NCBI GenBank assembly: GCA_945787155.1
Contig: CALZHD010000003.1
Span: 2,455 to 66,454, forward strand
Reading direction: 5' to 3'
Length of the DNA stretch: 64,000 bases
DNA from: an uncultured Gammaproteobacteria bacterium
Lineage (GTDB): Bacteria; Pseudomonadota; Gammaproteobacteria; SZUA-140
In this document: positions 1-64,000 of the stretch, in pieces
Position numbering within the stretch: position 1 is the first letter of the stretch
How the letters are laid out: the number at the start of each line of letters is the position of its first letter
Program-made: the position numbers and the translations under genes
The notes under the pieces: model-generated
The model's input: only the letters and a program-made list of their open reading frames with translations
Told to the model about the DNA's origin: nothing
The model's database searches: none

Positions 1-83
1 ACACTGTTATCCATTGCGTCCTGCGCGATGGCTGGCACCAGCCCATCGCTGTTCCACTTTACTCCATCGAGCCAGTTAGACAT
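1..83 (-). CDS. hisI: Phosphoribosyl-AMP cyclohydrolase / HisIE, N-terminal fragment running off the window edge
   Basis: The reverse-complement frame reads [23 protein letters not shown], a typical HisI N-terminus. The ATG at 83-81 overlaps the hisF stop by 8 bp. Confidence 0.6.
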
Positions 84-846
84 CAACTGCCCTCACCTCA
101 ATACCGCGCGCCGCCATCACATCTTTGGCCTCTTGCACGGTGTGGTGTCCAAAGTGAAAGATACTCGCGGCAAGCACTGCGTCGGCCTTGCCGTCGATCA
201 CTCCATCGGCCAGGTGATCCAGCGTACCAACACCGCCCGAGGCAATCACCGGTACCGGCACTGCCTCACTGATGGCGCGAGTCAGTGCGAGGTCGTAGCC
301 ATCGCGAGTGCCATCTCGGTCCATACTGGTCAGCAGGATTTCACCAGCGCCGTAATCGGCCATCTTAACGGCCCATTCAACGGCGTCGATACCGGTGGCG
401 CTGCGCCCGCCATGGGTAAAGATCTCCCATTTGCCGTCACCGACCTGCTTGGCATCGATCGCCACCACAATGCACTGCGAGCCAAAACGCTCAGCCGCCT
501 GACGCACAAACTCGGGATTATTGACCGCTGTGGTGTTGATACCGACCTTGTCGGCCCCGGCATTGAGCATGCGACGAATATCGCTCAGCTCACGGATACC
601 GCCACCGACCGTCAGCGGAATAAAGACCTGACTCGCCACCTCTTCGACCACGTGCACCATGGTCTCGCGTTCATCTGAACTGGCGGTAATATCGAGAAAG
701 ACCAGTTCGTCTGCGCCCTGCTCGTCATAGCGACGCGCCACCTCAACCGGATCACCGGCATCAAGGATATCAACAAACTGCACCCCTTTAACCACTCGGC
801 CCTCATCGACATCGAGACAGGGGATAATGCGTTTTGCGAGGCTCAT
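76..846 (-). CDS. hisF: Imidazole glycerol phosphate synthase cyclase subunit
   Basis: 256-aa ORF with a full-length HisF-like sequence (IIPCLDV...GGGI...ASGG motifs) in a his gene array. Confidence 0.95.
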
Positions 847-890
847 GCTAGACCTGATTGGCTATACGTAATTGACTATTCAGGGAATGC

Positions 891-1628
891 TTATTTGGCA
901 AAGGTGTCTGCCAGCTGCTGACACTCGGCAAAATCAAGCGCATCTTCGTAGAGCGCGCGACCAATGATCGCCCCCATGATCCCTTCTTCCGAAACCGCAC
1001 CCAATGCACGAATATCATCCATCGTACTAACCCCGCCGGAAGCAATGACCGGGATCGTAATCGCCTGCGCCAGCGCCACAGTGGACTCAACATTGACGCC
1101 TCCCATCATGCCATCACGACTAATGTCGGTATAGATAATCGCCTCAACGCCATCGCGCTCAAAGTGCTGCGCAATGTCGATCACATCGTGGTGCGACAAC
1201 TTTGACCAACCATCAATAGCCACCTTGCCGTTTTTGGCATCAAGCCCAACAATAATATGCCCAGGAAAGGCGCTGCATGCATCACCGACAAAATGCGGCT
1301 CATTAACGGCGCTGGTACCGATAATCACATAACTAACCCCCGCTTCCAGATAGGCCTGGATGGTATCTTCATCACGAATACCGCCACCGACCTGGATCGG
1401 CAGATCAGGATAGGCATCGGCTATTTCATGAATCACACTGGCATTTTTAGGCTCGCCTTCAATCGCGCCATTGAGGTCGACGATATGCAGACGTCTTGCT
1501 CCTGCTTCGGCCCAACGCCCGGCCATCGCAACCGGGTCATCGGAAAATACCGTATCGTCATCCATCCGCCCCTGACGCAGGCGCACACATTTCCCATCCT
1601 TAAGATCAATAGCAGGTATCATTAACAT
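891..1628 (-). CDS. hisA: ProFAR isomerase
   Basis: 245 aa, starting [17 protein letters not shown]. Typical HisA (beta/alpha)8 barrel sequence, located between hisH and hisF. Confidence 0.95.
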
Positions 1629-1665
1629 GATTGTTCCTCAAACAAATTGGCTATAGTAGTGGTCA

Positions 1666-2313
1666 TTAATTACTTCCGTCCCAACTCAGAAAATTCGACA
1701 ACAGCGCAAGCCCTGCGTGTTGACTCTTTTCCGGATGAAATTGTACTGCAAAGATATTTTCCTGATCGATCACCGCGGTAAAATCAAAACCATACGGCGT
1801 CGTCGCGCTCACCACCGCTTCACTGGCAGGGGCCACATAATAACTATGTACAAAATAGAAACGGCTATCCTGCGCAATGCCTTGCCACATCGGGTGTGAT
1901 TTCACTTGATGCACCTGATTCCAGCCCATATGCGGCACCTTCAGTCCATTGCTAGCGGGGATTGTCCGTAGTTGATCGGCAAAGTGACGCACCTCGCCAG
2001 GGATGATGCCCAGCGCTTCGGTACCACCATTCTCCGCACTACTATCAAGCAATGCCTGCATGCCGAGACAGATCCCCAGAAAGGGTTTATTACGCACACT
2101 CTCTCGGATCACCTCATCCAGTCCGAGGCGCTTGAGTTCGCTAATACAGTCCTGCAATGCGCCAACCCCTGGCAGCACCACTCGATCGGCCCGCAATACG
2201 GCCTCTGCCTCGTGGGTAACGATCACTCGACTACCGCCACTAACATGTTCTAACGCCTTCGAAACAGAACGGATGTTGCCCATTCCATAGTCAATGACTG
2301 CGACTGTTGCCAT
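1666..2313 (-). CDS. hisH: Imidazole glycerol phosphate synthase glutamine amidotransferase subunit
   Basis: 215 aa, VAVIDYGMGN...GICLGMQ...H..E triad of a class I glutamine amidotransferase; his context. Confidence 0.95.
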   Translation of the reverse strand: MATVAVIDYGMGNIRSVSKALEHVSGGSRVIVTHEAEAVLRADRVVLPGVGALQDCISELKRLGLDEVIRESVRNKPFLGICLGMQALLDSSAENGGTEALGIIPGEVRHFADQLRTIPASNGLKVPHMGWNQVHQVKSHPMWQGIAQDSRFYFVHSYYVAPASEAVVSATTPYGFDFTAVIDQENIFAVQFHPEKSQHAGLALLSNFLSWDGSN

Positions 2314-2372
2314 ACTACTTTCCCAAACCTCTACATATGTTGATCAATCTGATGTGCATCACTCAAACCAGA

Positions 2373-2966
2373 TCACAGATGTCCTTTGGTTGATGGCAGG
2401 ATACCGGCCATGCGTGGATCGGCCTCAACGGCCACTCGCAGGGCGCGTCCAAAGGCTTTAAAGATCGTTTCAGCAACGTGATGTGCATTCTTGCCACGCA
2501 GACTATCGATGTGCAGTGTCACTTGCCCGTGATTGACAAAACCATTGAAAAACTCCAGCAGCAGGTCGACATCAAAATCACCGATGCGGGCACGTGGATA
2601 ATCGACGTGATACTCAATCCCCGGACGCCCGGAGAGATCGATCACAACGCGTGACAGCGCTTCATCGAGCGGCACATAGGCGTGCCCATAACGACGAATG
2701 CCCTGCTTATCGCCCAGCGCCTGGGTCAGTGCCTGCCCGAGCGTGATGCCGACATCCTCGACCGTGTGATGAGCATCGATGTGCAGATCGCCATCGGCCT
2801 TGACGTCGAGGTCAATCAAGCCGTGACGTGCCACCTGATCAAGCATGTGGTCAAGAAACGGGACACCAGTTTCAAAGTTTGAGACGCCGGTTCCATCAAG
2901 ATTGATGGAAATCGTGATGCGGGTTTCTAAAGTATTGCGGCTGACTGTGGCCCTACGCGCAGTCAT
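2373..2966 (-). CDS. hisB: Imidazoleglycerol-phosphate dehydratase
   Basis: 197 aa with the IGPD signature ([18 protein letters not shown]...HHTVED). Monofunctional, with no histidinol-phosphatase domain. Confidence 0.95.
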
Positions 2967-3135
2967 CTATCTTCTCCTTACAAGCTGCGTTCATCACAAC
3001 TTAGTGTTAAGCATACTCTTATCTGCCTGCTGAGAAAAGCAACAGAAACGTGATCTATTCACCTGTATGCGTGGTTACCAGATTATTTAACGGGTTATTT
3101 AACGGTTATCCTCATGTAATCATTAAGGCAACTAT

Positions 3136-4440
3136 TCAGTCATCCTTGATACGATATTCAGCAGAACGGGCATGCGCCGTGAGTCCTTCGCCTCGTGCCA
3201 GTACAGAGGCGGTCTTGCCCAACTTCGAGGCACCTTGTGCCGAACACATGATCAGGCTGGAACGCTTCTGAAAGTCGTAAACACCCAACGGCGATGAAAA
3301 ACGTGCCGTACGTGAGGTCGGCAACACATGATTGGGGCCCGCACAGTAATCACCAACGGCTTCTGCGGTATAACGTCCCATGAAGATCGCACCGGCGTGG
3401 CGAATCTTTGTCGTCAACGCCTGTGGGTCTTCGACCGACAGTTCCAGATGTTCCGGGGCGACGATGTTTGAAACCTCGGCGGCCTGCTCGAGATCAGCCA
3501 CCTTGATAAAGGCCGCACGTGCCTTCAACGAGTGGCGGATAATCTCAGCACGCTCCATCGTCGGCAGCAGACGCTCGATACTCGCCTGTACCGCATCAAG
3601 GTGTGCCTCATCAGGCGAAACCAGAATCGACTGCGCATCTTCATCATGCTCAGCCTGTGAAAAGAGATCCATCGCGATCCAGTCGGGGTTGGTCTCACCA
3701 TCGCTAATCACAAGAATCTCGGAAGGACCTGCAATCATATCGATACCGACATTGCCAAACACCATTCCCTTGGCGGTCGCAACATAAATATTACCGGGGC
3801 CGACGATCTTGTCGACCTGCGGGATCGTCTCTGTACCATAGGCGAGTGCCGCCACCGCCTGTGCGCCCCCAATAGTAAAAACGCGATCAACACCCGCAAT
3901 GTCTGCCGCCGCCAGCACCATATCATGCACGATATTATCAGGCGTCGGCACCACCATAATCAGCTCCGCAACACCCGCCACCCTGGCCGGAATGGCGTTC
4001 ATCAATACCGAGGATGGATAGACGGCTTTACCTCCGGGAACATAAAGCCCCACGCGATCCAGCGGCGTCACCTGCTGCCCAAGTAACGTGCCATCGGCCT
4101 CGGTATAAGACCACGACGCCATCTTCTGATGTTCGTGATAGGCATATAGACGTTCAGCCGCCAGCTCCAGCGCCTGGCACTGTTTAGCATCCACCGTCTC
4201 ACGTGCGGCTTTAAGGCGTGACAGCGGGATCTCCAGCGCTCCCATATCCGCAGCGGTGAGGCGATCAAAACGGTTGGTGTATTCCACCACTGCGGCATCG
4301 CCACGTTGGCGCACATCGGCGAGGATGTCACGCACGGTCTGGTTCACCGCATCGTCTGAAACGCTCTCCCACGCCAGACGATCATCGAGCTGACTTCTAA
4401 AATCGGACGCAGCAGCATCCAGACGTACTATCTTAACCAC
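3136..4440 (-). CDS. hisD: Histidinol dehydrogenase
   Basis: 434 aa with full-length similarity to HisD (GPGNIYV, the AGPSE region, the HDEDAQ region). Confidence 0.95.
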
Positions 4441-4502
4441 GGGCCACCTCCATTAAGTCACACTGCAAGCAGGCTGAATTCTCAATAATAATCATTGGGA
4501 TA

Positions 4503-5141
4503 TTAACCTTTTTGGGCAACCGCCTCGGCAATCAGATCGATGTAACGCTTAACGCGCTCATGCTTCATCTTCATCGACGCCTTGTTGACGATCAGGCGTG
4601 AACTGACATCGGCGATGTGATCCATCGGCACCAGACCGTTAGCCTTCAAGGTATTACCGGTATCGACGACGTCAACAATGCGATCTGCCAGCCCCACAAT
4701 CGGTGCCAGTTCCATCGCGCCGTAGAGCTTGATGATCTCGACCTGCTTGCCCTGCTCGGCAAAGTAGCGTTTAGCGGTCTCGACATATTTGGTCGCAATG
4801 CGCATGCGGCTCTCATCGACAACGCCATCTTCAGGCCCAGCGACCATCATGCGACATTTGGCAATTTTCAGATCAAGCGGTTCGTAGAGGCCGTCACCGC
4901 CATATTCAACTAACACATCTTTGCCGGCCACGCCCATATCGGCAGCACCGTATTCAACAAAGGTCGGCACATCAGAAGCACGAATCACCACCAGCTTCAC
5001 ATCATCGAGGTTAGTATCAAGAATCAGTTTGCGGCTGGTGGTTGGGTCATCGGCCGGAATAATGCCGGCATGCGCCAGCAGCGGCAGGGTCTCCTTAAAG
5101 ATACGCCCTTTCGACAGGGCGATGGTAATCGTTGCACTCAT
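4503..5141 (-). CDS. hisG: ATP phosphoribosyltransferase (long form)
   Basis: 212 aa, starting [22 protein letters not shown]. Typical HisG. The start overlaps the murA stop, indicating co-transcription. Confidence 0.95.
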
Positions 5142-5145
5142 TTCA

Positions 5146-6393
<1,248 letters not shown>

Positions 6394-6476
6394 TTAAGTC
6401 GTCATAGAAATGAAACGGACAGCGTCCAAGATTCGGTTGCGATCCCAATCAGGATCCAGTTTCGACCCTGTTACGA

Positions 6477-6737
6477 TCAAAGTACCCTGCGTTTCTGCGC
6501 TTCTTCCCACTGCCCAGGGGTGTAGGTCTTCATTGACAGCGCATGGATCGCCGCGTTTTCAATATTGTCGCCCAATGTGGCATAGACCATTCGATGTTGT
6601 TGCAACATACCCTTGCCGTCAAAGGCCTCACTAATGACAATCGCCTCAAAATGAGAACCGTCACCGCTCACGCTGACCTGGCTATCAGGCATTCCTGCCT
6701 CAATCATCTTTTTTATTTCATCAATTTGCATCATCAA
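6477..6737 (-). CDS. ibaG: BolA-family protein (IbaG/YrbA-like)
   Basis: 86 aa BolA fold sequence (SGDGSHFEAIVISEAF...MVYATL). Sits between the mla operon and murA, as in the E. coli mlaFEDCB-ibaG-murA arrangement. Confidence 0.8.
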   Translation of the reverse strand: MMMQIDEIKKMIEAGMPDSQVSVSGDGSHFEAIVISEAFDGKGMLQQHRMVYATLGDNIENAAIHALSMKTYTPGQWEEAQKRRVL

Positions 6738-6872
6738 TCTCTATCAGCAGCCGCAAATTTACTCGCGTACTGCCATTGTTTAGGGTCAAAATATGGCGCT
6801 ATGGTACCAGAAATTGCTACGAAACGAGATGATTCGCGCTACTAGAAGCGCTTTAAGCACAAACAATTCAGA

Positions 6873-7226
6873 TTATGATGGGGCATCCGGCAACGATAAC
6901 ACCCCTTCGAGGCCACTCAAGTGAGCCAGTGCCAACATCTGTGTCGGGATATTAAGAAAGTTAATTTCAACACCCTGAGCGCGAGACTCTCGCATCCACT
7001 CTACCAGCAAGGCCAGTCCTGCGCTATCGGTACGGCCGACCCCTTGCAGGTCCATCGTGACACCAGCGCTCACCTCAGCAGACGCGGTATGACTCGGCAA
7101 TATACACTGAGCTTCGCGTAACAATCCCGGCACACTGGAAAAACTCAGTTCACCGCTAAGCAGAAACACTCCATCGTTGCGCAACTCAATTCGCGGCTTG
7201 ATGGCGCTACTGGCCATTGCGCGCAT
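6873..7226 (-). CDS. mlaB: STAS-domain protein, likely MlaB
   Basis: Small STAS/anti-sigma-antagonist-like protein immediately downstream of mlaC. The start is uncertain: ATG at 7226 or 7217. The longer ORF-track start overlaps mlaC. Confidence 0.65.
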   Translation of the reverse strand: MRAMASSAIKPRIELRNDGVFLLSGELSFSSVPGLLREAQCILPSHTASAEVSAGVTMDLQGVGRTDSAGLALLVEWMRESRAQGVEINFLNIPTQMLALAHLSGLEGVLSLPDAPS

Positions 7227-7827
7227 CCTGATTGCGCTTTTGCAACTGAGCAATCAAACCATCAATCCCGTTCAATTTGCGAATCTCGCTGGAAAAGGTA
7301 GTACGGTAGTTCAGCACCAGGCTAACAGCATCGATCTTGACGTTATAGACCTTCCATTCACCGTCCTTGAGATGCAGACTATAGTCTATCGGTATCGGGA
7401 AGCCACCTTTCTGGTCGATCTCAGTCCTGACCACCACATCGCCTTTATCCTTCCCCTCTCGAAAGGGCAGATAGTTAACCTCCTGACCAGAATAATCCAT
7501 CATCGCGGTAGCATAGGTGCGTACCAGCAGAAAGCTAAACTCCTTGATAAACTGTTCGCGCTGCGCCTCACTCGTTTTGCGCCAATGCTTACCCAGCACG
7601 AGTCGTCCCATGCGATCAAAGTCAAAGTGCGGCAACACAACACCCTCGACCAACTCATAGATATAGACTGGCTGCGCCTCAATCTTCTTTCGATCAGCCT
7701 CTATCAACGAAAGCATCTTGCTGGTGGTGTCCATCACCAGCTGCTGCGCTGGTGCATTGGCCCCAGCGACACTGATCGGCAACAGGGCAAAAAGCCACAG
7801 AGAGAGAATAAGAGGTAAGCGCTTCAT
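7207..7827 (-). CDS. mlaC: Periplasmic phospholipid-binding protein MlaC (Ttg2D family)
   Basis: 206 aa with a signal peptide and MlaC-like sequence (FSFLLVRTYATAMMDYSGQEV). Lies in the mla operon. Confidence 0.85.
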   Translation of the reverse strand: MKRLPLILSLWLFALLPISVAGANAPAQQLVMDTTSKMLSLIEADRKKIEAQPVYIYELVEGVVLPHFDFDRMGRLVLGKHWRKTSEAQREQFIKEFSFLLVRTYATAMMDYSGQEVNYLPFREGKDKGDVVVRTEIDQKGGFPIPIDYSLHLKDGEWKVYNVKIDAVSLVLNYRTTFSSEIRKLNGIDGLIAQLQKRNQDARNGQ

Positions 7828-9188
7828 AAATAATCTCCGGTCACATAACGCAGCTGTGCTACGTGCATATTATAGTCGTTCACCGCCATCAGGTAATCGC
7901 TGTAGACTAGCACGTACCCCTGAAATGCGGCCATTACCGCCTCTGAATCTTCGAGTCCCGCCTCAAAATCGACGTAGCGACTCACCATCCAGCGACGTGC
8001 AGAACGGCTCCCCTGTTTCAACTCGGTGACTGCCTTGTAGTGCCCCTGCACATTGTAATACTGCTCTGCAACCTGAAATGGGATCCCCTGCTGCGCAAAT
8101 GAAGAACGTTCGACCAGCGCCGCTAGCTCCGCATTCGCCCCCGCCACTTCGGCCGCCTGTACACCGTCGGCCCAGTCCCATTTAATCCCAATCAGCGGGG
8201 TTGCGCCATAATCGTTGAATGGATCGTAAACATGGGGATTTTCTAGCTTATCTCGCCTTGGGGCATAGGACGCGGCACCTGCAATCCCGGCGTAGATATT
8301 GGGAAGATTGGCCGAACGATGCGCCGCCACCAGTGAACGCCGTGCCTGCAACCCCGCCTCCAGCTGCATCATCTCGGGACGTCGCTCCAGCGCCCTGTGC
8401 TGCAAGGCCTCAAGCGTCTCCAGCGGCAGATCCACCGGACGGATCCGGCTATCGGCCAGTTCAAGCTCAACATCGCTGCCAATACCGGTCAACATCTTCA
8501 ACCCGGCCAATGCAATCGCTTCCACAGACTCCGCCTTTGCATAATAACGCCTCACCAGTGCGAGACCACTCTGCAACGCATACAGATCGGCCTGTCGCAC
8601 ATCACCGCTATCATTTTCAAGCCAGCGCTCCACCAGTTTCAGAGCCTTCTGCACACGCCCTTCAACATCTTCAAACAGATAACGGGTATCACGCGCCGCC
8701 AGATAACCGTAATAGGCGCGTGTCACATCGATCACAGTGTCGGCACGCTGAATGCGTACATCTTCTTGCTTGACTGCAATGTTGCCCTTGGCAGCATCTG
8801 CAAAGTGCCCGATTTTGCCAAAGGTGTAGAGTGGCTTGATGATGCTGAAACGCACCGAACTCCAGCTGGTCACGCCGCTATATTCATGTTTATCAGCACG
8901 CGGGGTAGTGCCATCGGCGGCAAAGAAACCGCCATCTATCTTGGTGGTCAAACCAACAAAGGCGTTGACATCCACACGGGTGTCATCACTGCCCTCAGCC
9001 TTCTGCAATAATGCACGTGCAGCATCAACCAGGCGCTGCCGCTCGTCAATGCGTGGATCACTCTCCAACGCACGCTCGACCGCGTCATCAAGCGACAACG
9101 ATGTTGTAGGCGTCGACTCATCGGCGCACACCAGTGAGCTACCTGCAATGCTCACTGCAATAAAACACCATAAGCGCTTAGCAACCAT
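7824..9188 (-). CDS. TolC-family outer-membrane efflux protein (OEP), embedded in the mla operon
   Basis: 454 aa with a signal peptide and two OEP-type repeats (LSLDDAVERALESDPRIDERQRLVDAARA... and LPLETLEALQHRALERRPEMMQLEAGLQARR). It overlaps mlaC by 4 bp and ends exactly at the mlaD start, so it is translationally coupled. Confidence 0.75.
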   Translation of the reverse strand: MVAKRLWCFIAVSIAGSSLVCADESTPTTSLSLDDAVERALESDPRIDERQRLVDAARALLQKAEGSDDTRVDVNAFVGLTTKIDGGFFAADGTTPRADKHEYSGVTSWSSVRFSIIKPLYTFGKIGHFADAAKGNIAVKQEDVRIQRADTVIDVTRAYYGYLAARDTRYLFEDVEGRVQKALKLVERWLENDSGDVRQADLYALQSGLALVRRYYAKAESVEAIALAGLKMLTGIGSDVELELADSRIRPVDLPLETLEALQHRALERRPEMMQLEAGLQARRSLVAAHRSANLPNIYAGIAGAASYAPRRDKLENPHVYDPFNDYGATPLIGIKWDWADGVQAAEVAGANAELAALVERSSFAQQGIPFQVAEQYYNVQGHYKAVTELKQGSRSARRWMVSRYVDFEAGLEDSEAVMAAFQGYVLVYSDYLMAVNDYNMHVAQLRYVTGDYL

Positions 9189-9664
9189 TATTCAGCCGCT
9201 CCTCCTTCTGATGCCTTGCTGAAGAGAAATTGGCCGATGATCTGCTCCATTACCATCGCCGACTGGGTCAGGCTTATTTTGTCGCCATCTTTCAAAAACA
9301 GCTCTTCACCCCCCGGTTCAAAACCGATGTACTGCTCACCGAGCAGGCCTGAGGTAAAAATGCTTGCCGAGGTGTCGGTCGGCAGGCGATTGTATTTGGG
9401 ATCAATCATCATTGTCACCACCGCCTCATAATCTTCCTGATCAAAGTCGATCGCTGACACGCGGCCGATACGCACACCGCCGATACTCACCGCCGACAGT
9501 ACCTTCAGCCCGCCTATATTCTCAAACTGCGCCTTAACCTCATACCCCTCGACATCAGAAAATGCGTTGAGATTGCTCACCTTCATCGCCAACATAAAGA
9601 GCGCGGCCATTCCCGCAGCAACAAAGATTCCCACCAGGGTCTCTACTAATCTTGTGTTTTGCAT
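9188..9664 (-). CDS. mlaD: MCE-domain protein MlaD
   Basis: 158 aa with an N-terminal transmembrane helix followed by an MCE domain (GLKVLSAVSIGGVRIGRV). Confidence 0.9.
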   Translation of the reverse strand: MQNTRLVETLVGIFVAAGMAALFMLAMKVSNLNAFSDVEGYEVKAQFENIGGLKVLSAVSIGGVRIGRVSAIDFDQEDYEAVVTMMIDPKYNRLPTDTSASIFTSGLLGEQYIGFEPGGEELFLKDGDKISLTQSAMVMEQIIGQFLFSKASEGGAAE

Positions 9665-9693
9665 TGCAATACTCCTTATACCTCGCCAAACAT

Positions 9694-10473
9694 CTATACT
9701 TCACCAAACATCAGGGCGGTCAAAACAAAATCGAGCCCCAGCACTGCCAGTGAGGCGTAGACCACGGTACGGGTAGTGGCACGACTCACCCCTTCTGAGG
9801 TCGGCACCGCATCATACCCCTCAAACACCGCCACCCATGTCACCACAACGCCAAAAACGATACTCTTGATCACGCCGTTCATAATGTCTTCATTAAAATC
9901 GACACGACTCTGCATCTGTGACCAGAAGGCACCCTCATCGACACCGAGCAACCCAACACCCACAAAGTAACCACCCATCACGCCAACCGCGCTAAAAATG
10001 GCGGCCAGCAGCGGCATCGACAACACCCCAGCGACAAAACGTGGGGCGATGACTCTCTTTAACGGATCAACCGCCATCATCTCCATCCCGGACAGCTGCT
10101 CGGTTGCCTTCATCAGGCCGATTTCAGCAGTCAATGCGGAGCCTGCACGCCCGGCAAACAGCAGCGCTGCCACCACCGGACCCAGTTCACGCACCAACGA
10201 CAGCGCCACCATCACACCCAGTGACTCTTCCGCGCCAAAATCAACCAACGTATTGTAACCCTGCAGCCCCAGCACCATGCCGACAAAGAGTCCGGCGACG
10301 ACAATGATCACCAACGACAACACGCCGACGGAGAAGAGCTGCTGAATCAGCAACCGCAGGCGCAACAGCAGCGAGGGTACCCCCGCGAGCACCGCAAACA
10401 GAAAGAGATGTGCACGCCCCAGGCGCTGAAACGCCGTCAACGCACCGTGACCCAACTGCTGAAAGGTGTTCAT
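9694..10473 (-). CDS. mlaE: Mla ABC transporter permease
   Basis: MlaE-like multi-TM permease. The start is placed at the ATG overlapping the mlaF TGA (ATGA junction); the longer ORF-track start would overlap mlaF. Confidence 0.9.
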
Positions 10474-11288
10474 CGTCCGCCCCCGCGCGACAACAACTCT
10501 TCGGCATAGTCGCCTGCCGGGTAATGAAACGGCACCGGGCCATCCGGCATCCCCTGCATAAACTGGCGCACCCACTCAGATTCAGACTGATGCAACTCAT
10601 CCGGCGTTCCCTGCCCCACCACGACGCCTTGCGATAGCACATATATATAGTCAGCAATCTGCGAGGCCTCGGCCACATCGTGCGAGACAATGATACTGGT
10701 CAACCCTAGCACCTCGTTCAGATCGCGAATCAGCTTCACCAGCACCCCCATTGAGATTGGATCCTGCCCGGTAAACGGTTCGTCGTACATGATCATCATT
10801 GGGTCAAGCGCAATCGCACGCGCCAGCGCCACCCGTCGCGCCATGCCACCCGACAACTCACTCGGCATGAGTCGCTGCGCACCGCGCAATCCGACCGCCT
10901 CAAGCTTCATCAACACCAGATCACGTACCATCGTCTCTGGCAAGGCGGTGTGTTCACGCAGGGGAAAGGCAACATTATCGAACACTGAAAGATCCGTCAG
11001 CAGTGCACCGCTCTGAAATAACATCCCCATGCGCTTGCGCAGTTCGAACAGTTCGCGTCGTGATAGACGAGGCACCTCATGCCCATCGACGTGAATAGTG
11101 CCGGCAGAGGGTCGGATCTGGCCACCGATCAGACGTAGCAACGTCGTCTTGCCGGTACCGCTCGGCCCCATGATGGCAGTCACCTTGCCGCGTTGCAGAT
11201 CAAGGTCGATGCCGTCGAAGATCACCCGCGAACCGAAATGAAAGGTCAGTCCGCGCGCCTCTACCAGATTATTATTTTTATCCATCAT
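10470..11288 (-). CDS. mlaF: Mla ABC transporter ATP-binding protein
   Basis: 272 aa with Walker A (GPSGTGKTT), an ABC signature and Walker B; the usual MlaF position. Confidence 0.9.
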
Positions 11289-11327
11289 GGAGGTCCGATC
11301 AGATTATGAGCAGATGATTTTTATCGG

Positions 11328-12683
11328 TTATGTCCCAGCAACGGTCATCGCATCGATCAGCAACGAGCCACACTTGATATTGCCACGATGGTCTACATCA
11401 TTGCCCACCGCCTGTAACTGCATGAACATATCGCTGAGATTACTCGCAATCGTGATCTCATCAACCGGATAGGCTAGCTCACCATTTTCGACCCAGAAAC
11501 CGGCCGCGCCGCGTGAGTAGTCACCGGTCACCGTATTGACACCCATGCCGAGCAGTTCTGTCACCAGCAGGCCTGTGCCCATCTCGCGCAATAGTCCCTG
11601 CTGGTCATGCGCCCCCGGCTCAATCAGTACATTATGCACACCACCCGAGTTACCGGTACTGGCCATGCCAAGTTTACGGGCGGAATAACTATCAAGCACA
11701 TAGCCCTGCAATACCCCATCACGTACCAGATCACGCGCATAGGTTGCCACCCCTTCACTATCGTATGGCGCACTGCCCAGCACCTTCTTCATATGCGGTC
11801 GCTCATGAATATGGACAAATTCAGGGAAGATCTGCTCGCCAAGCTTATCCAGTAGAAATGAAGACTTACGATAAAGATTGCCACCCCGGATCGCAGAGAT
11901 CATATGCGACACCAGACTGCCTGCCACATCCGCAGCAAACAGCACCGGTACCTTACAGGTATCAATGCGCCGACCTCCCAGACGCTGCAATGTTCTCGCG
12001 GCGGTCTTTTTACCAATCTCGGCGGCTGCTTCAAGGTCACGTCGATCACGTGCGACTGAATACCAGTAATCTCTCTGCATGCCATTCTCATCTTCGGCGA
12101 TCACACTACAACTCATGCTGTGACGCGAAGTCGAATAGCCGCCCATAAAACCGTGGCTATTGGCATAGACACGTGTCCCCTCATGACTGGAGAGACTCGC
12201 GCCTTCAGAATTTGAAATCTGCGGGTCAAAACTGCGCGCGGCATCTTCACACTCTTTGGCGAGCTCGATCGCCGTTTCGGGAGAGACATCCCAGGGGTAA
12301 TAGAGATCAAGATCAGGGATCTCCGTTGCCATACGGTCGGCGTCGGCCAGTCCCGCATAAGGATCTTCCGCGGTAAATTTTGCGATGCTACACGCGGCGC
12401 GTACCGCATCTTCCAGTGCCGACGTCGAAAAATCAGCCGTACTCGCCGTCCCTTTTCGCTTATCAAAATAGACGGTAACGCCGATCCCTTTGTCTTTATT
12501 AAACTCAATCGTCTCGACCTCGCCAAGACGCACATTAATCGACAGACCAGACTCCTCACTCAGTGCCGCTTCTGCGGCTGTCGCCCCTTGCGCCTTTGCC
12601 AGTTGCAACACCTGGGCAGCGACCGACTCCAATGATGCCTGATCCTTCAATATATCACGCGCCTTTGCAATATCCCCGCTCAT
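11328..12683 (-). CDS. pmbA: Metalloprotease PmbA (TldE)
   Basis: 451 aa TldE/PmbA-family sequence, paired with tldD and overlapping it by 4 bp. Confidence 0.9.
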
Positions 12684-14134
12684 ACGCTGGTACCTCCAAC
12701 GGTGAGGCCATCGATCAGCAATGTTGGCTGCCCCACACCGACCGGCACACTCTGCCCCTCTTTACCGCAGGTCCCCACTCCCGCATCAAGTGCGAGATCA
12801 TCACCGACCATCGTCACACGCTGCAGCACATCGGGGCCATTGCCAATCAACGTCGCGCCTTTTACTGGGTAGGTCACCTTGCCGTTTTCAATCATGTAGG
12901 CCTCACTGGCAGAAAAGACAAACTTGCCAGAGGTGATATCCACCTGCCCGCCACCAAAGTTGACCGCATAGAGGCCGTTGTCGACCGATGCGATGATCTC
13001 TTCCGGTGCATGCTGGCCCGGCAACATATAAGTATTGGTCATGCGTGGCATCGGCAGATGCGCGTAAGATTCACGGCGACCATTGCCAGTGGATGCAACG
13101 CCCATCAGGCGCGCATTGAGCTTGTCCTGCATATACCCCTTGAGCACACCCTTTTCGATCAACACAGTATTCTCGGACGGCATCCCTTCATCATCGATAT
13201 TCAATGAACCGCGACGATGCGCCAGCGTGCCATCGTCAACCACGGTGCAGAGATCGGAGCCAACACGCTCACCGACGCGTCCCGAGAAGGCTGAGGTCCC
13301 TTTGCGGTTGAAGTCGCCTTCAAGGCCGTGACCAATCGCTTCATGAAGTAACACCCCGGGCCAGCCTGAACCCAATACCACCTGCATCGTGCCGGCCGGT
13401 GCCTCCTCTGCCTCCAGATTAACCAGCGCCTGACGCACCGCCTCTTTGGCATAACCGAGACCGCGCTCTTCATCGATAAAATATTGGTAATCACGGCGAC
13501 ATCCACCTCCCGAGCTGCCCTGCTCGCGTCGTCCATCCTGCTCCACGATGACACTGACATTAAGTCGCACTAATGGACGCACATCCGCTGCATGGGTGCC
13601 ATCGGTTGCGGCTAACAACACAACATCGTAGCCACCTGCAAGCGAAGCGGTCACCTGCTTGACCCTTGGATCGAGCTTACGCGCTTCGCGATCAAGCAAC
13701 TCCAGCAAGTCTATCTTTGCCCGATCTCCAAGGCTTGCCAATGGATCGGTCGGCAGATAGAGGCTATGCCCTTCGGTACGCGACCATGTCTGCACCCGTT
13801 TGTCCTGCCCCTGACGCGCAATGGCTCGCGCCGCTAATGCAGCATCCTGTAGCGCTGGCAATGCAATCTCATCTGAATAGGCAAAACCACTCTTTTCACC
13901 ACTCACTGCGCGGGCACCGACACCCTGTTCAACACTGTGCACACCATCAGTCACAATGCCATCTTCCAGTGTCCATGATTCGAAACGGCTCGCCTGAAAA
14001 TAGAGGTCGGCATAATCAACATCGTGGCACATGATGCTGGAAAGCACCTGTTCCAGGTTATTCAACTCCAACCCACTCGGCGCCAGCATCAGCTGCTGAA
14101 CGTTATCAATTGAGGAATCTATCGGAATATTCAT
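12680..14134 (-). CDS. tldD: Metalloprotease TldD
   Basis: 484 aa with full-length TldD similarity (HEAIGHGLE zinc motif). Confidence 0.9.
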
Positions 14135-14174
14135 CGCTTCACCTTGTCCTGTTGATGCATCACTCGCTTTGCCA

Positions 14175-14999
14175 TTACTTCATCTCACAAAAAAATTTGC
14201 GATGCGATATCGACGGAAAGCTCTGGCGCGTCTGCGCAAGCCGTACCGGGTCGATCTCTGCACAGACAACACCCGAGCCATTTGACAGCCGATCTAGCAC
14301 GCCGCCCCATGGATCGACAATCATGCTGTCGCCGTAGGTCTCTCGGCCATTGACGTGATAACCACCCTGAGCAGCGGCAATCACATAACTAAGGTTTTCA
14401 ATCGCACGCGCACGCACCAGCGTCTCCCAGTGCGCGCGACCGGTGATCGCAGTAAATGCAGACGGCACCGCGATGATCTCTACCCCCTGATCCAGCAAAG
14501 CGCGGAAAAGCTCAGGAAAACGCAGGTCATAACAGATCGCCAGGCCGAGGCGCCCAAATGGGGTATCCACTACGACACAGTGGTCACCTGCCTCGATGGT
14601 CTGTGATTCGGTATAACTCTCACTGTTCTCCTCAAGTATCACATCAAAGAGGTGAATCTTGTCGTAACGTGCTACCTGATTACCTTCGGCGTCATACAAT
14701 AGACATGCCGCGTAGACCTTGTTGTCATCAGCGGAGACGAGTGGAATCGTGCCACCGACAATCCACACGCCGTTATCCTTCGCCTGTTGTGCAATAAAAC
14801 TCTGAATCGGACCATCACCTTCTGCTTCGCGCAGCGGTACCTTATCTTCTTCTGTCATCCCCATAATGGCGAAATTTTCAGGCAACACGATCAGTTCAGC
14901 GCCATCCTCAACCGCGCTCGCGATCAGTCGCTCCACTTCAATCAAATTGGCGCCAACATTGGGGCCAGAGGCCATTTGTATCGCTGCAACGCGACTCAT
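14175..14999 (-). CDS. Carbon-nitrogen hydrolase family protein (nitrilase superfamily)
   Basis: 274 aa with the Glu-Lys-Cys catalytic triad context (LPENF..., [16 protein letters not shown]). Conserved position between yhdP and tldD. Confidence 0.85.
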
Positions 15000-15133
15000 A
15001 ACGTCCTCCCATTAAACAGAGGTTTAATCATTCGCAGTTGAATCATTTCGTTAAGACCATTGAAATGGCCTGCTTGTTTTTTATTATCCACTAACACAAC
15101 ACTCTTCCTTTTTTCGCTTCCGAGGAAACCTGT

Positions 15134-18100
15134 TCATTGCTCTGCGTCACTATCAATCGTCGTGACAGCTTCACGCGTGACAACCGGGGCTTCCCACGGC
15201 CCTTTCACACTGTATCTCACCTGTGTTACCCGATCGAGGTTTAGTAGCTTCTGCGCCAACAATATAGCGGCACCAATGCCCAAACTGCCAACCACCGCGC
15301 CCACTACCGGTAGCGATGATGCCACGTGAGGTTCTACAATCACATCCTGGTCGTAATCTTTTGCGACCAGCCCCACCCGACCGGTCATCCTGATCGACGC
15401 CGATGGCCCAACAACACTGAAGTTCGTGGTGGTCGCATCACCGCCATGGATCTCAAAATCACCTTCCATGCGATCAAAACTAAATCCTTTTTTAAACATA
15501 TCGCTAAAATCAAGTGTCAACCGGCGTGGCAACGCCTGCAAACTAATCAACCCAAAGACCCGACCTGCCCCCGGCTCCACATCCAGCAGTCGACCATCTT
15601 CAACTTTGAGGTGCATATTACCATTGAGATGCGCCATCGCGAAGGCCGTCGGCGGACCCGGCCAGCGGACAATAATTCCGATATCACCCTTGCCGCCGCG
15701 GATACTGTCAGCAATATCGAGTCTTGCCAACATACCCCCAAGATCCTGACTCTTAATACTCATCTTAAATGCAGAATGCTGCTCGTCATTGGCCACCACC
15801 CAATCACCACTGATCTGTGCATTCATCAACCGTGATGAAAGCTGCAGGTGATTTACATGCAAACCGGCCCGGGTTTTTGCAGCCAACAACTTCAGACTGC
15901 CAAGTGGCTGCCCCTCATAGCTAAAATAGCGACTGTTAATATTCATTGCGGGCAAATTTTGTGGATTCATCCTGGCATCGTCCGCTTTATCACCGATATC
16001 GCCTGCGCCCTCATCTTCTACTGCCGATGGCAAAATGAGGTAATCCAGCACCATGGCCAGTGAATCGCGCTCGAAGTCTATTGGTATTTTCAGCGCACCG
16101 CCCACCAGATGATTACTAATGGTCCCCTGCCAAAGGCCCGCTGCCTGAATCAACGCAAGAGAGGTATAGTGAAACGCATAACCAAATGCCGACGCCTGCT
16201 CTATTTCCAGATTGAGCCGTCCGATCTCTACTGGCGTAGCCTCGTTACGCTTATCGGCACCGTCATCTGTTGCCTCAAAGAGCGGCATCCACTCCTCTAG
16301 CGAAAGGCGCTCAAGCTTCCCGTCCACACTGATCAACGCCTTTTCCGGCAACTCTGGCACCTCCCCCCCCAGAGTAATACCCCCTCGCTGTAACGCCATC
16401 GACTTATCAACATCGAAAATCCCACGTAGCTGCGAGCCATAATGCAGCACCACCGGCACATCCAGCTCGCGAGGAAATGCCGTCTCAAGGACAAATTTTG
16501 CAGGCTCTGCCGCATTTTTACCCAGCGGAAAGGGGAGGTCTGCTGCCATCCCTTGCAGGTCGGATGTCACCTTGAAACTTGCGCCATGTTCCGCCACGCC
16601 TTCAGAAGGTATCGTAAGCTGCGCCTGCCATACCGCCGCACCATCGACATGCTGAAGCAGTGAGTTTGACAACAGACGCCGCACATCCGCAGCAGTTGCA
16701 CGGCCATCGGCAGTAATCACAGTATCCCCCCCCTGCGGTAGCGGTAGCGTCCTGGCGTGCAGCAGACTATCCATACCTAACAGCCGGGCCTGCGCCTGCT
16801 TGATTTCAATCCCCTTTTCAGAGAACTGTAGATCACCGTTCACATCCAGGATATCGACGGCGCGATCAGCCAGATAAAAATCGGCTGCCTCAAAGTGCAC
16901 CACACCATTCACCTTCGCGGGTTGATTCGCTAGCGGTAATTTAAGTGAAAGATCGAGTTTACTGCGCCCGGCAGTCACTTCGACACCCTCTGCAAACGCA
17001 CCAAAACGCTTATTCAAAGGGCTACGCCGTACAAAATCGAGCGTGTCACGTGCATGGCCTTGCGCCTTGCCATCAAGTTGCAACAGCGCGGGCCGGGCAC
17101 GCAGGTTATCAATCCGCGCCTTTACCTGCATCACGTCCGCATCAAGACTCTTTGCGGCAACAGCGTTGATCTCCATGCTGCTACCCGCAAAGATCACTTC
17201 GGCCTCCATCTCTTCGAGCCGTGGCCACTCCGGGGCATAGTCGAGTATGCCCTCGGTGAGGTTAAAACGGATATCAAATAGCCCATCGCTATCTTCATAT
17301 GGGAAACGGCGGTCGAGTGGGCCATATAAAATCACCTCTCCAGCCGAAGCATTCCCAGCGACAATGGCGCGATCAAGCCAGTCGATGGTCGCACTCGGCA
17401 TGACACCAACCGGCAGATAGTGCGAGATATTAGTGATACTGGGCGCCTTGAATTGAGACAGCAACGCTATCTCCGGCGCCCCTTCACTTTTCTTAAGCGC
17501 CAACGCCAACGATACCTCTGCATCATCATTTTTCAGCTGTAGTGACCGGCTCTCAAGCTGCCATTTATCCGCTGCCTGCTGCCAATAAACATCGCCCACC
17601 AATGTTGTCATCGCAAGCGGAGCGCGAAAAAGCTTCGGGATTGAAACCGAGGCATTCACGCTGTCCAATGCAAGATAGCCACCATTATTGTCAAACCTCA
17701 CCCGGCCATCTATCCCCTGACCACCTGGCAACTTACCTACTGCATTGACACCAAGGCCATCGAAACCACTGGCAACGACATAATGATAATCCTGTTTCTC
17801 TTCACGGGAAGGATCCCTGAAATGGAGATAACCTCCCCGCAGCTCACCACTCGGTGCAAACGCCTGTAGCTGCTGCCGCTGCTTTTCATTCACGACATCA
17901 CTCATCATTAAGAACGCACTTAAGTCGTCAATACGAGCATAACCAAGGCGCGCTTCTATGGCTTGTTCGCCTTCAAGCCGATCGGATCTCGCCACACTTA
18001 ACTGACTCGGTGGCCACATTCTGTTGTCACGACCAAGCATAAAATTGTCGATAGTGAGTGACCAGTCGCGTTTCTGACGTTTCCATGTATAACTGCCAGA

Positions 18101-19054
18101 TACAAGATCGACCTTCATCGGAATGCGCCCACCTGCTTCATCCACTGCCATAATGGGTGTCAACAATAATTGCCTCACTGAAAGCTCACCTTCAGCACGC
18201 TGTATCACTGCATTACGCCATTCTAACCATAAACGCGTTTCGACCAGCCCATTATCCACTCGCACGCCAGCCAATGCTTGCCCTTCAAGCCACTGCGCTA
18301 ACTGTAATCCAGCGCCTTCGACATAACCTTGCGCATTCCACGCTTGATCAGACTGCAAATCACTTTCGATATCCAATGCAAATGAAAGCGTGCGCCCAAA
18401 TTCAAGCGGGAGCTGGGCGGAACCATCCAGTTGATGTCGATCCCCCTGATTACGTATTTCAAACGCCACATTGGAGAAGTGCAATTCGCGCCCCCCCTCT
18501 TTCAAGTCATGCCACGTTACGTCACTCGACTCAATGACCATGCGTGACTGCGAAAAAAACCAGCGCAGTAACGCTTGCTCATCCTCCAACTGACGCTGCG
18601 CCTGCTCTTCCTCACTGTCATGCTGTGATGATGCAGCCTCAAAACCTGCCACGCTGATCTTGCCGTTCTCATCACGTGTAATCACCAGCTCCACATCCGA
18701 TACCACAAGGTTTTCAATTTGCAGTGCGCGATCATACAGGCTGTGCCAAAGATTGAAGCCAACGCTACCACTCTCAAAATGAAGCAGCTCGGTGTCGCCA
18801 CTCAATACCTGAACCCCGTGCATCTTCAGCTGCGGCCCGGCACCATGCCAGGCGGCATTGATCGAGCGCACTTTTACCGTTGCGCCCACCGCACGACTAA
18901 TCGTCTCTTCTATCTGTTGATGAAATGTACCCAGATAGGGCAATAAAATACGCGCACTGGTCACCAGCAAGGCAATCACAATAATAGTGATCGCAGTCAA
19001 TGCCCAACATTTGATTAATGTGGCTCGGATCACGACGCGTTTGCTCGAAAACAA
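15134..19054 (-). CDS. yhdP: YhdP-family (AsmA-like) inner-membrane envelope protein
   Basis: 1306 aa with an N-terminal TM anchor, a long beta-rich body and a DUF3971/AsmA2 C-terminal region. Conserved rng-yhdP neighbourhood. Confidence 0.85.
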   Translation of the reverse strand: MFSSKRVVIRATLIKCWALTAITIIVIALLVTSARILLPYLGTFHQQIEETISRAVGATVKVRSINAAWHGAGPQLKMHGVQVLSGDTELLHFESGSVGFNLWHSLYDRALQIENLVVSDVELVITRDENGKISVAGFEAASSQHDSEEEQAQRQLEDEQALLRWFFSQSRMVIESSDVTWHDLKEGGRELHFSNVAFEIRNQGDRHQLDGSAQLPLEFGRTLSFALDIESDLQSDQAWNAQGYVEGAGLQLAQWLEGQALAGVRVDNGLVETRLWLEWRNAVIQRAEGELSVRQLLLTPIMAVDEAGGRIPMKVDLVSGSYTWKRQKRDWSLTIDNFMLGRDNRMWPPSQLSVARSDRLEGEQAIEARLGYARIDDLSAFLMMSDVVNEKQRQQLQAFAPSGELRGGYLHFRDPSREEKQDYHYVVASGFDGLGVNAVGKLPGGQGIDGRVRFDNNGGYLALDSVNASVSIPKLFRAPLAMTTLVGDVYWQQAADKWQLESRSLQLKNDDAEVSLALALKKSEGAPEIALLSQFKAPSITNISHYLPVGVMPSATIDWLDRAIVAGNASAGEVILYGPLDRRFPYEDSDGLFDIRFNLTEGILDYAPEWPRLEEMEAEVIFAGSSMEINAVAAKSLDADVMQVKARIDNLRARPALLQLDGKAQGHARDTLDFVRRSPLNKRFGAFAEGVEVTAGRSKLDLSLKLPLANQPAKVNGVVHFEAADFYLADRAVDILDVNGDLQFSEKGIEIKQAQARLLGMDSLLHARTLPLPQGGDTVITADGRATAADVRRLLSNSLLQHVDGAAVWQAQLTIPSEGVAEHGASFKVTSDLQGMAADLPFPLGKNAAEPAKFVLETAFPRELDVPVVLHYGSQLRGIFDVDKSMALQRGGITLGGEVPELPEKALISVDGKLERLSLEEWMPLFEATDDGADKRNEATPVEIGRLNLEIEQASAFGYAFHYTSLALIQAAGLWQGTISNHLVGGALKIPIDFERDSLAMVLDYLILPSAVEDEGAGDIGDKADDARMNPQNLPAMNINSRYFSYEGQPLGSLKLLAAKTRAGLHVNHLQLSSRLMNAQISGDWVVANDEQHSAFKMSIKSQDLGGMLARLDIADSIRGGKGDIGIIVRWPGPPTAFAMAHLNGNMHLKVEDGRLLDVEPGAGRVFGLISLQALPRRLTLDFSDMFKKGFSFDRMEGDFEIHGGDATTTNFSVVGPSASIRMTGRVGLVAKDYDQDVIVEPHVASSLPVVGAVVGSLGIGAAILLAQKLLNLDRVTQVRYSVKGPWEAPVVTREAVTTIDSDAEQ

Positions 19055-19077
19055 GACATGTAATTAACAAAAATCGG

Positions 19078-20565
19078 CTACATCAATACCACGTCAAACT
19101 GCTCCTGGGTGTAGAGTGTCTCTACCTGCAACTGGACGGGCTTACCAATAAACTCCTCCAACTCAGCGACACTGGTCGACTCCTCGTCAAGCAGCACATC
19201 TACCACCTCCTGCGAGGCGAGCACCAGAAACTTATTGGCATCAAACTGCCGTGCCTCGCGCATCAACTCGCGAAAGATTTCATAACAGACCGTCTCGCGC
19301 GTTTTCACGGATGCAGTGCCACCACAAACAGAGCACGGTTCGCACAGAATATGGCCAAGACTCTCTCGGGTCCGTTTGCGGGTCATCTCCACCAGCCCCA
19401 ACGGCGATACATCACAGATAAAACTCTTAGCTCGATCGCTTGCTAACCCCTTTTCAAGCGCTCGCAATACCTGCTGTTTATGCTCAATTTCATTCATATC
19501 GATGAAATCAATAATGATGATGCCACCGAGATTACGCAGCTTCAGTTGGCGTGCTATCGCCTGCGCCGCTTCAAGATTCGTTTTAAAGATAGTCTCTTCA
19601 AGATTACGATGACCGACAAAGGCACCCGTATTGACATCTATGGTCGTCATCGCTTCGGTCTGATCGATACAGAGATGCCCGCCAGACTTAAGCTGCACAG
19701 TATGCTCCAGCGCCTTTTGTATCTCATCTTCCACTGAATAGAGATCAAATATCGGTCGCTCACCGGGATAGTGCTCCATGCGCGGCACCAACTCAGGGAT
19801 AAGTCGTGTCACAAAGTCATGTGCGCGCTGGTAGGCCTCACGTGAATCAATGCGGATCTTATCGATCTGTGCTGCCGGAAAATCACGCAACATCCGCAAT
19901 ACCAATGGCAGGTCTTCATACAGCACCATCGAGTCTCGCGGCTTCGCCGACGGCTCTGGTTGTTGCACCGAGGCCCACAGCTTACGCAGAAATGCCATAT
20001 CCTCCAGCAACTCAGCCTCCTGCACCCCTTCGGCAGCGGTGCGTGCAATGTAACCGCCCCCAGCGTCACCCACTCCACGCTCAAGAATCAAACGTAAACG
20101 CTGACGCTCCGCTTCATCCTCGATCTTTTGGGAGATGCCAATATGGTTCTCCGCAGGCATAAAAACCAGATAACGAGAAGGCATACTGATCTGCATCGTC
20201 AAACGCGCTCCCTTACTCCCCAGGGGATCCTTGATCACCTGCACCATCACCTTCTGGCCATCATGCAGCAGTGATTCGATCGCCACCTCCGGCTGTGCGC
20301 CACCATTGCCATTATCACTCTCGCCCGCTTCATTTTCGGACAACTGGATATCTGAAACATGCAAAAAAGCAGTGCGATCAAGCCCGATATCAATAAATGC
20401 CGCCTGCATGCCTGGCAACACACGGCTCACCTTGCCCTGATAAATATTTCCCACCAGACCACGTTTACAGGTGCGCTCGATATAGACTTCTTGCAACAGG
20501 CCATTTTCCACCACCGCCACACGTGTCTCCTGCGGCGTCACATTCACCAGTATTTCATCACTCAT
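19078..20565 (-). CDS. rng: Ribonuclease G
   Basis: 495 aa with an S1 domain plus the RNase E/G catalytic domain (full-length similarity to CafA/Rng). Confidence 0.9.
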   Translation of the reverse strand: MSDEILVNVTPQETRVAVVENGLLQEVYIERTCKRGLVGNIYQGKVSRVLPGMQAAFIDIGLDRTAFLHVSDIQLSENEAGESDNGNGGAQPEVAIESLLHDGQKVMVQVIKDPLGSKGARLTMQISMPSRYLVFMPAENHIGISQKIEDEAERQRLRLILERGVGDAGGGYIARTAAEGVQEAELLEDMAFLRKLWASVQQPEPSAKPRDSMVLYEDLPLVLRMLRDFPAAQIDKIRIDSREAYQRAHDFVTRLIPELVPRMEHYPGERPIFDLYSVEDEIQKALEHTVQLKSGGHLCIDQTEAMTTIDVNTGAFVGHRNLEETIFKTNLEAAQAIARQLKLRNLGGIIIIDFIDMNEIEHKQQVLRALEKGLASDRAKSFICDVSPLGLVEMTRKRTRESLGHILCEPCSVCGGTASVKTRETVCYEIFRELMREARQFDANKFLVLASQEVVDVLLDEESTSVAELEEFIGKPVQLQVETLYTQEQFDVVLM

Positions 20566-20664
20566 TGGCTATTTTTCCATCAAAGCAGCTAACTATATAT
20601 ATGTAACCAATGGAGTTTACCCCTTTTAAGCCCAATAAACATGCTCAGTAAGGGAGACACAGGA

Positions 20665-21270
20665 CTATTCAGCCTCATTAGTATTAAAAATTGGTAGCTG
20701 AACAACAAAATCACGCAGCAAAGCCGCAGTTTCAAACAGTGGCAACCCCATCACCCCAGAATAACTCCCCTCAAGCCGCTCGATAAACATCGCTGCACAA
20801 CCCTGAATGCCATAACCGCCCGCTTTATCCACAGGCTCACCACTCTGCCAATAGGCGTGAGCCTCTTCATCACTGATGTCACGAAAGGTGACATGACTGA
20901 CACTGAGCCGGCTCTCTTCAGCCGTCGCATTCACCAGCGCCACAGCGCTGATCACCAGATGCGTCCGTCCGGCAAGACGCCGCAGCATCCGCCGTGCATC
21001 CTTCTCATCTCGCGGTTTGCCTAAAATTTCGCCATCAATCACCACAGCGGTATCCGCCCCCAGCACCGGCCGGTCGACAACAGACAGACTCTCTCGCCCC
21101 GCACGCGCCTTCTCTAACGCCATCCGGGTGACATACAACTCTGGAGACTCGCCACTATGCGGTGTCTCATCGACATCAATCAAGATCACCTCATGAGCCA
21201 TGCCGAGCTGCCACAATAAAGCTCGTCGACGTGGGGACTGGGAAGCAAGATAAATCAAGGCGTTATTCAT
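20665..21270 (-). CDS. maf: Maf-like nucleoside triphosphate pyrophosphatase
   Basis: 201 aa, starting LASQSPRRRALL, in the Maf family, upstream of rng as in E. coli yhdE-rng. Confidence 0.85.
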   Translation of the reverse strand: MNNALIYLASQSPRRRALLWQLGMAHEVILIDVDETPHSGESPELYVTRMALEKARAGRESLSVVDRPVLGADTAVVIDGEILGKPRDEKDARRMLRRLAGRTHLVISAVALVNATAEESRLSVSHVTFRDISDEEAHAYWQSGEPVDKAGGYGIQGCAAMFIERLEGSYSGVMGLPLFETAALLRDFVVQLPIFNTNEAE

Positions 21271-21550
21271 GAAAATAAGATACTAGAGAAAAGGATCAAG
21301 GGATACCGTCAGCATAGCCCCAATTCACAGACATGCACTACCGTCTGTGTGTGCCAACAAAACAGAAATGAAACGTCAAAAAACTGTCAACTACTTGGAA
21401 ACTAATAAAAACTTATCATCTGACGATAGCTAATACATAACAAAATTGACGGAAACACTATTGTCAGCAGCACATGATCTATCCTGACATCGACTTACCA
21501 TAAAAATGACATTTTGAACGACTGATCAATATCAGAAAACATAAACAATC

Positions 21551-23164
21551 ATGCAAAACAACAGTCACATCGAATATTCGTCCAACATACAGATATGGAC
21601 CCCCCTCCGTCTGCTAAACCTATATCGAATCACGCTCGCAGGCCTTGCCACCATACTCTGCTACTCTGATGCAGTCCCCTACCCATTAGGGTCAAGCAAC
21701 TTCCTGTTTTTTTACGTCACCAGCATTATTTACCTGATAGTTGGTCTATTAAATATCATCACCATCAAACGACAGGCCCCCCTGTTTGAATACCAGATTT
21801 ACGCTCATGTTTTTATCGACATCATCATCATCACCCTGTTAATGCAGGCAAGTGGCGGTATTAGCAGCGGAATGGGAATATTATTAGTGATTGCTGTCGC
21901 GGCAGGAAGCCTCCTGATCGTTGGGCGCACCGCAATCATTTTCGCATCAGTCGCAACCCTTGCTGTGCTGACAGAGCAGATCTACGCTCACTGGAGCAGA
22001 CCGCTACTGGAAGTCAATTACACCCAGGCAGGCTTACTTGGTGCTAGTTTTTTCGCGACAGCCATCCTTACACAGGCACTTGCAAGAAGGCTACGCGAGA
22101 GTGAGAACCTTGCAGAGAAACGTGGCGTTGACCTCGCCAACATGGCGCAACTGACTGAATACATTATTCAGCGCATGCAAACAGGCATTCTGGTCATCAA
22201 TCACAACAAACACATTCGCCTCATCAACGCCTCAGCCTGTCACCTGCTAGAAGCACAGACGCAGTCTGCTATAAAGACAACCAGCGACCTTCCTACCAGT
22301 CTGACAGCACAAATCGAACATTGGTGGACTCACCCAGATGATGAACCTAAAGCATTCAAATCATCAGACACTGCGATCAATATAATGCCGCGTTTTGCCC
22401 GTCTGGGAGAGGAAATAGATGCTGGCACGCTGATTTTTCTTGAGGATATGGCGGCAGTCGCACAGCAGGCGCAACAATTAAAACTTGCATCACTTGGCGG
22501 CCTCACTGCCAGTATTGCACATGAAATTCGTAACCCGCTCGGCGCCATCAGCCATGCTGGACAACTGCTCGCCGAAACGCCTCAGTTACCCAAAAGTGAA
22601 AAACGCCTCACTGAGATCATTCAGCAGCATTCCCAGCGAATCAATACTATTATCGAAAACATCATGCAACTCAACAGGCGAGATCGCTCTAATCCTGAGG
22701 AGATCGACCTCAATCAATGGCTCGCATCATTCGTCGACGACTTCTATCTTAATGAAGAGGTACTACGCACCCAAATACACCATAGCCTGCCTGAAGAGAT
22801 CAACATCATTCGCTTTGATGCTAGCCAGCTACACCAGGTTTTATTCAACCTTTGTCAAAATGGATTACGCCATGGCGATCAAAATGGAACGCCACAACTT
22901 TGGCTACAGGGCGGGCTCAACATAGAGTCGAACAGCCCCTATCTTGATGTTATCGACAATGGCAAGGGCATCGACCCTACGCTTGCAGAACATATCTTTG
23001 AACCCTTTTTCACCACGGCAACAAACGGCACAGGGCTGGGGCTATATATCTCTCGCGAACTATGCGAGTCTAACCAGGCCCACCTTAACTACATATCAAT
23101 CCTCGATGGCGGCGGCTGCTTTCGCATCACCTTTGCCGACCCAAGACGACGACAGGTAATCTAG
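21551..23164 (+). CDS. pilS: Type IV pilus sensor histidine kinase PilS
   Basis: 537 aa with an N-terminal multi-TM region, H-box (SIAHEIRNPLGAI) and HATPase_c. Immediately upstream of a sigma-54-type response regulator and pilA. Confidence 0.85.
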   Translation: MQNNSHIEYSSNIQIWTPLRLLNLYRITLAGLATILCYSDAVPYPLGSSNFLFFYVTSIIYLIVGLLNIITIKRQAPLFEYQIYAHVFIDIIIITLLMQASGGISSGMGILLVIAVAAGSLLIVGRTAIIFASVATLAVLTEQIYAHWSRPLLEVNYTQAGLLGASFFATAILTQALARRLRESENLAEKRGVDLANMAQLTEYIIQRMQTGILVINHNKHIRLINASACHLLEAQTQSAIKTTSDLPTSLTAQIEHWWTHPDDEPKAFKSSDTAINIMPRFARLGEEIDAGTLIFLEDMAAVAQQAQQLKLASLGGLTASIAHEIRNPLGAISHAGQLLAETPQLPKSEKRLTEIIQQHSQRINTIIENIMQLNRRDRSNPEEIDLNQWLASFVDDFYLNEEVLRTQIHHSLPEEINIIRFDASQLHQVLFNLCQNGLRHGDQNGTPQLWLQGGLNIESNSPYLDVIDNGKGIDPTLAEHIFEPFFTTATNGTGLGLYISRELCESNQAHLNYISILDGGGCFRITFADPRRRQVI

Positions 23165-23428
23165 TGCTCTATCCCCGTGATAATTACGGATTCAGCGCCC
23201 CTGTGGCGTTTCGCAGCAAGGCACAGTGCGAAAGCAATGGCCATTCCCTTGTCGAGCACTGCAAAGTAGTTGTGGAATGTTATAGGGACGCCCTTCGGGT
23301 TAACTTGTCAACGCCCACGGACTGCGTTCCACCTCTTGACGAGGGAGCACTATTGTTCGCGAGGCGCACCTTGCCGTGAACGTTGACAAGCTAACTGAAC
23401 TCGTAATTATCACATGGATAGAGCACTA
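23163..23428. mobile_element. Putative miniature inverted-repeat element (MITE-like / structured RNA) filling the pilS-pilR gap
   Basis: 26-bp terminal inverted repeats: AGTGCTCTATCCCCGTGATAATTACG at 23163-23188 and its reverse complement with 2 mismatches at 23403-23428. The interior has further long-range complementarity (GTTAACTTGTCAACG at 23299-23313 versus CGTTGACAAGCTAAC at 23381-23395), a C-UUCG-G tetraloop and several short hairpins. The element spans exactly from the pilS stop to 2 nt before the pilR ATG. Confidence 0.4.
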
Positions 23429-23430
23429 AT

Positions 23431-24786
23431 ATGAATCAACCTACCGCACTGGTCGTCGATGACGAACCCGATATCCGCGAATTACTGGAACTCACCCTGC
23501 TACGCATGGGGATCGACTGCTATACAGCGGCATCTGTGACGGCAGCCAAAGCGGTATTGCTGCAACATCCCGATGTCGATCTCTGCCTCACCGACATGAA
23601 ACTCCCGGATGGCAATGGCATCGACCTCGTACAGTATATACAGGATCGCTACCCCGAGATCCCCTCAGCCGTCATCACAGCACACGGCAACATGGAGTCT
23701 GCGGTACAGGCGCTTAAGGCGGGTGCATTCGATTTTGTCTCCAAGCCAGTGGACCTCGGCATGCTGCGCACGCTGGTCACTACCGCACTAAAACTCAGCC
23801 CCAAAAACCAGACGACCAAACAGGAAGCCGCGCTCACACTACTGGGTGAATCCGGCGCCATTGAGAGCACTCGCGCCACCATCGCTAAACTTGCTCGTAG
23901 CCAGGCCCCAGTGCATATTAACGGCGAGTCAGGTACCGGCAAAGAGCTCGCTGCACGCCTGATTCACGAACAGAGCGCTCGCGCAGACAAACACTTTATA
24001 CCGGTCAACTGTGGCGCAATTCCCGAAGCGCTAATGGAAAGCGAATTCTTCGGCCACAAAAAAGGAAGCTTTACAGGTGCCACCACGAACAAGGACGGCC
24101 TCTTTCAGGCCGCCGATGGCGGCACGCTGTTTCTCGATGAAGTGGCCGACCTGCCACTTCACATGCAGGTCAAACTCCTGCGCGCCATCCAGGAGAAAGC
24201 GGTACGCCCCATCGGCGAACATCAGGAGATCAACATCGATGTACGCATTCTCAGCGCCACTCACAAGGATCTCGCGCAGCTAGTCAAGGAAGGAAAATTC
24301 CGTCAGGATCTTTTCTATCGTATCAACGTCATCGAGCTCCATATCCCGGCATTAAGAGAACGATCTGATGATATCCCGCTGCTCATCACCCATATATTGG
24401 AACGGCTTGCCGTCAATGAAGGGGGCAATACGCCATCACTACATGATGAGGCACTGACAGCACTGCTTAACTACGATTTTCCAGGTAATGTACGGGAATT
24501 GGAAAACATTCTGGAACGGGCCATGACCCTGTGTGAAGGCAGCAGTATCCGAACGGAAGATCTACAGTTGATTCATCACACGCCTCAGATGCAGATCACT
24601 AGCACCACTCCCCCAACGACGCCTTCAGGCAAAAATAGGCCACTCGACCCCCTGCTCGGTGATATCGAAAAGGAAACCATCGTAAAGGCACTGGAACAGG
24701 CCAAATACAATAAGACCGCCGCAGCCAAACTGCTCGGCATCTCATTTGGCGCATTGCGCTATCGTATGAAAAAGCTGGGGCTATGA
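23431..24786 (+). CDS. pilR: Sigma-54-dependent response regulator PilR
   Basis: 451 aa with a REC domain (DDEPDIREL...D54 context), an AAA+ sigma-54 activation domain (GESGTGKE, GAFTGA-like) and a C-terminal Fis-type HTH. Confidence 0.9.
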   Translation: MNQPTALVVDDEPDIRELLELTLLRMGIDCYTAASVTAAKAVLLQHPDVDLCLTDMKLPDGNGIDLVQYIQDRYPEIPSAVITAHGNMESAVQALKAGAFDFVSKPVDLGMLRTLVTTALKLSPKNQTTKQEAALTLLGESGAIESTRATIAKLARSQAPVHINGESGTGKELAARLIHEQSARADKHFIPVNCGAIPEALMESEFFGHKKGSFTGATTNKDGLFQAADGGTLFLDEVADLPLHMQVKLLRAIQEKAVRPIGEHQEINIDVRILSATHKDLAQLVKEGKFRQDLFYRINVIELHIPALRERSDDIPLLITHILERLAVNEGGNTPSLHDEALTALLNYDFPGNVRELENILERAMTLCEGSSIRTEDLQLIHHTPQMQITSTTPPTTPSGKNRPLDPLLGDIEKETIVKALEQAKYNKTAAAKLLGISFGALRYRMKKLGL

Positions 24787-24923
24787 ATTGTCGCCAGCAC
24801 ATATCGCCATACAAACCGGCACCAACTGCGCTTTAAGCACAGATTCTGTTCAAAATGCGCACCCTGACAACCATGAGATCACATAGCCGTGCCATTATAA
24901 AGCTCTGTAAATCAGTGCTATTC

Positions 24924-24939
24924 TGTGACCTCCGTCACA
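24924..24939 (+). promoter_or_regulatory. Palindrome TGTGAC-N4-GTCACA, a candidate PilR/enhancer site upstream of the pilA sigma-54 promoter
   Basis: Perfect 6-bp inverted repeat about 65 bp upstream of the -24 element. PilR sites characterised in other species contain (C/G)TGTC cores. No binding-site scan could be run. Confidence 0.3.
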
Positions 24940-24992
24940 AAATACAGGCAAAAACAGATCGCACAGCCCGTCTACTACAAAAAACTAAAGTT

Positions 24993-25008
24993 TGGCACGG
25001 TGCATGCA
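24993..25008 (+). promoter_or_regulatory. Sigma-54 (-24/-12) promoter of pilA
   Basis: TGGCACGgtgcaTGCA matches the TGGCACG-N4-TTGCW consensus with correct GG/GC spacing. It lies about 95 bp upstream of the pilA ATG and downstream of pilR. Confidence 0.65.
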
Positions 25009-25102
25009 GATACCAATGTGCGAGGCAAGCATATCTCCGGTATATGGAGAACAAGAGCAACGCCAGAAAAGCTAAACCATTTATATACTCAGGAGAACAA
25101 AT

Positions 25103-25558
25103 ATGAAAAAAGTACAACAAGGTTTTACACTGATTGAATTGATGATCGTGGTCGCCATTATCGGTATTTTGGCCGCCATCGCGATTCCACAATTTCAGGA
25201 TTATGTGACACGCGCCAAATTCCAGGATGGCACGGCCGCAATCTCTTCCGTCAGAACAGCAACCGCTGTCTGTATTCAAGAAAATGCAGGAGACCCAATG
25301 TCTTGTGATGATAATACTGAAATCGGTGTAGTCATGGGAACGACTGCTGCAGAAGGCGCCATCACTATCTCTCGAGGCACATTTACTGCCAGCACCAATG
25401 GTACAGGTGGCACAGCAGTATTCGTCATCACCGGCGATGCCACTCTGGGCGCTTGCGTTGTCACAGCTACTGGCACTGTCAATGCGACCGACATCAGCTG
25501 GGATTACGTAACCACTGGCACTAACTGCACAAAATCAAAAACAGGCTATGACACATAA
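25103..25558 (+). CDS. pilA: Type IVa major pilin
   Basis: 151 aa with a class III leader MKKVQQG followed by [22 protein letters not shown] (prepilin peptidase site G/F, Glu5). The C-terminal region contains 4 Cys. Confidence 0.9.
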
Positions 25559-25584
25559 TAGCTAGTACTACCCTCCCCTCTGGC

Positions 25585-25617
25585 CCCCTACAGTTTCTGT
25601 AGAGGGCCATTTTTTTA
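25585..25617 (+). terminator. Rho-independent terminator after pilA
   Basis: A 9-bp GC-rich stem (CCCTACAG-ttt-CTGTAGaGGG, one bulge) followed by CCA and a T7 run. Confidence 0.7.
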
Positions 25618-25823
25618 TATTTAGGACTCCTCTAAAACAACACCACTCATTGCTAGCAACCCGTTGTTTTTCGAATAAACGAAGAATGAACTAACAATGT
25701 GCGTCAAAGACCTGATGCCTATCGTTAGCGGTAAGTCATAAACACTTTCTAACCCCCTAAACAATTGCTGCGCATAGCCGATAGCTTTCATACGATAAGA
25801 TAACTCAATTAATTCTGATAGTT

Positions 25824-27542
25824 ATGAGTACACCAGCAACCAGTATTAACCTCAGCGGTCTCGCCAGAAAACTGGTGTTAGACGGACTGCTGGAAGAAGA
25901 TAAGGCCATTGAAGCCAATGAACAGGCGAGCAAAAAAAAGACACCCCTGGTTCGCTATCTTGTAGAAAATGAAATATTAGACAGTAGCTCCATCGCTCAC
26001 GCTGCCGCACAAGAATTTGGCACCCCTGTTTTCGATATCAACAGCATGGATTTAGAGATCGCAGCGACTAAGCTGATCGATCATAAAATGATCCAGAAAC
26101 ATAACGCGCTACCACTATTTAAGCGTGGTAATCGCCTCTTTGTCGCCGTATCTGACCCAACTAATCAGCAAGCACTGGACGAATTCAAATTCAATGTAGG
26201 CGCCAATGCCGAAGCAATTCTAGTTGAAGAAGATAAACTCGCCAAAATCATTGAACAGGTCTTAAATGAGCAAGACACCAGCATGGATGATCTTGACGAC
26301 ACCGATCTGGATGATATCGACATATCCGGCGGTGATGAAGATAGCATGGGAGATGATAGCGATGACTCCGAGGTAGACGATACCCCGGTAGTGCGCTTCG
26401 TCAACAAGGTATTGCTCGATGCCATCAACAAAGGGGCATCTGATCTCCATTTCGAACCTTATGAGAAGGTCTACCGGGTCCGTTTTCGTGTTGATGGCAT
26501 CCTCCAGGAAGTCGCCTCCCCACCCATTTCGCTGGTAAGAAAGATTTCTGCTCGTATCAAAGTACTCTCTCAACTGGATATCTCGGAACGCCGCGTCCCT
26601 CAGGATGGACGGATGAAGATGAAGATTTCAAAGACCCGCGCGATCGATTTTCGTGTCAGCACCTGCCCCACATTGTTTGGTGAAAAGATCGTTATGCGTA
26701 TTCTTGATCCCAGCAGCGCCACCCTCGGCATCGACGCACTTGGGTACGAACCAGACCAGAAAAAACTCTTCATGGACGCCATCCATAAACCTTATGGCAT
26801 GGTGCTGGTTACCGGCCCAACAGGGAGTGGTAAAACGGTATCACTCTACACCGCGCTCAACATTCTCAATACCGATGACCGCAATATCTCAACCGCGGAG
26901 GATCCGGCAGAAATTAGCCTCGCGGGTATAAACCAGGTCAACGTAAACCCCAAGGCAGGACTCACCTTTCCGGCCGCATTGAAATCATTTCTACGCCAGG
27001 ATCCAGACATCATCATGGTGGGTGAGATTCGTGATATTGAGACAGGGGAGATTGCGATCAAAGCGGCGCAGACAGGTCACTTTGTGCTCTCCACACTTCA
27101 TACCAATGATGCACCGCAAACCTTGACGCGGCTGATCAACATGGGTATCGCACCCTTCAATATCGCCTCAGCAGTGAGTCTGATCATTGCGCAACGATTG
27201 GGACGCCGTCTGTGTAGCCATTGCAAGCAACCCGTTGATCTCCCCAAGGAAGCTCTGTTAAAAGAGGGTTTCAAGGAAGAGGAACTCGATGATCTCACTA
27301 TTTATGGCCCTGTTGGATGTGATCAATGCAACGGCGGCTACAAGGGCCGTGTCGGTATTTACCAGGTCATGCCAATTTCAGAGGGCATGGGAAAACTTAT
27401 CATGGAAGGCGGCAATGCAATACAACTCGCTGAACAGGCAAAAGTAGAAGGCGTCAACGATCTTCACGCTTCCGGGCTAATAAAGATCAGACAAGGTATT
27501 CTCAGCCTCGAAGAACTCAACCGAATCGTCACTGCCGACTAA
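25824..27542 (+). CDS. pilB: Type IV pilus assembly ATPase PilB
   Basis: 572 aa GspE-family secretion ATPase with Walker A (GPTGSGKT), an Asp box and a tetracysteine motif (CSHC...CDQC). Confidence 0.95.
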   Translation: MSTPATSINLSGLARKLVLDGLLEEDKAIEANEQASKKKTPLVRYLVENEILDSSSIAHAAAQEFGTPVFDINSMDLEIAATKLIDHKMIQKHNALPLFKRGNRLFVAVSDPTNQQALDEFKFNVGANAEAILVEEDKLAKIIEQVLNEQDTSMDDLDDTDLDDIDISGGDEDSMGDDSDDSEVDDTPVVRFVNKVLLDAINKGASDLHFEPYEKVYRVRFRVDGILQEVASPPISLVRKISARIKVLSQLDISERRVPQDGRMKMKISKTRAIDFRVSTCPTLFGEKIVMRILDPSSATLGIDALGYEPDQKKLFMDAIHKPYGMVLVTGPTGSGKTVSLYTALNILNTDDRNISTAEDPAEISLAGINQVNVNPKAGLTFPAALKSFLRQDPDIIMVGEIRDIETGEIAIKAAQTGHFVLSTLHTNDAPQTLTRLINMGIAPFNIASAVSLIIAQRLGRRLCSHCKQPVDLPKEALLKEGFKEEELDDLTIYGPVGCDQCNGGYKGRVGIYQVMPISEGMGKLIMEGGNAIQLAEQAKVEGVNDLHASGLIKIRQGILSLEELNRIVTAD

Positions 27543-27558
27543 CCCTTAGGAAATTAAA

Positions 27559-28782
27559 ATGGCTACTAATACTGCGAGCAAAGACACCTTTATATGGGAA
27601 GGCACCGACCGAAAAGGCACCAAGGTTAAAGGTGAAACCGAAAGTAAAAGCGCAGCGCTAGTGAAGGCAGAATTACGCCGCCAGGGTATCGTCCCAAAAA
27701 AGGTGAAGAAAAAGCCGAAACCGCTCTTTGGTGGGGCTAAGAAAGGCAAAATCACCCCCGTGGATATCTCGCTCTTCAGCCGACAGATGTCAACAATGAT
27801 GTCTTCCGGCGTACCGCTGGTACAGTCTTTTGACATCATCGGAAAAGGTCATGATAACCCCGCAATGCAGACACTCATTATGGCAATAAAAGGTGACGTT
27901 GAAGGAGGCAATACCTTTGCCGATGCGCTTGCAAAGCACCCGCTTCAGTTTGACGATCTCTACGTTAATCTTGTCACTGCAGGTGAACATGCCGGTATTC
28001 TCGAAACCCTGCTCGAAAAGATCGCCACCTACAAAGAAAAAACAGAATCGATGAAGGCCAAGATCAAAAAGGCGATGTTTTATCCCATCGCCGTGGTCGT
28101 CGTCGCCTTTATCATCACCGCTATCCTTTTGATCTTTGTGGTTCCCCAATTTGAGAGTATGTTCAGCAACTTTGGCGCCGACCTACCTGCACTCACACTA
28201 TTCGTCGTTAACCTGTCTGTATTTTTCCAGGCATGGTGGTGGGCAATCGTTGGTATCGCTGGCGGCTTTGTCTATACGTTAAAGGAACTAAAAAGGCGTT
28301 CAAAAAAATTCAATCATTTGTTAGATAAAGTTGTACTTAAGGCACCAATCATCGGTCCCATTATCACCAAGGCCACCATTGCCCGCTTTGCCCGCACCCT
28401 TTCTACTATGTTTGCAGCAGGTGTACCACTTGTTGAGGCTATGAACACTGTCTCAGGGGCGGCGGGTAATATCGTTTATACGACCGCTATCATCAAAATG
28501 CGTGACGAAATATCAACCGGCAACCAACTCAATGTCGTGATGAAACAGTCAGGCCTGTTCCCTAACATGGTCATTCAGATGGTCGCCATCGGTGAAGAGG
28601 CTGGCTCCATTGACAGCATGCTTTCAAAAGTGGCCGACTATTATGAAGAACAGGTAGATGATGCCGTTGATGGCCTCACCAGTCTGCTGGAACCTTTGAT
28701 CATGGCCTTTCTGGGCGTCGTTGTCGGTGGACTCGTAATCGCAATGTATCTGCCAATCTTTAAAATGGGCTCTGTCGTATAA
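27559..28782 (+). CDS. pilC: Type IV pilus platform protein PilC
   Basis: 407 aa GspF-family protein with two repeated domains. Confidence 0.95.
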   Translation: MATNTASKDTFIWEGTDRKGTKVKGETESKSAALVKAELRRQGIVPKKVKKKPKPLFGGAKKGKITPVDISLFSRQMSTMMSSGVPLVQSFDIIGKGHDNPAMQTLIMAIKGDVEGGNTFADALAKHPLQFDDLYVNLVTAGEHAGILETLLEKIATYKEKTESMKAKIKKAMFYPIAVVVVAFIITAILLIFVVPQFESMFSNFGADLPALTLFVVNLSVFFQAWWWAIVGIAGGFVYTLKELKRRSKKFNHLLDKVVLKAPIIGPIITKATIARFARTLSTMFAAGVPLVEAMNTVSGAAGNIVYTTAIIKMRDEISTGNQLNVVMKQSGLFPNMVIQMVAIGEEAGSIDSMLSKVADYYEEQVDDAVDGLTSLLEPLIMAFLGVVVGGLVIAMYLPIFKMGSVV

Positions 28783-28835
28783 TCTCAAAAAAGAATCACC
28801 AATCAACAGATCAAACCAGAGTCTGAATAAATATT

Positions 28836-29711
28836 ATGCTACAGCTTTTTATCGACAATCCCATTGTCTTCATCGCCGTGATTGGCATTCTGGGGCTACT
28901 GATCGGCAGCTTTCTCAATGTCGTCATCCTGCGTCTACCGGTCATGATGGAAAAAGAGTGGCATGCTCAATGTAACGATCTCTTTGGAAAGCCATCCTCC
29001 ACTGAAGAGGAAGATACCCCGTTCAATCTGATCACGCCCAACTCACACTGCCCAAAATGCAATCATGAGATCAAAGCGATTGAGAACGTTCCCGTTCTGA
29101 GCTATCTATTTCTCAAAGGTCGATGCAGTGATTGTGGCACGCGCATTCCGTCTCGCTACCCTATTATCGAAGCTACTACCGCACTATTATCGATAGCCGT
29201 GGCGTGGCACTTCGGCCCTACCTGGGAAGCCGCGGCTGCGCTACTGCTAACATGGGGCCTCGTCACACTCACCGTGATCGACTTCGACCACCAGCTACTC
29301 CCTGACAGTATCACATTGCCATTTTTATGGCTGGGCCTGGGAATTAGCCTTGCTGGTATCTTTACCGATGCCGAATCCGCCATCATCGGTGGACTGGCCG
29401 GCTACCTTAGCCTCTGGTCTGTCTACATTGTGTTCAAATGGACCACCGGCAAAGACGGCATGGGGCACGGTGATTTCAAACTGCTCGCGATGCTGGGCGC
29501 ATGGCTGGGGTGGCAATCCCTGCTACCTATCATCCTGCTATCTTCGATGGTAGGTGCCGCAGTCGGCATCACGCTCATTGTGATACGCGGCCGAGATAGA
29601 AATATCCCCATCCCATTTGGCCCCTACCTCGCCACCGCAGGCTGGATCACGTTGCTATGGGGCGATCAAATCATTCAGTCATATTTGACAACGATGAGCA
29701 TCTCACCCTAA
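28836..29711 (+). CDS. pilD: Prepilin peptidase / N-methyltransferase PilD
   Basis: 291 aa A24 peptidase with CPKC...CSDC zinc-binding motifs and 8 TM segments. Confidence 0.95.
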   Translation: MLQLFIDNPIVFIAVIGILGLLIGSFLNVVILRLPVMMEKEWHAQCNDLFGKPSSTEEEDTPFNLITPNSHCPKCNHEIKAIENVPVLSYLFLKGRCSDCGTRIPSRYPIIEATTALLSIAVAWHFGPTWEAAAALLLTWGLVTLTVIDFDHQLLPDSITLPFLWLGLGISLAGIFTDAESAIIGGLAGYLSLWSVYIVFKWTTGKDGMGHGDFKLLAMLGAWLGWQSLLPIILLSSMVGAAVGITLIVIRGRDRNIPIPFGPYLATAGWITLLWGDQIIQSYLTTMSISP

Positions 29712-29743
29712 ATAGAACCTTTGTACAAACAAAGGTTCTATTT
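29710..29743. terminator. Perfect 15-bp palindrome (AAATAGAACCTTTGT-acaa-ACAAAGGTTCTATTT) between pilD and coaE; putative terminator or attenuator
   Basis: Perfect inverted repeat beginning inside the pilD stop codon, followed by a T-rich tract (TTTATTCTC). It is AT-rich for a terminator, so function is uncertain. Confidence 0.45.
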
Positions 29744-29763
29744 ATTCTCATGCGGGCTATCTC

Positions 29764-30363
29764 ATGTTGGTTGTAGCGCTCACTGGCGGTATTGGCAGTG
29801 GTAAAACCACCGCCTGTCAGCTATTTAAAAAATTGGGCACCCCGATCATCGATGCCGATGAAATCGCGCGCCTTCTGGTGCAGCCGGGACAACCAGCGCT
29901 CAACGAAATTGTAAAACAGTTTGGTCAATCTATCCTCACAGCTGAGGGCACCCTCAACCGTGCAAAGCTACGTCAGATAATCTTCAGCGACGTAGACAAT
30001 AAGACGTGGCTCGAATCGATTCTGCATCCACGTATCCGCCAGGAAATGGCTCGCAGGATCAATGAACTCAATGCCCCTTACTGCATCGTCGCCATCCCAT
30101 TACTGGTCGAGACAAACCAGATGGAGATTGCTGACCGTATCCTGGTGATAGACGCCCCTGAAACAGAACAACTCAAACGGGTGACCCTGAGAGATAATCA
30201 ATCACAGGCTGAAATAGCGGAGATCATCTCGTCACAAGCAACACCCACCGCGCGCCTTGCCGTTGCCGACGATATCATCCATAACGATGGCGATCTGGAA
30301 AGGCTGCAACAGCAGGTCGAGTCTCACCACCAAAAATATCTCTCATTAGGCAAGACCGTATAA
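29764..30363 (+). CDS. coaE: Dephospho-CoA kinase
   Basis: 199 aa with a P-loop (GGIGSGKTT). Conserved pilD-coaE linkage. Confidence 0.9.
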   Translation: MLVVALTGGIGSGKTTACQLFKKLGTPIIDADEIARLLVQPGQPALNEIVKQFGQSILTAEGTLNRAKLRQIIFSDVDNKTWLESILHPRIRQEMARRINELNAPYCIVAIPLLVETNQMEIADRILVIDAPETEQLKRVTLRDNQSQAEIAEIISSQATPTARLAVADDIIHNDGDLERLQQQVESHHQKYLSLGKTV

Positions 30364-30496
30364 CAGTCTAATTTGCCATTCTACTTAAGGTGATAGACAA
30401 TGGGGTCGATAGAGCCCTTAGTGGGACGACAAAAATCCTTAATATTCAGCAGTCTGTAAAACAAAGCGAAACTCATAACTAGCTCAATCGAAAAAA

Positions 30497-31261
30497 ATGA
30501 GGCAAATCACATACGAACAACCACTGAATGAGAGAATTCGTCTTTTTTTAAGACTGGATTTTCTTTTTCAGCAGATCGACTACACCCTGCCACGAGACTC
30601 CGCGTGGGACAGTCGCGCCACGCTCGCTTCCCTGCTGGATGTGCTAAATATATTCAGCCGCGCCGACCTCAAGACCGAGGTGATCATGGAGCTCGAGCGC
30701 ATCAGTGCAGGGCTCTCTCGCCTCGAAAGCACGCCCGGTATCGATCATAAAATGCTGACTCAGTTACTGGATGAAATTGATCGCCTGGTGGACCTACTAC
30801 ACGGCTCTCAGGGCCAGATTGGTCATCAGCTGCGCCAAAACGAATTCCTCAGCGGTATCAAACAGCGCAGCAGCATTTCTGGCGGTACCTGTGATTTCGA
30901 CCTGCCAAGTTACCACTACTGGCTAGAACGTCCGATTGCTAAACGTCAGGAAGATCTACAACAGTGGATCTCAAGGTTCGATGACATTCGCGCTGCGATC
31001 GCCCTGATCCTGAAACTCATCCGTGACAGCGCCACGTCGACCAACGAAATTGCAGAATCAGGCTTTTTCCAACGCACGCTCGAAACCAGCGCCCCTTTTC
31101 AATTGATCCGCGTTACGATCCCGGAAAATATTCCCTGCTTCGCGGAGATCAGTGGTGGAAAACACCGCTTCACAGTGCGATTCATGAGCACCAATTTCCA
31201 GGACCGCCCCACACAGTCGTCGCAGGATATCGGCTTCATTCTCACCACCTGCGCAATCTAG
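30497..31261 (+). CDS. zapD: Cell division protein ZapD
   Basis: 254 aa with YacF/ZapD-family similarity, followed by yacG as in E. coli. Confidence 0.85.
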
Positions 31262-31271
31262 CGGTGTTCTC

Positions 31272-31454
31272 ATGAATGTCAGCTGTCCCACCTGTAAAAA
31301 AGAGGTCAAATGGTCAACGCAGCAACGTTGGCGCCCCTTCTGCAGTGAGCGTTGCCATCTGATCGATTTTGGCAAATGGACAGATGAGGAACATCGCATC
31401 CCTGGAGCACCACAAATCTCCGCAGAAGAAGAGAGCGACGTCAACGACCGCTAA
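31272..31454 (+). CDS. yacG: DNA gyrase inhibitor YacG (zinc ribbon)
   Basis: 60 aa with a CPTC...CSERC zinc ribbon and a conserved W. Typical YacG. Confidence 0.8.
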
Positions 31455-32417
31455 TCATAAAAGCTGCTGCTCCAGTCCCCACAATGCCCCAATCGCTGCC
31501 ACCCCCTGCGCGCCGGCCCGTTGCGCCGTCGGCAGATCATCAAGCGTCATCCCGCCCAGTGCATAGACAGGCACTGAGACCGCTTGAAGCAATTGCGCAA
31601 ACTGTTGCCAACCCAATGTTTCAGCACCCGGATGAGTATTGGTCGGCATCACCGGTGAAAGAACGACAAAATCGACGCCAACATCGCAGGCATGTTTTAA
31701 TTCCGTCGCATTGTGACAGGAAGCTGAGAGCTTGAAGTCTCGCCCCAAAGGCCGGCGACTCAGAGACATTAATTCGCTGCCAGAGAGATGTAGGCCATCA
31801 GCACCGACCTCGAGCACCACATCTACAGCCCCATTGAGCAATAGCATCGCCCCGAAACGATCACACAATACCTTCACTTCAGTGGCAAGTGCGCAGTATT
31901 CATCCTGTCGCAACGATTTGGCGCGCAACTGCACTAACTGTACACCGGCCTGCAGCGATGCCACCAATCTATCCAGAAACTGCCCACCCTCTTTCGCAGG
32001 GTCTGGCGTAATCAAATAATACGGAGGTAATTGCATCGCCGTGATCACCGGCAGATTTGCCCGTGGAAATTCACGCTGCTGCAGTGCATCGATCGCAACC
32101 CACTCTAACGGCTGCCCCTCACGGCCATGCGGCTCGCCTGAGAAGCGATCGATTCGCCACACATCCAGCATGATCGATTTATCTGGATAGTCATGCGGAA
32201 TCGAGATCAAAGGCGTCAATGATTCAAGACAAATGCCCAGCTCTTCATCAAGCTCACGCGCGAGTGCAGAGGTAACACCCTCCCCCGGCTCAACCTTGCC
32301 ACCGGGAAACTCCCATAAGCCGCCCTGATGGGCATCGGTATGACGGCGCGTAAGTAATACCTTACCGTCACGCACCACCGCAGCGGCGACAATGTGCTGT
32401 CGCAAAGAACTCGACAC
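31455..32417 (-). CDS. mutT: Nudix 8-oxo-dGTP diphosphatase MutT fused to a thiamine-phosphate-synthase-like (ThiE/TenI) domain
   Basis: 320 aa. The N-terminal part has the Nudix box (GGKVEPGEGVTSALARELDEELG). The C-terminal ~200 aa has a TMP-TENI fold (LRAKSL...LSPVMPT...LGG). This two-domain arrangement is known from the Pseudomonas MutT. Confidence 0.8.
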   Translation of the reverse strand: MSSSLRQHIVAAAVVRDGKVLLTRRHTDAHQGGLWEFPGGKVEPGEGVTSALARELDEELGICLESLTPLISIPHDYPDKSIMLDVWRIDRFSGEPHGREGQPLEWVAIDALQQREFPRANLPVITAMQLPPYYLITPDPAKEGGQFLDRLVASLQAGVQLVQLRAKSLRQDEYCALATEVKVLCDRFGAMLLLNGAVDVVLEVGADGLHLSGSELMSLSRRPLGRDFKLSASCHNATELKHACDVGVDFVVLSPVMPTNTHPGAETLGWQQFAQLLQAVSVPVYALGGMTLDDLPTAQRAGAQGVAAIGALWGLEQQLL

Positions 32418-32986
32418 TAAAACATAAAACGGAGACCGAGGTGACCGCCATCATCGATGTCGATACTGCCTCCATTATCGAGATCCGCATCAATATTGCG
32501 GTAACCTAGATAGACAACCGCCTGGGTCAACACCTTGTACTCAACCCGAAATTCGGCCGACTGCAAGTGTTCACCATCCATAAACGTCAGGATCTCGGGT
32601 GAATAATAAATCTGTCCGACAATGCCCAGGCGACTCAGTGACGGTGGTGAATATTGCAACAACCCACCAATCGCCAGCGCGCCGATATCGGCTCGATTAG
32701 TCCCTACCCCGTAACCACGAACACCGACACCAGCGATCAAACCTGGCGAGCCACTGCCCGCCTCACCCTTGATATCAAGCCCGATGATGCCAAGATAGTC
32801 ATCCGCTTCGGTATAGACCATTCCCACCTCCAGGCTGGCGCCGCCGAGGCCTTCATCACTGGTGAAAGGTGAAATATAGAGTAACTGGACACTATCATTG
32901 TTGAGATTGAGGTCCAATGTATCGGCCTTAACAGCAGAAGTTGTCATCAACACCAAACCTAAAAACAGGGCGTACCGCTTAAACAT
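32417..32986 (-). CDS. YfaZ-family outer-membrane beta-barrel protein
   Basis: Start refined to MFKRYALFLGLVLMTTSAVKA (signal peptide) with AAGGAG placed 7 nt upstream. Gly-rich beta-strand pattern and a C-terminal F residue. The longer ORF-track N-terminus is likely spurious. Confidence 0.6.
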   Translation of the reverse strand: MFKRYALFLGLVLMTTSAVKADTLDLNLNNDSVQLLYISPFTSDEGLGGASLEVGMVYTEADDYLGIIGLDIKGEAGSGSPGLIAGVGVRGYGVGTNRADIGALAIGGLLQYSPPSLSRLGIVGQIYYSPEILTFMDGEHLQSAEFRVEYKVLTQAVVYLGYRNIDADLDNGGSIDIDDGGHLGLRFMF

Positions 32987-33077
32987 GCATTTACTCCTTA
33001 ACCTTCGATCCACCGGGATCTGAATAATAATCAATTCGCGCCAATCTACCACAGCATACAATTCAACCCAACCATAT

Positions 33078-33815
33078 CTACGGAACACGCGCACAAATCC
33101 ATACATCGACGACTTTAGCACCGCGATCTCGCATCACTCGCGCCAGTTCAGTCACCGTATTACCGGTCGTCATCACATCATCAACAATCGCCACATGCGC
33201 CCCATACAGTGAACTGTCCACCTCAAAGGCCCCTTTGATATTGGCGCGACGCTGTTTTGCGGGGAGATCAGATTGCACCGCCGTCTCACGCACCCGTCGA
33301 CAACCGTGCAACGCCATCGGCACACCCAGCTGCCTGCTCACAGGTCGCGCCAATTCAACCGCCTGGTTATAGCCACGCGTGCGCAGCCGTCGCTTATACA
33401 GCGGCACCGGCACGATCATATCGGGTAACCGCTGTTGCTGCTGCTGAAGCGCCGCCACCATCAGCGCCGCCAGCAAGCGTGCATTGACCAGCCGACGATT
33501 AAATTTAAGCCGCTGAATCAGATGATCCACCGGGTGAGTATAACGGAACAGACTAAAGGTCTGCTCAAATGGCGGTGGGGTGCGCAGACAATTTCCACAA
33601 ATACCAGGCTGCGCCAACGGTAAAGCACATTGGCGACAGGCCACACCCAGATAAGGCATAGCAGCCAGGCAACCGCGACAGAGATCTAGCGTCCCCTCTG
33701 CCGCCTGGCCACAGGCCACACAGACAGATGGTAGCAGGTACCGCCGTACAGATTCTAAACACTTGTTCACGTCTTCCGCTCCATGGAAGTTGACGGTTGA
33801 CAGCCAGCTCAACAC
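33078..33815 (-). CDS. comF: ComF-family phosphoribosyltransferase-domain protein (GntX/YhgH-like)
   Basis: N-terminal Cys4 zinc finger (CVAC...CRGC...CRQC...CGNC) and a C-terminal PRTase motif (VAIVDDVMTTGNT). The start codon is uncertain (GTG at 33815). Confidence 0.75.
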   Translation of the reverse strand: MLSWLSTVNFHGAEDVNKCLESVRRYLLPSVCVACGQAAEGTLDLCRGCLAAMPYLGVACRQCALPLAQPGICGNCLRTPPPFEQTFSLFRYTHPVDHLIQRLKFNRRLVNARLLAALMVAALQQQQQRLPDMIVPVPLYKRRLRTRGYNQAVELARPVSRQLGVPMALHGCRRVRETAVQSDLPAKQRRANIKGAFEVDSSLYGAHVAIVDDVMTTGNTVTELARVMRDRGAKVVDVWICARVP

Positions 33816-33883
33816 CCCTCAATATTTGCACCCTTTATAGAATAGAACAACTCTCCCGTCCTAAAATCACTCCAGGAGTCACC

Positions 33884-34906
33884 ATGAGCGAAAATTACAG
33901 CCGTATCGACGAAATTACCCAGCGCATTCTCAATGGCGGCGAAATGACCAGTGAAGAAGGCCGCTGGATGATCCAGCTCGATGACGACTACCTCACCTGG
34001 TTGATGGCCGGTGCCGACCGCATCCGCCGCCAATATCGCGGCAATGAAATCGAGGTATGCGCCATCTCGAACGTACGCTCCGGCAACTGCTCCGAAAACT
34101 GCTCCTTCTGCTCACAAAGCGGTCACCATAAAAAGACCACCTCAGCGATTTATGATTACATCCCGTCTGAGCAACTGGTGGCACAGGCACAACAAGCACG
34201 CGAATGGGGCGCAAGCGACTTTGGCGTAGTCTCCAAAGGGTGGGGCGTACGCTCGGAAAAAGAGCGCGCGCAATTAAAAGAATATTTCAGCGAATTGAAA
34301 AAAAATAGCGAGATCGGTCGCTGTGCCAGCCTCGGCGCGCTTGATCGTGCTACTGCCGACATGCTCAAAGAGATGGGAATGGAAAACTATCATCACAATC
34401 TGGAGTCCGCCGAAAGCTTCTTCGACAACGTCTGCACCACACACACCTATCAGGAAAATATCGATACCATCCGTCACGCTGCCGAGGCCGGTCTGCGCGT
34501 CTGCGCGGGTGGCATTCTCGGCATGGGCGAATCACTGGAACAGCGCATCGAACTGGCCGACACACTACGCCAGCTCGGCGTCGAATCGGTGCCACTGAAT
34601 TTTCTCAATCCACAGGACGGTACCCCGTTCGATCAGCAGACGCCGATGGTGCCACATGAGATCCTCAAGAGCATCGCGGTCTTCCGTTACATGCTGCCAC
34701 GCGCCGAAATCCGTATCGCCGGTGGGCGCCAGTTCCTCGGCGACCTGCAATCGATGATCTTTATGGCGGGTGCCTCTGGCGTGATGATCGGTGACTACCT
34801 CACCACCGCCGGACGCAAGGTCGAACAGGACATCAAGATGATTCAGGATCTCCACCTGACCGCACGCGAAGATACTCAACATCGCCGCAGCGCCATCGCC
34901 TCCTGA
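33884..34906 (+). CDS. bioB: Biotin synthase
   Basis: Radical-SAM motif CSENCSFC. Start set at the ATG with AGGAG upstream; the longer ORF-track N-terminus overlaps comF and is probably not real. Confidence 0.95.
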   Translation: MSENYSRIDEITQRILNGGEMTSEEGRWMIQLDDDYLTWLMAGADRIRRQYRGNEIEVCAISNVRSGNCSENCSFCSQSGHHKKTTSAIYDYIPSEQLVAQAQQAREWGASDFGVVSKGWGVRSEKERAQLKEYFSELKKNSEIGRCASLGALDRATADMLKEMGMENYHHNLESAESFFDNVCTTHTYQENIDTIRHAAEAGLRVCAGGILGMGESLEQRIELADTLRQLGVESVPLNFLNPQDGTPFDQQTPMVPHEILKSIAVFRYMLPRAEIRIAGGRQFLGDLQSMIFMAGASGVMIGDYLTTAGRKVEQDIKMIQDLHLTAREDTQHRRSAIAS

Positions 34907-34928
34907 GCCGATAGTCTTCTATATATAG

Positions 34929-36107
34929 ATGGCTATCGATCTTGCTGCAAGGCTGGCTCCTGGATTAGCAGAGCGACGACAACGACACCTCTATCGCTCA
35001 CGCAGGGTGATCGACGGTGCGCAGGACGTTGAACTGCAATGCGACGGCAAGCCATTGCTGTCGTTTTGCAGCAACGACTACCTCGGCCTCGCCAACCACC
35101 CCGCATTGATCCAGGCGATGCAACAAGGGGCGCAGCGTTATGGCGTCGGCAGCGGCTCGTCGCACCTCATCAGCGGCCACAGCCAGCCACACCACGCACT
35201 TGAAGAGGCACTTGCCGAATTCACACAACGTCCGCGCGCACTACTCTTCTCCAGTGGTTACATGGCCAACCTGGGTGTGATCAGTGCGCTGGCGGCTAAA
35301 CAGGATACGGTGCACGAAGACCGCATCAACCACGCCTCGCTGATCGATGCCGCACGTCTCAGCGAGTCCACGCTGCGCCGCTATCCACATAACGATGTCG
35401 ATGTGCTCGCAAAGCGCCTCAACAAGCAAGACGATGGCCATCCCTTTATTGTTACTGACGGCGTCTTCAGCATGGATGGTGACATCGCACCACTGCAACA
35501 AATCGCAACCGTTGCGACACAACACGCGGCGACATTGATGGTCGATGATGCCCACGGCATCGGTGTCATCGGTAAAAATGGACGAGGCTCCGTCGAGCAG
35601 TGCCAACTTTCGCTGCACGACGTACCGATACTGGTCGGCACACTGGGTAAGGCGTTTGGTACCTTTGGGGCTTTTGTCACGGGTAGTGATGAGCTCATTG
35701 AAACATTGATTCAACACGCGCGCAGCTACATCTACACTACGGCACTGCCGCCTGCGGTGGCACACGCAACACTGACCAGTCTTAAATTAATAGAGACAGA
35801 GCACTGGCGCCGGGAACAACTACAGACACTGGTCAAACGTTTTAGAAAAGGTGCTGAACAACTGGGACTGAACATCATGCCATCGACGACACCGATCCAG
35901 CCGTTGCTTGTTGGCAGCTCGGATGAGGCATTGCGCATTAGTGAACAACTGCAACAACGAGGCATCCTGATCAGCGCGATCCGTCCACCCACAATCCCCG
36001 CAGGCACTGCAAGACTGCGCATCACCTTTTCCGCCAATCACAGCGAGCAACACATTGACCGACTGCTAGCGGCACTTGAGTCAGTGATCAAACATGATGC
36101 CGCCTGA
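34929..36107 (+). CDS. bioF: 8-amino-7-oxononanoate synthase
   Basis: 392 aa PLP-dependent class II aminotransferase with the Lys motif TLGKAFG, in a bio operon. Confidence 0.9.
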
Positions 36108-36888
36108 AATGAATACATTCACAAGCGGTAACAATGGCGACTCAATCACCCTGCTGCATGGCTGGGGCTTCAATGGCGCCATCTGGGAAGAGACCGCGCG
36201 TACACTTGCCAGTAGCGCACGCGTCAGCTGTATCGACCTGCCCGGTCATGGCCGTAGCCCAATGCCCGTGGGCGACTACACTATCGAACGGCTGGCTGAC
36301 ATCATTGCCGAGACGTTACCACAACAGGGCAACGTGATTGGCTGGTCGCTCGGCGGCATGATCGCGATGCAGATTGCGCTACGTCACCCCGAAAAGATTA
36401 AACGTCTGATACTGGTTGGCAGCGTCGCCCGGTTTGTGCGTGACGATGACTGGCGCTATGCCATTTCGCCCGATGTCCTGCAGTCATTCTCCGAGTCACT
36501 TAACGATGGCCTTCAGCAGACCCTGCAACGTTTTCTTGCACTGCAGATCCAGAGTAGTGACGACAGTCGCACCACACTGCGTAAGCTGATGAATTCAAAT
36601 GCCGCGCCGCAAGCGGCCGCACTGCAAGGGGGGCTACAGATTTTACAAAATGTTGATCTACGTAAGCAATTACCCCAGCTCCAGCAGCCAACGCTGATGA
36701 TCTTTGGAAAACGCGACACATTGACGCGACCACAGACTGCCAGGCAGATGTTGCAATTGCTGCCCAACGCACAACTTGAAATTATCAACGGAGCAGGCCA
36801 CGCACCCTTCCTGTCCCACCGCGAACAGTTCACCAGTTTAATCGAACAATTTATCAAAGACCCGCGAACCATAAACAGCAACCCATAA
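36094..36888 (+). CDS. bioH: Pimeloyl-[ACP] methyl ester esterase
   Basis: 264 aa alpha/beta hydrolase with the GWSLGG nucleophile elbow. It overlaps the bioF end by 14 bp. Confidence 0.85.
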
Positions 36889-36898
36889 GCAGTAATCC

Positions 36899-37816
36899 AT
36901 GAGTCCCCATAAAAAAAATGACCTCCAGCCCTACGAGTTGGATAAGCGCAAAGTACAGGCGGCCTTTGATCACGCTGCCCGCAGCTATGATGAAGCGGCG
37001 GTGTTGCAACATGAAGTAGGTAACCGCGTGATGGAACGGCTGGAGATGATCAGGATTGAGCCCAATGTAATTGTCGACATCGGTTCCGGCACCGGGCGGC
37101 TCAGCAGTGCCGTGACAAAACGCTATCCCAATAGTCGCGTCTATTCACTCGACCTCGCCCCCGCAATGCTCGCCTATGCCCGCCAACAAACCACAGATCA
37201 ACCAGAAGGTTTTATCTGCGCGGATACAGAACAGTTACCATTCAGTGATCACAGCGTCGACATGATCATTTCCAACGTCACCCTCCAGTGGTGCAGCGAT
37301 CTAGAACGCGCCTTGCGCGAATTTCAGCGCGTCATCAAACCCGGTGGCCTACTGATGTTCACCACCTTTGGGCCGGACACACTCAAAGAGCTACGCATCA
37401 GCTGGAGCGGCGTCGATAACTACAACCACCTCAACGCCTTCTTCGACATGCATGATATCGGTGATGCCCTGCGCCGCATCGGTTTTAGTGATCCGGTGAT
37501 GGATGTCGAAAACTTCACCCTCACCTATCAAGAGGCCACCACGCTCATGCGTGACCTCAAAGCCGTCGGCGCACACAACGTCACCGCCGGTCGCCCACAC
37601 GGTCTCACCGGCAAACAGCGCATGCAAAGGGTCATCAAGGCGTACGAAAGATTTCGCCTGGATGATGGCCTGTTGCCCGCCACCTATGAAGTGATCTACG
37701 GTCACGCATGGGCACCACAACCGCGCAATGATGATAACATGGGCGATATACTCGATGATGGCAGTGTGGCGATCCCACTAAAACGAATGCGGCAACGACT
37801 GGGTATCAAAAAATAA
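36899..37816 (+). CDS. bioC: Malonyl-[ACP] O-methyltransferase
   Basis: 305 aa SAM-dependent methyltransferase (VDIGSGTG) in the bioH-bioC-bioD arrangement. Confidence 0.85.
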   Translation: MSPHKKNDLQPYELDKRKVQAAFDHAARSYDEAAVLQHEVGNRVMERLEMIRIEPNVIVDIGSGTGRLSSAVTKRYPNSRVYSLDLAPAMLAYARQQTTDQPEGFICADTEQLPFSDHSVDMIISNVTLQWCSDLERALREFQRVIKPGGLLMFTTFGPDTLKELRISWSGVDNYNHLNAFFDMHDIGDALRRIGFSDPVMDVENFTLTYQEATTLMRDLKAVGAHNVTAGRPHGLTGKQRMQRVIKAYERFRLDDGLLPATYEVIYGHAWAPQPRNDDNMGDILDDGSVAIPLKRMRQRLGIKK

Positions 37817-37820
37817 AATC

Positions 37821-38516
37821 ATGAAAAAAGGATATTTCATTACAGGCACAGATACCGGCGTCGGCAAGACCTTTGTCTCGTGCGCACTGCTACAGGCCTT
37901 TGCCGACAAAGGTCATCGTGTCGGCGCCATGAAACCGATTGCAGCCGGTTGTGAACAAACAGACGATGGCTGGCAAAACGATGATGCACTGCTACTCTTG
38001 CAACATGCAAATATTGAACTCAGTTATCAACAGGTAAACCCTGTCGCACTACCATCCCCCATCGCGCCTCACCTTGCTGTCGAGCACATGAAAGAATCGG
38101 TCACCATTAGAAAACTCACCACTCATTTTGAGAACATCAAAACGAGCGCGGACTATTTTATGGTCGAAGGCGCGGGTGGGTGGCAGGTACCGCTAAATAA
38201 TAACGAAAGCATGGCCGCCATCCCGCGGGCATTTGGGCTCGATGTGATTCTAGTCGTAGGGATTCGACTCGGCTGCCTCAACCACGCACTGTTAAGCGCT
38301 GCCGCGATTGAACAGAGTGGCAACCACCTGGCGGGTTGGGTCGCCAATATTATCGACCCCAATACGTTGATGATCGAAAAAAACATTCTGACCTTAAAAA
38401 AGAAGATCGATGCGCCACTGCTTGGGGTGTTACCTCATATGGATACAAAAGAGGTTCACGCTGCCTCACAACAGCTGGACGTTGAGCTTCTACTCACGCT
38501 CAGCGACCCTGTTTAA
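37821..38516 (+). CDS. bioD: Dethiobiotin synthetase
   Basis: 231 aa with a P-loop (GTDTGVGKT). Typical BioD. Confidence 0.9.
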   Translation: MKKGYFITGTDTGVGKTFVSCALLQAFADKGHRVGAMKPIAAGCEQTDDGWQNDDALLLLQHANIELSYQQVNPVALPSPIAPHLAVEHMKESVTIRKLTTHFENIKTSADYFMVEGAGGWQVPLNNNESMAAIPRAFGLDVILVVGIRLGCLNHALLSAAAIEQSGNHLAGWVANIIDPNTLMIEKNILTLKKKIDAPLLGVLPHMDTKEVHAASQQLDVELLLTLSDPV

Positions 38517-38713
38517 CGGCAATTGAGATACAAACCATCCACCACACCCTAAATCGATAACGCGTCTCATCCTCTCCAATCGAAAAAATCGCAGCAAAAA
38601 CATATAATTTAAGGTATAATTCCGCTCCTTATTGGAATCAACCGATAAGTTCGTGCCCTCCCCCCTGCAATATATTGAGAGGCACGACCCTCGAACACTA
38701 CAGGTATTTACAG

Positions 38714-40576
38714 ATGTCATCACCCTCTGAGAGCTTTGCGCAGCTAGCGCTGTCGGCCCCTATTCTTCGCGCACTCGACGATGTTGGCTACGAATCGCCA
38801 TCACCCATTCAAGCAGAAAGTATCCCGCACCTGCTGCAAGGGCACGACCTGCTCGGCCAGGCGCAGACCGGTACCGGCAAGACCGCCGCCTTTGCGCTGC
38901 CACTGCTGAACAACATCGATCTCTCTCAAAAGACGCCTCAAATACTCGTGTTAGCACCCACACGTGAGTTGGCAATTCAGGTCGCTGAGGCGTTCCAGAG
39001 CTATGCGCGCCATATGAAAGGCTTTCACGTGCTACCCGTTTACGGTGGCCAGGGGATGGACACACAGCTGCGCCAGCTAAAGCGTGGTGTACATGTGGTG
39101 GTGGGCACGCCCGGCCGCGTGATGGATCACCTACGCCGCAAGACGATGTCACTGGCGGGACTGAAATCACTGGTACTGGATGAGGCCGATGAGATGCTGA
39201 AGATGGGTTTCATCGACGATGTCAAATGGATTCTGGAGCAGACGCCAGACACGCGCCAGATCGCACTATTTTCAGCGACGATGCCCGACGTGATCCGCAA
39301 GGTAGCCAATCGCTATCTGAAAAACCCCAAGACGGTAAAGATTAAATCAGAATCCACCACGGTCGACACTATCGATCAAAAATATTGGCAGGTAAGCGGC
39401 CTGCACAAACTCGATGCGCTGACACGTATCCTGGAAGTCGAAGAGTTCGATGCCGCGATCATCTTTGTACGCACCAAGAATGCTACCGCCGAACTCTCGC
39501 AAAAACTGGAGGCCCGCGGTTACGCCAGCGCCGCACTGAGTGGCGATGTTACCCAGGCACTGCGTGAACGCACCGTCAATCAGCTGAAAAAGAAAGCGAT
39601 CGATATCATTGTCGCCACCGACGTCGCCGCGCGAGGCCTTGATGTGCCGCGTATCAGCCACGTGATCAACTACGACATCCCATATGACACAGAGGCCTAT
39701 GTGCATCGTATCGGTCGTACCGGTCGTGCGGGACGCAAGGGCACCGCGATCCTGTTTGCGGCACCCCGCGAAACCCGCATGTTACGCGCGATTGAACGCG
39801 CCACCAATAAAAAGATCGAACGCATGCAACTGCCTTCCATTGAAGCGGTCAGTAGCAAACGGGTGACTGAATTCAAACAGCAGATCCTCGATACTATCGA
39901 GTCTGAAGACCTGACCTTTTTTAATGAGGTGTTGATGCAGATCGAGCAGGAACAAAACATCAGCCCGCAGGATATCGCTTCTGCGCTCACCTTTATGGTG
40001 CAACGCGAGCGCCCTCTGATGCCAAAACAGCAAGCCGTTCCAGCATCTCGGAAAGATAGAGATCGCGCCGCGGATGACAGAGACAGACCCCGCGAAAAAC
40101 GCGCCGCACCTGGCTCACTCGGTAAGGCGCGCCGCCTGAAGAAACACCCAGAGGTCGAGATGGCACGTTATCGCATCGAGGTGGGTAAGGTACATGAGGC
40201 ATCGCCAGGTGATATCGTCGGCGCCATCGCTAACGAAGCTGAGATCGATAGCCAGTACATTGGCGACATCAAACTCTACGACGAATTCAGCACCGTCGAC
40301 CTGCCGGCTGATATGCCTGCCGATGTCTTCCAGCTGCTGAAAAAGGCACGCGTACGCCAACAGCCGCTGGCGATCTCGGTCACTAAAGATGGTGCCTTTG
40401 GCAGTAAAGGCGGTGCAAAAGGTGGCGACAAAAAGCGTAAATTTGCCGACAAGAAAGATGGCCCACGTGCGAAAAAACCAGGCAAAGAAAAGTTCATCAA
40501 TAAACGTGCGGACAGCAAATCTAAAAAGCCAAAGAGTAAAGGGAAGATAACGCTATCTAAAAAAGCTGCAGAATAA
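38714..40576 (+). CDS. deaD: Cold-shock DEAD-box RNA helicase DeaD/CsdA
   Basis: Near-collinear with E. coli DeaD: Q-motif, AQTGTGKT, DEAD, SAT, HRIGRTGRAG, the DbpA-like RNA-binding region and a Lys/Arg-rich tail. Start set at ATG 38714 (MSSPSESFAQLAL...); the ORF-track start is a TTG further upstream. Confidence 0.9.
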   Translation: MSSPSESFAQLALSAPILRALDDVGYESPSPIQAESIPHLLQGHDLLGQAQTGTGKTAAFALPLLNNIDLSQKTPQILVLAPTRELAIQVAEAFQSYARHMKGFHVLPVYGGQGMDTQLRQLKRGVHVVVGTPGRVMDHLRRKTMSLAGLKSLVLDEADEMLKMGFIDDVKWILEQTPDTRQIALFSATMPDVIRKVANRYLKNPKTVKIKSESTTVDTIDQKYWQVSGLHKLDALTRILEVEEFDAAIIFVRTKNATAELSQKLEARGYASAALSGDVTQALRERTVNQLKKKAIDIIVATDVAARGLDVPRISHVINYDIPYDTEAYVHRIGRTGRAGRKGTAILFAAPRETRMLRAIERATNKKIERMQLPSIEAVSSKRVTEFKQQILDTIESEDLTFFNEVLMQIEQEQNISPQDIASALTFMVQRERPLMPKQQAVPASRKDRDRAADDRDRPREKRAAPGSLGKARRLKKHPEVEMARYRIEVGKVHEASPGDIVGAIANEAEIDSQYIGDIKLYDEFSTVDLPADMPADVFQLLKKARVRQQPLAISVTKDGAFGSKGGAKGGDKKRKFADKKDGPRAKKPGKEKFINKRADSKSKKPKSKGKITLSKKAAE

Positions 40577-40609
40577 CGCAACTGTCCCACACTGAACCCA
40601 CATCACCGC

Positions 40610-40635
40610 CGGAAGCACCTATGTGGGTGCTTCCG
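40610..40635. other. 10-bp perfect hairpin (CGGAAGCACC-tatgtg-GGTGCTTCCG) between convergent deaD and the HDOD gene
   Basis: Inverted repeat seen directly. There is no flanking T-run, so intrinsic-terminator status is uncertain. Confidence 0.35.
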
Positions 40636-40663
40636 CATTGGAACCAACAACCAGCAATCTGCG

Positions 40664-41908
40664 CTATCCCTGCAACATCTTTTCTATCTCTTCAATATCC
40701 GCCTGCGCCGTTTCCAACACACGCAGTGTCATCTTCGGCCCAAGACGTCCCAATGAAAATTTTGAAAATGCAGGCACCTCATCGATCGCCGGGTGATTCT
40801 CCATCTGCGGCGTATCGATAAAGCCATAGAGTTGCGCCAACAGCACCACATCACAATAATCCGGCCTTGGTCCGGCATCGCGATACCAGTCGCACGCACC
40901 ACGTACCACACCGATAAGATCAAGTTCGAAATCCCAGCGACGCAACACCTGCACGCCAACCTCACCACTCAGCCTGTCGACAATCTTACTCAGCATTTCC
41001 TCATCTTCGACAAGCTCAGGATATTTCTCTGCATAGCTGATGATGGGCAGCGCACCGATATTATGTATCAGCCCCGCCAACATCGCGCGATCCTCATCCA
41101 CACCTCGCCCGTGACGTGAGATCACGGCGCATAACGCCGCCACATGAGTGCTACGCTGCCACACCTTGCGCATAAAATGCTTAAGCAGCGATGATTCACT
41201 GTCGAACATCTGTTGTAACGAACAGCCAACCACCAAATCTCGCGTCACCTTTAATCCCATACGAGAGATCGCCATCTGGCAAGTGGTAATCGGCGCCTTG
41301 CCACGATACATTGGGCTATTCGCCACCTGTATCAAGCGACCTGCCAACGGCGGGTCTGCCATCACAATGCGTGCCACCTCAGAAACATCGCTCACATCTC
41401 GTTTGATCGCTGCCTGCACCTGCAAGGCGATATCAGGTAGACTGGGAATATTCAACTTATTCGCTTTTGCATCGCGCTCAATGTCGGCCATCAACTGCAC
41501 CGTCAGCGCCGCCTCATCCAGCGGTACGTCATCATCAATCCTGTCCGGGGCAAGGGCATTGCCCAACGCTTCTCGCACAACTACATCACTGAGACGAAAG
41601 ATAACCACACTGTCATTGGTGCGGATTGTCCACTGACAAGGTTTAGTGTAGTTAAGTGGTAATTTTGCCCGCTCGCTATTGGCGCTCACCACTTCATCTT
41701 CACGACCCGGGGCCTCCATTAAAACCTCCCCGGAAGCCAGGTAATAAGTCCAGGGTTCGTTGGAGCCATGGCGTGCGATGGTCTCACCAGTGAGCAAGGT
41801 CTCAAACCAGGTCTCCTCGGCAAGCTGCTGCAACACCGTCGCATCGAGCTTATCGAGTGGTGATAATGAGCCCAGTATCTCTGCGCTAACGAGCTTGTCT
41901 GTCCTCAT
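40664..41908 (-). CDS. Signalling protein with an N-terminal cyclic-nucleotide-binding-like domain and a C-terminal HDOD domain
   Basis: 414 aa. The N-terminal ~110 aa resemble a cNMP/CAP effector fold. The C-terminal region has HDOD hallmarks (LPSLPDIALQV...DVSEVARIV..DP.LAGRLIQVANSP). Confidence 0.7.
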   Translation of the reverse strand: MRTDKLVSAEILGSLSPLDKLDATVLQQLAEETWFETLLTGETIARHGSNEPWTYYLASGEVLMEAPGREDEVVSANSERAKLPLNYTKPCQWTIRTNDSVVIFRLSDVVVREALGNALAPDRIDDDVPLDEAALTVQLMADIERDAKANKLNIPSLPDIALQVQAAIKRDVSDVSEVARIVMADPPLAGRLIQVANSPMYRGKAPITTCQMAISRMGLKVTRDLVVGCSLQQMFDSESSLLKHFMRKVWQRSTHVAALCAVISRHGRGVDEDRAMLAGLIHNIGALPIISYAEKYPELVEDEEMLSKIVDRLSGEVGVQVLRRWDFELDLIGVVRGACDWYRDAGPRPDYCDVVLLAQLYGFIDTPQMENHPAIDEVPAFSKFSLGRLGPKMTLRVLETAQADIEEIEKMLQG

Positions 41909-42112
41909 CGATCACGCTTCCCGTTTGGAAAAATATACCCCAGAAAATCACTAGTAAAACCATTGTTATAAAACTACGGCAATCGCCAACAAGCTTATCG
42001 CTTAAATTTCGTATTGCGCAACAAATCTAAACGTGCACCATATCAGTAACGGCTAATAGCAGCAATTTCATTATATTTTAGATACTTGACTGCTTAACCG
42101 CCTGCTAGTCCA

Positions 42113-42904
42113 TCATACCCACAATAGGCGCACACCAATGGCCAACAGTAGTAATGCAAAGGCTTTTTTCAATACCTTAACTGGCAGACGGTGGGTCAGC
42201 CGCGCCCCCAGTGAGGCGAACACCACGCTGGTTGCCACCACCCCCAGCAGCGCAGGCCAGTAAAGATAGCCGCTGCTACCCGGCGGCAGAGAGACAACCC
42301 CGGATCCCGCGATCCAGTATCCGCCAGCGCCCGCCACCGCAATTGGCAGACCACACGCCGCCGATGTCGCGATCGCGTTACGTGCAGCGGCATTACACCA
42401 CAACAGAAATGGTGTCGTCATGGTGCCGCCGCCGATACCAACAAGCGCTGAAACCATGCCGATCACGACACCCGCCCCCGCCAACGCTGCCCGCCCCGGA
42501 AACTGCCGTGACGCGATCGGGCGCAGCTCCAACACCATCTGCGTCGCGGCCAGCAACGTAAACAGGGCGAAGACCTTCTGTAACCATGCACTGGCAAGCT
42601 GATCTGCCAGCAACGCGCCGCACAGTGCGCCCACCATGATGCCGCCACTGAGTCGCGCGACGATTGGCCACATCACCGCTGCATGACGGTGATGAGTGCG
42701 GATCGACGAGAGCGAAGTGACGATGATCGTCGCCAGCGAGGTGCCCAATGCCAGATGCATGATAATCGCCTCATCAAACCCCTGCGCCTCGAAAGTAAAG
42801 GCGAGCACCGGTACGATGATCAGACCGCCGCCGATGCCCAGCATCCCCGCCAACGTCCCAGCCACGGCACCGAGCAAAAGATAGTAACCTAATGCCTCAA
42901 TCAT
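42113..42904 (-). CDS. TSUP-family (TauE/SafE) sulfite/anion exporter
   Basis: 263 aa, 7-8 TM, with duplicated GxGGG motifs (MLGIGGGLIIVP and LVGIGGGTMTTP). Confidence 0.85.
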   Translation of the reverse strand: MIEALGYYLLLGAVAGTLAGMLGIGGGLIIVPVLAFTFEAQGFDEAIIMHLALGTSLATIIVTSLSSIRTHHRHAAVMWPIVARLSGGIMVGALCGALLADQLASAWLQKVFALFTLLAATQMVLELRPIASRQFPGRAALAGAGVVIGMVSALVGIGGGTMTTPFLLWCNAAARNAIATSAACGLPIAVAGAGGYWIAGSGVVSLPPGSSGYLYWPALLGVVATSVVFASLGARLTHRLPVKVLKKAFALLLLAIGVRLLWV

Positions 42905-43036
42905 CGATTACCCCAACGCCTCATTGAGTGCTAAAATCTTGGGGTTCAGTATAGCGTCTTTGTATAATGGTATGTTTTTGCGCGCCATATTTAAATTTTT
43001 TAAGTTTTAATTTTTTGGGTGAATTGGGAGAGGCAG

Positions 43037-44017
43037 ATGTATCCAAAGGCTGTTGCCATACATAAAAAAATCATTGCTGTTCTGGGGGGAACCGGCTTTG
43101 TCGGCCAGCACCTAGTACGCGCACTTTCTGAAGCGGGTTATCAGGTACGCGTACTGGCACGGCATCGCGAACGTTGTCGTGAACTACTCGTATTACCACG
43201 TGTCAGCGTGATCGATACTGACATCATGACCCTCTCCAACCTGCACCAGCACCTTGCCGGCTGCAGCGCGGTCATCAACCTGGTCGCTGTACTGAATGAA
43301 AATAAGAAGGGGGATTTTCAGCGCCTGCACGTCGAACTGCCACGCATGATCATCGATGCCTGTGTTGCCAATAAAATCAATCGCATCATCCACATGAGCG
43401 CGCTTAACGCCTATGCCGGCAAGGCACCAAGCCGCTACCTCACCAGCAAGGGTGAAGGTGAAGACACCATGCACATGGCTGCCGATGAAGGAATCAATGT
43501 TACCAGCCTGCGCCCATCGGTGATTTTTGGCCCCGGCGATCACCTTTTCAACCGCTTTGCATCATTGCTCAAATTCGTCCTGCATCTGCCGTTAGCGTGC
43601 CCCAATGCTCGCTTCGCACCGGTCTATGTGGGTGATGTGGTCGATGTGGTCATCAAGTCACTCAACGAAAAAGCGACTTTCGGGCAGCGCTACGACCTCT
43701 GTGGTCCAAGAGTCTACACCCTGCAACAACTGGTGGCATTCACCATCAAGACCCTTGGTATTAAACGCAGGGTGATCCCGCTGGGCGATGGGTTATCAAA
43801 ACTGCAGGCACGTATCATGGGACTGCTACCGGGCAAGCCACTGACCTACGATAATTACCTCTCGATGCAGGTCGATAATATCAGCAGAGAACAATTCCCC
43901 GAGCTCTTCGGCATCACCCCTCAATCAATCGAAGCCATCGTGCCGCGCTATCTGATGAATCAGAATCAGCGCGGTCAATTTAATCGCTTCCGTCTCTATG
44001 CGGGACGTGATGACTAA
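43037..44017 (+). CDS. NAD(P)-binding SDR-family protein (NDUFA9-like / NmrA-like epimerase-dehydratase fold)
   Basis: GGTGFVG Rossmann motif and a YxxxK context. Start set at the ATG with GGGAGAGG placed 4 nt upstream; a TATAAT box lies at about 42963. Confidence 0.75.
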   Translation: MYPKAVAIHKKIIAVLGGTGFVGQHLVRALSEAGYQVRVLARHRERCRELLVLPRVSVIDTDIMTLSNLHQHLAGCSAVINLVAVLNENKKGDFQRLHVELPRMIIDACVANKINRIIHMSALNAYAGKAPSRYLTSKGEGEDTMHMAADEGINVTSLRPSVIFGPGDHLFNRFASLLKFVLHLPLACPNARFAPVYVGDVVDVVIKSLNEKATFGQRYDLCGPRVYTLQQLVAFTIKTLGIKRRVIPLGDGLSKLQARIMGLLPGKPLTYDNYLSMQVDNISREQFPELFGITPQSIEAIVPRYLMNQNQRGQFNRFRLYAGRDD

Positions 44018-44044
44018 ATCTCACCACTAAGGGGCCCACCATAG

Positions 44045-45268
44045 ATGGAAATCTACATGGTTGGAGGCGCGGTGCGCGACAAACTGCTGGGACTGCCAAT
44101 CAAGGATCGCGACTGGGTGGTGGTCGGTGCCACCCCCGAAGAGATGTTGGCACAGGGTTACACGCAGGTGGGACAGGACTTTCCGGTCTTTTTGCATCCC
44201 GAGACCAAAGAGGAATACGCGCTCGCGCGTACCGAACGCAAAACTGCCGTTGGCTACAAGGGCTTTGAGGTACACGCATCACCCGATGTGACACTGGCGC
44301 AGGATCTCGAACGCCGCGACCTTACCATCAATGCAATGGCACTGACCCTCGACGGCGAACTGGTCGACCCACTCAACGGCAGCCGCGACCTGCAACAGAA
44401 ACTACTACGGCATGTATCCCCCGCCTTTGTCGAAGACCCGGTACGGGTACTGCGCGTGGCGCGCTTTGCCACCCGCCTGGTACCACTCGGTTTTACGATC
44501 GCCGATGAGACTCAGGCACTATTACGCCAGATCGTCGAGGCTGGCGAAGTCGATGCACTGGTGCCTGAGCGCGTCTGGGCCGAAATCGAACGCGCGCTCA
44601 ACGAATCTCTCCCCTCCATCTTCTTCACCACCCTGCGCGACTGTGGCGCACTGGCACGCATCCTGCCGGAGGTCAATGCACTGTTTGGCGTGCCACAACC
44701 GGAGAAACATCACCCGGAAATCGACACCGGTATTCACACCATGATGGTGATCGATTGCGCCGCAAAATTAAGCACCGATGCGGAAGTGCGCTTCGCCGCG
44801 CTGTGCCATGACCTCGGCAAGGGCAACACCCCACGTGAACAATGGCCCAGCCACCACGGCCACGAGGAGCGCGGTGCAAAACTGCTACTATCCCTATGCC
44901 AGCGACTGCGCGTCCCAAAAAACTTTCGCGAACTGGCACTGCTGGCGGCACGCTACCATACCCACTGCCACCGCGCCGCGGAACTGCGTCCGGATACCCT
45001 ACTAAAAACGCTGGAGTCACTCGATGCCTTCCGTCGTCCCGAGCGACTGACGCAGTTCCTGCTTGCGTGCAAGGCAGACTCACGTGGGCGTACTGGTTAC
45101 GAGGAGACTGAATACCCACAGGCAAAACGTTTTGAACTCGCTTATCAGGCAGCCGTAGAAATCGATATCCACACCCTTGTCGAGCAGGGCTACAATGGCA
45201 AGGCACTGGCCAATGAGATCCATAGCACGCGCGTGCGCACAATCCACACTGCATTATCAGGAAAATAA
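44045..45268 (+). CDS. cca: Multifunctional CCA tRNA nucleotidyltransferase with HD phosphohydrolase domain
   Basis: Collinear with E. coli Cca (MEIYMVGGAVRD...RDLTINA...HD domain HDLGKG). Confidence 0.95.
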   Translation: MEIYMVGGAVRDKLLGLPIKDRDWVVVGATPEEMLAQGYTQVGQDFPVFLHPETKEEYALARTERKTAVGYKGFEVHASPDVTLAQDLERRDLTINAMALTLDGELVDPLNGSRDLQQKLLRHVSPAFVEDPVRVLRVARFATRLVPLGFTIADETQALLRQIVEAGEVDALVPERVWAEIERALNESLPSIFFTTLRDCGALARILPEVNALFGVPQPEKHHPEIDTGIHTMMVIDCAAKLSTDAEVRFAALCHDLGKGNTPREQWPSHHGHEERGAKLLLSLCQRLRVPKNFRELALLAARYHTHCHRAAELRPDTLLKTLESLDAFRRPERLTQFLLACKADSRGRTGYEETEYPQAKRFELAYQAAVEIDIHTLVEQGYNGKALANEIHSTRVRTIHTALSGK

Positions 45269-45417
45269 TACTTTCTACACAGCGTGTAGGCATCACTTAC
45301 GGCATCCTGCCCGTTTATTAAACTTTATCAATTCATGTGCGATACAGGTATAATAGCCGCGAGCGGCACACGACCCAACCAGTTTCAACAAATAACGCCG
45401 CACCGTAAGAGAAAAAG

Positions 45418-45762
45418 ATGTCGCATAACGCCGGGAACAATCAAATCATCATTGAAGGCGTCTGCCAGGACGGTCGCAAGTTCCGACCATCAGACTGGGT
45501 AGAGCGTATTTCATCCGCGCTGGCCAGCTTCGGTCCTGACCACAAATTACGCTACTCCGAACATGTGCAACCCTGCATTATCAACGGCGCACGCTGCCTG
45601 ATAGTATCACGCGGGTTAAGCCTTAATGATCCTGAGGCATTTAGTTTCATTCTTCAGTTTGCGCGCAAAAATCAACTACGTATCCAGGAAGAACACCTTA
45701 TAAAAGAGTGGGGATACGAACTCTCTGATGACGACAATAATGACTTGTTAGCCAACGCCTGA
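45418..45762 (+). CDS. Small conserved hypothetical protein (DUF3579-like)
   Basis: 114 aa, acidic C-terminus. The family assignment is from memory and was not verified. A -10 TATAAT sits at about 45339. Confidence 0.5.
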   Translation: MSHNAGNNQIIIEGVCQDGRKFRPSDWVERISSALASFGPDHKLRYSEHVQPCIINGARCLIVSRGLSLNDPEAFSFILQFARKNQLRIQEEHLIKEWGYELSDDDNNDLLANA

Positions 45763-46027
45763 GCACCACTGGCGATACAATATTCCCCATCAAAAAGCCA
45801 CATCACCCAATAATCAGCTCTAGTAGCAAATTACAGACCACTATTTACAACCGTTTGAAATCCATAAACATCAGCTAAAAATACACTATCTTCGCTAACA
45901 TCGCGTAAACCAGGGTATTGACGCGTACCGTTGAGACATGACAATGTAGCTTACCGACGAGCCATTTTTGGGCCAGAAAAAAGTCGGCACAAAAGAGGCT
46001 TTGAACCACACATATGGAGGGAAAAAT

Positions 46028-46273
46028 ATGTACGGAGAACGGCACCAGCTAACTCACGAGTTCCCTGAGTTACAAACCACTATTCATCATCTCAAAGATC
46101 AGGACGGAGATTTCGCCGATCTTCTGAAAGAATACGAAAACACAGATAAGACAATTCATGTCCTGGAAAAACAGATGCAACCCACCACGGATGCACGCAT
46201 GCTCGATCTTAAAGTTAAACGACTTAACCTCAAGGACCAATTATACAGCGCTTTGAAGCAGCATCATTCATAA
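46028..46273 (+). CDS. YdcH-like (DUF465) small protein
   Basis: 81 aa from the ATG with GGAGGG upstream. Coiled-coil-like (HQLTHEFPELQTTIHHLKDQDGDF...), resembling YdcH-family proteins. Confidence 0.55.
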   Translation: MYGERHQLTHEFPELQTTIHHLKDQDGDFADLLKEYENTDKTIHVLEKQMQPTTDARMLDLKVKRLNLKDQLYSALKQHHS

Positions 46274-46327
46274 GCGAAATCGACAGTGCGTTCAAGCAGA
46301 GTAAACTGTTTGTTACAGGTTAAGAAG

Positions 46328-46367
46328 CCTCGCGACTACGATAGCTTATGCCATCGCAGTCGCGAGG
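46328..46367. terminator. Imperfect 16-17-bp hairpin between convergent genes (putative bidirectional terminator)
   Basis: CCTCGCGACT...AGTCGCGAGG is a perfect 10-bp outer stem, with a partly paired inner stem and loop TTATG. It sits 5 bp from the stop of the minus-strand operon. Confidence 0.4.
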
Positions 46368-46372
46368 ACTGA

Positions 46373-47398
46373 TCAGGCATTAAGATAGTTCACCCGCTCC
46401 ATCAAATAACAGAGACAGTCCTGTCTCACCACCTTTTTGTCCTGAGTCAACATTGATGGCACTAACGGTATTCGGGTACGAATCTCACCGTCCTGATAAC
46501 TGAAATAGCGATCACCAACATCCTCTCCCTGCTCATTACGGACATCGAGTGACACAGCACCACGCTCAATGCGCCCCAATAGCGTTCCGCTTGCCAGCTC
46601 CGAGAAATTGAAGCGGTCAACATCTGCCACCATTTGCAGCGCAGCCTTATCAGCACCAAAACCGATCGTAACAGCTTGCGGCACCTTCACGATGGCGACG
46701 GTATGAAACAGATCGATATCGCGTACGCTGAGTGACTGTTGCGGCAAATGCTCAAGGTGTAGACAGCTTTTGAGAAACTCATAAGCGTGCTCAACTCCAA
46801 AAGGCTGCCCCGGCCGACCACACTCCAGTGTCACCGCAGGACAGAGCCGTGAAAATGCCATCGACTGTACCGTATCGGGCCGTAGAAAATAGACCACAGT
46901 ACGACTGAATCGTTGCGCCAGATGGAGAAACTCAGGGGCCAGACTATTAACACATGCATAGTGTGGATTGGTACCTGTATTGTTATGGATATCGATACTG
47001 ACAAACACCTTGCGTAAGCACATCTCATCGATCACCTGCCGCGTCATCAGATGTTCAGCGCCATTCCCGTCCGACCACACCCGATTATAGTCTGGCTGGC
47101 CATCCAGGTGACGTCGCCCCTGCGCCGCCGCCGTTATATTACCGATAAATATTGACAACGCGCGAGGCAGTGCAGATGAGCGATATTCCCGTAATAACTT
47201 GCATAGTGCCAGCCAACCACTCACTTCATTGCCATGCAGCAGCACCGAGACAAACAGTGGCGCTGACCGCTTCCCCGGTAGATGGATTAACGTCGGTCCC
47301 GATAACCTCTGAGCCAACTGGCTCGCCTCCAGCGCTAATAGCCCATCAGGCAAGGCATCCAATATTGTCAGCATTCTCGTCTCACTCACACGCTCCAT
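46373..47398 (-). CDS. AstE/AspA-family (M14-like) zinc deacylase/carboxypeptidase
   Basis: 341 aa with the HGNE zinc-binding motif (LLHGNEVSG) and a downstream DIHN motif. This is the succinylglutamate desuccinylase/aspartoacylase superfamily; the substrate is unknown. Confidence 0.7.
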   Translation of the reverse strand: MERVSETRMLTILDALPDGLLALEASQLAQRLSGPTLIHLPGKRSAPLFVSVLLHGNEVSGWLALCKLLREYRSSALPRALSIFIGNITAAAQGRRHLDGQPDYNRVWSDGNGAEHLMTRQVIDEMCLRKVFVSIDIHNNTGTNPHYACVNSLAPEFLHLAQRFSRTVVYFLRPDTVQSMAFSRLCPAVTLECGRPGQPFGVEHAYEFLKSCLHLEHLPQQSLSVRDIDLFHTVAIVKVPQAVTIGFGADKAALQMVADVDRFNFSELASGTLLGRIERGAVSLDVRNEQGEDVGDRYFSYQDGEIRTRIPLVPSMLTQDKKVVRQDCLCYLMERVNYLNA

Positions 47399-48822
47399 TC
47401 ATGTACTGGCTCACCATTATGCTGGCGCTCCATATAGGCGCTCGCCAGCTGCTGCATATCAGCACCGTGTCGTTTCACATAGGCGCGCTGCCACACCGCG
47501 CCGTTTTGTCTGCGGCGCACGCGCTGCTCAATCACCCCAAGATAGCGACTGATATCAGATGCTGAGATCTGTAACGCCTCAAGCCCACTCTGCGCGAGTG
47601 GCAACAACTCTTCCAACAGCAACTCCGCCATACAAATGGTTTTGCCTCGCAGCCACTTCGGTCGCGACTGCAATCCGTAGCGAGCAGCACCGTAAAAGTT
47701 CGCTCTACAATCTTCAAACTGAAGCTGCGACTCAGGCGCTGTCACCGCACTGCCCATCGCCTGCACCAGGCCAAAAAATAATGCGGCGTTAGCAACACAA
47801 TCAATCACTGTCGGCCCAGCCGGTACGACGCGGTGCTCAATCCGCAGGTGTGGCACACCGTTGTCAAAACCGATCAGCGGACGGTTCCAGCGCCAGATAG
47901 TCCCGTTATGCAACCGCACATATGCCAGCTTGTCGCTCACATCCCCCAGCACTACCGGTAACAATACCGGGTAGTACGCCAGGTTCTCTTCAAAACACTC
48001 CAGCAGCGACTCCTTCGCATAACCAAAACCAAAGCTAACACGGTCAACAATATTGTTATCACGGCCAACTCCGCATCGCTCCACTGCCACCGACTGCTCA
48101 AACAGAGGAATGCGCGTCTCATCCCACAACGCCTTGCCAAACAGATAGGGTGAATTTGCCGAGACCGCCACCATCGGCGCAGAAAGAATCTGAGCCGCAT
48201 TATAAAAACGCACCGCATTCGCCATGCTGACCTGAAAGTGAATCTGGAACGAAGTCGCTGCTGCTTCGAGCATCACATCTCGATGCGTGGTACGCAAAGA
48301 CTCAATGCCGTGAATATCGAGTGCCAGCGGGAGCCCTTTACGCCGCCGAAACACCTGTTCATTGAGGGCTCGGAAACGCTCGGTGGAAGACATATTGGCC
48401 AGTGTCAATTCGTGCTCACGCACCGTCGGTAGAATCCCGATCATCTGCAGCGACGCATCAAGCTGTGTCGCAATCTGGCAGGAGTGACGCCATGTTTCAG
48501 CAAGACCTGTCTCAATCGCATTCAGCGCACCACCACTCAAGCGCTGTGGATCACCATTAAGCTCTACATTGAATTTAGCCAGCTCGGGGACTACAAGTGG
48601 GTTGTCTGAAAGATGCAGAAACGACTCATTGACAGGCACAGGACGACAACGGCTATCGACCAACCACGCCTCCAGCTCAAAGCCACCTCGAGGCCACTCA
48701 TCGATAAAACGCTGCTCACTGAACCATCGCCGCAGCAATCCTGTCTCCTCATGTAACCGTTTTGAGAATCTTTCAAAGTCCTGCTCACAAAAATGGCTAC
48801 TCGGGATATCCTCGCCCATCAA
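47386..48822 (-). CDS. Glutamate-cysteine-ligase-superfamily carboxylate-amine ligase (GshA-like)
   Basis: 478 aa. Motifs align with E. coli GshA by eye: GFELEAWLV versus GLERETLRV (ExE), HFQVS versus HYNFSL, and NSPYLFG versus IPYLFGASP. It overlaps the downstream deacylase by 13 bp. Confidence 0.55.
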   Translation of the reverse strand: MMGEDIPSSHFCEQDFERFSKRLHEETGLLRRWFSEQRFIDEWPRGGFELEAWLVDSRCRPVPVNESFLHLSDNPLVVPELAKFNVELNGDPQRLSGGALNAIETGLAETWRHSCQIATQLDASLQMIGILPTVREHELTLANMSSTERFRALNEQVFRRRKGLPLALDIHGIESLRTTHRDVMLEAAATSFQIHFQVSMANAVRFYNAAQILSAPMVAVSANSPYLFGKALWDETRIPLFEQSVAVERCGVGRDNNIVDRVSFGFGYAKESLLECFEENLAYYPVLLPVVLGDVSDKLAYVRLHNGTIWRWNRPLIGFDNGVPHLRIEHRVVPAGPTVIDCVANAALFFGLVQAMGSAVTAPESQLQFEDCRANFYGAARYGLQSRPKWLRGKTICMAELLLEELLPLAQSGLEALQISASDISRYLGVIEQRVRRRQNGAVWQRAYVKRHGADMQQLASAYMERQHNGEPVHEWSV

Positions 48823-48844
48823 CTACCTCATTTCCGGCCGCAAC

Positions 48845-49543
<699 letters not shown>

Positions 49544-49614
49544 TCATAAAACAAAACGCCCGGAAGACCGGGCATTTTTATAACTAAGGTGTATCACACT
49601 CTCAATTTCCCATG

Positions 49615-50442
49615 TCAAGGAAAACCAAGTCTACTATTCGGATCAGGGTTCAGCTCAGCACGCCGAAAGAGATTTTCATCCGCCAGATACTGTTCGTAAC
49701 TACCACCATCCCAGGAGGTATACACACCGCCACTACTACCGAAACCAACGCCCGGCGTGTATATATAACGTCCGGCACTAATGATTTGATTGACGTTAGA
49801 CTTGTCACTGAAGAAACTCGGGATTACCTTATTGTCATAATCACCAGCATTAACAAATGCATCCTGTAGCAACTGCAACTTAATCGAAACATCACCAGCA
49901 GTATCGAGGTTGCTATAATCGATAGCGCTCATATCCGCCTCAAAAGTCATCAACAATTCACTATTTTCTACCGATTGAGTGATCAGTGGTTTAAAAGCGA
50001 GTTCCTCTTTGATAAACCACTGGGTCATCTCAGCATCCTTAACCATCGTGCGCATGGCAACACGCGTTGGGTTACCGTCACCACTGAACTCACTGGCTGA
50101 ACGCGGGAAGTTATTCGGGTAACAACAGCCACCAGTACGAATGTAGACTTCCTGAACGAAGTCACTTGTTGGGTCGCCAACAACCGAATGGTAATAAGTA
50201 TTACCGTCAACAAAGAGCAATTCCTGAAGAAAAGGCGTTGAATTGGTGTAAGCACCGGTATCACCACCCAAAGCACAGCGAGACTCAACACCACCTCGTT
50301 TACAATCAATGGTGAAGCTTCGAAATATATCCGCTTCATTGGCAAAACCAAACTGAAATGCGGCCTGTGCATTTACTGCAAGCAACAACCCCAATGTGCC
50401 CATCGAAAACCGCAGCACGTAACTACAGACTTTATTCACCAT
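49615..50442 (-). CDS. Secreted hypothetical protein with 4 Cys
   Basis: 275 aa with a signal peptide (MVNKVCSYVLRFSMGTLGLLLAVNAQA) and a GGGG RBS. No recognisable domain. Two Cys pairs (CKRGGVESRC and GGCC). The gene and its 280-bp upstream region look AT-richer by eye than the flanking genes. Confidence 0.55.
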   Translation of the reverse strand: MVNKVCSYVLRFSMGTLGLLLAVNAQAAFQFGFANEADIFRSFTIDCKRGGVESRCALGGDTGAYTNSTPFLQELLFVDGNTYYHSVVGDPTSDFVQEVYIRTGGCCYPNNFPRSASEFSGDGNPTRVAMRTMVKDAEMTQWFIKEELAFKPLITQSVENSELLMTFEADMSAIDYSNLDTAGDVSIKLQLLQDAFVNAGDYDNKVIPSFFSDKSNVNQIISAGRYIYTPGVGFGSSGGVYTSWDGGSYEQYLADENLFRRAELNPDPNSRLGFP

Positions 50443-50721
50443 ATCACCCCGCCCTCAAAGCCCCAGAACCCTCAAAACCCTTATCAACTTTTTATTATTT
50501 CCCCTCGCAGTGATTCTAAACACAAAATGCCCCGCCATGTCAATCTAACAGAAAAGAGATTAAACCAACAAACCAATAATTATCAAAAGGTTAGCGAAGC
50601 AATAGAAATGCACACCAAAAAAATGACGTTCGTTTATCAAATAAATCGTACAGAAATAACCACATCATTCATGTCTATAATAGAGCAAAAAATAAAGCCA
50701 GAATCTAACCTTCAATCAAAG

Positions 50722-51759
50722 CTATTCTGATTTTTGCGCACGTTCAAATAACGCAATCACTGCATCACGCGGTGTACGATGCTCATATAGAACACTATAA
50801 ACCTGCTCTGCGATAGGCATTTCAACATTACATCGCCGCGCCAACTGCCTTACCTCTCGCGCTGTCTGCACCCCCTCCACGGCTTGCCCTATCGACTGTA
50901 ATGCTGACGACAACGTCTCGCCCTTTGCAAGCGCAAGTCCCATACGACGATTGCGTGACTGATTGTCGGTACAGGTCAACACCAAGTCCCCCAACCCTGC
51001 CAGACCAGTAAAGGTCTCTGCCTGACCACCAAGCGCGATGCCCAGGCGAGTAATTTCAGCCAGGCCACGAGTAATTAATGCCGCCCGTGCATTAGCCCCA
51101 AAACCAAGCCCATCAGAAATTCCAGCCGCAATCGCAAGCACATTTTTTACTGCGCCACCGACCTCAACACCCACCATATCCCGAGAGCTATAGGCTCGAA
51201 AAGTATCATTGTGCAGTGCGCAAGCAAGGTCATGAGAAAATTGAACATCACTCGATGCCACTGTTAATGCCGTTGGCAAACCAGCAGCGACCTCATGAGC
51301 AAAACTAGGGCCAGAGATAACCGCTAACGCAATCCTCTCCCCACAAATCTCTTTAGCGACTTGATGTAGCAGCTTTCCACTCCCAGGATCAAACCCCTTA
51401 GTCGCCCAGGCAATACGCACCTGCGGCGCAAACATCGGTCGACACATCTCAAGTACTGAACGAAACGCCTCGCTGGGAACGGCGACCATTACATCATTAC
51501 ATACCGCCAACACCCGCTTCAGGTCGGCATCAACGGTCAGTTTGTCTGGAAATTCAATATCAGGAAGGAAATCAATATTGCGACGCTGCTCACGCATCAC
51601 GTCAACCTGTGCAGCATCATTACTCCACAAAATTACATCACGTCCATTGCGTGCAATCAGGGTTGCAAGCGCGCTCCCCCAGGAGCCCGCGCCCAATATC
51701 GCTAGCGGCCGTAGCGACTGATTCGCTGCATCACTACCTTGCATCTGCACTATCTCCAA
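50722..51759 (-). CDS. gpsA: NAD(P)H-dependent glycerol-3-phosphate dehydrogenase
   Basis: 345 aa with a Rossmann motif (ILGAGSWGSALA) and full-length GpsA similarity, downstream of secB. Confidence 0.9.
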   Translation of the reverse strand: MEIVQMQGSDAANQSLRPLAILGAGSWGSALATLIARNGRDVILWSNDAAQVDVMREQRRNIDFLPDIEFPDKLTVDADLKRVLAVCNDVMVAVPSEAFRSVLEMCRPMFAPQVRIAWATKGFDPGSGKLLHQVAKEICGERIALAVISGPSFAHEVAAGLPTALTVASSDVQFSHDLACALHNDTFRAYSSRDMVGVEVGGAVKNVLAIAAGISDGLGFGANARAALITRGLAEITRLGIALGGQAETFTGLAGLGDLVLTCTDNQSRNRRMGLALAKGETLSSALQSIGQAVEGVQTAREVRQLARRCNVEMPIAEQVYSVLYEHRTPRDAVIALFERAQKSE

Positions 51760-51783
51760 AGCTCTACCATCAATCGCGATGGT

Positions 51784-52278
51784 TTAATGCTGAACTTCGC
51801 CCTCACCACCTTCTTGTTGCCTCTTTTGCTGCTGGGCATACTCGGTATAGAGTGCATCGAAGTTAACCGGTGATAGCAGCAACTGTGGAAAACCACCACG
51901 AGTCACCAGGTCGGCTATCGTTTCGCGTGCAAAAGGAAACAAGATATTCGGACAATAACTGCCCACCATCGCTGACAACTCATCCTGACCGTATCCAGCA
52001 ATATTGAAGATTCCAGATTGTTGCACCTCTGTCAGATATGCGGTTTTTTCACCAATTTTAGCGGTTACAGTGACCGACAGGGTCACTTCATGAACGCCGT
52101 CGGCTAACACCACTGCCTTATTCCCCAGCTGCATATTGGTTTCCGGCTCCCACTTCTCCTGAAAAATATGCGGCGTATTTGGCGTCTCAAATGAGATATC
52201 ACGCACATAGATCTTCTGAATCGCAAACTGCTTTTCAGCGCCTGCGGTTTGCTCTTTTTTTTCATCTGTTTCCGACAT
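51784..52278 (-). CDS. secB: Protein-export chaperone SecB
   Basis: 164 aa with a typical SecB sequence (FAIQKIYVRDISFE...) and an acidic C-terminus. Confidence 0.9.
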   Translation of the reverse strand: MSETDEKKEQTAGAEKQFAIQKIYVRDISFETPNTPHIFQEKWEPETNMQLGNKAVVLADGVHEVTLSVTVTAKIGEKTAYLTEVQQSGIFNIAGYGQDELSAMVGSYCPNILFPFARETIADLVTRGGFPQLLLSPVNFDALYTEYAQQQKRQQEGGEGEVQH

Positions 52279-52341
52279 TATTCACCACCAATTTCAATTA
52301 ATTATTTTTGAATCAAGCAGGCTTGGCCGCTCCGCCATCAA

Positions 52342-52770
52342 TTACGACTCGACGCTTAATGGAAAGTTGGCACTCTTCCACGCTAGCAGACCACCCGAGA
52401 GCTTATAAATCGACGTAAAACCCTGCTTCTGCATGATAGCGCCTGCACGTGCAGACTGCTGACCGGCCTCACAATAAATCACCAACGGGCTTGCCTTAAA
52501 TTGTTCCATCTCATGCAAACGCTCTTCCAGCAATCCGAATGGAATATGGTGCGCATTGAGAATATGGCCTTTCTCAAAGTCATTACTATCACGCACATCA
52601 AGTATGACCGCATCCTCTCGATTAATCAGCTGTACCACCTCATTGGGCTTAACCTCTTTAAAGCCCAACAGCTTAGGTCGAATCATATTCATCCCCAGAA
52701 GGGTCAAAATAATAATCAGCGCCAGAAACAAAAACCAGTTGTTTACAATAAATTCGAAAAACTGTTGCAT
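52342..52770 (-). CDS. yibN: Membrane-anchored rhodanese-domain protein (YibN-like)
   Basis: Start refined to MQQFFEFIVNNWFLFLAL (TM helix), followed by a rhodanese domain with the active-site Cys (IYCEAGQQS). This is the E. coli yibN-(grxC)-secB-gpsA neighbourhood, with grxC absent here. Confidence 0.8.
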   Translation of the reverse strand: MQQFFEFIVNNWFLFLALIIILTLLGMNMIRPKLLGFKEVKPNEVVQLINREDAVILDVRDSNDFEKGHILNAHHIPFGLLEERLHEMEQFKASPLVIYCEAGQQSARAGAIMQKQGFTSIYKLSGGLLAWKSANFPLSVES

Positions 52771-52974
52771 ATAATCACCACTCTGCCGCGCCAGCGCAAA
52801 GCTGGTCGACACTCAATAAACATCAAGAATCTAAGAAAACTAAAGGCACGCAGTCTAGCCCATCTGCGTCAGAATTTCAGCGGGAAAATGTAAAGAGAAT
52901 GATATTTGCCGGCAGCACCGACATATTCAGAATATTACGATCAAATCGCAAAAAAGAAGATAACAACGCTCACA

Positions 52975-53292
52975 CTAATCGTCGCAGAACAGTTCACACA
53001 TCATATAAAACAGATCCAGCATGCTTGCGTCACTGACACTATACATCACGCGATTACCATCTTTATGTGTGGTGATTACCCCTTTGCCTTGCATGATTGA
53101 GATATGTTGCGAGACATTACTCTGTGAAGTGCCAAGCACCGCGATAATTTCCAATGCTGAGACTTCACGTCCACTATCCCCCAATAGACAGAGAATTTTC
53201 AACCGTAATGGATGAGACAAGGCTTTAAGCACCATCGAGGTTTGCACAAGCGCCCGTTCATTGACCACCCCAGCCTCTTGTCCCGCCCCCAT
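52975..53292 (-). CDS. ArsR/SmtB-family transcriptional regulator
   Basis: 105 aa with a winged-HTH signature (LKALSHPLRLKILCLL...SQSNVSQHISIM). The start may be an internal Met. Confidence 0.75.
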   Translation of the reverse strand: MGAGQEAGVVNERALVQTSMVLKALSHPLRLKILCLLGDSGREVSALEIIAVLGTSQSNVSQHISIMQGKGVITTHKDGNRVMYSVSDASMLDLFYMMCELFCDD

Positions 53293-53584
53293 GGCGATTC
53301 GCTCCTTAACCGGTTATAATTTACCCATTTTTCGATGCAGGGAATTCGTCAATATTGGCACTGCCTCTCAATAAAGATGGGCCAGGCCTGAACATCAATT
53401 CACTAAACAAATGCTTGATTTAAATGAATGAAACCTTAGCATGCCCCACCTTGCAACACCCAAGGTCAGGTGAGCCATAACACCCACACAAACAACCACT
53501 CAGTACCTGTATCATATCGAATAACTAGCTGATTTTATGTAGGTTTTATCTTACAAGGAAAATCAACAAGGACCCCCCTCAAAA

Positions 53585-55147
53585 ATGAACTCCACAACAA
53601 AAACAACAAGATGTAGACCCGTCACATTGATAATTATGGATGGGTGGGGCGTCAGCAAAGCTACTGACAATAACGCGATACTTCAGGCAAAAACACCAAA
53701 CTGGGACAAACTGTGGGTCAAACACCCTCACACCCTGATTCACGGCTCTGGCAACAAAGTCGGCTTGCCCGCAAACCAGATGGGGAACTCCGAGGTTGGC
53801 CATCTCAATCTTGGTGCTGGTCGCGTTGTCCATCAGGAGCTAACGCGCATCGACCAGGCGATTGAAGATGGCAGCTTTTTCGAAAACGAAGTGCTCACCG
53901 GCGCTATCGATCAAGCGATCACAAACGACAAAGCAGTCCATATTATGGGGCTTCTCTCTAATGGCGGCGTCCATAGTCACGAATCACAGATCAAGGCAGC
54001 GTTGACACTTGCGATAGATCGAGGCGCGAAAAAGGTCTATCTGCACGCCTTTCTTGATGGCCGCGATACGCCACCCAAAAGCGCATCATCGTGGCTCGCA
54101 GAAATAGACGCGCTCTTTGCTGCAAATAACCACTCTGGACGTATCGCCACCATTATTGGACGATTTTTTGCGCTGGATCGTGATCATCGCTGGGAGCGCA
54201 CCCAGGCCGCCTACGAATTAATGACACAGGGCAAATCAGCTTTCCAGGCCAACACAGCGCTCGAAGGACTGGAGGCTGCCTATCAGCGTGACGAAACCGA
54301 TGAATTTGTACAAGCTACGACGATTATCCCTGAAGGAGAAGAGGCCGCTCGGGTCGAGTCAGGTGATACCTTAATTTTTATGAACTTCCGGGCCGACCGG
54401 GCCAGACAAATCTCTCAAGCCTTCGCCGAAACCGAGTTCTCCGGCTTTGCCATGGTTGACAGGCCTCAACTTGGCGCCTACATCAGTCTTACCGAATATA
54501 AAAAGAACCTCGAAACGCGTATCGCCTTCCCTCCGACACGCCTGAAAAACGTTCTGGGTGAATATATTGCGGCTCAGGGGCTGCGGCAACTGCGCATCTC
54601 TGAAACCGAGAAATATGCCCATGTCACCTTCTTTTTCAATGGCGGTGAGGAGCGCGCGTTCGAGGGTGAAGAACGTATTTTAATCGAATCACCCAAAGTG
54701 AAAACCTACGACCTGCAACCAGAGATGAGTGCGATAGAACTAACCGATAAACTGGTCGACGCCATCGCCAGTGGCAAATTCGATACCATCATCTGTAACT
54801 ACGCAAACCCCGACATGGTTGGGCATACCGGTAACCTCAACGCCACCATCAAGGCGATCGAGACCATCGATAGCTGTCTTGCACGCGTCCATCAAGCAAT
54901 CACTGCTGCAGGTGGCGAACTGTTGATCACCGCCGATCACGGCAATGCAGAAAAGATGCGCGATGAGGCAACCGGGCAAGCTCACACGGCCCATACATCA
55001 AACCCGGTACCATTGCTCTATATTGGCCGTGACGCCAGCATCACAGATGACGGCAGCCTGTCAGACATTGCGCCCACCATGCTCTATTTAATGGGGCTGG
55101 AACAACCCGCCGAGATGACAGGTCACTCGCTACTGCAGCTGAAGTAG
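53585..55147 (+). CDS. gpmI: 2,3-bisphosphoglycerate-independent phosphoglycerate mutase
   Basis: 520 aa with full-length iPGM similarity ([12 protein letters not shown]...). Confidence 0.95.
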
Positions 55148-55184
55148 CGAGTGTAGTATCCTGAAGGTTCATCTCTTTCAGGAC

Positions 55185-56378
55185 ATGACAGAAAAGGTGC
55201 GCATTCCACGCTCAAGAAGATTGGCCATCGTCGTTGTGACGCTTTCGCTCGCCTCATTATTATCGCTTGCACCCGGCCAGTCACTTTTGGCCGACGATGC
55301 AACGCTATCCAAAGAAGCAAAGCTACAACAGTTAAAAAAACAGATCCGCGACGTACGCAACACGCTGACAAAATCAACCAGCCAAAAAAACAGACTCCAG
55401 CTTAAACTGCGAAAAAGCGAAATGGCGATCGGCAAGATAAGCCTGTCAATCACAAAACTCGCCTCACAACTCAAACAACAGAGGCGTGAACTACAGACAC
55501 GCCAGCAAGAGAAAAAGCATAAATCGAGCGAACTCAATCAACAACAACAGCTATTGGCGCAACAGATCCGCGCCAGCTACGCGATGGGAAACCAGGGCTA
55601 CGCAAAGATCCTCCTCAACCAGGAAGATCCATCGGCCATCGGTCGCACCCTTATCTATTACGACTACCTGAACCAGTCCAGGACGCGCAGCATCAAAACC
55701 ATTGATGAGCGTATTGAGGCGCTCTCTCGCCTTGAAAGCGAGATTCTGCACAAACAGCAGCAGATTCAGACGGCACAACAGCAACAAAAAAAGGAAAAGG
55801 CCTCGCTAGAGGAAAAGCGACGCTCACGTCAGCAAGTCCTCACCAATATCGAAAAGGATATCAAGAACCAGGCACAGCGCCTGGTACAACTCGAAGAGGC
55901 TCGCAAAGTGCTTGAAGCACTCTTAGCATCACTGAGCGAGGCGCTGGCCGACATCCCTCCCGACGCGGGTGATATCAAACCCTTTCGTCAACTCAAAGGT
56001 AAACTCACCTACCCTGCAAATGGACGCATGAAAAATTACTTTGGTAAACGTCGCAAGGGTGGCAATCTCAAATGGCAGGGGGTCGTCATCAATGCCAGGG
56101 CAGGCGCGCACGTGAATGCAGTCCATCATGGGCGTATCGCCTTTTCAGACTGGCTCAGAGGATTTGGCCTGCTGGTGATCATCGATCATGGCGATGGCTA
56201 CATGACGCTTTATGGACATAATGAAAGCTTATTCAAAGATGTCGGTGAATGGGTTGAAACAGGGGAGGCGATCGCCACTGTCGGCGAGAGTGGCGGACAA
56301 AGCAATGCCGGTCTCTATTTCGAGATCCGTAAAAATGGCAAACCACTCAATCCACGACCATGGCTGGCACGTAAATAA
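55185..56378 (+). CDS. envC: Murein hydrolase activator EnvC-like (coiled coil + LytM/M23 domain)
   Basis: 397 aa with a signal peptide, a long Gln/Lys-rich coiled coil and a C-terminal M23 domain. The gpmI-envC linkage matches E. coli and Pseudomonas. Confidence 0.85.
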   Translation: MTEKVRIPRSRRLAIVVVTLSLASLLSLAPGQSLLADDATLSKEAKLQQLKKQIRDVRNTLTKSTSQKNRLQLKLRKSEMAIGKISLSITKLASQLKQQRRELQTRQQEKKHKSSELNQQQQLLAQQIRASYAMGNQGYAKILLNQEDPSAIGRTLIYYDYLNQSRTRSIKTIDERIEALSRLESEILHKQQQIQTAQQQQKKEKASLEEKRRSRQQVLTNIEKDIKNQAQRLVQLEEARKVLEALLASLSEALADIPPDAGDIKPFRQLKGKLTYPANGRMKNYFGKRRKGGNLKWQGVVINARAGAHVNAVHHGRIAFSDWLRGFGLLVIIDHGDGYMTLYGHNESLFKDVGEWVETGEAIATVGESGGQSNAGLYFEIRKNGKPLNPRPWLARK

Positions 56379-56477
56379 CAGCGTACTTCGGCCGGTGAAA
56401 ACATGGCGAAAACGGTGATTTCTGATAAAGTTACCGCTGCTGACGCCGAAACAAAATCAATGGAGTGGAATATATCA

Positions 56478-57788
56478 ATGCTATCTAAAACACGTAATGT
56501 CCTACTGTTACTTATGGGACTGGCACTAGGCGTCTCCCTCACTATCGGCCAGAGCGTATTTGCAGAGCGTGACAATAGCGATGCCAACGCGCTACCACTC
56601 GAAGAGCTGCGCGCTTTCACTGAAGTGTTTGCTAACATCAAAAACAATTACGTAGAAGAGGCCACCGACAAAGAGCTATTAGAAAACGCGATTCGCGGCA
56701 TGCTCTCCGGACTTGACCCTCACTCAGCTTATCTCGATACCGATGCCTACAAAGAACTACAGGTCGGCACTTCAGGTGAATTCGGCGGCCTCGGCATTGA
56801 GGTCAGCATGGAGGATGGCTTCGTCAAGGTCGTTGCGCCGATCGATGACACCCCAGCGGATCGTGCCGGTGTTAAGGCGGGCGACCTGGTGATCCGCCTT
56901 GATGATACCCCAGTGAAAGGACTCACACTGCGTGAGGCCGTCACAATTATGCGAGGCAAGCCCGGGAGTGACATCCTGCTGACCATCGTTCGCGATGGTG
57001 TCGACAAACCCCTTAAAATCACCATTACTCGCGCCATCATCCAGGTAAAGAGCGTCAAACATAGAAGTCTGGAGCCAGGTTTTGGCTATATTCGCATCAC
57101 CCAGTTTCAATCACACACCGGCACTAACCTCAAAGAGGCGATCAGCGAACTGAAGCAAGAGTATGATGGCAACATGAAGGGGATGATTCTCGATCTGCGC
57201 AACAATCCCGGCGGGGTTTTAAATGCTGCGGTCGAGGTATCAGATGCATTTCTGGAAGAGGGCTTAATCGTCTACACCGAAGGGCGCATCGACGATTCAG
57301 CGCTCAAGTTCAAGGCAACCCCCAATGACGCACTAAAAGGAGCGCCGCTAGTCGTGCTAATCAACAGCGGCTCAGCCTCCGCCTCCGAGATTGTGGCAGG
57401 TGCACTACAGGATCATAAACGTGCCGTGATTATGGGCAGTAAATCGTTTGGAAAAGGCTCAGTGCAAACAATCTTACCGATGAACAACGGTGCGGCACTC
57501 AAACTGACGACGGCTCGTTACTACACACCGGCCGGGCGTTCAATTCAGGCGGAAGGCATCGTACCCGACATCCCGCTCGACCGTATTAACCTGACGGCTG
57601 CCAACGAGCCGGAGTTTGAGCCGGTAACCGAAGCGGATCTCGCAGGACACCTGGACAACGGTAAGGGTGATAAAAACAGTGATGAAGAGCAGGCTAAAGA
57701 CGAGGAGACAAAACAGTCCATTAGCAAGGACTACCAGCTTTTTGAAGCGCTCAATCTTCTGAAAGGACTGCACATCCTTACCCAGTGA
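56478..57788 (+). CDS. ctpA: Carboxy-terminal processing protease (S41), CtpA-like
   Basis: Start set at MLSKTRNVLLLLMGLALGVSL (signal peptide). PDZ plus S41 catalytic domain (GSASASEI...KGS). Confidence 0.85.
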   Translation: MLSKTRNVLLLLMGLALGVSLTIGQSVFAERDNSDANALPLEELRAFTEVFANIKNNYVEEATDKELLENAIRGMLSGLDPHSAYLDTDAYKELQVGTSGEFGGLGIEVSMEDGFVKVVAPIDDTPADRAGVKAGDLVIRLDDTPVKGLTLREAVTIMRGKPGSDILLTIVRDGVDKPLKITITRAIIQVKSVKHRSLEPGFGYIRITQFQSHTGTNLKEAISELKQEYDGNMKGMILDLRNNPGGVLNAAVEVSDAFLEEGLIVYTEGRIDDSALKFKATPNDALKGAPLVVLINSGSASASEIVAGALQDHKRAVIMGSKSFGKGSVQTILPMNNGAALKLTTARYYTPAGRSIQAEGIVPDIPLDRINLTAANEPEFEPVTEADLAGHLDNGKGDKNSDEEQAKDEETKQSISKDYQLFEALNLLKGLHILTQ

Positions 57789-57822
57789 TGGTGAGCATGC
57801 AGAGAGCAGCACTGAATAGCGC

Positions 57823-58716
57823 ATGATTACCCAACGCCTCACGCTGATACTACTGCTTTTTATCACCGCCATCGCTCCGGGGGTGACAAGCGAAGCAAAG
57901 CTCGGTTTTGATCGCGCCACCCCGGTCAATATCCAGCAACCGTTACCTGCGATCAGTATCATCATCGATGACCTCGGTCAACAGCTAGCCGCTGGAGAAC
58001 GCGCCGTCGCACTACCCGGCAATATCACCTATGCATTCCTGCCGCATACCAGCCATGCAGCTCAACTCGCCAAGCTGGCTCACCAGCAGGATAAAGAGGT
58101 GATGATACATATGCCGATGCAGGCCATTGGCGAAAACAATCTGGGCAAAGGCGGCCTCACGCTCGACATGTCACAGCAACATTTTCTCACCACGTTAAAA
58201 GAAAACCTTAACGCGATACCGCATATCAGCGGCATTAACAATCACATGGGCAGCCTTCTGACGCAACACCCCGGCCATATGACCTGGCTCATGACGGCAC
58301 TCAGTGAACGCAACGACCTATTTTTTGTCGACAGCCGCACCACCGAACATACCGTCGCTTACCAAATCGCCGCTGAATATAAAATTCCAAGAATCAATCG
58401 CAACGTTTTTCTCGACAACATACGCAGTGAAACAGCGATCAGCAGACAGTTTGAGCACCTGATAACGCTCGCAAAACGTAACGGCACCGCCATGGCCATT
58501 GGCCACCCCTACCCTGAGACCATCGCATTTCTTGAGCAGATATTACCCACCCTCAGGCAACAGGGTGTTGAGTTGATCAAAACATCAGGACTTATCAAAC
58601 GCAAACAATTATTAGAGATCACCATTCCACAATCCATGTTTGCGGCACAAGAAATTAACAGCGGAGCAGATCGGCCACCAGCGGATGGCTCACCACAAAC
58701 TTCTATCATTCAATAA
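57823..58716 (+). CDS. Divergent polysaccharide deacetylase family protein (YibQ-like)
   Basis: 297 aa with a signal peptide and the conserved IIIDDLG and HMP motifs; the envC-ctpA-yibQ arrangement matches Pseudomonas. Confidence 0.8.
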   Translation: MITQRLTLILLLFITAIAPGVTSEAKLGFDRATPVNIQQPLPAISIIIDDLGQQLAAGERAVALPGNITYAFLPHTSHAAQLAKLAHQQDKEVMIHMPMQAIGENNLGKGGLTLDMSQQHFLTTLKENLNAIPHISGINNHMGSLLTQHPGHMTWLMTALSERNDLFFVDSRTTEHTVAYQIAAEYKIPRINRNVFLDNIRSETAISRQFEHLITLAKRNGTAMAIGHPYPETIAFLEQILPTLRQQGVELIKTSGLIKRKQLLEITIPQSMFAAQEINSGADRPPADGSPQTSIIQ

Positions 58717-58743
58717 AAAAGCTCAAGGTAGCGGGGAGCTGAT

Positions 58744-59292
58744 ATGCCAACAGTACTTGTTCCACTGGCGCAGGGCTGCGAAGAACTCGAAGCCGTGACC
58801 ATCATCGATCTACTACGCCGCGCTGCAATCACTGTCATCACTGCAGGCCTTGATCCACAACCCGTCATTGCCAGCCGTGGCACTGTGCTGCTGCCTGACA
58901 CCACGCTGGCAACGGTACAATCACAACCACTCGACATGATAGCGCTACCCGGCGGCCTGCCAGGCGCAGACAATCTAAATAACGACCCAAAGATTCACAC
59001 CCTGCTGCAACAGGTGGCTAATCAGGGAAAACATGTTGCTGCCATCTGCGCAGCACCCAGGGTGCTGCTCTCTGCAGGATTGCTGCATGAAAAACGTATC
59101 ACCTGCTATCCTGGCTCGCTGGACAAACTCGATTGCAGTGGCGTCACGATAACATCGGATGCCATCGTCATCGACGACAACATCATCACCTCACGCGGAC
59201 CCGGTACCGCGATGGACTTTGCGTTAACATTAATTGAGACCCTCGCTGGCGCAGCAAAACGCCATGAGGTAGAAAAAGGGCTCGCGCGCTAA
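58744..59292 (+). CDS. DJ-1/PfpI-family protein (YajL/ThiJ-like)
   Basis: 182 aa with a nucleophile-elbow Cys (AAICAAP). Confidence 0.85.
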   Translation: MPTVLVPLAQGCEELEAVTIIDLLRRAAITVITAGLDPQPVIASRGTVLLPDTTLATVQSQPLDMIALPGGLPGADNLNNDPKIHTLLQQVANQGKHVAAICAAPRVLLSAGLLHEKRITCYPGSLDKLDCSGVTITSDAIVIDDNIITSRGPGTAMDFALTLIETLAGAAKRHEVEKGLAR

Positions 59293-59307
59293 CGAACTCG
59301 GATTGAT

Positions 59308-60978
59308 TTAATCGCCGAGTTCATCGCGTGGCCACGCAAACATCAACACCACAAAACCAACGCCACCCAGTAGCCAGGACATCAATGGCGCATCGCCCAC
59401 CATTGCTGGCGAATAACCATCCAGCCCCAGCAAAACTGCGGCACTAATGATCAAAGCGCTACCTACAATTGCAGCAAAGGTACGCCGATTTGAATCAAGC
59501 ATCGTGCGCTCGATCTTACGCAGTTCCTGTGACTGCCACTCAATCTTCAGCTCACCATCGCGCGCCTGCTGTAACACCTCGTGCAGCAACAGCGGCATCT
59601 CCGGCAGTTTATCGAGCCACAGCGGCGCATTACGTTTCATCGAACTGACAAAGGCACGACCCCCGATATTTTCACTCATCCAGCGCTCAAGAAATGGTTT
59701 TGCAGTCTGCCATAGATCAAGCTCTGGATAGAGCTGTCGCCCCAGCCCTTCAATATTCAATAATGTTTTTTGCAACAGCACCAACTGCGGCTGCACCTCC
59801 ATATTGAAACGGCGCGCGGTCTGAAACAGGCGCAACAACAGTCGACCAAACGAGATATCTTTCAACGGCCGTTCAAAGATCGGCTCACAGACACTGCGGA
59901 TTGCCGACTCAAACTCATCAACCCGTGTCCCCTTCGGTACCCATTCGGACTGCACATGCAGCTCTGCAACACGACGATAGTCGCGATTAAAAAAAGCGAG
60001 AAAATTCTCCGCAAGGTAGTGTTGATCTTCTGGACTCAACGTCCCCATAATGCCAAAGTCGATCGCAATGTACTGCCCCTCCGGCGAAACAAAAATATTA
60101 CCAGGGTGCATATCTGCATGAAAAAAATTGTGTTTAAAGACCTGCGTAAAGAAAATCTCAACACCGGTTTCTGATAGCTTTTGCAGATCGATATCCTGTC
60201 GACGCAACGCCTCGATATCACTGATTGGCGTCCCGGAGATACGCTCCATCACCATCACATTGCGTCGTGTCTGCGGCCAGTAGACCTCTGGCACATAGAG
60301 CATATCACTGCCGGAAAAATTACGTCGCAACTGTGACGCACTGGCAGCCTCTTTGATTAGATCAAGCTCGTCGTAGATGGTCTTTTCATATTCTGTCACC
60401 ACTTCACGTGGACGCAGGCGTTTCCCCTCAGACCAGTAACGCTCCGCCATATCAGCCATAACATAGAGCAGGCCAAGATCACGCTTAATGATTTTTTTGA
60501 TCCCCGGGCGCACCACTTTAACGATCACCTGTTTTCCATCCAGCAGCGTGGCCACATGCACCTGCGCAATCGATGCGGACGCCAACGGCTGTTCATCGAA
60601 TGACAAAAAGACTTTATTCAGCGGCTGCCCATAGGCCTCTTCAATAATATGGCGCGCCTCGCTACCGGGAAACGGACTGACGTTATCCTGTAGCTTGGCC
60701 AGCTCATCGGCAATATCATCGGGCAGTAGATCTTTGCGTGTCGATAAAATCTGCCCAAACTTTACAAAGATCGGACCAAGATCTTCGAGCGTACGTCGCA
60801 TGCGCACCGCGTGGGGAGCGCGCGCGCCACGGCGGAACCAGTTCCACGGCAACAGATACAACATGAAACGAAACGGACGAAACAGGTGCATCTCCAGCAC
60901 CACCTCGTCGAGCCCATGTTTAACCAGAATACGATTGATATACAGCAGGCGAAAAACCTGGCCAGGTCTGATGATCAC
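59308..60978 (-). CDS. ubiB: Ubiquinone biosynthesis protein kinase-like UbiB
   Basis: 556 aa, collinear with E. coli UbiB (ABC1/ADCK kinase-like fold plus a C-terminal TM). Confidence 0.9.
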   Translation of the reverse strand: MIIRPGQVFRLLYINRILVKHGLDEVVLEMHLFRPFRFMLYLLPWNWFRRGARAPHAVRMRRTLEDLGPIFVKFGQILSTRKDLLPDDIADELAKLQDNVSPFPGSEARHIIEEAYGQPLNKVFLSFDEQPLASASIAQVHVATLLDGKQVIVKVVRPGIKKIIKRDLGLLYVMADMAERYWSEGKRLRPREVVTEYEKTIYDELDLIKEAASASQLRRNFSGSDMLYVPEVYWPQTRRNVMVMERISGTPISDIEALRRQDIDLQKLSETGVEIFFTQVFKHNFFHADMHPGNIFVSPEGQYIAIDFGIMGTLSPEDQHYLAENFLAFFNRDYRRVAELHVQSEWVPKGTRVDEFESAIRSVCEPIFERPLKDISFGRLLLRLFQTARRFNMEVQPQLVLLQKTLLNIEGLGRQLYPELDLWQTAKPFLERWMSENIGGRAFVSSMKRNAPLWLDKLPEMPLLLHEVLQQARDGELKIEWQSQELRKIERTMLDSNRRTFAAIVGSALIISAAVLLGLDGYSPAMVGDAPLMSWLLGGVGFVVLMFAWPRDELGD

Positions 60979-61607
60979 TCAGCCTCTCCTCGCTGAGTTA
61001 ACAGGCGCTGCACACGCGCCTCAATGCGATCGACATCACCACGCAACGTATCAACGGCTTCCAGAAACGGGCCAATCTCTTCACGATGTGGCAATAAACG
61101 ACTCTCTTCCTGTAGATATTCACTGATGTCCTGCTCGACGGTAGTGCGCGTCTGCGTTGCCCAGTCGGCCACACCCCTGACCACATTACCGATTTTATGC
61201 CCGACCACATCGCCCACCAGTTTCGACAACTGCTCTTCCCAGTCAAGTTCAAGATCATTCATAATGTCGCGCACACGCTGTCCGGTCTCGGTATCGCCAA
61301 CAATCTCGACATCACCGGAGAACAGTGCCTTTTGCTGATCACCACCCAGCCCCATACGCATCATCGATAGTGGCGCACCACGCAACCAGACATCAACCAC
61401 ACCATGATGCTCGCCTCGCAACTGCAAGCCGACACTATCAGGCAACAGATAGAACTTCAGATTCACGCCCTGCAGCTCCACTCCAATCACTTTACCGCTA
61501 AGACCACGCACCCGGTGCAATGCGTCAGGATCAAGCTGAAGGCACTGATTGATCGCCGCCTCAAGCGTAGAAAAAGAGGTAGACTTGATCGATGATGTGA
61601 TGCTCAT
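60975..61607 (-). CDS. ubiJ: Ubiquinone biosynthesis accessory factor UbiJ (SCP2 domain)
   Basis: 210 aa with an SCP2-like N-terminal domain; a 4-bp overlap with ubiB, in the ubiE-ubiJ-ubiB order. Confidence 0.8.
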   Translation of the reverse strand: MSITSSIKSTSFSTLEAAINQCLQLDPDALHRVRGLSGKVIGVELQGVNLKFYLLPDSVGLQLRGEHHGVVDVWLRGAPLSMMRMGLGGDQQKALFSGDVEIVGDTETGQRVRDIMNDLELDWEEQLSKLVGDVVGHKIGNVVRGVADWATQTRTTVEQDISEYLQEESRLLPHREEIGPFLEAVDTLRGDVDRIEARVQRLLTQRGEAE

Positions 61608-61649
61608 TATAGATAACCCTATCGAAGTAGCGCCCGGAATAAAGCAGTA

Positions 61650-62423
61650 TTAGAGTTTATAGCCCTTATGCAAGGCTACGATGCCGCCACTCATATTCAT
61701 AAACTCACAACGTTCAAAACCAGCGCCTTCCATCATCTCCTTCAGGGTTTGCTGATCCGGGTGCATGCGAATTGACTCGGCAAGATAACGATAGCTATCT
61801 TCATCATTGGCAATCAACTTCCCCATCAACGGCAGCAGCTTAAATGAATAAGCATCATAGATCGGTTTGAGTGCATCCATCGGTTTAGAAAACTCCAGCA
61901 CCATCAGGCGGCCACCCGGCTTCAGCACGCGATAGAGCGAGGCCAACGCCGCTTCTTTATGTGTGACATTGCGTAGGCCAAACGCAATGCTGGCAAAATT
62001 AAAATGGTTATCGGGAAATGGTAGCGCCTCGGCATTCGCCTGCACATATTCGATGTTGCCAACAATGCCACGATCGGTGAGACGCTCGCGCCCCACTTTC
62101 AACATATTGGCATTGATATCAGATGCCACCACCGTTCCCTTCGGCCCCACCATCTTTGAAAAGCGTGCCGCAAGATCGCCGGTGCCAGAGGCAAGGTCCA
62201 GCACCTTGTGAGCGGGGCGCACTCCGCTGGTATCCAACGCCACTTTTTTCCAGATGCGATGCACGCCCATCGACATCACATCGTTCATGATGTCGTAGCT
62301 CTTCGCTACTGAATCAAAGACACCGGCAACACGACGCACCTTGTCTTTGACATCAACCTCTTCATAACCGAAGTGAGTGGTACCATCTCCCGCCTTATTA
62401 GACGCGGTGTGTTTATCTGTCAT
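61650..62423 (-). CDS. ubiE: Ubiquinone/menaquinone C-methyltransferase
   Basis: 257 aa with a SAM-binding motif ([10 protein letters not shown]) and a typical UbiE sequence. Confidence 0.95.
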
Positions 62424-62806
62424 GCATCACCTTCTAGCGTCTTACGTTCATGCCCAGCCTCTTTAAGACGTCGTAGATATTCCTGCCACATCGCAGGATG
62501 ATTCTGTCCGATCCGATAGAGGTACTCCCATGAATAAAGGCCTGTATTATGACCATCATCAAAGTGCAATTTCACGGCATAGGCGCCGACCGGTTCAACT
62601 GTGGTAATGTTGACTAACTCTTTACCTATCTGCAATGTCTCCTGTCCCGGCCCGTGGCCTCGAACCTCCGCCGATGGCGAGTAAACCCGCAGGAACTCAC
62701 ACGGCAGACGAAACTCCGCGCCGTTATCAAAGATCACTTCCAGCACCCGTGACTTCTGATGCAGACGAATATCAGTGGGGCGATGTTTTTCTGTTTGTGC
62801 TGTCAT
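62420..62806 (-). CDS. DUF971-family protein (gamma-butyrobetaine-hydroxylase-like N-terminal domain)
   Basis: 128 aa immediately upstream of ubiE, overlapping it by 4 bp. Confidence 0.65.
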
Positions 62807-62846
62807 CTATCAGGTGCAACCATAGCTATTTCAATATTCTCAACAG

Positions 62847-64000
62847 TTAAAGGATGTAACGACTCAAATCTTCGTCTTCTACCAGCTTGCCGAGATGCTG
62901 CTCGACATAGGCGATGTCAATCGTCACGCTAGTACCGGAAAGATCCGACGCCTCGAACGATAACTGTTCAAGCAGTCGTTCCATCACCGTGTGCAGGCGG
63001 CGTGCGCCGATGTTTTCCGTCGTTTCATTGACCTGCCACGCCACCTCGGCGACACGCGCAATGCCATCCTCGGTAAACACCACACTCAGCCCTTCGGCCT
63101 CAAGCAGTGCATTGTACTGCTCCGTTAGCGATGCATTTGGCTCGGTCAAAATGCGTACAAAGTCATCCACCGATAACGCCGTGAGTTCCACTCGAATCGG
63201 CAAACGCCCCTGCAACTCCGGCACCAGATCAGAGGGTTTGGCGAGGTGAAATGCACCCGAAGCGATAAACAGGATGTGATCAGTTTTAAGCATGCCGTAC
63301 TTGGTTGAAACAGTACAGCCTTCCACCAACGGCAACAGATCGCGCTGCACCCCTTCGCGCGAGACATCACCGCCACTACCACCGCCACTGTCACTGCGTT
63401 TGGTGATCTTGTCGATCTCATCGAGGAAGACGATACCGTGCTGCTCAGCGCGCTCCAGTGCCGCGGCCTTAATCCCTTCTTCATCGAGCAACTTGGCGGC
63501 CTCTTCTTCACGCAACACCTGAAAGGCATCACGGATCGGCAGACGCTGTTTCTTGGTGCGTTGATTGCCCATATTCTGGAACAGCCCCTGCAACTGACTG
63601 CTCATATCTTCCATCCCCGGCGGCGCCATGATCTCTACCCCGACCGCCGCCATGCTCACCTCAATCTCAATCTCTTTATCATCGAGATTACCTTCACGCA
63701 GTTTCTTACGGAATTTTTGACGTGTCGCAGAACTCTCCTCGCTACGATTCACCGTACCGTCGGCACCACGCGCAGGTGGCAACAGGATATCGAGGATACG
63801 TTCTTCGGCCGCATCTTCGGCACGATGCTTCATCTTCTTCATCTCATTTTCGCGCGTCAGCTTAATCGAGACTTCGACCAGATCACGGATAATTGACTCG
63901 ACATCACGGCCGACATAACCCACCTCGGTAAACTTGGTCGCTTCGACCTTGATAAACGGCGCATTCGCAAGCTTCGCCAGGCGACGCGCGATCTCGGTTT
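62847..64000 (-). CDS. hslU: ATP-dependent protease ATPase subunit HslU (C-terminal portion; the N-terminus lies beyond the window)
   Basis: The frame stays open to the window edge. It carries AAA+/ClpX-like motifs and the HslU C-terminus ...EDLSRYIL. Confidence 0.9.

Follow-up and report, generated by a model that had tools for sequence, protein, structure and literature searches.

On the minus strand of the window (the whole 64-kb stretch of DNA that was analysed) lies an operon with the gene order mlaF-mlaE-mlaD-[OEP]-mlaC-mlaB-ibaG-murA-hisG, in which OEP denotes a gene encoding a divergent TolC-family outer-membrane protein of 454 amino acids (7824–9188; Pfam OEP PF02321, E = 8e-34). All five Mla parts, namely MlaF, MlaE, a single-MCE MlaD, MlaC and a STAS-domain MlaB, were found to be encoded together and were identified with Pfam, with MlaE and MlaD also scoring above their NCBIfam cut-offs. 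The order from mlaF to murA, with the tolC-like gene between mlaD and mlaC, had been proposed in an earlier sequence-only reading of this DNA and is confirmed by these family assignments.

Gene content and junctions of the operon

The gene mlaF (10470–11288, minus strand, as are all those that follow) encodes the ABC ATPase of the Mla inner-membrane complex (Pfam ABC_tran, E = 1e-30), its product reaching 422 bits against the NCBIfam equivalog PRK11831, slightly below the cut-off of 441. The permease gene mlaE (9694–10473; Pfam MlaE, E = 5e-74) gave 430 bits against perm_MlaE_1 (cut-off 315). The listed ORF of mlaE reaches position 10575; its start is probably the ATG at 10473, as alignment to the NCBIfam MlaE model begins at ORF residue 39, the resulting product of 259 amino acids fits its relatives (256–261 amino acids) and an ATGA at this point overlaps mlaF. 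The product of mlaD (9188–9664; Pfam MlaD, E = 3e-21) is a short, E. coli-like single-MCE protein of 158 amino acids, which gave 185 bits against TIGR04430 OM_asym_MlaD (cut-off 135) and matched this 146-position model from end to end.

Downstream of the OEP gene, mlaC (7207–7827; Pfam MlaC, E = 7e-57) encodes a periplasmic lipid carrier of 206 amino acids with a signal peptide, scoring 101 bits against NCBIfam HpnM and 88 bits against MlaC PRK15117, both under the cut-offs. The STAS-domain subunit is encoded by mlaB (6873–7217; Pfam STAS_2, E = 8e-13), with 34 bits against NCBIfam mlaB_1, under the cut-off. The listed ORF of mlaB reaches 7253; translation probably begins with the ATG at 7217, or possibly at the alternative at 7226, the former giving an 11-nt overlap with mlaC that is the same in a related locus (L006). 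These genes are followed by ibaG of the BolA family (6477–6737; Pfam BolA, E = 6e-18), which was found downstream in most gammaproteobacterial loci, by murA (5146–6381; Pfam EPSP_synthase, E = 4e-125), which synteny marks as a conserved downstream neighbour, and by hisG (4503–5141).

At the junction of mlaD and the OEP gene (9186–9205), a GGAGG Shine-Dalgarno sequence (9205–9201) is followed by a TAATG stop/start overlap (9190–9186), in which the last A of the mlaD TAA (9190–9188) is the first A of the OEP ATG (9188–9186). At the junction with mlaC (7824–7838), the TGA of the OEP gene (7826–7824) overlaps the mlaC ATG (7827–7825) by four nucleotides (ATGA, 7827–7824), with a GGAG (7838–7835) situated 7 nt upstream. 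Read from these sequences, the OEP gene is translationally coupled with both mlaD and mlaC within the mla operon, as had been claimed. Overlaps of 1 or 4 nt were also identified at 74 of 94 mlaD/OEP junctions in related loci (90 of the 94 lying no more than 30 nt apart) and at 72 of 89 OEP/mlaC junctions. A separate promoter or terminator isolating the OEP gene was looked for. Promoter-like sites were no more frequent in the region than expected by chance (8, against 7.6 ± 3.3), and there is no room for a terminator beside the gene due to the absence of intergenic space on either side. The GC content of the OEP gene (0.53–0.59) is in line with that of its neighbours.

Family and predicted fold of the outer-membrane protein

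Comparison of the OEP protein to Pfam PF02321 gave 117.5 bits (cut-off 22) over two stretches. Unlike the TolC/NodT factors of tripartite systems, it did not reach the NCBIfam subfamily cut-offs for TolC (TIGR01844; 38.7 bits, cut-off 225.15) or NodT (TIGR01845; 28.6 bits, cut-off 210.05). The AF2 monomer model (pLDDT 86.6, pTM 0.75) predicts a topology in which a unit of short helices, a beta-hairpin, a helix of ~67 amino acids and a helix of ~36 amino acids occurs twice. Foldseek searches with this model matched TolC, OprM and CusC at TM 0.70–0.77 with 12–18% identity and a probability of 1.00, the best matches being TolC, ST50, OprM, OprN, CusC and SilC (E = 1e-19 to 1e-14). On the basis of the model, the protein has the TolC/OprM (OMF) fold, and the family membership assigned to it from sequence was upheld.

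Judged by eye, the N-termini of the OEP query and of 48 relatives are Sec-type signal peptides in which an AxA-type site is present, while a conserved Cys and a lipobox are absent; in this respect OEP resembles TolC rather than the OprM/NodT lipoproteins. At E ≤ 1e-3, only 1,944 of 1.84 billion representative proteins matched OEP, the core family being set off from the remaining matches by a gap in score, and a profile search of the PDB returned nothing better than 1e-17. Among the family-specific motifs, extracellular loop 2 was found to be conserved, in which OEP again differs from the TolC/NodT factors; the extracellular loops of OMF proteins are usually variable.

Conservation of the arrangement and its association with MlaC

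A synteny survey of 104 related loci showed MlaD directly upstream of OEP in 86 of 87 cases and MlaC directly downstream in all 83, and each context look-up had the order mlaF-E-D-OEP-mlaC. The identity of OEP was found to co-vary with that of MlaD (r = 0.96), MlaC (r = 0.94) and MurA (r = 0.94). Furthermore, the MlaD-OEP(-MlaC) order is kept in relatives with 34, 32, 31 and 27% OEP identity, situated in unrelated neighbourhoods; labels on relatives include Halothiobacillaceae, Ca. Tenderia, CG1_02_64_396 proteobacterium and Nitrospinota. By this comparison of loci, the OEP gene is not a local insertion and is shown to have been passed on jointly with mlaD and mlaC over deep divergence. The near-obligate synteny across the 104 loci, the co-divergence with the mla genes and the retention of the module down to ~27% identity support the view, already suggested by the sequence-only reading, that OEP is a dedicated part of a variant Mla architecture and not a passenger. 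That reading had also allowed for the arrangement being a widespread and already described norm; it did prove to be widespread and the norm of the lineage, while no description of it was found in the searchable literature.

Relatives still more distant than the 27–34% group retain MlaC but not MlaD, with the orders MlaC-OEP-MMPL (locus L102) and HpnL-like~OEP-MlaC (locus L104). In a further locus (L068), the OEP-MlaC pair is intact, situated apart from mlaFED and without MlaD. OEP~MlaC fusions were identified on three contigs from three samples, and true OEP-MlaC fusions form at least 24 sequence clusters labelled Polyangia, with 58–100% identity and both Pfam domains. The linkers of these fusions are flexible, 19–89 amino acids in length and without a hydrophobic signal-like stretch, the signal peptide of MlaC having been lost. 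In lineages other than that of the window, the OEP clade is paired with an MlaC-like gene under either engine, MlaFED (ABC) or MMPL/RND. Due to the fusions, the loci without MlaD and the L068 pair, the constant partner of OEP is, in terms of gene association, MlaC and not MlaD.

Possible role in lipid transport

The explanation towards which we lean, from gene context and the predicted fold, is that OEP, a specialised protein of the TolC fold, provides the outer-membrane component of Mla-type lipid transport in this lineage, working through MlaC. OEP would form trimers, with a barrel in the outer membrane and an alpha-tunnel in the periplasm; MlaC would dock on this trimer and exchange lipid with it, and would dock also on the hexameric MlaD of MlaFEDB. 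In this scheme MlaC would be free in the system of the window and tethered to the OEP C-terminus in the fusions; TolC topology places the C-terminus at the equatorial belt. The part played by MlaC may be comparable to that of membrane-fusion adaptors in efflux pumps, and to that of MlaA-OmpC/F at the E. coli outer membrane. An OEP adjacent or fused to MlaC points to an undescribed outer-membrane end of the Mla lipid pathway. Against the view of a lipid duct, the water-filled TolC tunnel offers no obvious lipid route, and no lateral gate is known in the 12-stranded trimeric barrel.

The canonical E. coli system (MlaA-OmpC/F, MlaC and MlaFEDB) shares with the window MlaF, MlaE, a short single-MCE MlaD, a soluble MlaC and a STAS-domain MlaB, as well as the operon backbone with ibaG-murA downstream. 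It differs in that its operon has no outer-membrane channel gene, whereas that of the window has a TolC-fold gene between mlaD and mlaC. The full canonical MlaFEDCB set being kept would also fit a system in which an MlaA encoded at another genomic site has the OEP trimer as its scaffold in place of OmpC/F. MlaC would then dock, as in E. coli, on MlaA, and no lipid would pass through the OEP tunnel; canonical MlaA requires a trimeric outer-membrane partner (PMC10665443). A tblastn search with E. coli MlaA (query checked against PDB 8i8r_D) gave zero matches across the window and 102 loci. This search covered the window and ~10-kb flanks, which leaves room for an unlinked gene, but elsewhere among bacteria an operon linkage of mlaA is common (PMC5561183). 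The MMPL-linked loci examined (L102, L104) also had no MlaA/HpnS-like gene, and the fusions join MlaC straight to OEP and not to an MlaA-like protein. Replacement of the porin by OEP is regarded as unlikely.

Tripartite efflux and type I secretion systems (AcrAB-TolC, MacAB-TolC, HlyBD-TolC) have in common with the OEP loci an ABC or RND engine and a TolC-fold factor. Unlike them, the OEP locus has no adaptor gene, the periplasmic partner being the soluble or tethered lipid-binding MlaC, and no adaptor or pump genes (HlyD/MFP, ACR_tran/RND, MacB, HlyB) were identified in the window or in the context tables of homologues. This is weak evidence, as in E. coli, too, tolC is not linked to the genes of the pumps it serves. 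OEP, with the fold and size of a canonical OMF, could likewise be an ordinary TolC serving unlinked efflux or type I secretion and merely co-transcribed in an envelope-biogenesis operon of mixed functions (ibaG, murA and hisG downstream). The likelihood of this appears marginally lower again, given that OEP adjoins MlaC specifically across phyla, neighbourhoods and inner-membrane engines, that its fusions to MlaC are conserved and that its sequence is very distant from the curated models of TolC and NodT, with family-specific motifs that include a conserved extracellular loop.

The sequence-only reading had suggested a docking of MlaD on the channel like that in tripartite efflux systems. In such a model an MlaD hexamer would meet the OEP trimer tip-to-tip, like the MacA/AcrA hexamers on TolC, giving an unbroken tunnel across the envelope. 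The adjoining mlaD and OEP genes, which overlap in 74 of 94 loci, and the 6:3 symmetry match, which MacA-TolC also uses, would agree with this. It was nevertheless not borne out and is considered highly improbable, as MlaD is short across relatives (145–188 amino acids) with no elongated helical domain and by known dimensions should miss the tunnel tip (which in TolC lies ~100 Å below the outer membrane), no adaptor is encoded nearby, MlaC is kept everywhere, OEP-MlaC pairs exist without MlaD, and the sole 'MlaD+OEP' fusion was rejected as a frameshift artefact. In its favour, a tolC homologue is also situated directly 3' of mlaD in the Negativicutes lipid-transport cluster mlaEFD-tolC-tamB (Veillonella parvula; PMC10665443). 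Veillonella is without MlaC, MlaB and MlaA, whereas the window has MlaC and MlaB, with OEP between mlaD and mlaC. Furthermore, the Veillonella MlaD is elongated, with a C-terminal outer-membrane beta-barrel, and is proposed to span the envelope itself, TolC having served in that study purely as an outer-membrane marker with no Mla role given (PMC10665443). With its short MlaD and its MlaC, the window does not encode a minimal MlaEFD bridge of the Negativicutes type.

For OEP as an Mla component acting through MlaC, a further comparison is offered by the proposed hopanoid route, HpnN (MMPL)-HpnM (MlaC-like)-HpnS (MlaA-like) with HpnL (bioRxiv 10.1101/2025.07.29.667474 / PMC12324291). Distant members of the OEP clade are situated beside genes of these kinds (MMPL, MlaC-like and HpnL-like, LPG_synthase_TM). 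The hopanoid route is MMPL-driven, whereas the window locus is MlaFED-driven, and the hopanoid proposal assigns the outer-membrane step to an MlaA-like lipoprotein, with OEP or TolC unmentioned (PMC12324291). The sister branch is paired with HpnN-like MMPL exporters, and this speaks in favour of a capacity for export, from the inner to the outer membrane. Tentatively, these loci may represent a third inter-membrane lipid architecture, in which a dedicated TolC-like duct and a free or tethered MlaC-family carrier are powered interchangeably by MlaFEDB or HpnN-like MMPL/RND proteins. If so, it would join the MlaA-porin shuttles and the continuous bridges (YhdP/TamB, LetB/PqiB, long MlaD) and span several phyla (Pseudomonadota, Nitrospinota and Myxococcota), and the MMPL pairing would imply inner-to-outer export for at least part of the OEP family. 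In short-linker fusions, MlaC would then be a static adaptor and Mla a tripartite trans-envelope machine. A likeness to the hopanoid route is also seen in the MlaC of the window, which scores slightly higher on the HpnM model than on that of the E. coli-type MlaC.

Organization of the mla operon and its junctions

A gene encoding a 454-aa TolC-family outer-membrane protein (OEP; 7824-9188) was identified between mlaD (9188-9664) and mlaC (7207-7827). Its placement within the mla operon, as put forward in a sequence-only reading of this DNA, was borne out by an ORF listing (window 4500-14000) combined with Pfam and NCBIfam searches. The genes of this region all lie on the minus strand, in the order tldD (12680-14134), pmbA (11328-12683), mlaF (10470-11288), mlaE (9694-10473), mlaD, OEP, mlaC, the STAS gene mlaB (6873 to approximately 7217), ibaG/BolA (6477-6737), murA (5146-6381) and hisG (4503-5141). 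Each of these gene assignments was upheld by Pfam and NCBIfam. The overlaps described in that reading were likewise found. The OEP start is located at the mlaD stop in the sequence TAATG, with one base common to the TAA of mlaD and the ATG of OEP, while the OEP stop overlaps the mlaC start in the sequence ATGA (OEP TGA, mlaC ATG). A GGAGG motif is present 12 nt upstream at the mlaD/OEP junction and a GGAG motif 7 nt upstream at the OEP/mlaC junction.

No support was obtained for a separate promoter or terminator isolating OEP from the mla genes. Promoter-like matches in the region were at chance level (8 observed vs 7.6 ± 3.3 expected), no terminator was found at either OEP junction, and the zero intergenic space on both sides leaves no place for one; a transcription unit of its own for OEP is thus unsupported. 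A sigma-70-like site (GTGACA-18-TACAAT, 10/12 matches; 9389-9418, minus strand) is situated inside mlaD, approximately 200 nt ahead of the OEP start codon. It might act as an internal promoter, but sites of this kind are at chance frequency in this region. The base composition and GC content of the OEP gene are unremarkable. Antisense ORFs of 184, 204 and 213 aa opposite OEP and mlaC (8219-9011 and 7177-7818, plus strand) were regarded as coding-strand shadow ORFs in a GC-rich stretch.

Predicted fold and divergence of the OEP protein

The family assignment was confirmed with the Pfam OEP model (PF02321), which matched the 454-aa protein over two stretches (E=8e-34). An AF2 model built with 49 homologues (pLDDT 86.6, pTM 0.75) predicted the duplicated topology of outer-membrane factors (OMFs), consisting of short helices, a beta-hairpin, a helix of approximately 67 residues and a helix of approximately 36 residues. 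Comparison of this model to the PDB using Foldseek returned outer-membrane factors only, namely TolC, ST50, OprM, OprN, OprJ, CusC, SilC, CmeC, MtrE and VceC (E=1e-19 to 1e-14, TM 0.70-0.77), with an identity of only 12-18%. The N-termini of OEP and 48 relatives were found by visual inspection to possess a Sec signal peptide with an AxA-type site, with neither a conserved cysteine nor a lipobox identified among them, thus ruling out a lipoprotein OMF of the OprM/NodT type.

By sequence, OEP is an outlier among OMFs. It scored 38.7 bits against the NCBIfam TolC model (cut-off 225) and 28.6 bits against that of NodT (cut-off 210). In an exhaustive phmmer search over 1.84 billion representatives, the matches at E<=1e-3 numbered no more than 1,944. 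Their scores separate into a core family (44-50% identity, 360-486 bits) and, after a gap, all others (<=251 bits). Against OMFs of solved structure, the family profile gave E-values of only 1e-17 to 1e-6. The segments with the strongest conservation are QPLYTFGK at the strand-2/helix-3 junction, NRDxxxNPFxxDPFN in the second extracellular loop and GxGE at the second periplasmic tip, where G411 is invariant. Conservation of an extracellular loop is unusual for OMFs. Automated annotation describes members of this clade merely as 'TolC family protein'.

Conservation of OEP with MlaC across divergent loci

Homologues of OEP at 76, 55, 54 and 54% identity were all found in the order mlaF-E-D-OEP-mlaC-STAS, usually followed by ibaG-murA-hisG, with the same mlaF-to-STAS order at two further loci at approximately 45% identity. 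A metagenome scan using a narrower OEP family alignment as query identified 375 relatives, from which 80 loci were retrieved. Adjacency was counted over the first 100 loci, with those having enough flank as denominators: MlaD adjoins OEP upstream in 86/87 loci and MlaC adjoins it downstream in 83/83. The sole exception among the 87 (L068:1-2890) has lost MlaD and keeps the OEP-MlaC pair intact; an NAD-dependent dehydrogenase-like ORF occupies the place of MlaD at this locus. Start/stop overlaps of 1 or 4 nt were found at 74/94 MlaD-to-OEP junctions and 72/89 OEP-to-MlaC junctions.

Across 73 loci, the identity of OEP to that of the window tracks the identities of MlaD (r=0.96), MlaC (r=0.94) and MurA (r=0.94), indicating that the gene has been vertically inherited with the operon. 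That a tolC gene was inserted locally or transferred horizontally was rejected based on this co-divergence, the conserved synteny and the unremarkable GC content. The carriers with a name, as given by the source labels of MAGs, are a Thiotrichaceae-labelled MAG, Ca. Tenderia electrophaga (ALP54576.1, Tel_16245) and Halothiobacillaceae MAGs. The carrier proteins P0334 and P0128 are on contigs of 1.48-1.9 Mb. A profile search with distant OEP members gave at least 29 matches, with little taxonomic yield.

Relatives at 34, 32, 31 and 27% identity retain flanking MlaD, plus MlaC where the contig allows, in otherwise unrelated neighbourhoods. One ends in STAS-tilS-like, two run mlaE-mlaF-mlaD-OEP-mlaC followed by either rplU-rpmA-obg or a cNMP-binding gene, and one short contig holds MlaD-OEP only. 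Among the source labels for this group of clusters are 'Proteobacteria bacterium CG1_02_64_396', an Alphaproteobacteria MAG and Nitrospinota. At approximately 25% OEP identity the inner-membrane engine differs, with the arrangements PAP2_3-DUF3108-MlaC-OEP-MMPL (L102:1801-6252), [LPG_synthase_TM~OEP]-MlaC, overlapping by 4 nt (L104:85-3149), and an MMPL~OEP read-through (L103:1-3694). The MMPL~OEP read-through protein P0260, which is from a short contig, and the LPG_synthase_TM~OEP protein P0205 were viewed with caution as fusions, since the internal signal peptide is kept, and were regarded as evidence of adjacency only. The neighbours at these loci are hopanoid-type lipid genes of the HpnN, HpnM and HpnL types, which suggests a form of the proposed HpnN/HpnM route that includes an OEP. 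The MlaC of the window (7207-7827, minus strand) scored 101 bits on the hopanoid-associated NCBIfam HpnM model vs 88 bits on the E. coli-type MlaC equivalog, both below cut-off; its cargo may therefore differ from E. coli-type phospholipid.

OEP and MlaC were also found joined in a single protein. P0194 (677 aa), with an N-terminal OEP and a C-terminal MlaC domain, is encoded directly after mlaE-mlaD on three contigs from three samples (L014:1696-3729, also L015 and L016). Among its homologues, no fewer than 24 separate clusters (90% identity) have both Pfam domains (P0332-P0355 among the proteins), being 629-718 aa in length and 58-100% identical to P0194. Contigs encoding these fusions reach 1.48 Mb, one being labelled Polyangia, and unfused relatives of approximately 470 aa were found alongside them. 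The Gly/Pro/Ala-rich linkers (19-89 aa) follow a conserved LFYLAPP tail of the OEP domain and fall into two length classes, one of some 20 aa and the other of some 50-90 aa. No hydrophobic signal-like stretch was found in the linkers (maximum 12-residue Kyte-Doolittle mean 1.36). The occurrence of both domains in these clusters, with linkers of this nature, indicates true and long-maintained fusions in which the MlaC signal peptide has been lost. A lone 'MlaD+OEP' fusion (P0381, 648 aa) was not accepted as Rosetta-stone evidence due to its Arg-rich filler and internal OEP signal peptide, and most probably arose through a frameshift or a faulty gene call where the two genes overlap.

Proposed role of OEP and relation to known systems

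Lipid routes to and from the outer membrane, and the direction of Mla, are still debated. To our knowledge, the only known outer-membrane end of Mla is MlaA-OmpC/F. The constant partner of the OEP clade is a carrier of the MlaC family, rather than MlaD or any particular inner-membrane engine. MlaD in OEP operons is short (145-188 aa), as in E. coli, and no genes for a membrane-fusion adaptor, RND, MacB, HlyB or MlaA were found in the 64-kb window or in any homologue context table. Together, these observations led us to propose that an OEP trimer would form the outer-membrane terminus of the system, with MlaC ferrying lipid between OEP and MlaFEDB. By the topology of TolC, the C-terminus of OEP would be placed on the equatorial belt around the tunnel, and with a 20-residue tether MlaC would stay near the tunnel instead of crossing the periplasm. 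A static role for MlaC is thereby hinted at, in which it may serve as the adaptor that connects the tip of the tunnel to the ring of MlaD. As to the direction of transport, the sister branch linked to MMPL suggests export, since hopanoids need HpnN to be localised to the outer membrane (cited in PMC12324291).

Other roles were weighed against this proposal. OEP as a porin-like scaffold for MlaA is unlikely, and would involve an MlaA that is unlinked at all of these loci. A general TolC merely co-transcribed with mla is quite unlikely when set beside the maintained MlaC fusions and the low score on the TolC model. Direct docking of MlaD on OEP, raised in the sequence-only reading, is highly improbable; MlaD is the usual upstream neighbour, and is dispensed with at L068.

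The closest precedent is the mlaEFD-tolC-tamB cluster of Negativicutes (PMC10665443), which differs in being without MlaC, MlaB and MlaA and in having a long, barrel-bearing MlaD, with no role given to its tolC. Isom et al. (PMC5561183) surveyed the neighbourhoods of MCE genes and reported permease, ATPase, MlaC, STAS, DUF330 and sometimes MlaA, and no OEP, while the phylogenomic survey of PMC10665443 looked only for MlaA-F and TamB. In the table of the latter, mla accessions are contiguous in the reference genomes of the cultured gammaproteobacteria Sulfuricaulis, Nitrosococcus, Wenzhouxiangella, Francisella, Vibrio and E. coli, thus leaving no wedged gene in these genomes, and those of Beggiatoa are scattered. 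A 2025 preprint on hopanoid trafficking (PMC12324291; bioRxiv 10.1101/2025.07.29.667474) discusses HpnN, HpnM and HpnL; it differs in that the proposed outer-membrane component is the MlaA-like HpnS, and OEP is never mentioned. No description of an OEP inside mlaFEDCB or of an OEP-MlaC link was found in the open-access and bioRxiv literature.

On comparative and predicted-structure grounds, the locus was classified as a putative variant of Mla, in which a TolC-fold protein would be the dedicated component at the outer membrane. From sulfur-oxidising Gammaproteobacteria to Nitrospinota, a conserved partner of TolC fold is indicated for MlaC, with the Polyangia OEP-MlaC protein serving as a natural 'Rosetta-stone' fusion, making MlaC-OEP a concrete and testable candidate protein-protein interaction. 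This offers a candidate explanation for how Mla may run in lineages without obvious MlaA or porins, connects Mla-type with HpnN/MMPL-type lipid export and proposes a non-efflux role for one distinct TolC-superfamily clade.

A 1306-aa YhdP (PF13116, E=5e-269), which is an AsmA-like protein that bridges membranes for lipid transfer, is encoded on the same strand 6 kb upstream of mla (yhdP, 15134-19054, minus strand), in the order yhdP, CN_hydrolase, tldD, pmbA, mlaFED-OEP-mlaCB. Two lipid-transport systems are thus clustered, a layout also found at two of the related loci (L006 and L008). A 275-aa ORF (49615-50442, minus strand) between an NTP_transferase gene and gpsA had no Pfam match at E<=1e-5. 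The type IV pilus block (21551-31261, plus strand; pilS-pilR, pilB-pilC-pilD, then coaE and zapD) and the bioBFHCD operon (33797-38516) are ordinary housekeeping context.

What the first reader, a model, noticed from the sequence alone, without database searches (positions are those of the whole stretch)
23161..23433. 266-bp element with 26-bp terminal inverted repeats exactly filling the pilS-pilR intergenic gap
pilS and pilR are usually adjacent or overlapping. Here they are separated by a 266-bp non-coding insert. It is bounded by AGTGCTCTATCCCCGTGATAATTACG (23163-23188) and its reverse complement at 23403-23428 (24/26 match). The interior is highly self-complementary: a 15-nt long-range stem (23299-23313 / 23381-23395), a UUCG tetraloop hairpin and a CCTC-TTGAC-GAGG hairpin. 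The left repeat starts 1 nt into the pilS TAG stop and the right repeat ends 2 nt before the pilR ATG, so the element supplies or abuts the pilR ribosome-binding region. Candidate interpretations: a Correia/ERIC-like MITE inserted between the two-component genes, or a large regulatory RNA structure that couples or occludes pilR translation.
Basis: seen in the sequence. Interest (0 to 1): 0.6.

Follow-up and report, generated by a model that had tools for sequence, protein, structure and literature searches.

The report
MITE inserted in pilS stop codon
The 266-bp spacer between pilS and pilR is one copy of a small, transposase-less mobile element (a MITE of an apparently undescribed family) that landed in the TA of the pilS stop codon. 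The family seems built so that such insertions do not silence the gene downstream.

Summary
pilS ends at TAG 23162-23164 and pilR starts at ATG 23431. The gap is bounded by a 27-nt terminal inverted repeat (25/27) and folds into a very stable closed structure (z = -9.7).

It is a MITE insertion, not a locus-specific riboregulator. Six loci from the closest relatives found (PilR 81-93% identical) have pilS TAA, one base, then pilR ATG, with no insert. The window reads ...TA[GTGCTC...GAGCAC]TA..., so the TA of the old stop codon is duplicated.

Full-length copies (77-99% identical to the family consensus, a few lower) lie at 46 different genomic sites, with 59- to 160-bp deletion derivatives elsewhere, in MAGs and metagenomes of marine Gammaproteobacteria, including Sedimenticola and tubeworm symbionts. 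The inferred target is CTAG with TA duplicated, the hallmark of IS630/Tc1-mariner transposases. No transposase with these ends was found.

Family-level findings:
- Three long helices keep pairing through many compensatory changes.
- Orientation is strongly biased: the right end lies 0-7 nt before a start codon at 22 of 40 sites, against 5 for the left end.
- There is an outward TTGACA-16-AATTAT promoter-like site.
- One stop-free frame runs from a GTG overlapping the upstream stop to a stop at the right junction. This frame is broken in the window copy.

Rfam, Pfam and the searchable literature have no match. It is a new member of a known kind.

The parts
21551..23164 (+). pilS (sensor histidine kinase). 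Its stop codon TAG is made of the target TA plus the first base (G) of the element.
   Evidence: ORF. Homologues in L064-L069 carry Pfam 6TM_PilS, HisKA and HATPase_c. In relatives the stop is TAA.
23162..23163 (.). Left copy of the duplicated target dinucleotide TA
   Evidence: Empty sites in relatives read ...GTAATT TA AT ATG. The window reads ...GTAATC TA[G...C]TA AT ATG.
23164..23426 (+). MITE proper (263 bp), in the family's '+' orientation, which is the same sense as pilS-pilR
   Evidence: 88% identical to the family consensus over its whole length. nhmmer E = 7e-84. Alignments A1 and A2.
23427..23428 (.). Right copy of the duplicated TA. With the next base A it forms TAA, restoring the ancestral TAA-T-ATG context of pilR.
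23164..23195 (+). Left terminal inverted repeat, the 5' arm of closing helix H1
   Evidence: 15 of 34 H1 pairs show compensatory changes across copies.
23395..23426 (+). Right terminal inverted repeat, the 3' arm of H1. It contains the -10-like AATTAT and the weak SD-like GGATAGAG.
23196..23290 (+). Hairpin H2 (arms 23196-23217 / 23269-23290) with an inner hairpin. The 3' arm of the window copy carries a cluster of C>T changes that leave G.U pairs.
   Evidence: for the fold. 16 of 22 pairs are compensated in the family..
23291..23299 (+). CCC-UUCG-GG mini-hairpin at the centre of the element
   Evidence: The pairs are invariant in 40 copies.
23300..23394 (+). Hairpin H4 (arms 23300-23320 / 23374-23394) enclosing the CCTC-TTGAC-GAGG hairpin
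   Evidence: (I2). 18 of 21 pairs are compensated in the family.
23383..23410 (+). Sigma-70-like promoter match TTGACA-16 nt-AATTAT, pointing out of the right end towards pilR
   Evidence: 10 of 12 matches. TTGACA is present in 38/53 and AATTAT in 48/53 full-length copies. This is a consensus match only; function was not tested.
23164..23379 (+). Remnant of the family's stop-free frame. It starts at a GTG overlapping the pilS TAG (TAGTG) and is cut short here at TGA 23377-23379 by a 1-nt deletion.
   Evidence: 71-aa ORF. In 29/53 copies the frame ends exactly at the right-junction stop. The window copy is 267 nt against 268 nt for the consensus.
23431..24786 (+). pilR (sigma-54-dependent response regulator). 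Its ATG lies 2 nt after the right TA and is unpaired in the predicted fold.
   Evidence: Pfam Response_reg, Sigma54_activat and HTH_8 on homologues.

Best explanation
The pilS-pilR spacer is a non-autonomous DNA transposon (MITE). It is 263 bp long, is flanked by a duplicated TA, and carries about 30-bp terminal inverted repeats and no transposase.

Shown:
- It inserted into the TA of the ancestral pilS TAA stop codon.
- The element's first G rebuilds a TAG stop for pilS.
- The right TA plus the flanking A rebuilds the TAA-T-ATG context of pilR.
- It belongs to a large dispersed family in marine sulfur-oxidiser-type Gammaproteobacteria.

Inferred:
- It was moved in trans by an IS630/Tc1-mariner-type DDE transposase. 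The inferred targets are CTAG or YTAR with TA duplicated, which is that family's hallmark.
- The insert is transcribed within the pilSR mRNA and folds into a closed three-helix domain. The closing helix places the pilS stop codon and the pilR start codon side by side.
- The family has features that let the downstream gene stay expressed: an outward -35/-10 match, an SD-like stretch in the right end, and one stop-free frame. In intact copies that frame runs from a GTG overlapping the upstream stop to a stop just before the downstream ATG.
- The window copy is an older, partly decayed copy (88% identical to the consensus, frame broken). Its promoter-like site and its fold are intact.
For: Empty site: six loci from the closest PilR relatives found (93%, 83%, 83% and 81% identical) have pilS stop and pilR ATG one base apart...GTAAxx TAA T ATG. 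The window has the same flanks around TA[element]TA.

Copy number: the TIR pattern hit 63 loci in species-representative genomes, more than 20 of them in a single MAG. There are 53 full-length copies at 46 distinct sites, plus 54-61-bp and roughly 100-160-bp deletion derivatives.

Target: of 40 unique TA...TA-bounded copies, the reconstructed target is CTAG in 23, CTAA in 7 and TTAG in 3. IS630 and ISY100 duplicate TA, and IS630 prefers TA within CTAG (PMC2170065 text and its reference to Tenzen & Ohtsubo 1991).

No coding capacity for a transposase: there are no Pfam or NCBIfam hits.

Structure: RNAalifold on 40 copies gives 96 pairs, 52 of them with compensatory double changes. Pairs with a compensatory change number 15/34 in H1, 16/22 in H2 and 18/21 in H4, against shuffle means of 7.4, 3.9 and 3.8, and near zero in slid controls. 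In its native context the element folds as a closed domain from U23162 to A23428 with the pilR AUG free.

Orientation: the downstream gene is co-directional in 28 copies against 5. An ATG lies within 10 nt of the right end at 22 of 40 sites, against 5 of 40 for the left end. The left-end TAG is the stop codon of an upstream ORF in 13 copies, against 3 for the right end.

Promoter-like site.
Against: - No autonomous element or transposase with matching ends was found in about 1.1 Mb of flanking DNA, so the mobilising enzyme is inferred from the target site only.
- Sequence alone cannot prove that TA is duplicated rather than carried by the element.
- The window holds a single copy and its own genome was not in the collections. 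Multi-copy status is therefore shown in relatives, not in this genome.
- Transcription, folding in vivo, promoter activity and translation of the frame are all untested.
- G.U against A.C counts do not give a clean strand signal: H2 is 37:10 but H4 is 6:12.
- The stop-free frame is broken in the window copy.
Confidence: 0.92

Rival explanations
1. A locus-specific cis-regulatory RNA that evolved in place between pilS and pilR to couple or occlude pilR translation.
For: The fold is very stable (z = -9.7). The closing helix ends 2 nt before the pilR AUG. Rfam has no competing assignment.
Against: It is absent from the junction in all six relatives' loci, which have TAA-N-ATG. The same sequence occurs at 46 unrelated sites next to unrelated genes. 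It is bounded by TIRs and a duplicated TA.
Confidence: 0.02
2. A hairpin element moved as single-stranded DNA by an HUH transposase (REPIN/RAYT-like or an IS200/IS605-derived PATE). It would insert 3' of CTA without any target duplication.
For: Internal hairpins are conserved through compensatory changes, as expected if a folded single strand is the substrate. The 59-bp forms look like REP doublets. Sequence alone cannot show that the TA is duplicated.
Against: The two ends are long, near-perfect inverted repeats of each other, which IS200/IS605 ends are not. Both flanks show the symmetric C|TA|G preference. Orientation correlates with the downstream gene only (28:5) and not with the upstream gene (23:20), so it does not look like a replication-strand effect. 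No Y1/HUH gene was seen next to copies.
Confidence: 0.07
3. A small protein-coding gene (88 aa) sitting between pilS and pilR.
For: One frame is stop-free through the element in 34/53 copies. There are 522 protein clusters, mostly exactly 88 aa, called as hypothetical proteins in public data. 30 of 32 copies of 268 nt are open, against 20.2 expected.
Against: Substitutions show no third-codon-position excess: 240/228/192. The peptide is unrelated in the divergent but still open copy L070. There is no Pfam or NCBIfam family. One-nucleotide indels are common. The sequence is a nested palindrome with TIRs and a TSD. The window copy is truncated to 71 aa.
Confidence: 0.03

Closest known systems
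Correia repeat-enclosed elements (CREE/NEMIS) of Neisseria
   Same: Both are small non-autonomous elements with roughly 25-bp TIRs and TA at both termini. Both have size classes that differ by an internal segment, lie in intergenic positions close to genes, are co-transcribed as long stem-loops and carry putative outward promoters (review PMC2229807).
   Different: The sequence and hosts are unrelated. This element is longer (268 nt against about 105-155 nt). It has two further internal helices maintained by covariation, a strong orientation bias towards downstream start codons, and a full-length stop-free frame. The 155-bp Correia form has stops in all frames.
RUP of Streptococcus pneumoniae, thought to be mobilised by IS630-Spn1
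   Same: A MITE that inserts at TA and is attributed to an IS630-family transposase (PMC2229807).
   Different: For RUP the parent IS with matching TIRs is known. Here none was found. RUP is 107 bp, occurs in Firmicutes and has no ORF.
IS630 / ISY100 (IS630/Tc1/mariner superfamily)
   Same: TA target duplication, and a preference of IS630 for TA within 5'-CTAG-3' (PMC2170065 and its cited Tenzen & Ohtsubo 1991). Here 23 of 40 reconstructed targets are CTAG.
   Different: Those are autonomous elements of about 1-1.2 kb that encode a DDE transposase. This element encodes none, and no sequence match to a known IS end was established.
ERIC/IRU (RU-1) and YPAL (RU-2) of enterobacteria
   Same: TA termini, hairpin-forming transcripts, contiguous open reading frames within the repeat, and effects on neighbouring mRNAs (PMC2229807).
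   Different: There is no sequence similarity: blastn against 5,426 complete E. coli genomes found nothing. Size, hosts and the stop-to-start bridging geometry all differ.
Rickettsia palindromic elements (RPE)
   Same: Palindromic mobile repeats whose sequence can be read through by ribosomes.
   Different: RPEs insert in frame inside protein genes and become part of the protein. Here the inserted length is 266 nt, not a multiple of 3. Copies sit at gene boundaries and regenerate stop codons at both junctions.

Membership tests
Bacterial MITE (miniature inverted-repeat transposable element) | Terminal inverted repeats | tested here: met
   A 27-nt TIR matching 25/27 in the window. TIRs are present in all 53 full-length copies, with concerted changes at both ends.
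Bacterial MITE (miniature inverted-repeat transposable element) | Target-site duplication and filled/empty site polymorphism | tested here: met
   TA lies on both sides. Six relatives' loci show the empty site with a single TA, the pilS TAA stop.
Bacterial MITE (miniature inverted-repeat transposable element) | Many dispersed copies in different genomic contexts | tested here: met
   63 genome loci, at least 120 metagenome loci, and 46 distinct full-length insertion sites. Copies within the window's own genome could not be counted.
Bacterial MITE (miniature inverted-repeat transposable element) | Small size and no transposase gene | tested here: met
   263 bp. The only ORF is 71-88 aa with no Pfam or NCBIfam match.
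Bacterial MITE (miniature inverted-repeat transposable element) | An autonomous parent element with matching ends | tested here: inconclusive
   None was found in about 1.1 Mb of fetched flanks. Whole host genomes could not be scanned.
IS630/Tc1-mariner-mobilised elements | Insertion at TA with 2-bp TA duplication | tested here: met
   The caveat is that duplication cannot be told apart from an element-borne TA by sequence alone.
IS630/Tc1-mariner-mobilised elements | Preference for TA within CTAG (IS630) | tested here: met
   CTAG in 23 of 40 targets, CTAA in 7 and TTAG in 3. Flank position -1 is C in 30/40 and +1 is G in 31/40.
IS630/Tc1-mariner-mobilised elements | Ends bound and cut by a DDE transposase of that family | not testable with these tools
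   This needs a cognate transposase and biochemistry, or whole-genome co-occurrence data.
Correia / ERIC families (as sequence families) | Sequence homology to the family consensus and occurrence in Neisseria or enterobacteria | tested here: not met
   No blastn match in complete E. coli genomes, plasmids or phages. The hosts are marine Gammaproteobacteria. Correia was not compared directly, because no Neisseria collection was available.
Described structured RNA families (Rfam 15) | Covariance-model match at or near the gathering score | tested here: not met
   There were no gathering-level hits in the window. The only hit was a chance lncRNA match at E = 3.3 in the region.
REPIN / IS200-IS605-derived PATE | No TIR between the two ends, no TSD, association with an HUH (Y1) transposase | tested here: not met
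   The ends are 27-34-nt inverted repeats of each other and the target is a symmetric CTAG. No HUH gene was seen nearby, but genome-wide absence was not tested.

The most novel reading that the evidence does not exclude
The family may be an operon-compatible MITE that relays ribosomes across itself. Its left end turns the target TA into a TAG stop that overlaps a GTG (TAGTG). From that GTG, one frame stays free of stop codons for all 88 codons without any constraint on the peptide. It ends at a TAA, TAG or TGA formed at the right junction, 0-7 nt before the host start codon.

Ribosomes that terminate on the upstream gene, or that load on the displaced host Shine-Dalgarno sequence, would then translate through the element and re-initiate on the downstream gene. 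The outward promoter and the compact fold would further limit polarity.

This would explain four observations: the orientation bias, the abutment to start codons, the scarcity and non-spread of stop-creating mutations in that one frame, and the fact that deletion derivatives next to start codons are mostly in phase.
Probability: 0.3. Interest if true: 0.7.

Novelty: new member of a known kind. Interest (0 to 1): 0.45.

Why it matters
At this locus, it explains an odd 266-bp gap in a normally overlapping two-component gene pair as a transposon scar. It does not point to a new regulator. It also warns annotators that the 71-88-aa 'hypothetical proteins' called on these repeats (522 clusters in public data) are MITE frames.

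At the family level, it adds a large, apparently undescribed MITE family from uncultured marine sulfur-oxidiser-type Gammaproteobacteria and tubeworm symbionts. The family combines three things: a target preference for stop codons and SD-ATG spacers, helices kept by compensatory changes, and a strong orientation bias towards downstream start codons.

If the relay or promoter reading is right, it shows how a selfish element can be shaped to insert between translationally coupled genes without polar damage. That can be tested directly with reporter fusions.

Tried and rejected
- Rfam gave nothing, either at gathering level on the whole window or at E-value level on the region.
- blastn against plasmids, phages and complete E. 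coli genomes found no match.
- An exact look-up of the window's PilR found it is not on record, so the source genome could not be retrieved.
- The search for an autonomous parent failed by three routes. Clustering ORFs across loci gave only housekeeping families such as ABC ATPases and pil genes. Long-range TIR pairs turned out to be two separate MITEs flanking ordinary genes, namely the his operon, a hydrolase and cytochrome c. IR-flanked ORFs of 230-520 aa gave no candidate.
- The G.U against A.C asymmetry test for a strand-specific RNA was mixed: H2 favours the + strand and H4 the - strand. No claim is made from it.
- Long-range pairing of the internal segments C and F as a pseudoknot has covariation barely above shuffles. 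It is left as an unexplained symmetry.
- Four structure-pair runs failed on string-length typos. They were replaced by an equivalent script and RNAalifold.
- The viral-contig scan returned only chance 19-mer matches inside a coding region.
- Literature searches found no description of this family, whether by TIR sequence strings, by MITE plus symbiont terms, or by MITE plus translational coupling. The Thiomargarita MITEs are different elements.
- ORF intactness is not enriched among start-adjacent full-length copies: 19/27 against 13/23.
Full report
**1. The observation**

pilS (21551-23164) ends with TAG at 23162-23164 and pilR (23431-24786) begins with ATG at 23431, leaving a 266-bp gap. The left repeat AGTGCTCTATCCCCGTGATAATTACG is at 23163-23188. 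No shuffle of the window produced a match. Including the outer T and A, the arms are 27 nt (25/27). Weaker complementarity runs on to 60 nt.

The internal long-range stem (23299-23320 / 23374-23395, 86%), the UUCG hairpin and the CCTC-TTGAC-GAGG hairpin are all present. The + strand folds at -126.8 kcal/mol (z = -9.7) and the - strand at -121.2 kcal/mol (z = -7.9).

**2. It is an insertion**

The closest PilR homologues found are 93%, 83%, 83% and 81% identical. I fetched six loci encoding them. All share the gene order RNase G - maf - pilS - pilR - pilin. In all six, the pilS stop and the pilR ATG are one base apart.

The junctions read ...CAGGTAATT TAA T ATG, or ...GGTAACT TAA T ATG in the 93% relative. 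The window reads ...CAGGTAATC TA[GTGCTC...GAGCAC]TA AT ATG. So the element (23164-23426, 263 bp) sits in the TA of the old TAA stop codon, and that TA is present on both sides. The element's first G makes a new TAG stop for pilS. The right TA plus the old A restores TAA-T-ATG in front of pilR.

**3. It is one copy of a large dispersed family**

A scan of one genome per species with GTGCTCTATCCNNGTGATAA gave 63 loci. About four, in Firmicutes and Fibrobacter MAGs, show no further similarity to the element and look like chance hits. The rest are in Gammaproteobacteria MAGs: Sedimenticola, Thiotrichales, Chromatiales and endosymbionts of Escarpia and Lamellibrachia. One MAG alone holds more than 20.

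blastn and extraction gave 53 full-length copies of 267-269 nt, plus variants of 282-340 nt with paired insertions. Most are 77-99% identical to the consensus, and a few divergent or insertion-bearing copies are lower. They lie at 46 distinct sites with unrelated flanks. There are also deletion derivatives of 54-61 bp (only the two repeats) and of about 100-160 bp, as well as one-ended remnants.

Some insertions are old. One derivative is shared at the same site by four tubeworm-symbiont assemblies. Another site is occupied in six assemblies. The window itself holds only this one copy, and its genome was not in the searchable collections.

**4. How it moves (inferred)**

I took the 40 copies bounded by TA...TA with unique flanks and reconstructed their targets. 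The target is CTAG in 23, CTAA in 7 and TTAG in 3. The base before the left TA is C in 30/40 and the base after the right TA is G in 31/40.

Insertion into TA with TA duplication is the signature of IS630/Tc1/mariner elements, and IS630 prefers the TA within CTAG (PMC2170065 and the Tenzen & Ohtsubo 1991 paper it cites). I therefore attribute mobilisation to such a transposase acting in trans.

This step is not shown. No transposase gene flanked by these ends was found in about 1.1 Mb of fetched DNA. Sequence alone also cannot separate a TA duplication from a TA carried by the element.

An HUH/ssDNA mechanism is the main rival. It is disfavoured by the long inverted ends, by the symmetric target, and by the pattern of orientation bias described in section 6.

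**5. Structure**

The consensus (268 nt counting both TAs) has four structural parts:
- a closing helix H1 formed by the terminal repeats (1-34 / 235-268);
- hairpin H2 (35-56 / 108-129) with an inner hairpin;
- a central CCC-UUCG-GGG hairpin;
- hairpin H4 (139-159 / 214-234).

RNAalifold on 40 copies predicts 96 pairs, 52 of them with at least one compensatory double change. With 14 copies the figure was 20 of 91.

My own count of pairs with a compensatory change is shown below. Partners slid by 1-3 columns fall to 22-53% pairing.

| Helix | Pairs with a compensatory change | Column-shuffle mean |
|---|---|---|
| H1 | 15/34 | 7.4 |
| H2 | 16/22 | 3.9 |
| H4 | 18/21 | 3.8 |
| Inner hairpin | 7/16 | 1.3 |

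The terminal repeats also fall into subfamilies whose two ends changed together, for example TATCCA/TGGATA, TTTCAA/TTGAAA and TACCCA/TGGGTA.

Two internal segments (57-106 and 163-212) are reverse complements on the same antidiagonal as the ends, but covariation for that pairing is weak. G.U against A.C counts do not identify one functional strand: H2 is 37:10, H1 is 15:9 and H4 is 6:12.

So pairing is maintained. Selection on the transcript, on a DNA intermediate, or templated repair of quasi-palindromes could each contribute.

**6. Position and orientation relative to genes**

Define '+' as the orientation of the window copy. The results are:
- The gene on the right side is co-directional in 28 copies and opposed in 5. 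The gene on the left is co-directional in 23 and opposed in 20.
- Among 40 distinct sites with both flanks available, an ATG lies 0-7 nt after the right TA in 22. The mirror situation at the left end occurs in 5, which is close to chance.
- The left-end TAG is the stop codon of a co-directional upstream ORF in 13 copies. The same holds at the right end in 3.
- Nine copies, including the window, sit exactly as stop|element|start between tandem genes.
- In one orthologous set the element lies between a GGGAGG Shine-Dalgarno sequence and the ATG.
- The 59-bp forms show no such bias.

The two ends are nearly identical, so the bias must come from the asymmetric interior. Only the downstream neighbour is biased, so this does not look like a replication-strand effect.

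**7. Candidate reasons (all inferred)**

(a) Outward promoter. A sigma-70-like match TTGACA-16-AATTAT points out of the right end (23383-23410, 10/12). TTGACA is present in 38/53 and AATTAT in 48/53 copies. A transcript starting there would carry the right-end GGATAGAG (GAAGGAG in some subfamilies) 5-13 nt before the host ATG.

(b) Juxtaposition by folding. In the read-through transcript the element folds as a closed domain from U23162 to A23428. This puts the pilS stop and the old AGGU Shine-Dalgarno-like stretch next to the free pilR AUG.

(c) A stop-free frame. The frame starting at the GTG that overlaps the left TAG (TAGTG) is free of stops through the whole element in 34/53 copies. In 29 of these it ends exactly at the TAA, TAG or TGA formed at the right junction.
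- Of 32 copies of 268 nt, 30 are open, against 20.2 expected if their substitutions are relocated at random. This test is not corrected for shared ancestry.
- Stop-creating mutations in this frame are 3 singletons, against 2-8 mutations spread over 6-33 copies in each of the other five frames.
- There is no third-position excess (240/228/192).
- The very divergent copy L070 is still open but encodes an unrelated peptide.
- Deletion derivatives next to start codons are mostly in phase: 4 of 6, against 1 of 6 for the others.
- Gene callers have produced 522 clusters of this ORF, mostly exactly 88 aa, all unnamed or 'hypothetical'. There is no Pfam or NCBIfam match.

Openness, rather than the peptide, may therefore be what is kept, which suggests a ribosome relay. 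I rate this at about 0.3.

In the window copy a 1-nt deletion ends the frame at 23377-23379, 52 nt before the right end. Here only (a) and (b) can apply.

**8. Comparison with known elements**

The element works like the classical bacterial MITEs: Correia/NEMIS, ERIC, RUP and YPAL. These share TA termini, TIRs, stem-loop transcripts, occasional ORFs and promoters (review PMC2229807). Its target matches IS630.

It is not a sequence member of those families. There was no hit in E. coli genomes, plasmids or phages, no Rfam family, and no paper containing its end sequences or describing MITEs in these symbionts. The MITEs reported in Thiomargarita are different elements.

**9. Verdict**

This is a real feature, correctly suspected to be a MITE. 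It is a new member of a known kind. The specific copy is a somewhat decayed insertion in the pilS stop codon.

The family-level regularities are the part worth following up: stop-codon and SD-ATG targets, orientation bias, maintained helices and a stop-free bridging frame.

Noticed in passing
L071:2078-2345, L016:5560-5704, L052:4953-5198: Other type IV pilus gene junctions carry the same family in other genomes. The pilB|pilC junction has a full copy in L071 and a 145-bp derivative with the same flanks in L016. L052 has a copy between the pilC stop and the next ATG. Pilus operon junctions appear to be hit repeatedly.
   Followed up: partly
L185:2989-3258 and L185:4638-4906: There are two copies in one histidine-biosynthesis operon, one between the ORFs I read as hisA and hisF (named from their translations; no family search was run) and one just upstream of hisH.
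   Followed up: no
L042:4253-4350, L044:347-443, L051:609-706, L063:7097-7194: A derivative of about 100 bp (left repeat plus the right-hand 65 nt) sits at the same site, with the same flank agataatctatcttaagacc, in four tubeworm-endosymbiont assemblies (Escarpia spicata, Lamellibrachia barhami, Escarpia laminata, L. anaximandri). This is an old, vertically inherited insertion.
   Followed up: partly
L099:107-374, L100:1335-1602, L126:4478-4745, L161:835-1102, L163:684-951, L105:684-807: One site between a GGGAGG Shine-Dalgarno sequence and an ATG is occupied in six assemblies. The terminal repeats differ by compensatory changes (TATCCA/TGGATA against TACCCA/TGGGTA). The GTG frame is open in all of them, and L105 is a 124-bp in-phase deletion derivative.
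   Followed up: partly
L029:52-363; L075:2147-2486; L162:489-792; L184:7499-7802: Some variants carry paired, mutually complementary insertions at distant positions. In L029 these are 22-23 nt each, near consensus positions 57 and 166. The +36 and +72 nt variants keep the GTG frame open. The L029 pair implies a helix not present in the minimum-energy model.
   Followed up: no
window 23270-23283: Compared with the consensus, the 3' arm of hairpin H2 in the window copy has a cluster of six C>T changes and one G>A change. All leave G.U or A-U pairs on the + strand. This could be deamination-like mutation or selection for RNA pairing, and it is unresolved.
   Followed up: partly
consensus positions 57-106 and 163-212 (window about 23218-23267 and 23323-23372): The tops of the two internal hairpins are reverse complements of each other, on the same axis of symmetry as the terminal repeats. 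The whole element is therefore a nested palindrome. Covariation for this long-range pairing is weak, and its meaning is unknown (kissing loops, symmetric protein sites or history).
   Followed up: partly
window 24786-25824 compared with L065:5350-7848, L067:5347-7860 and L069:5353-7839: Relatives have a Wzy_C (O-antigen-ligase-like) gene between pilR and pilB, just after the pilin gene where one is called (L065, L067). The window has only the pilin ORF (25103-25558) before pilB (25824-27542).
   Followed up: no
window 23176-23184 (+) and 23406-23435 (-): Each terminal repeat also contains an inward-facing extended -10-like TGTGATAAT. The scan reports the one on the - strand (TTCATA-18-GATAAT with TG).
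   Followed up: no
L184:7499-7802 right flank; L030:1226-1551: Some copies are tandem or abutting. In L184 another copy's end (gtgctctttcaa) starts directly after the right TA. In L030 a 59-bp form directly abuts a full-length copy.
   Followed up: no
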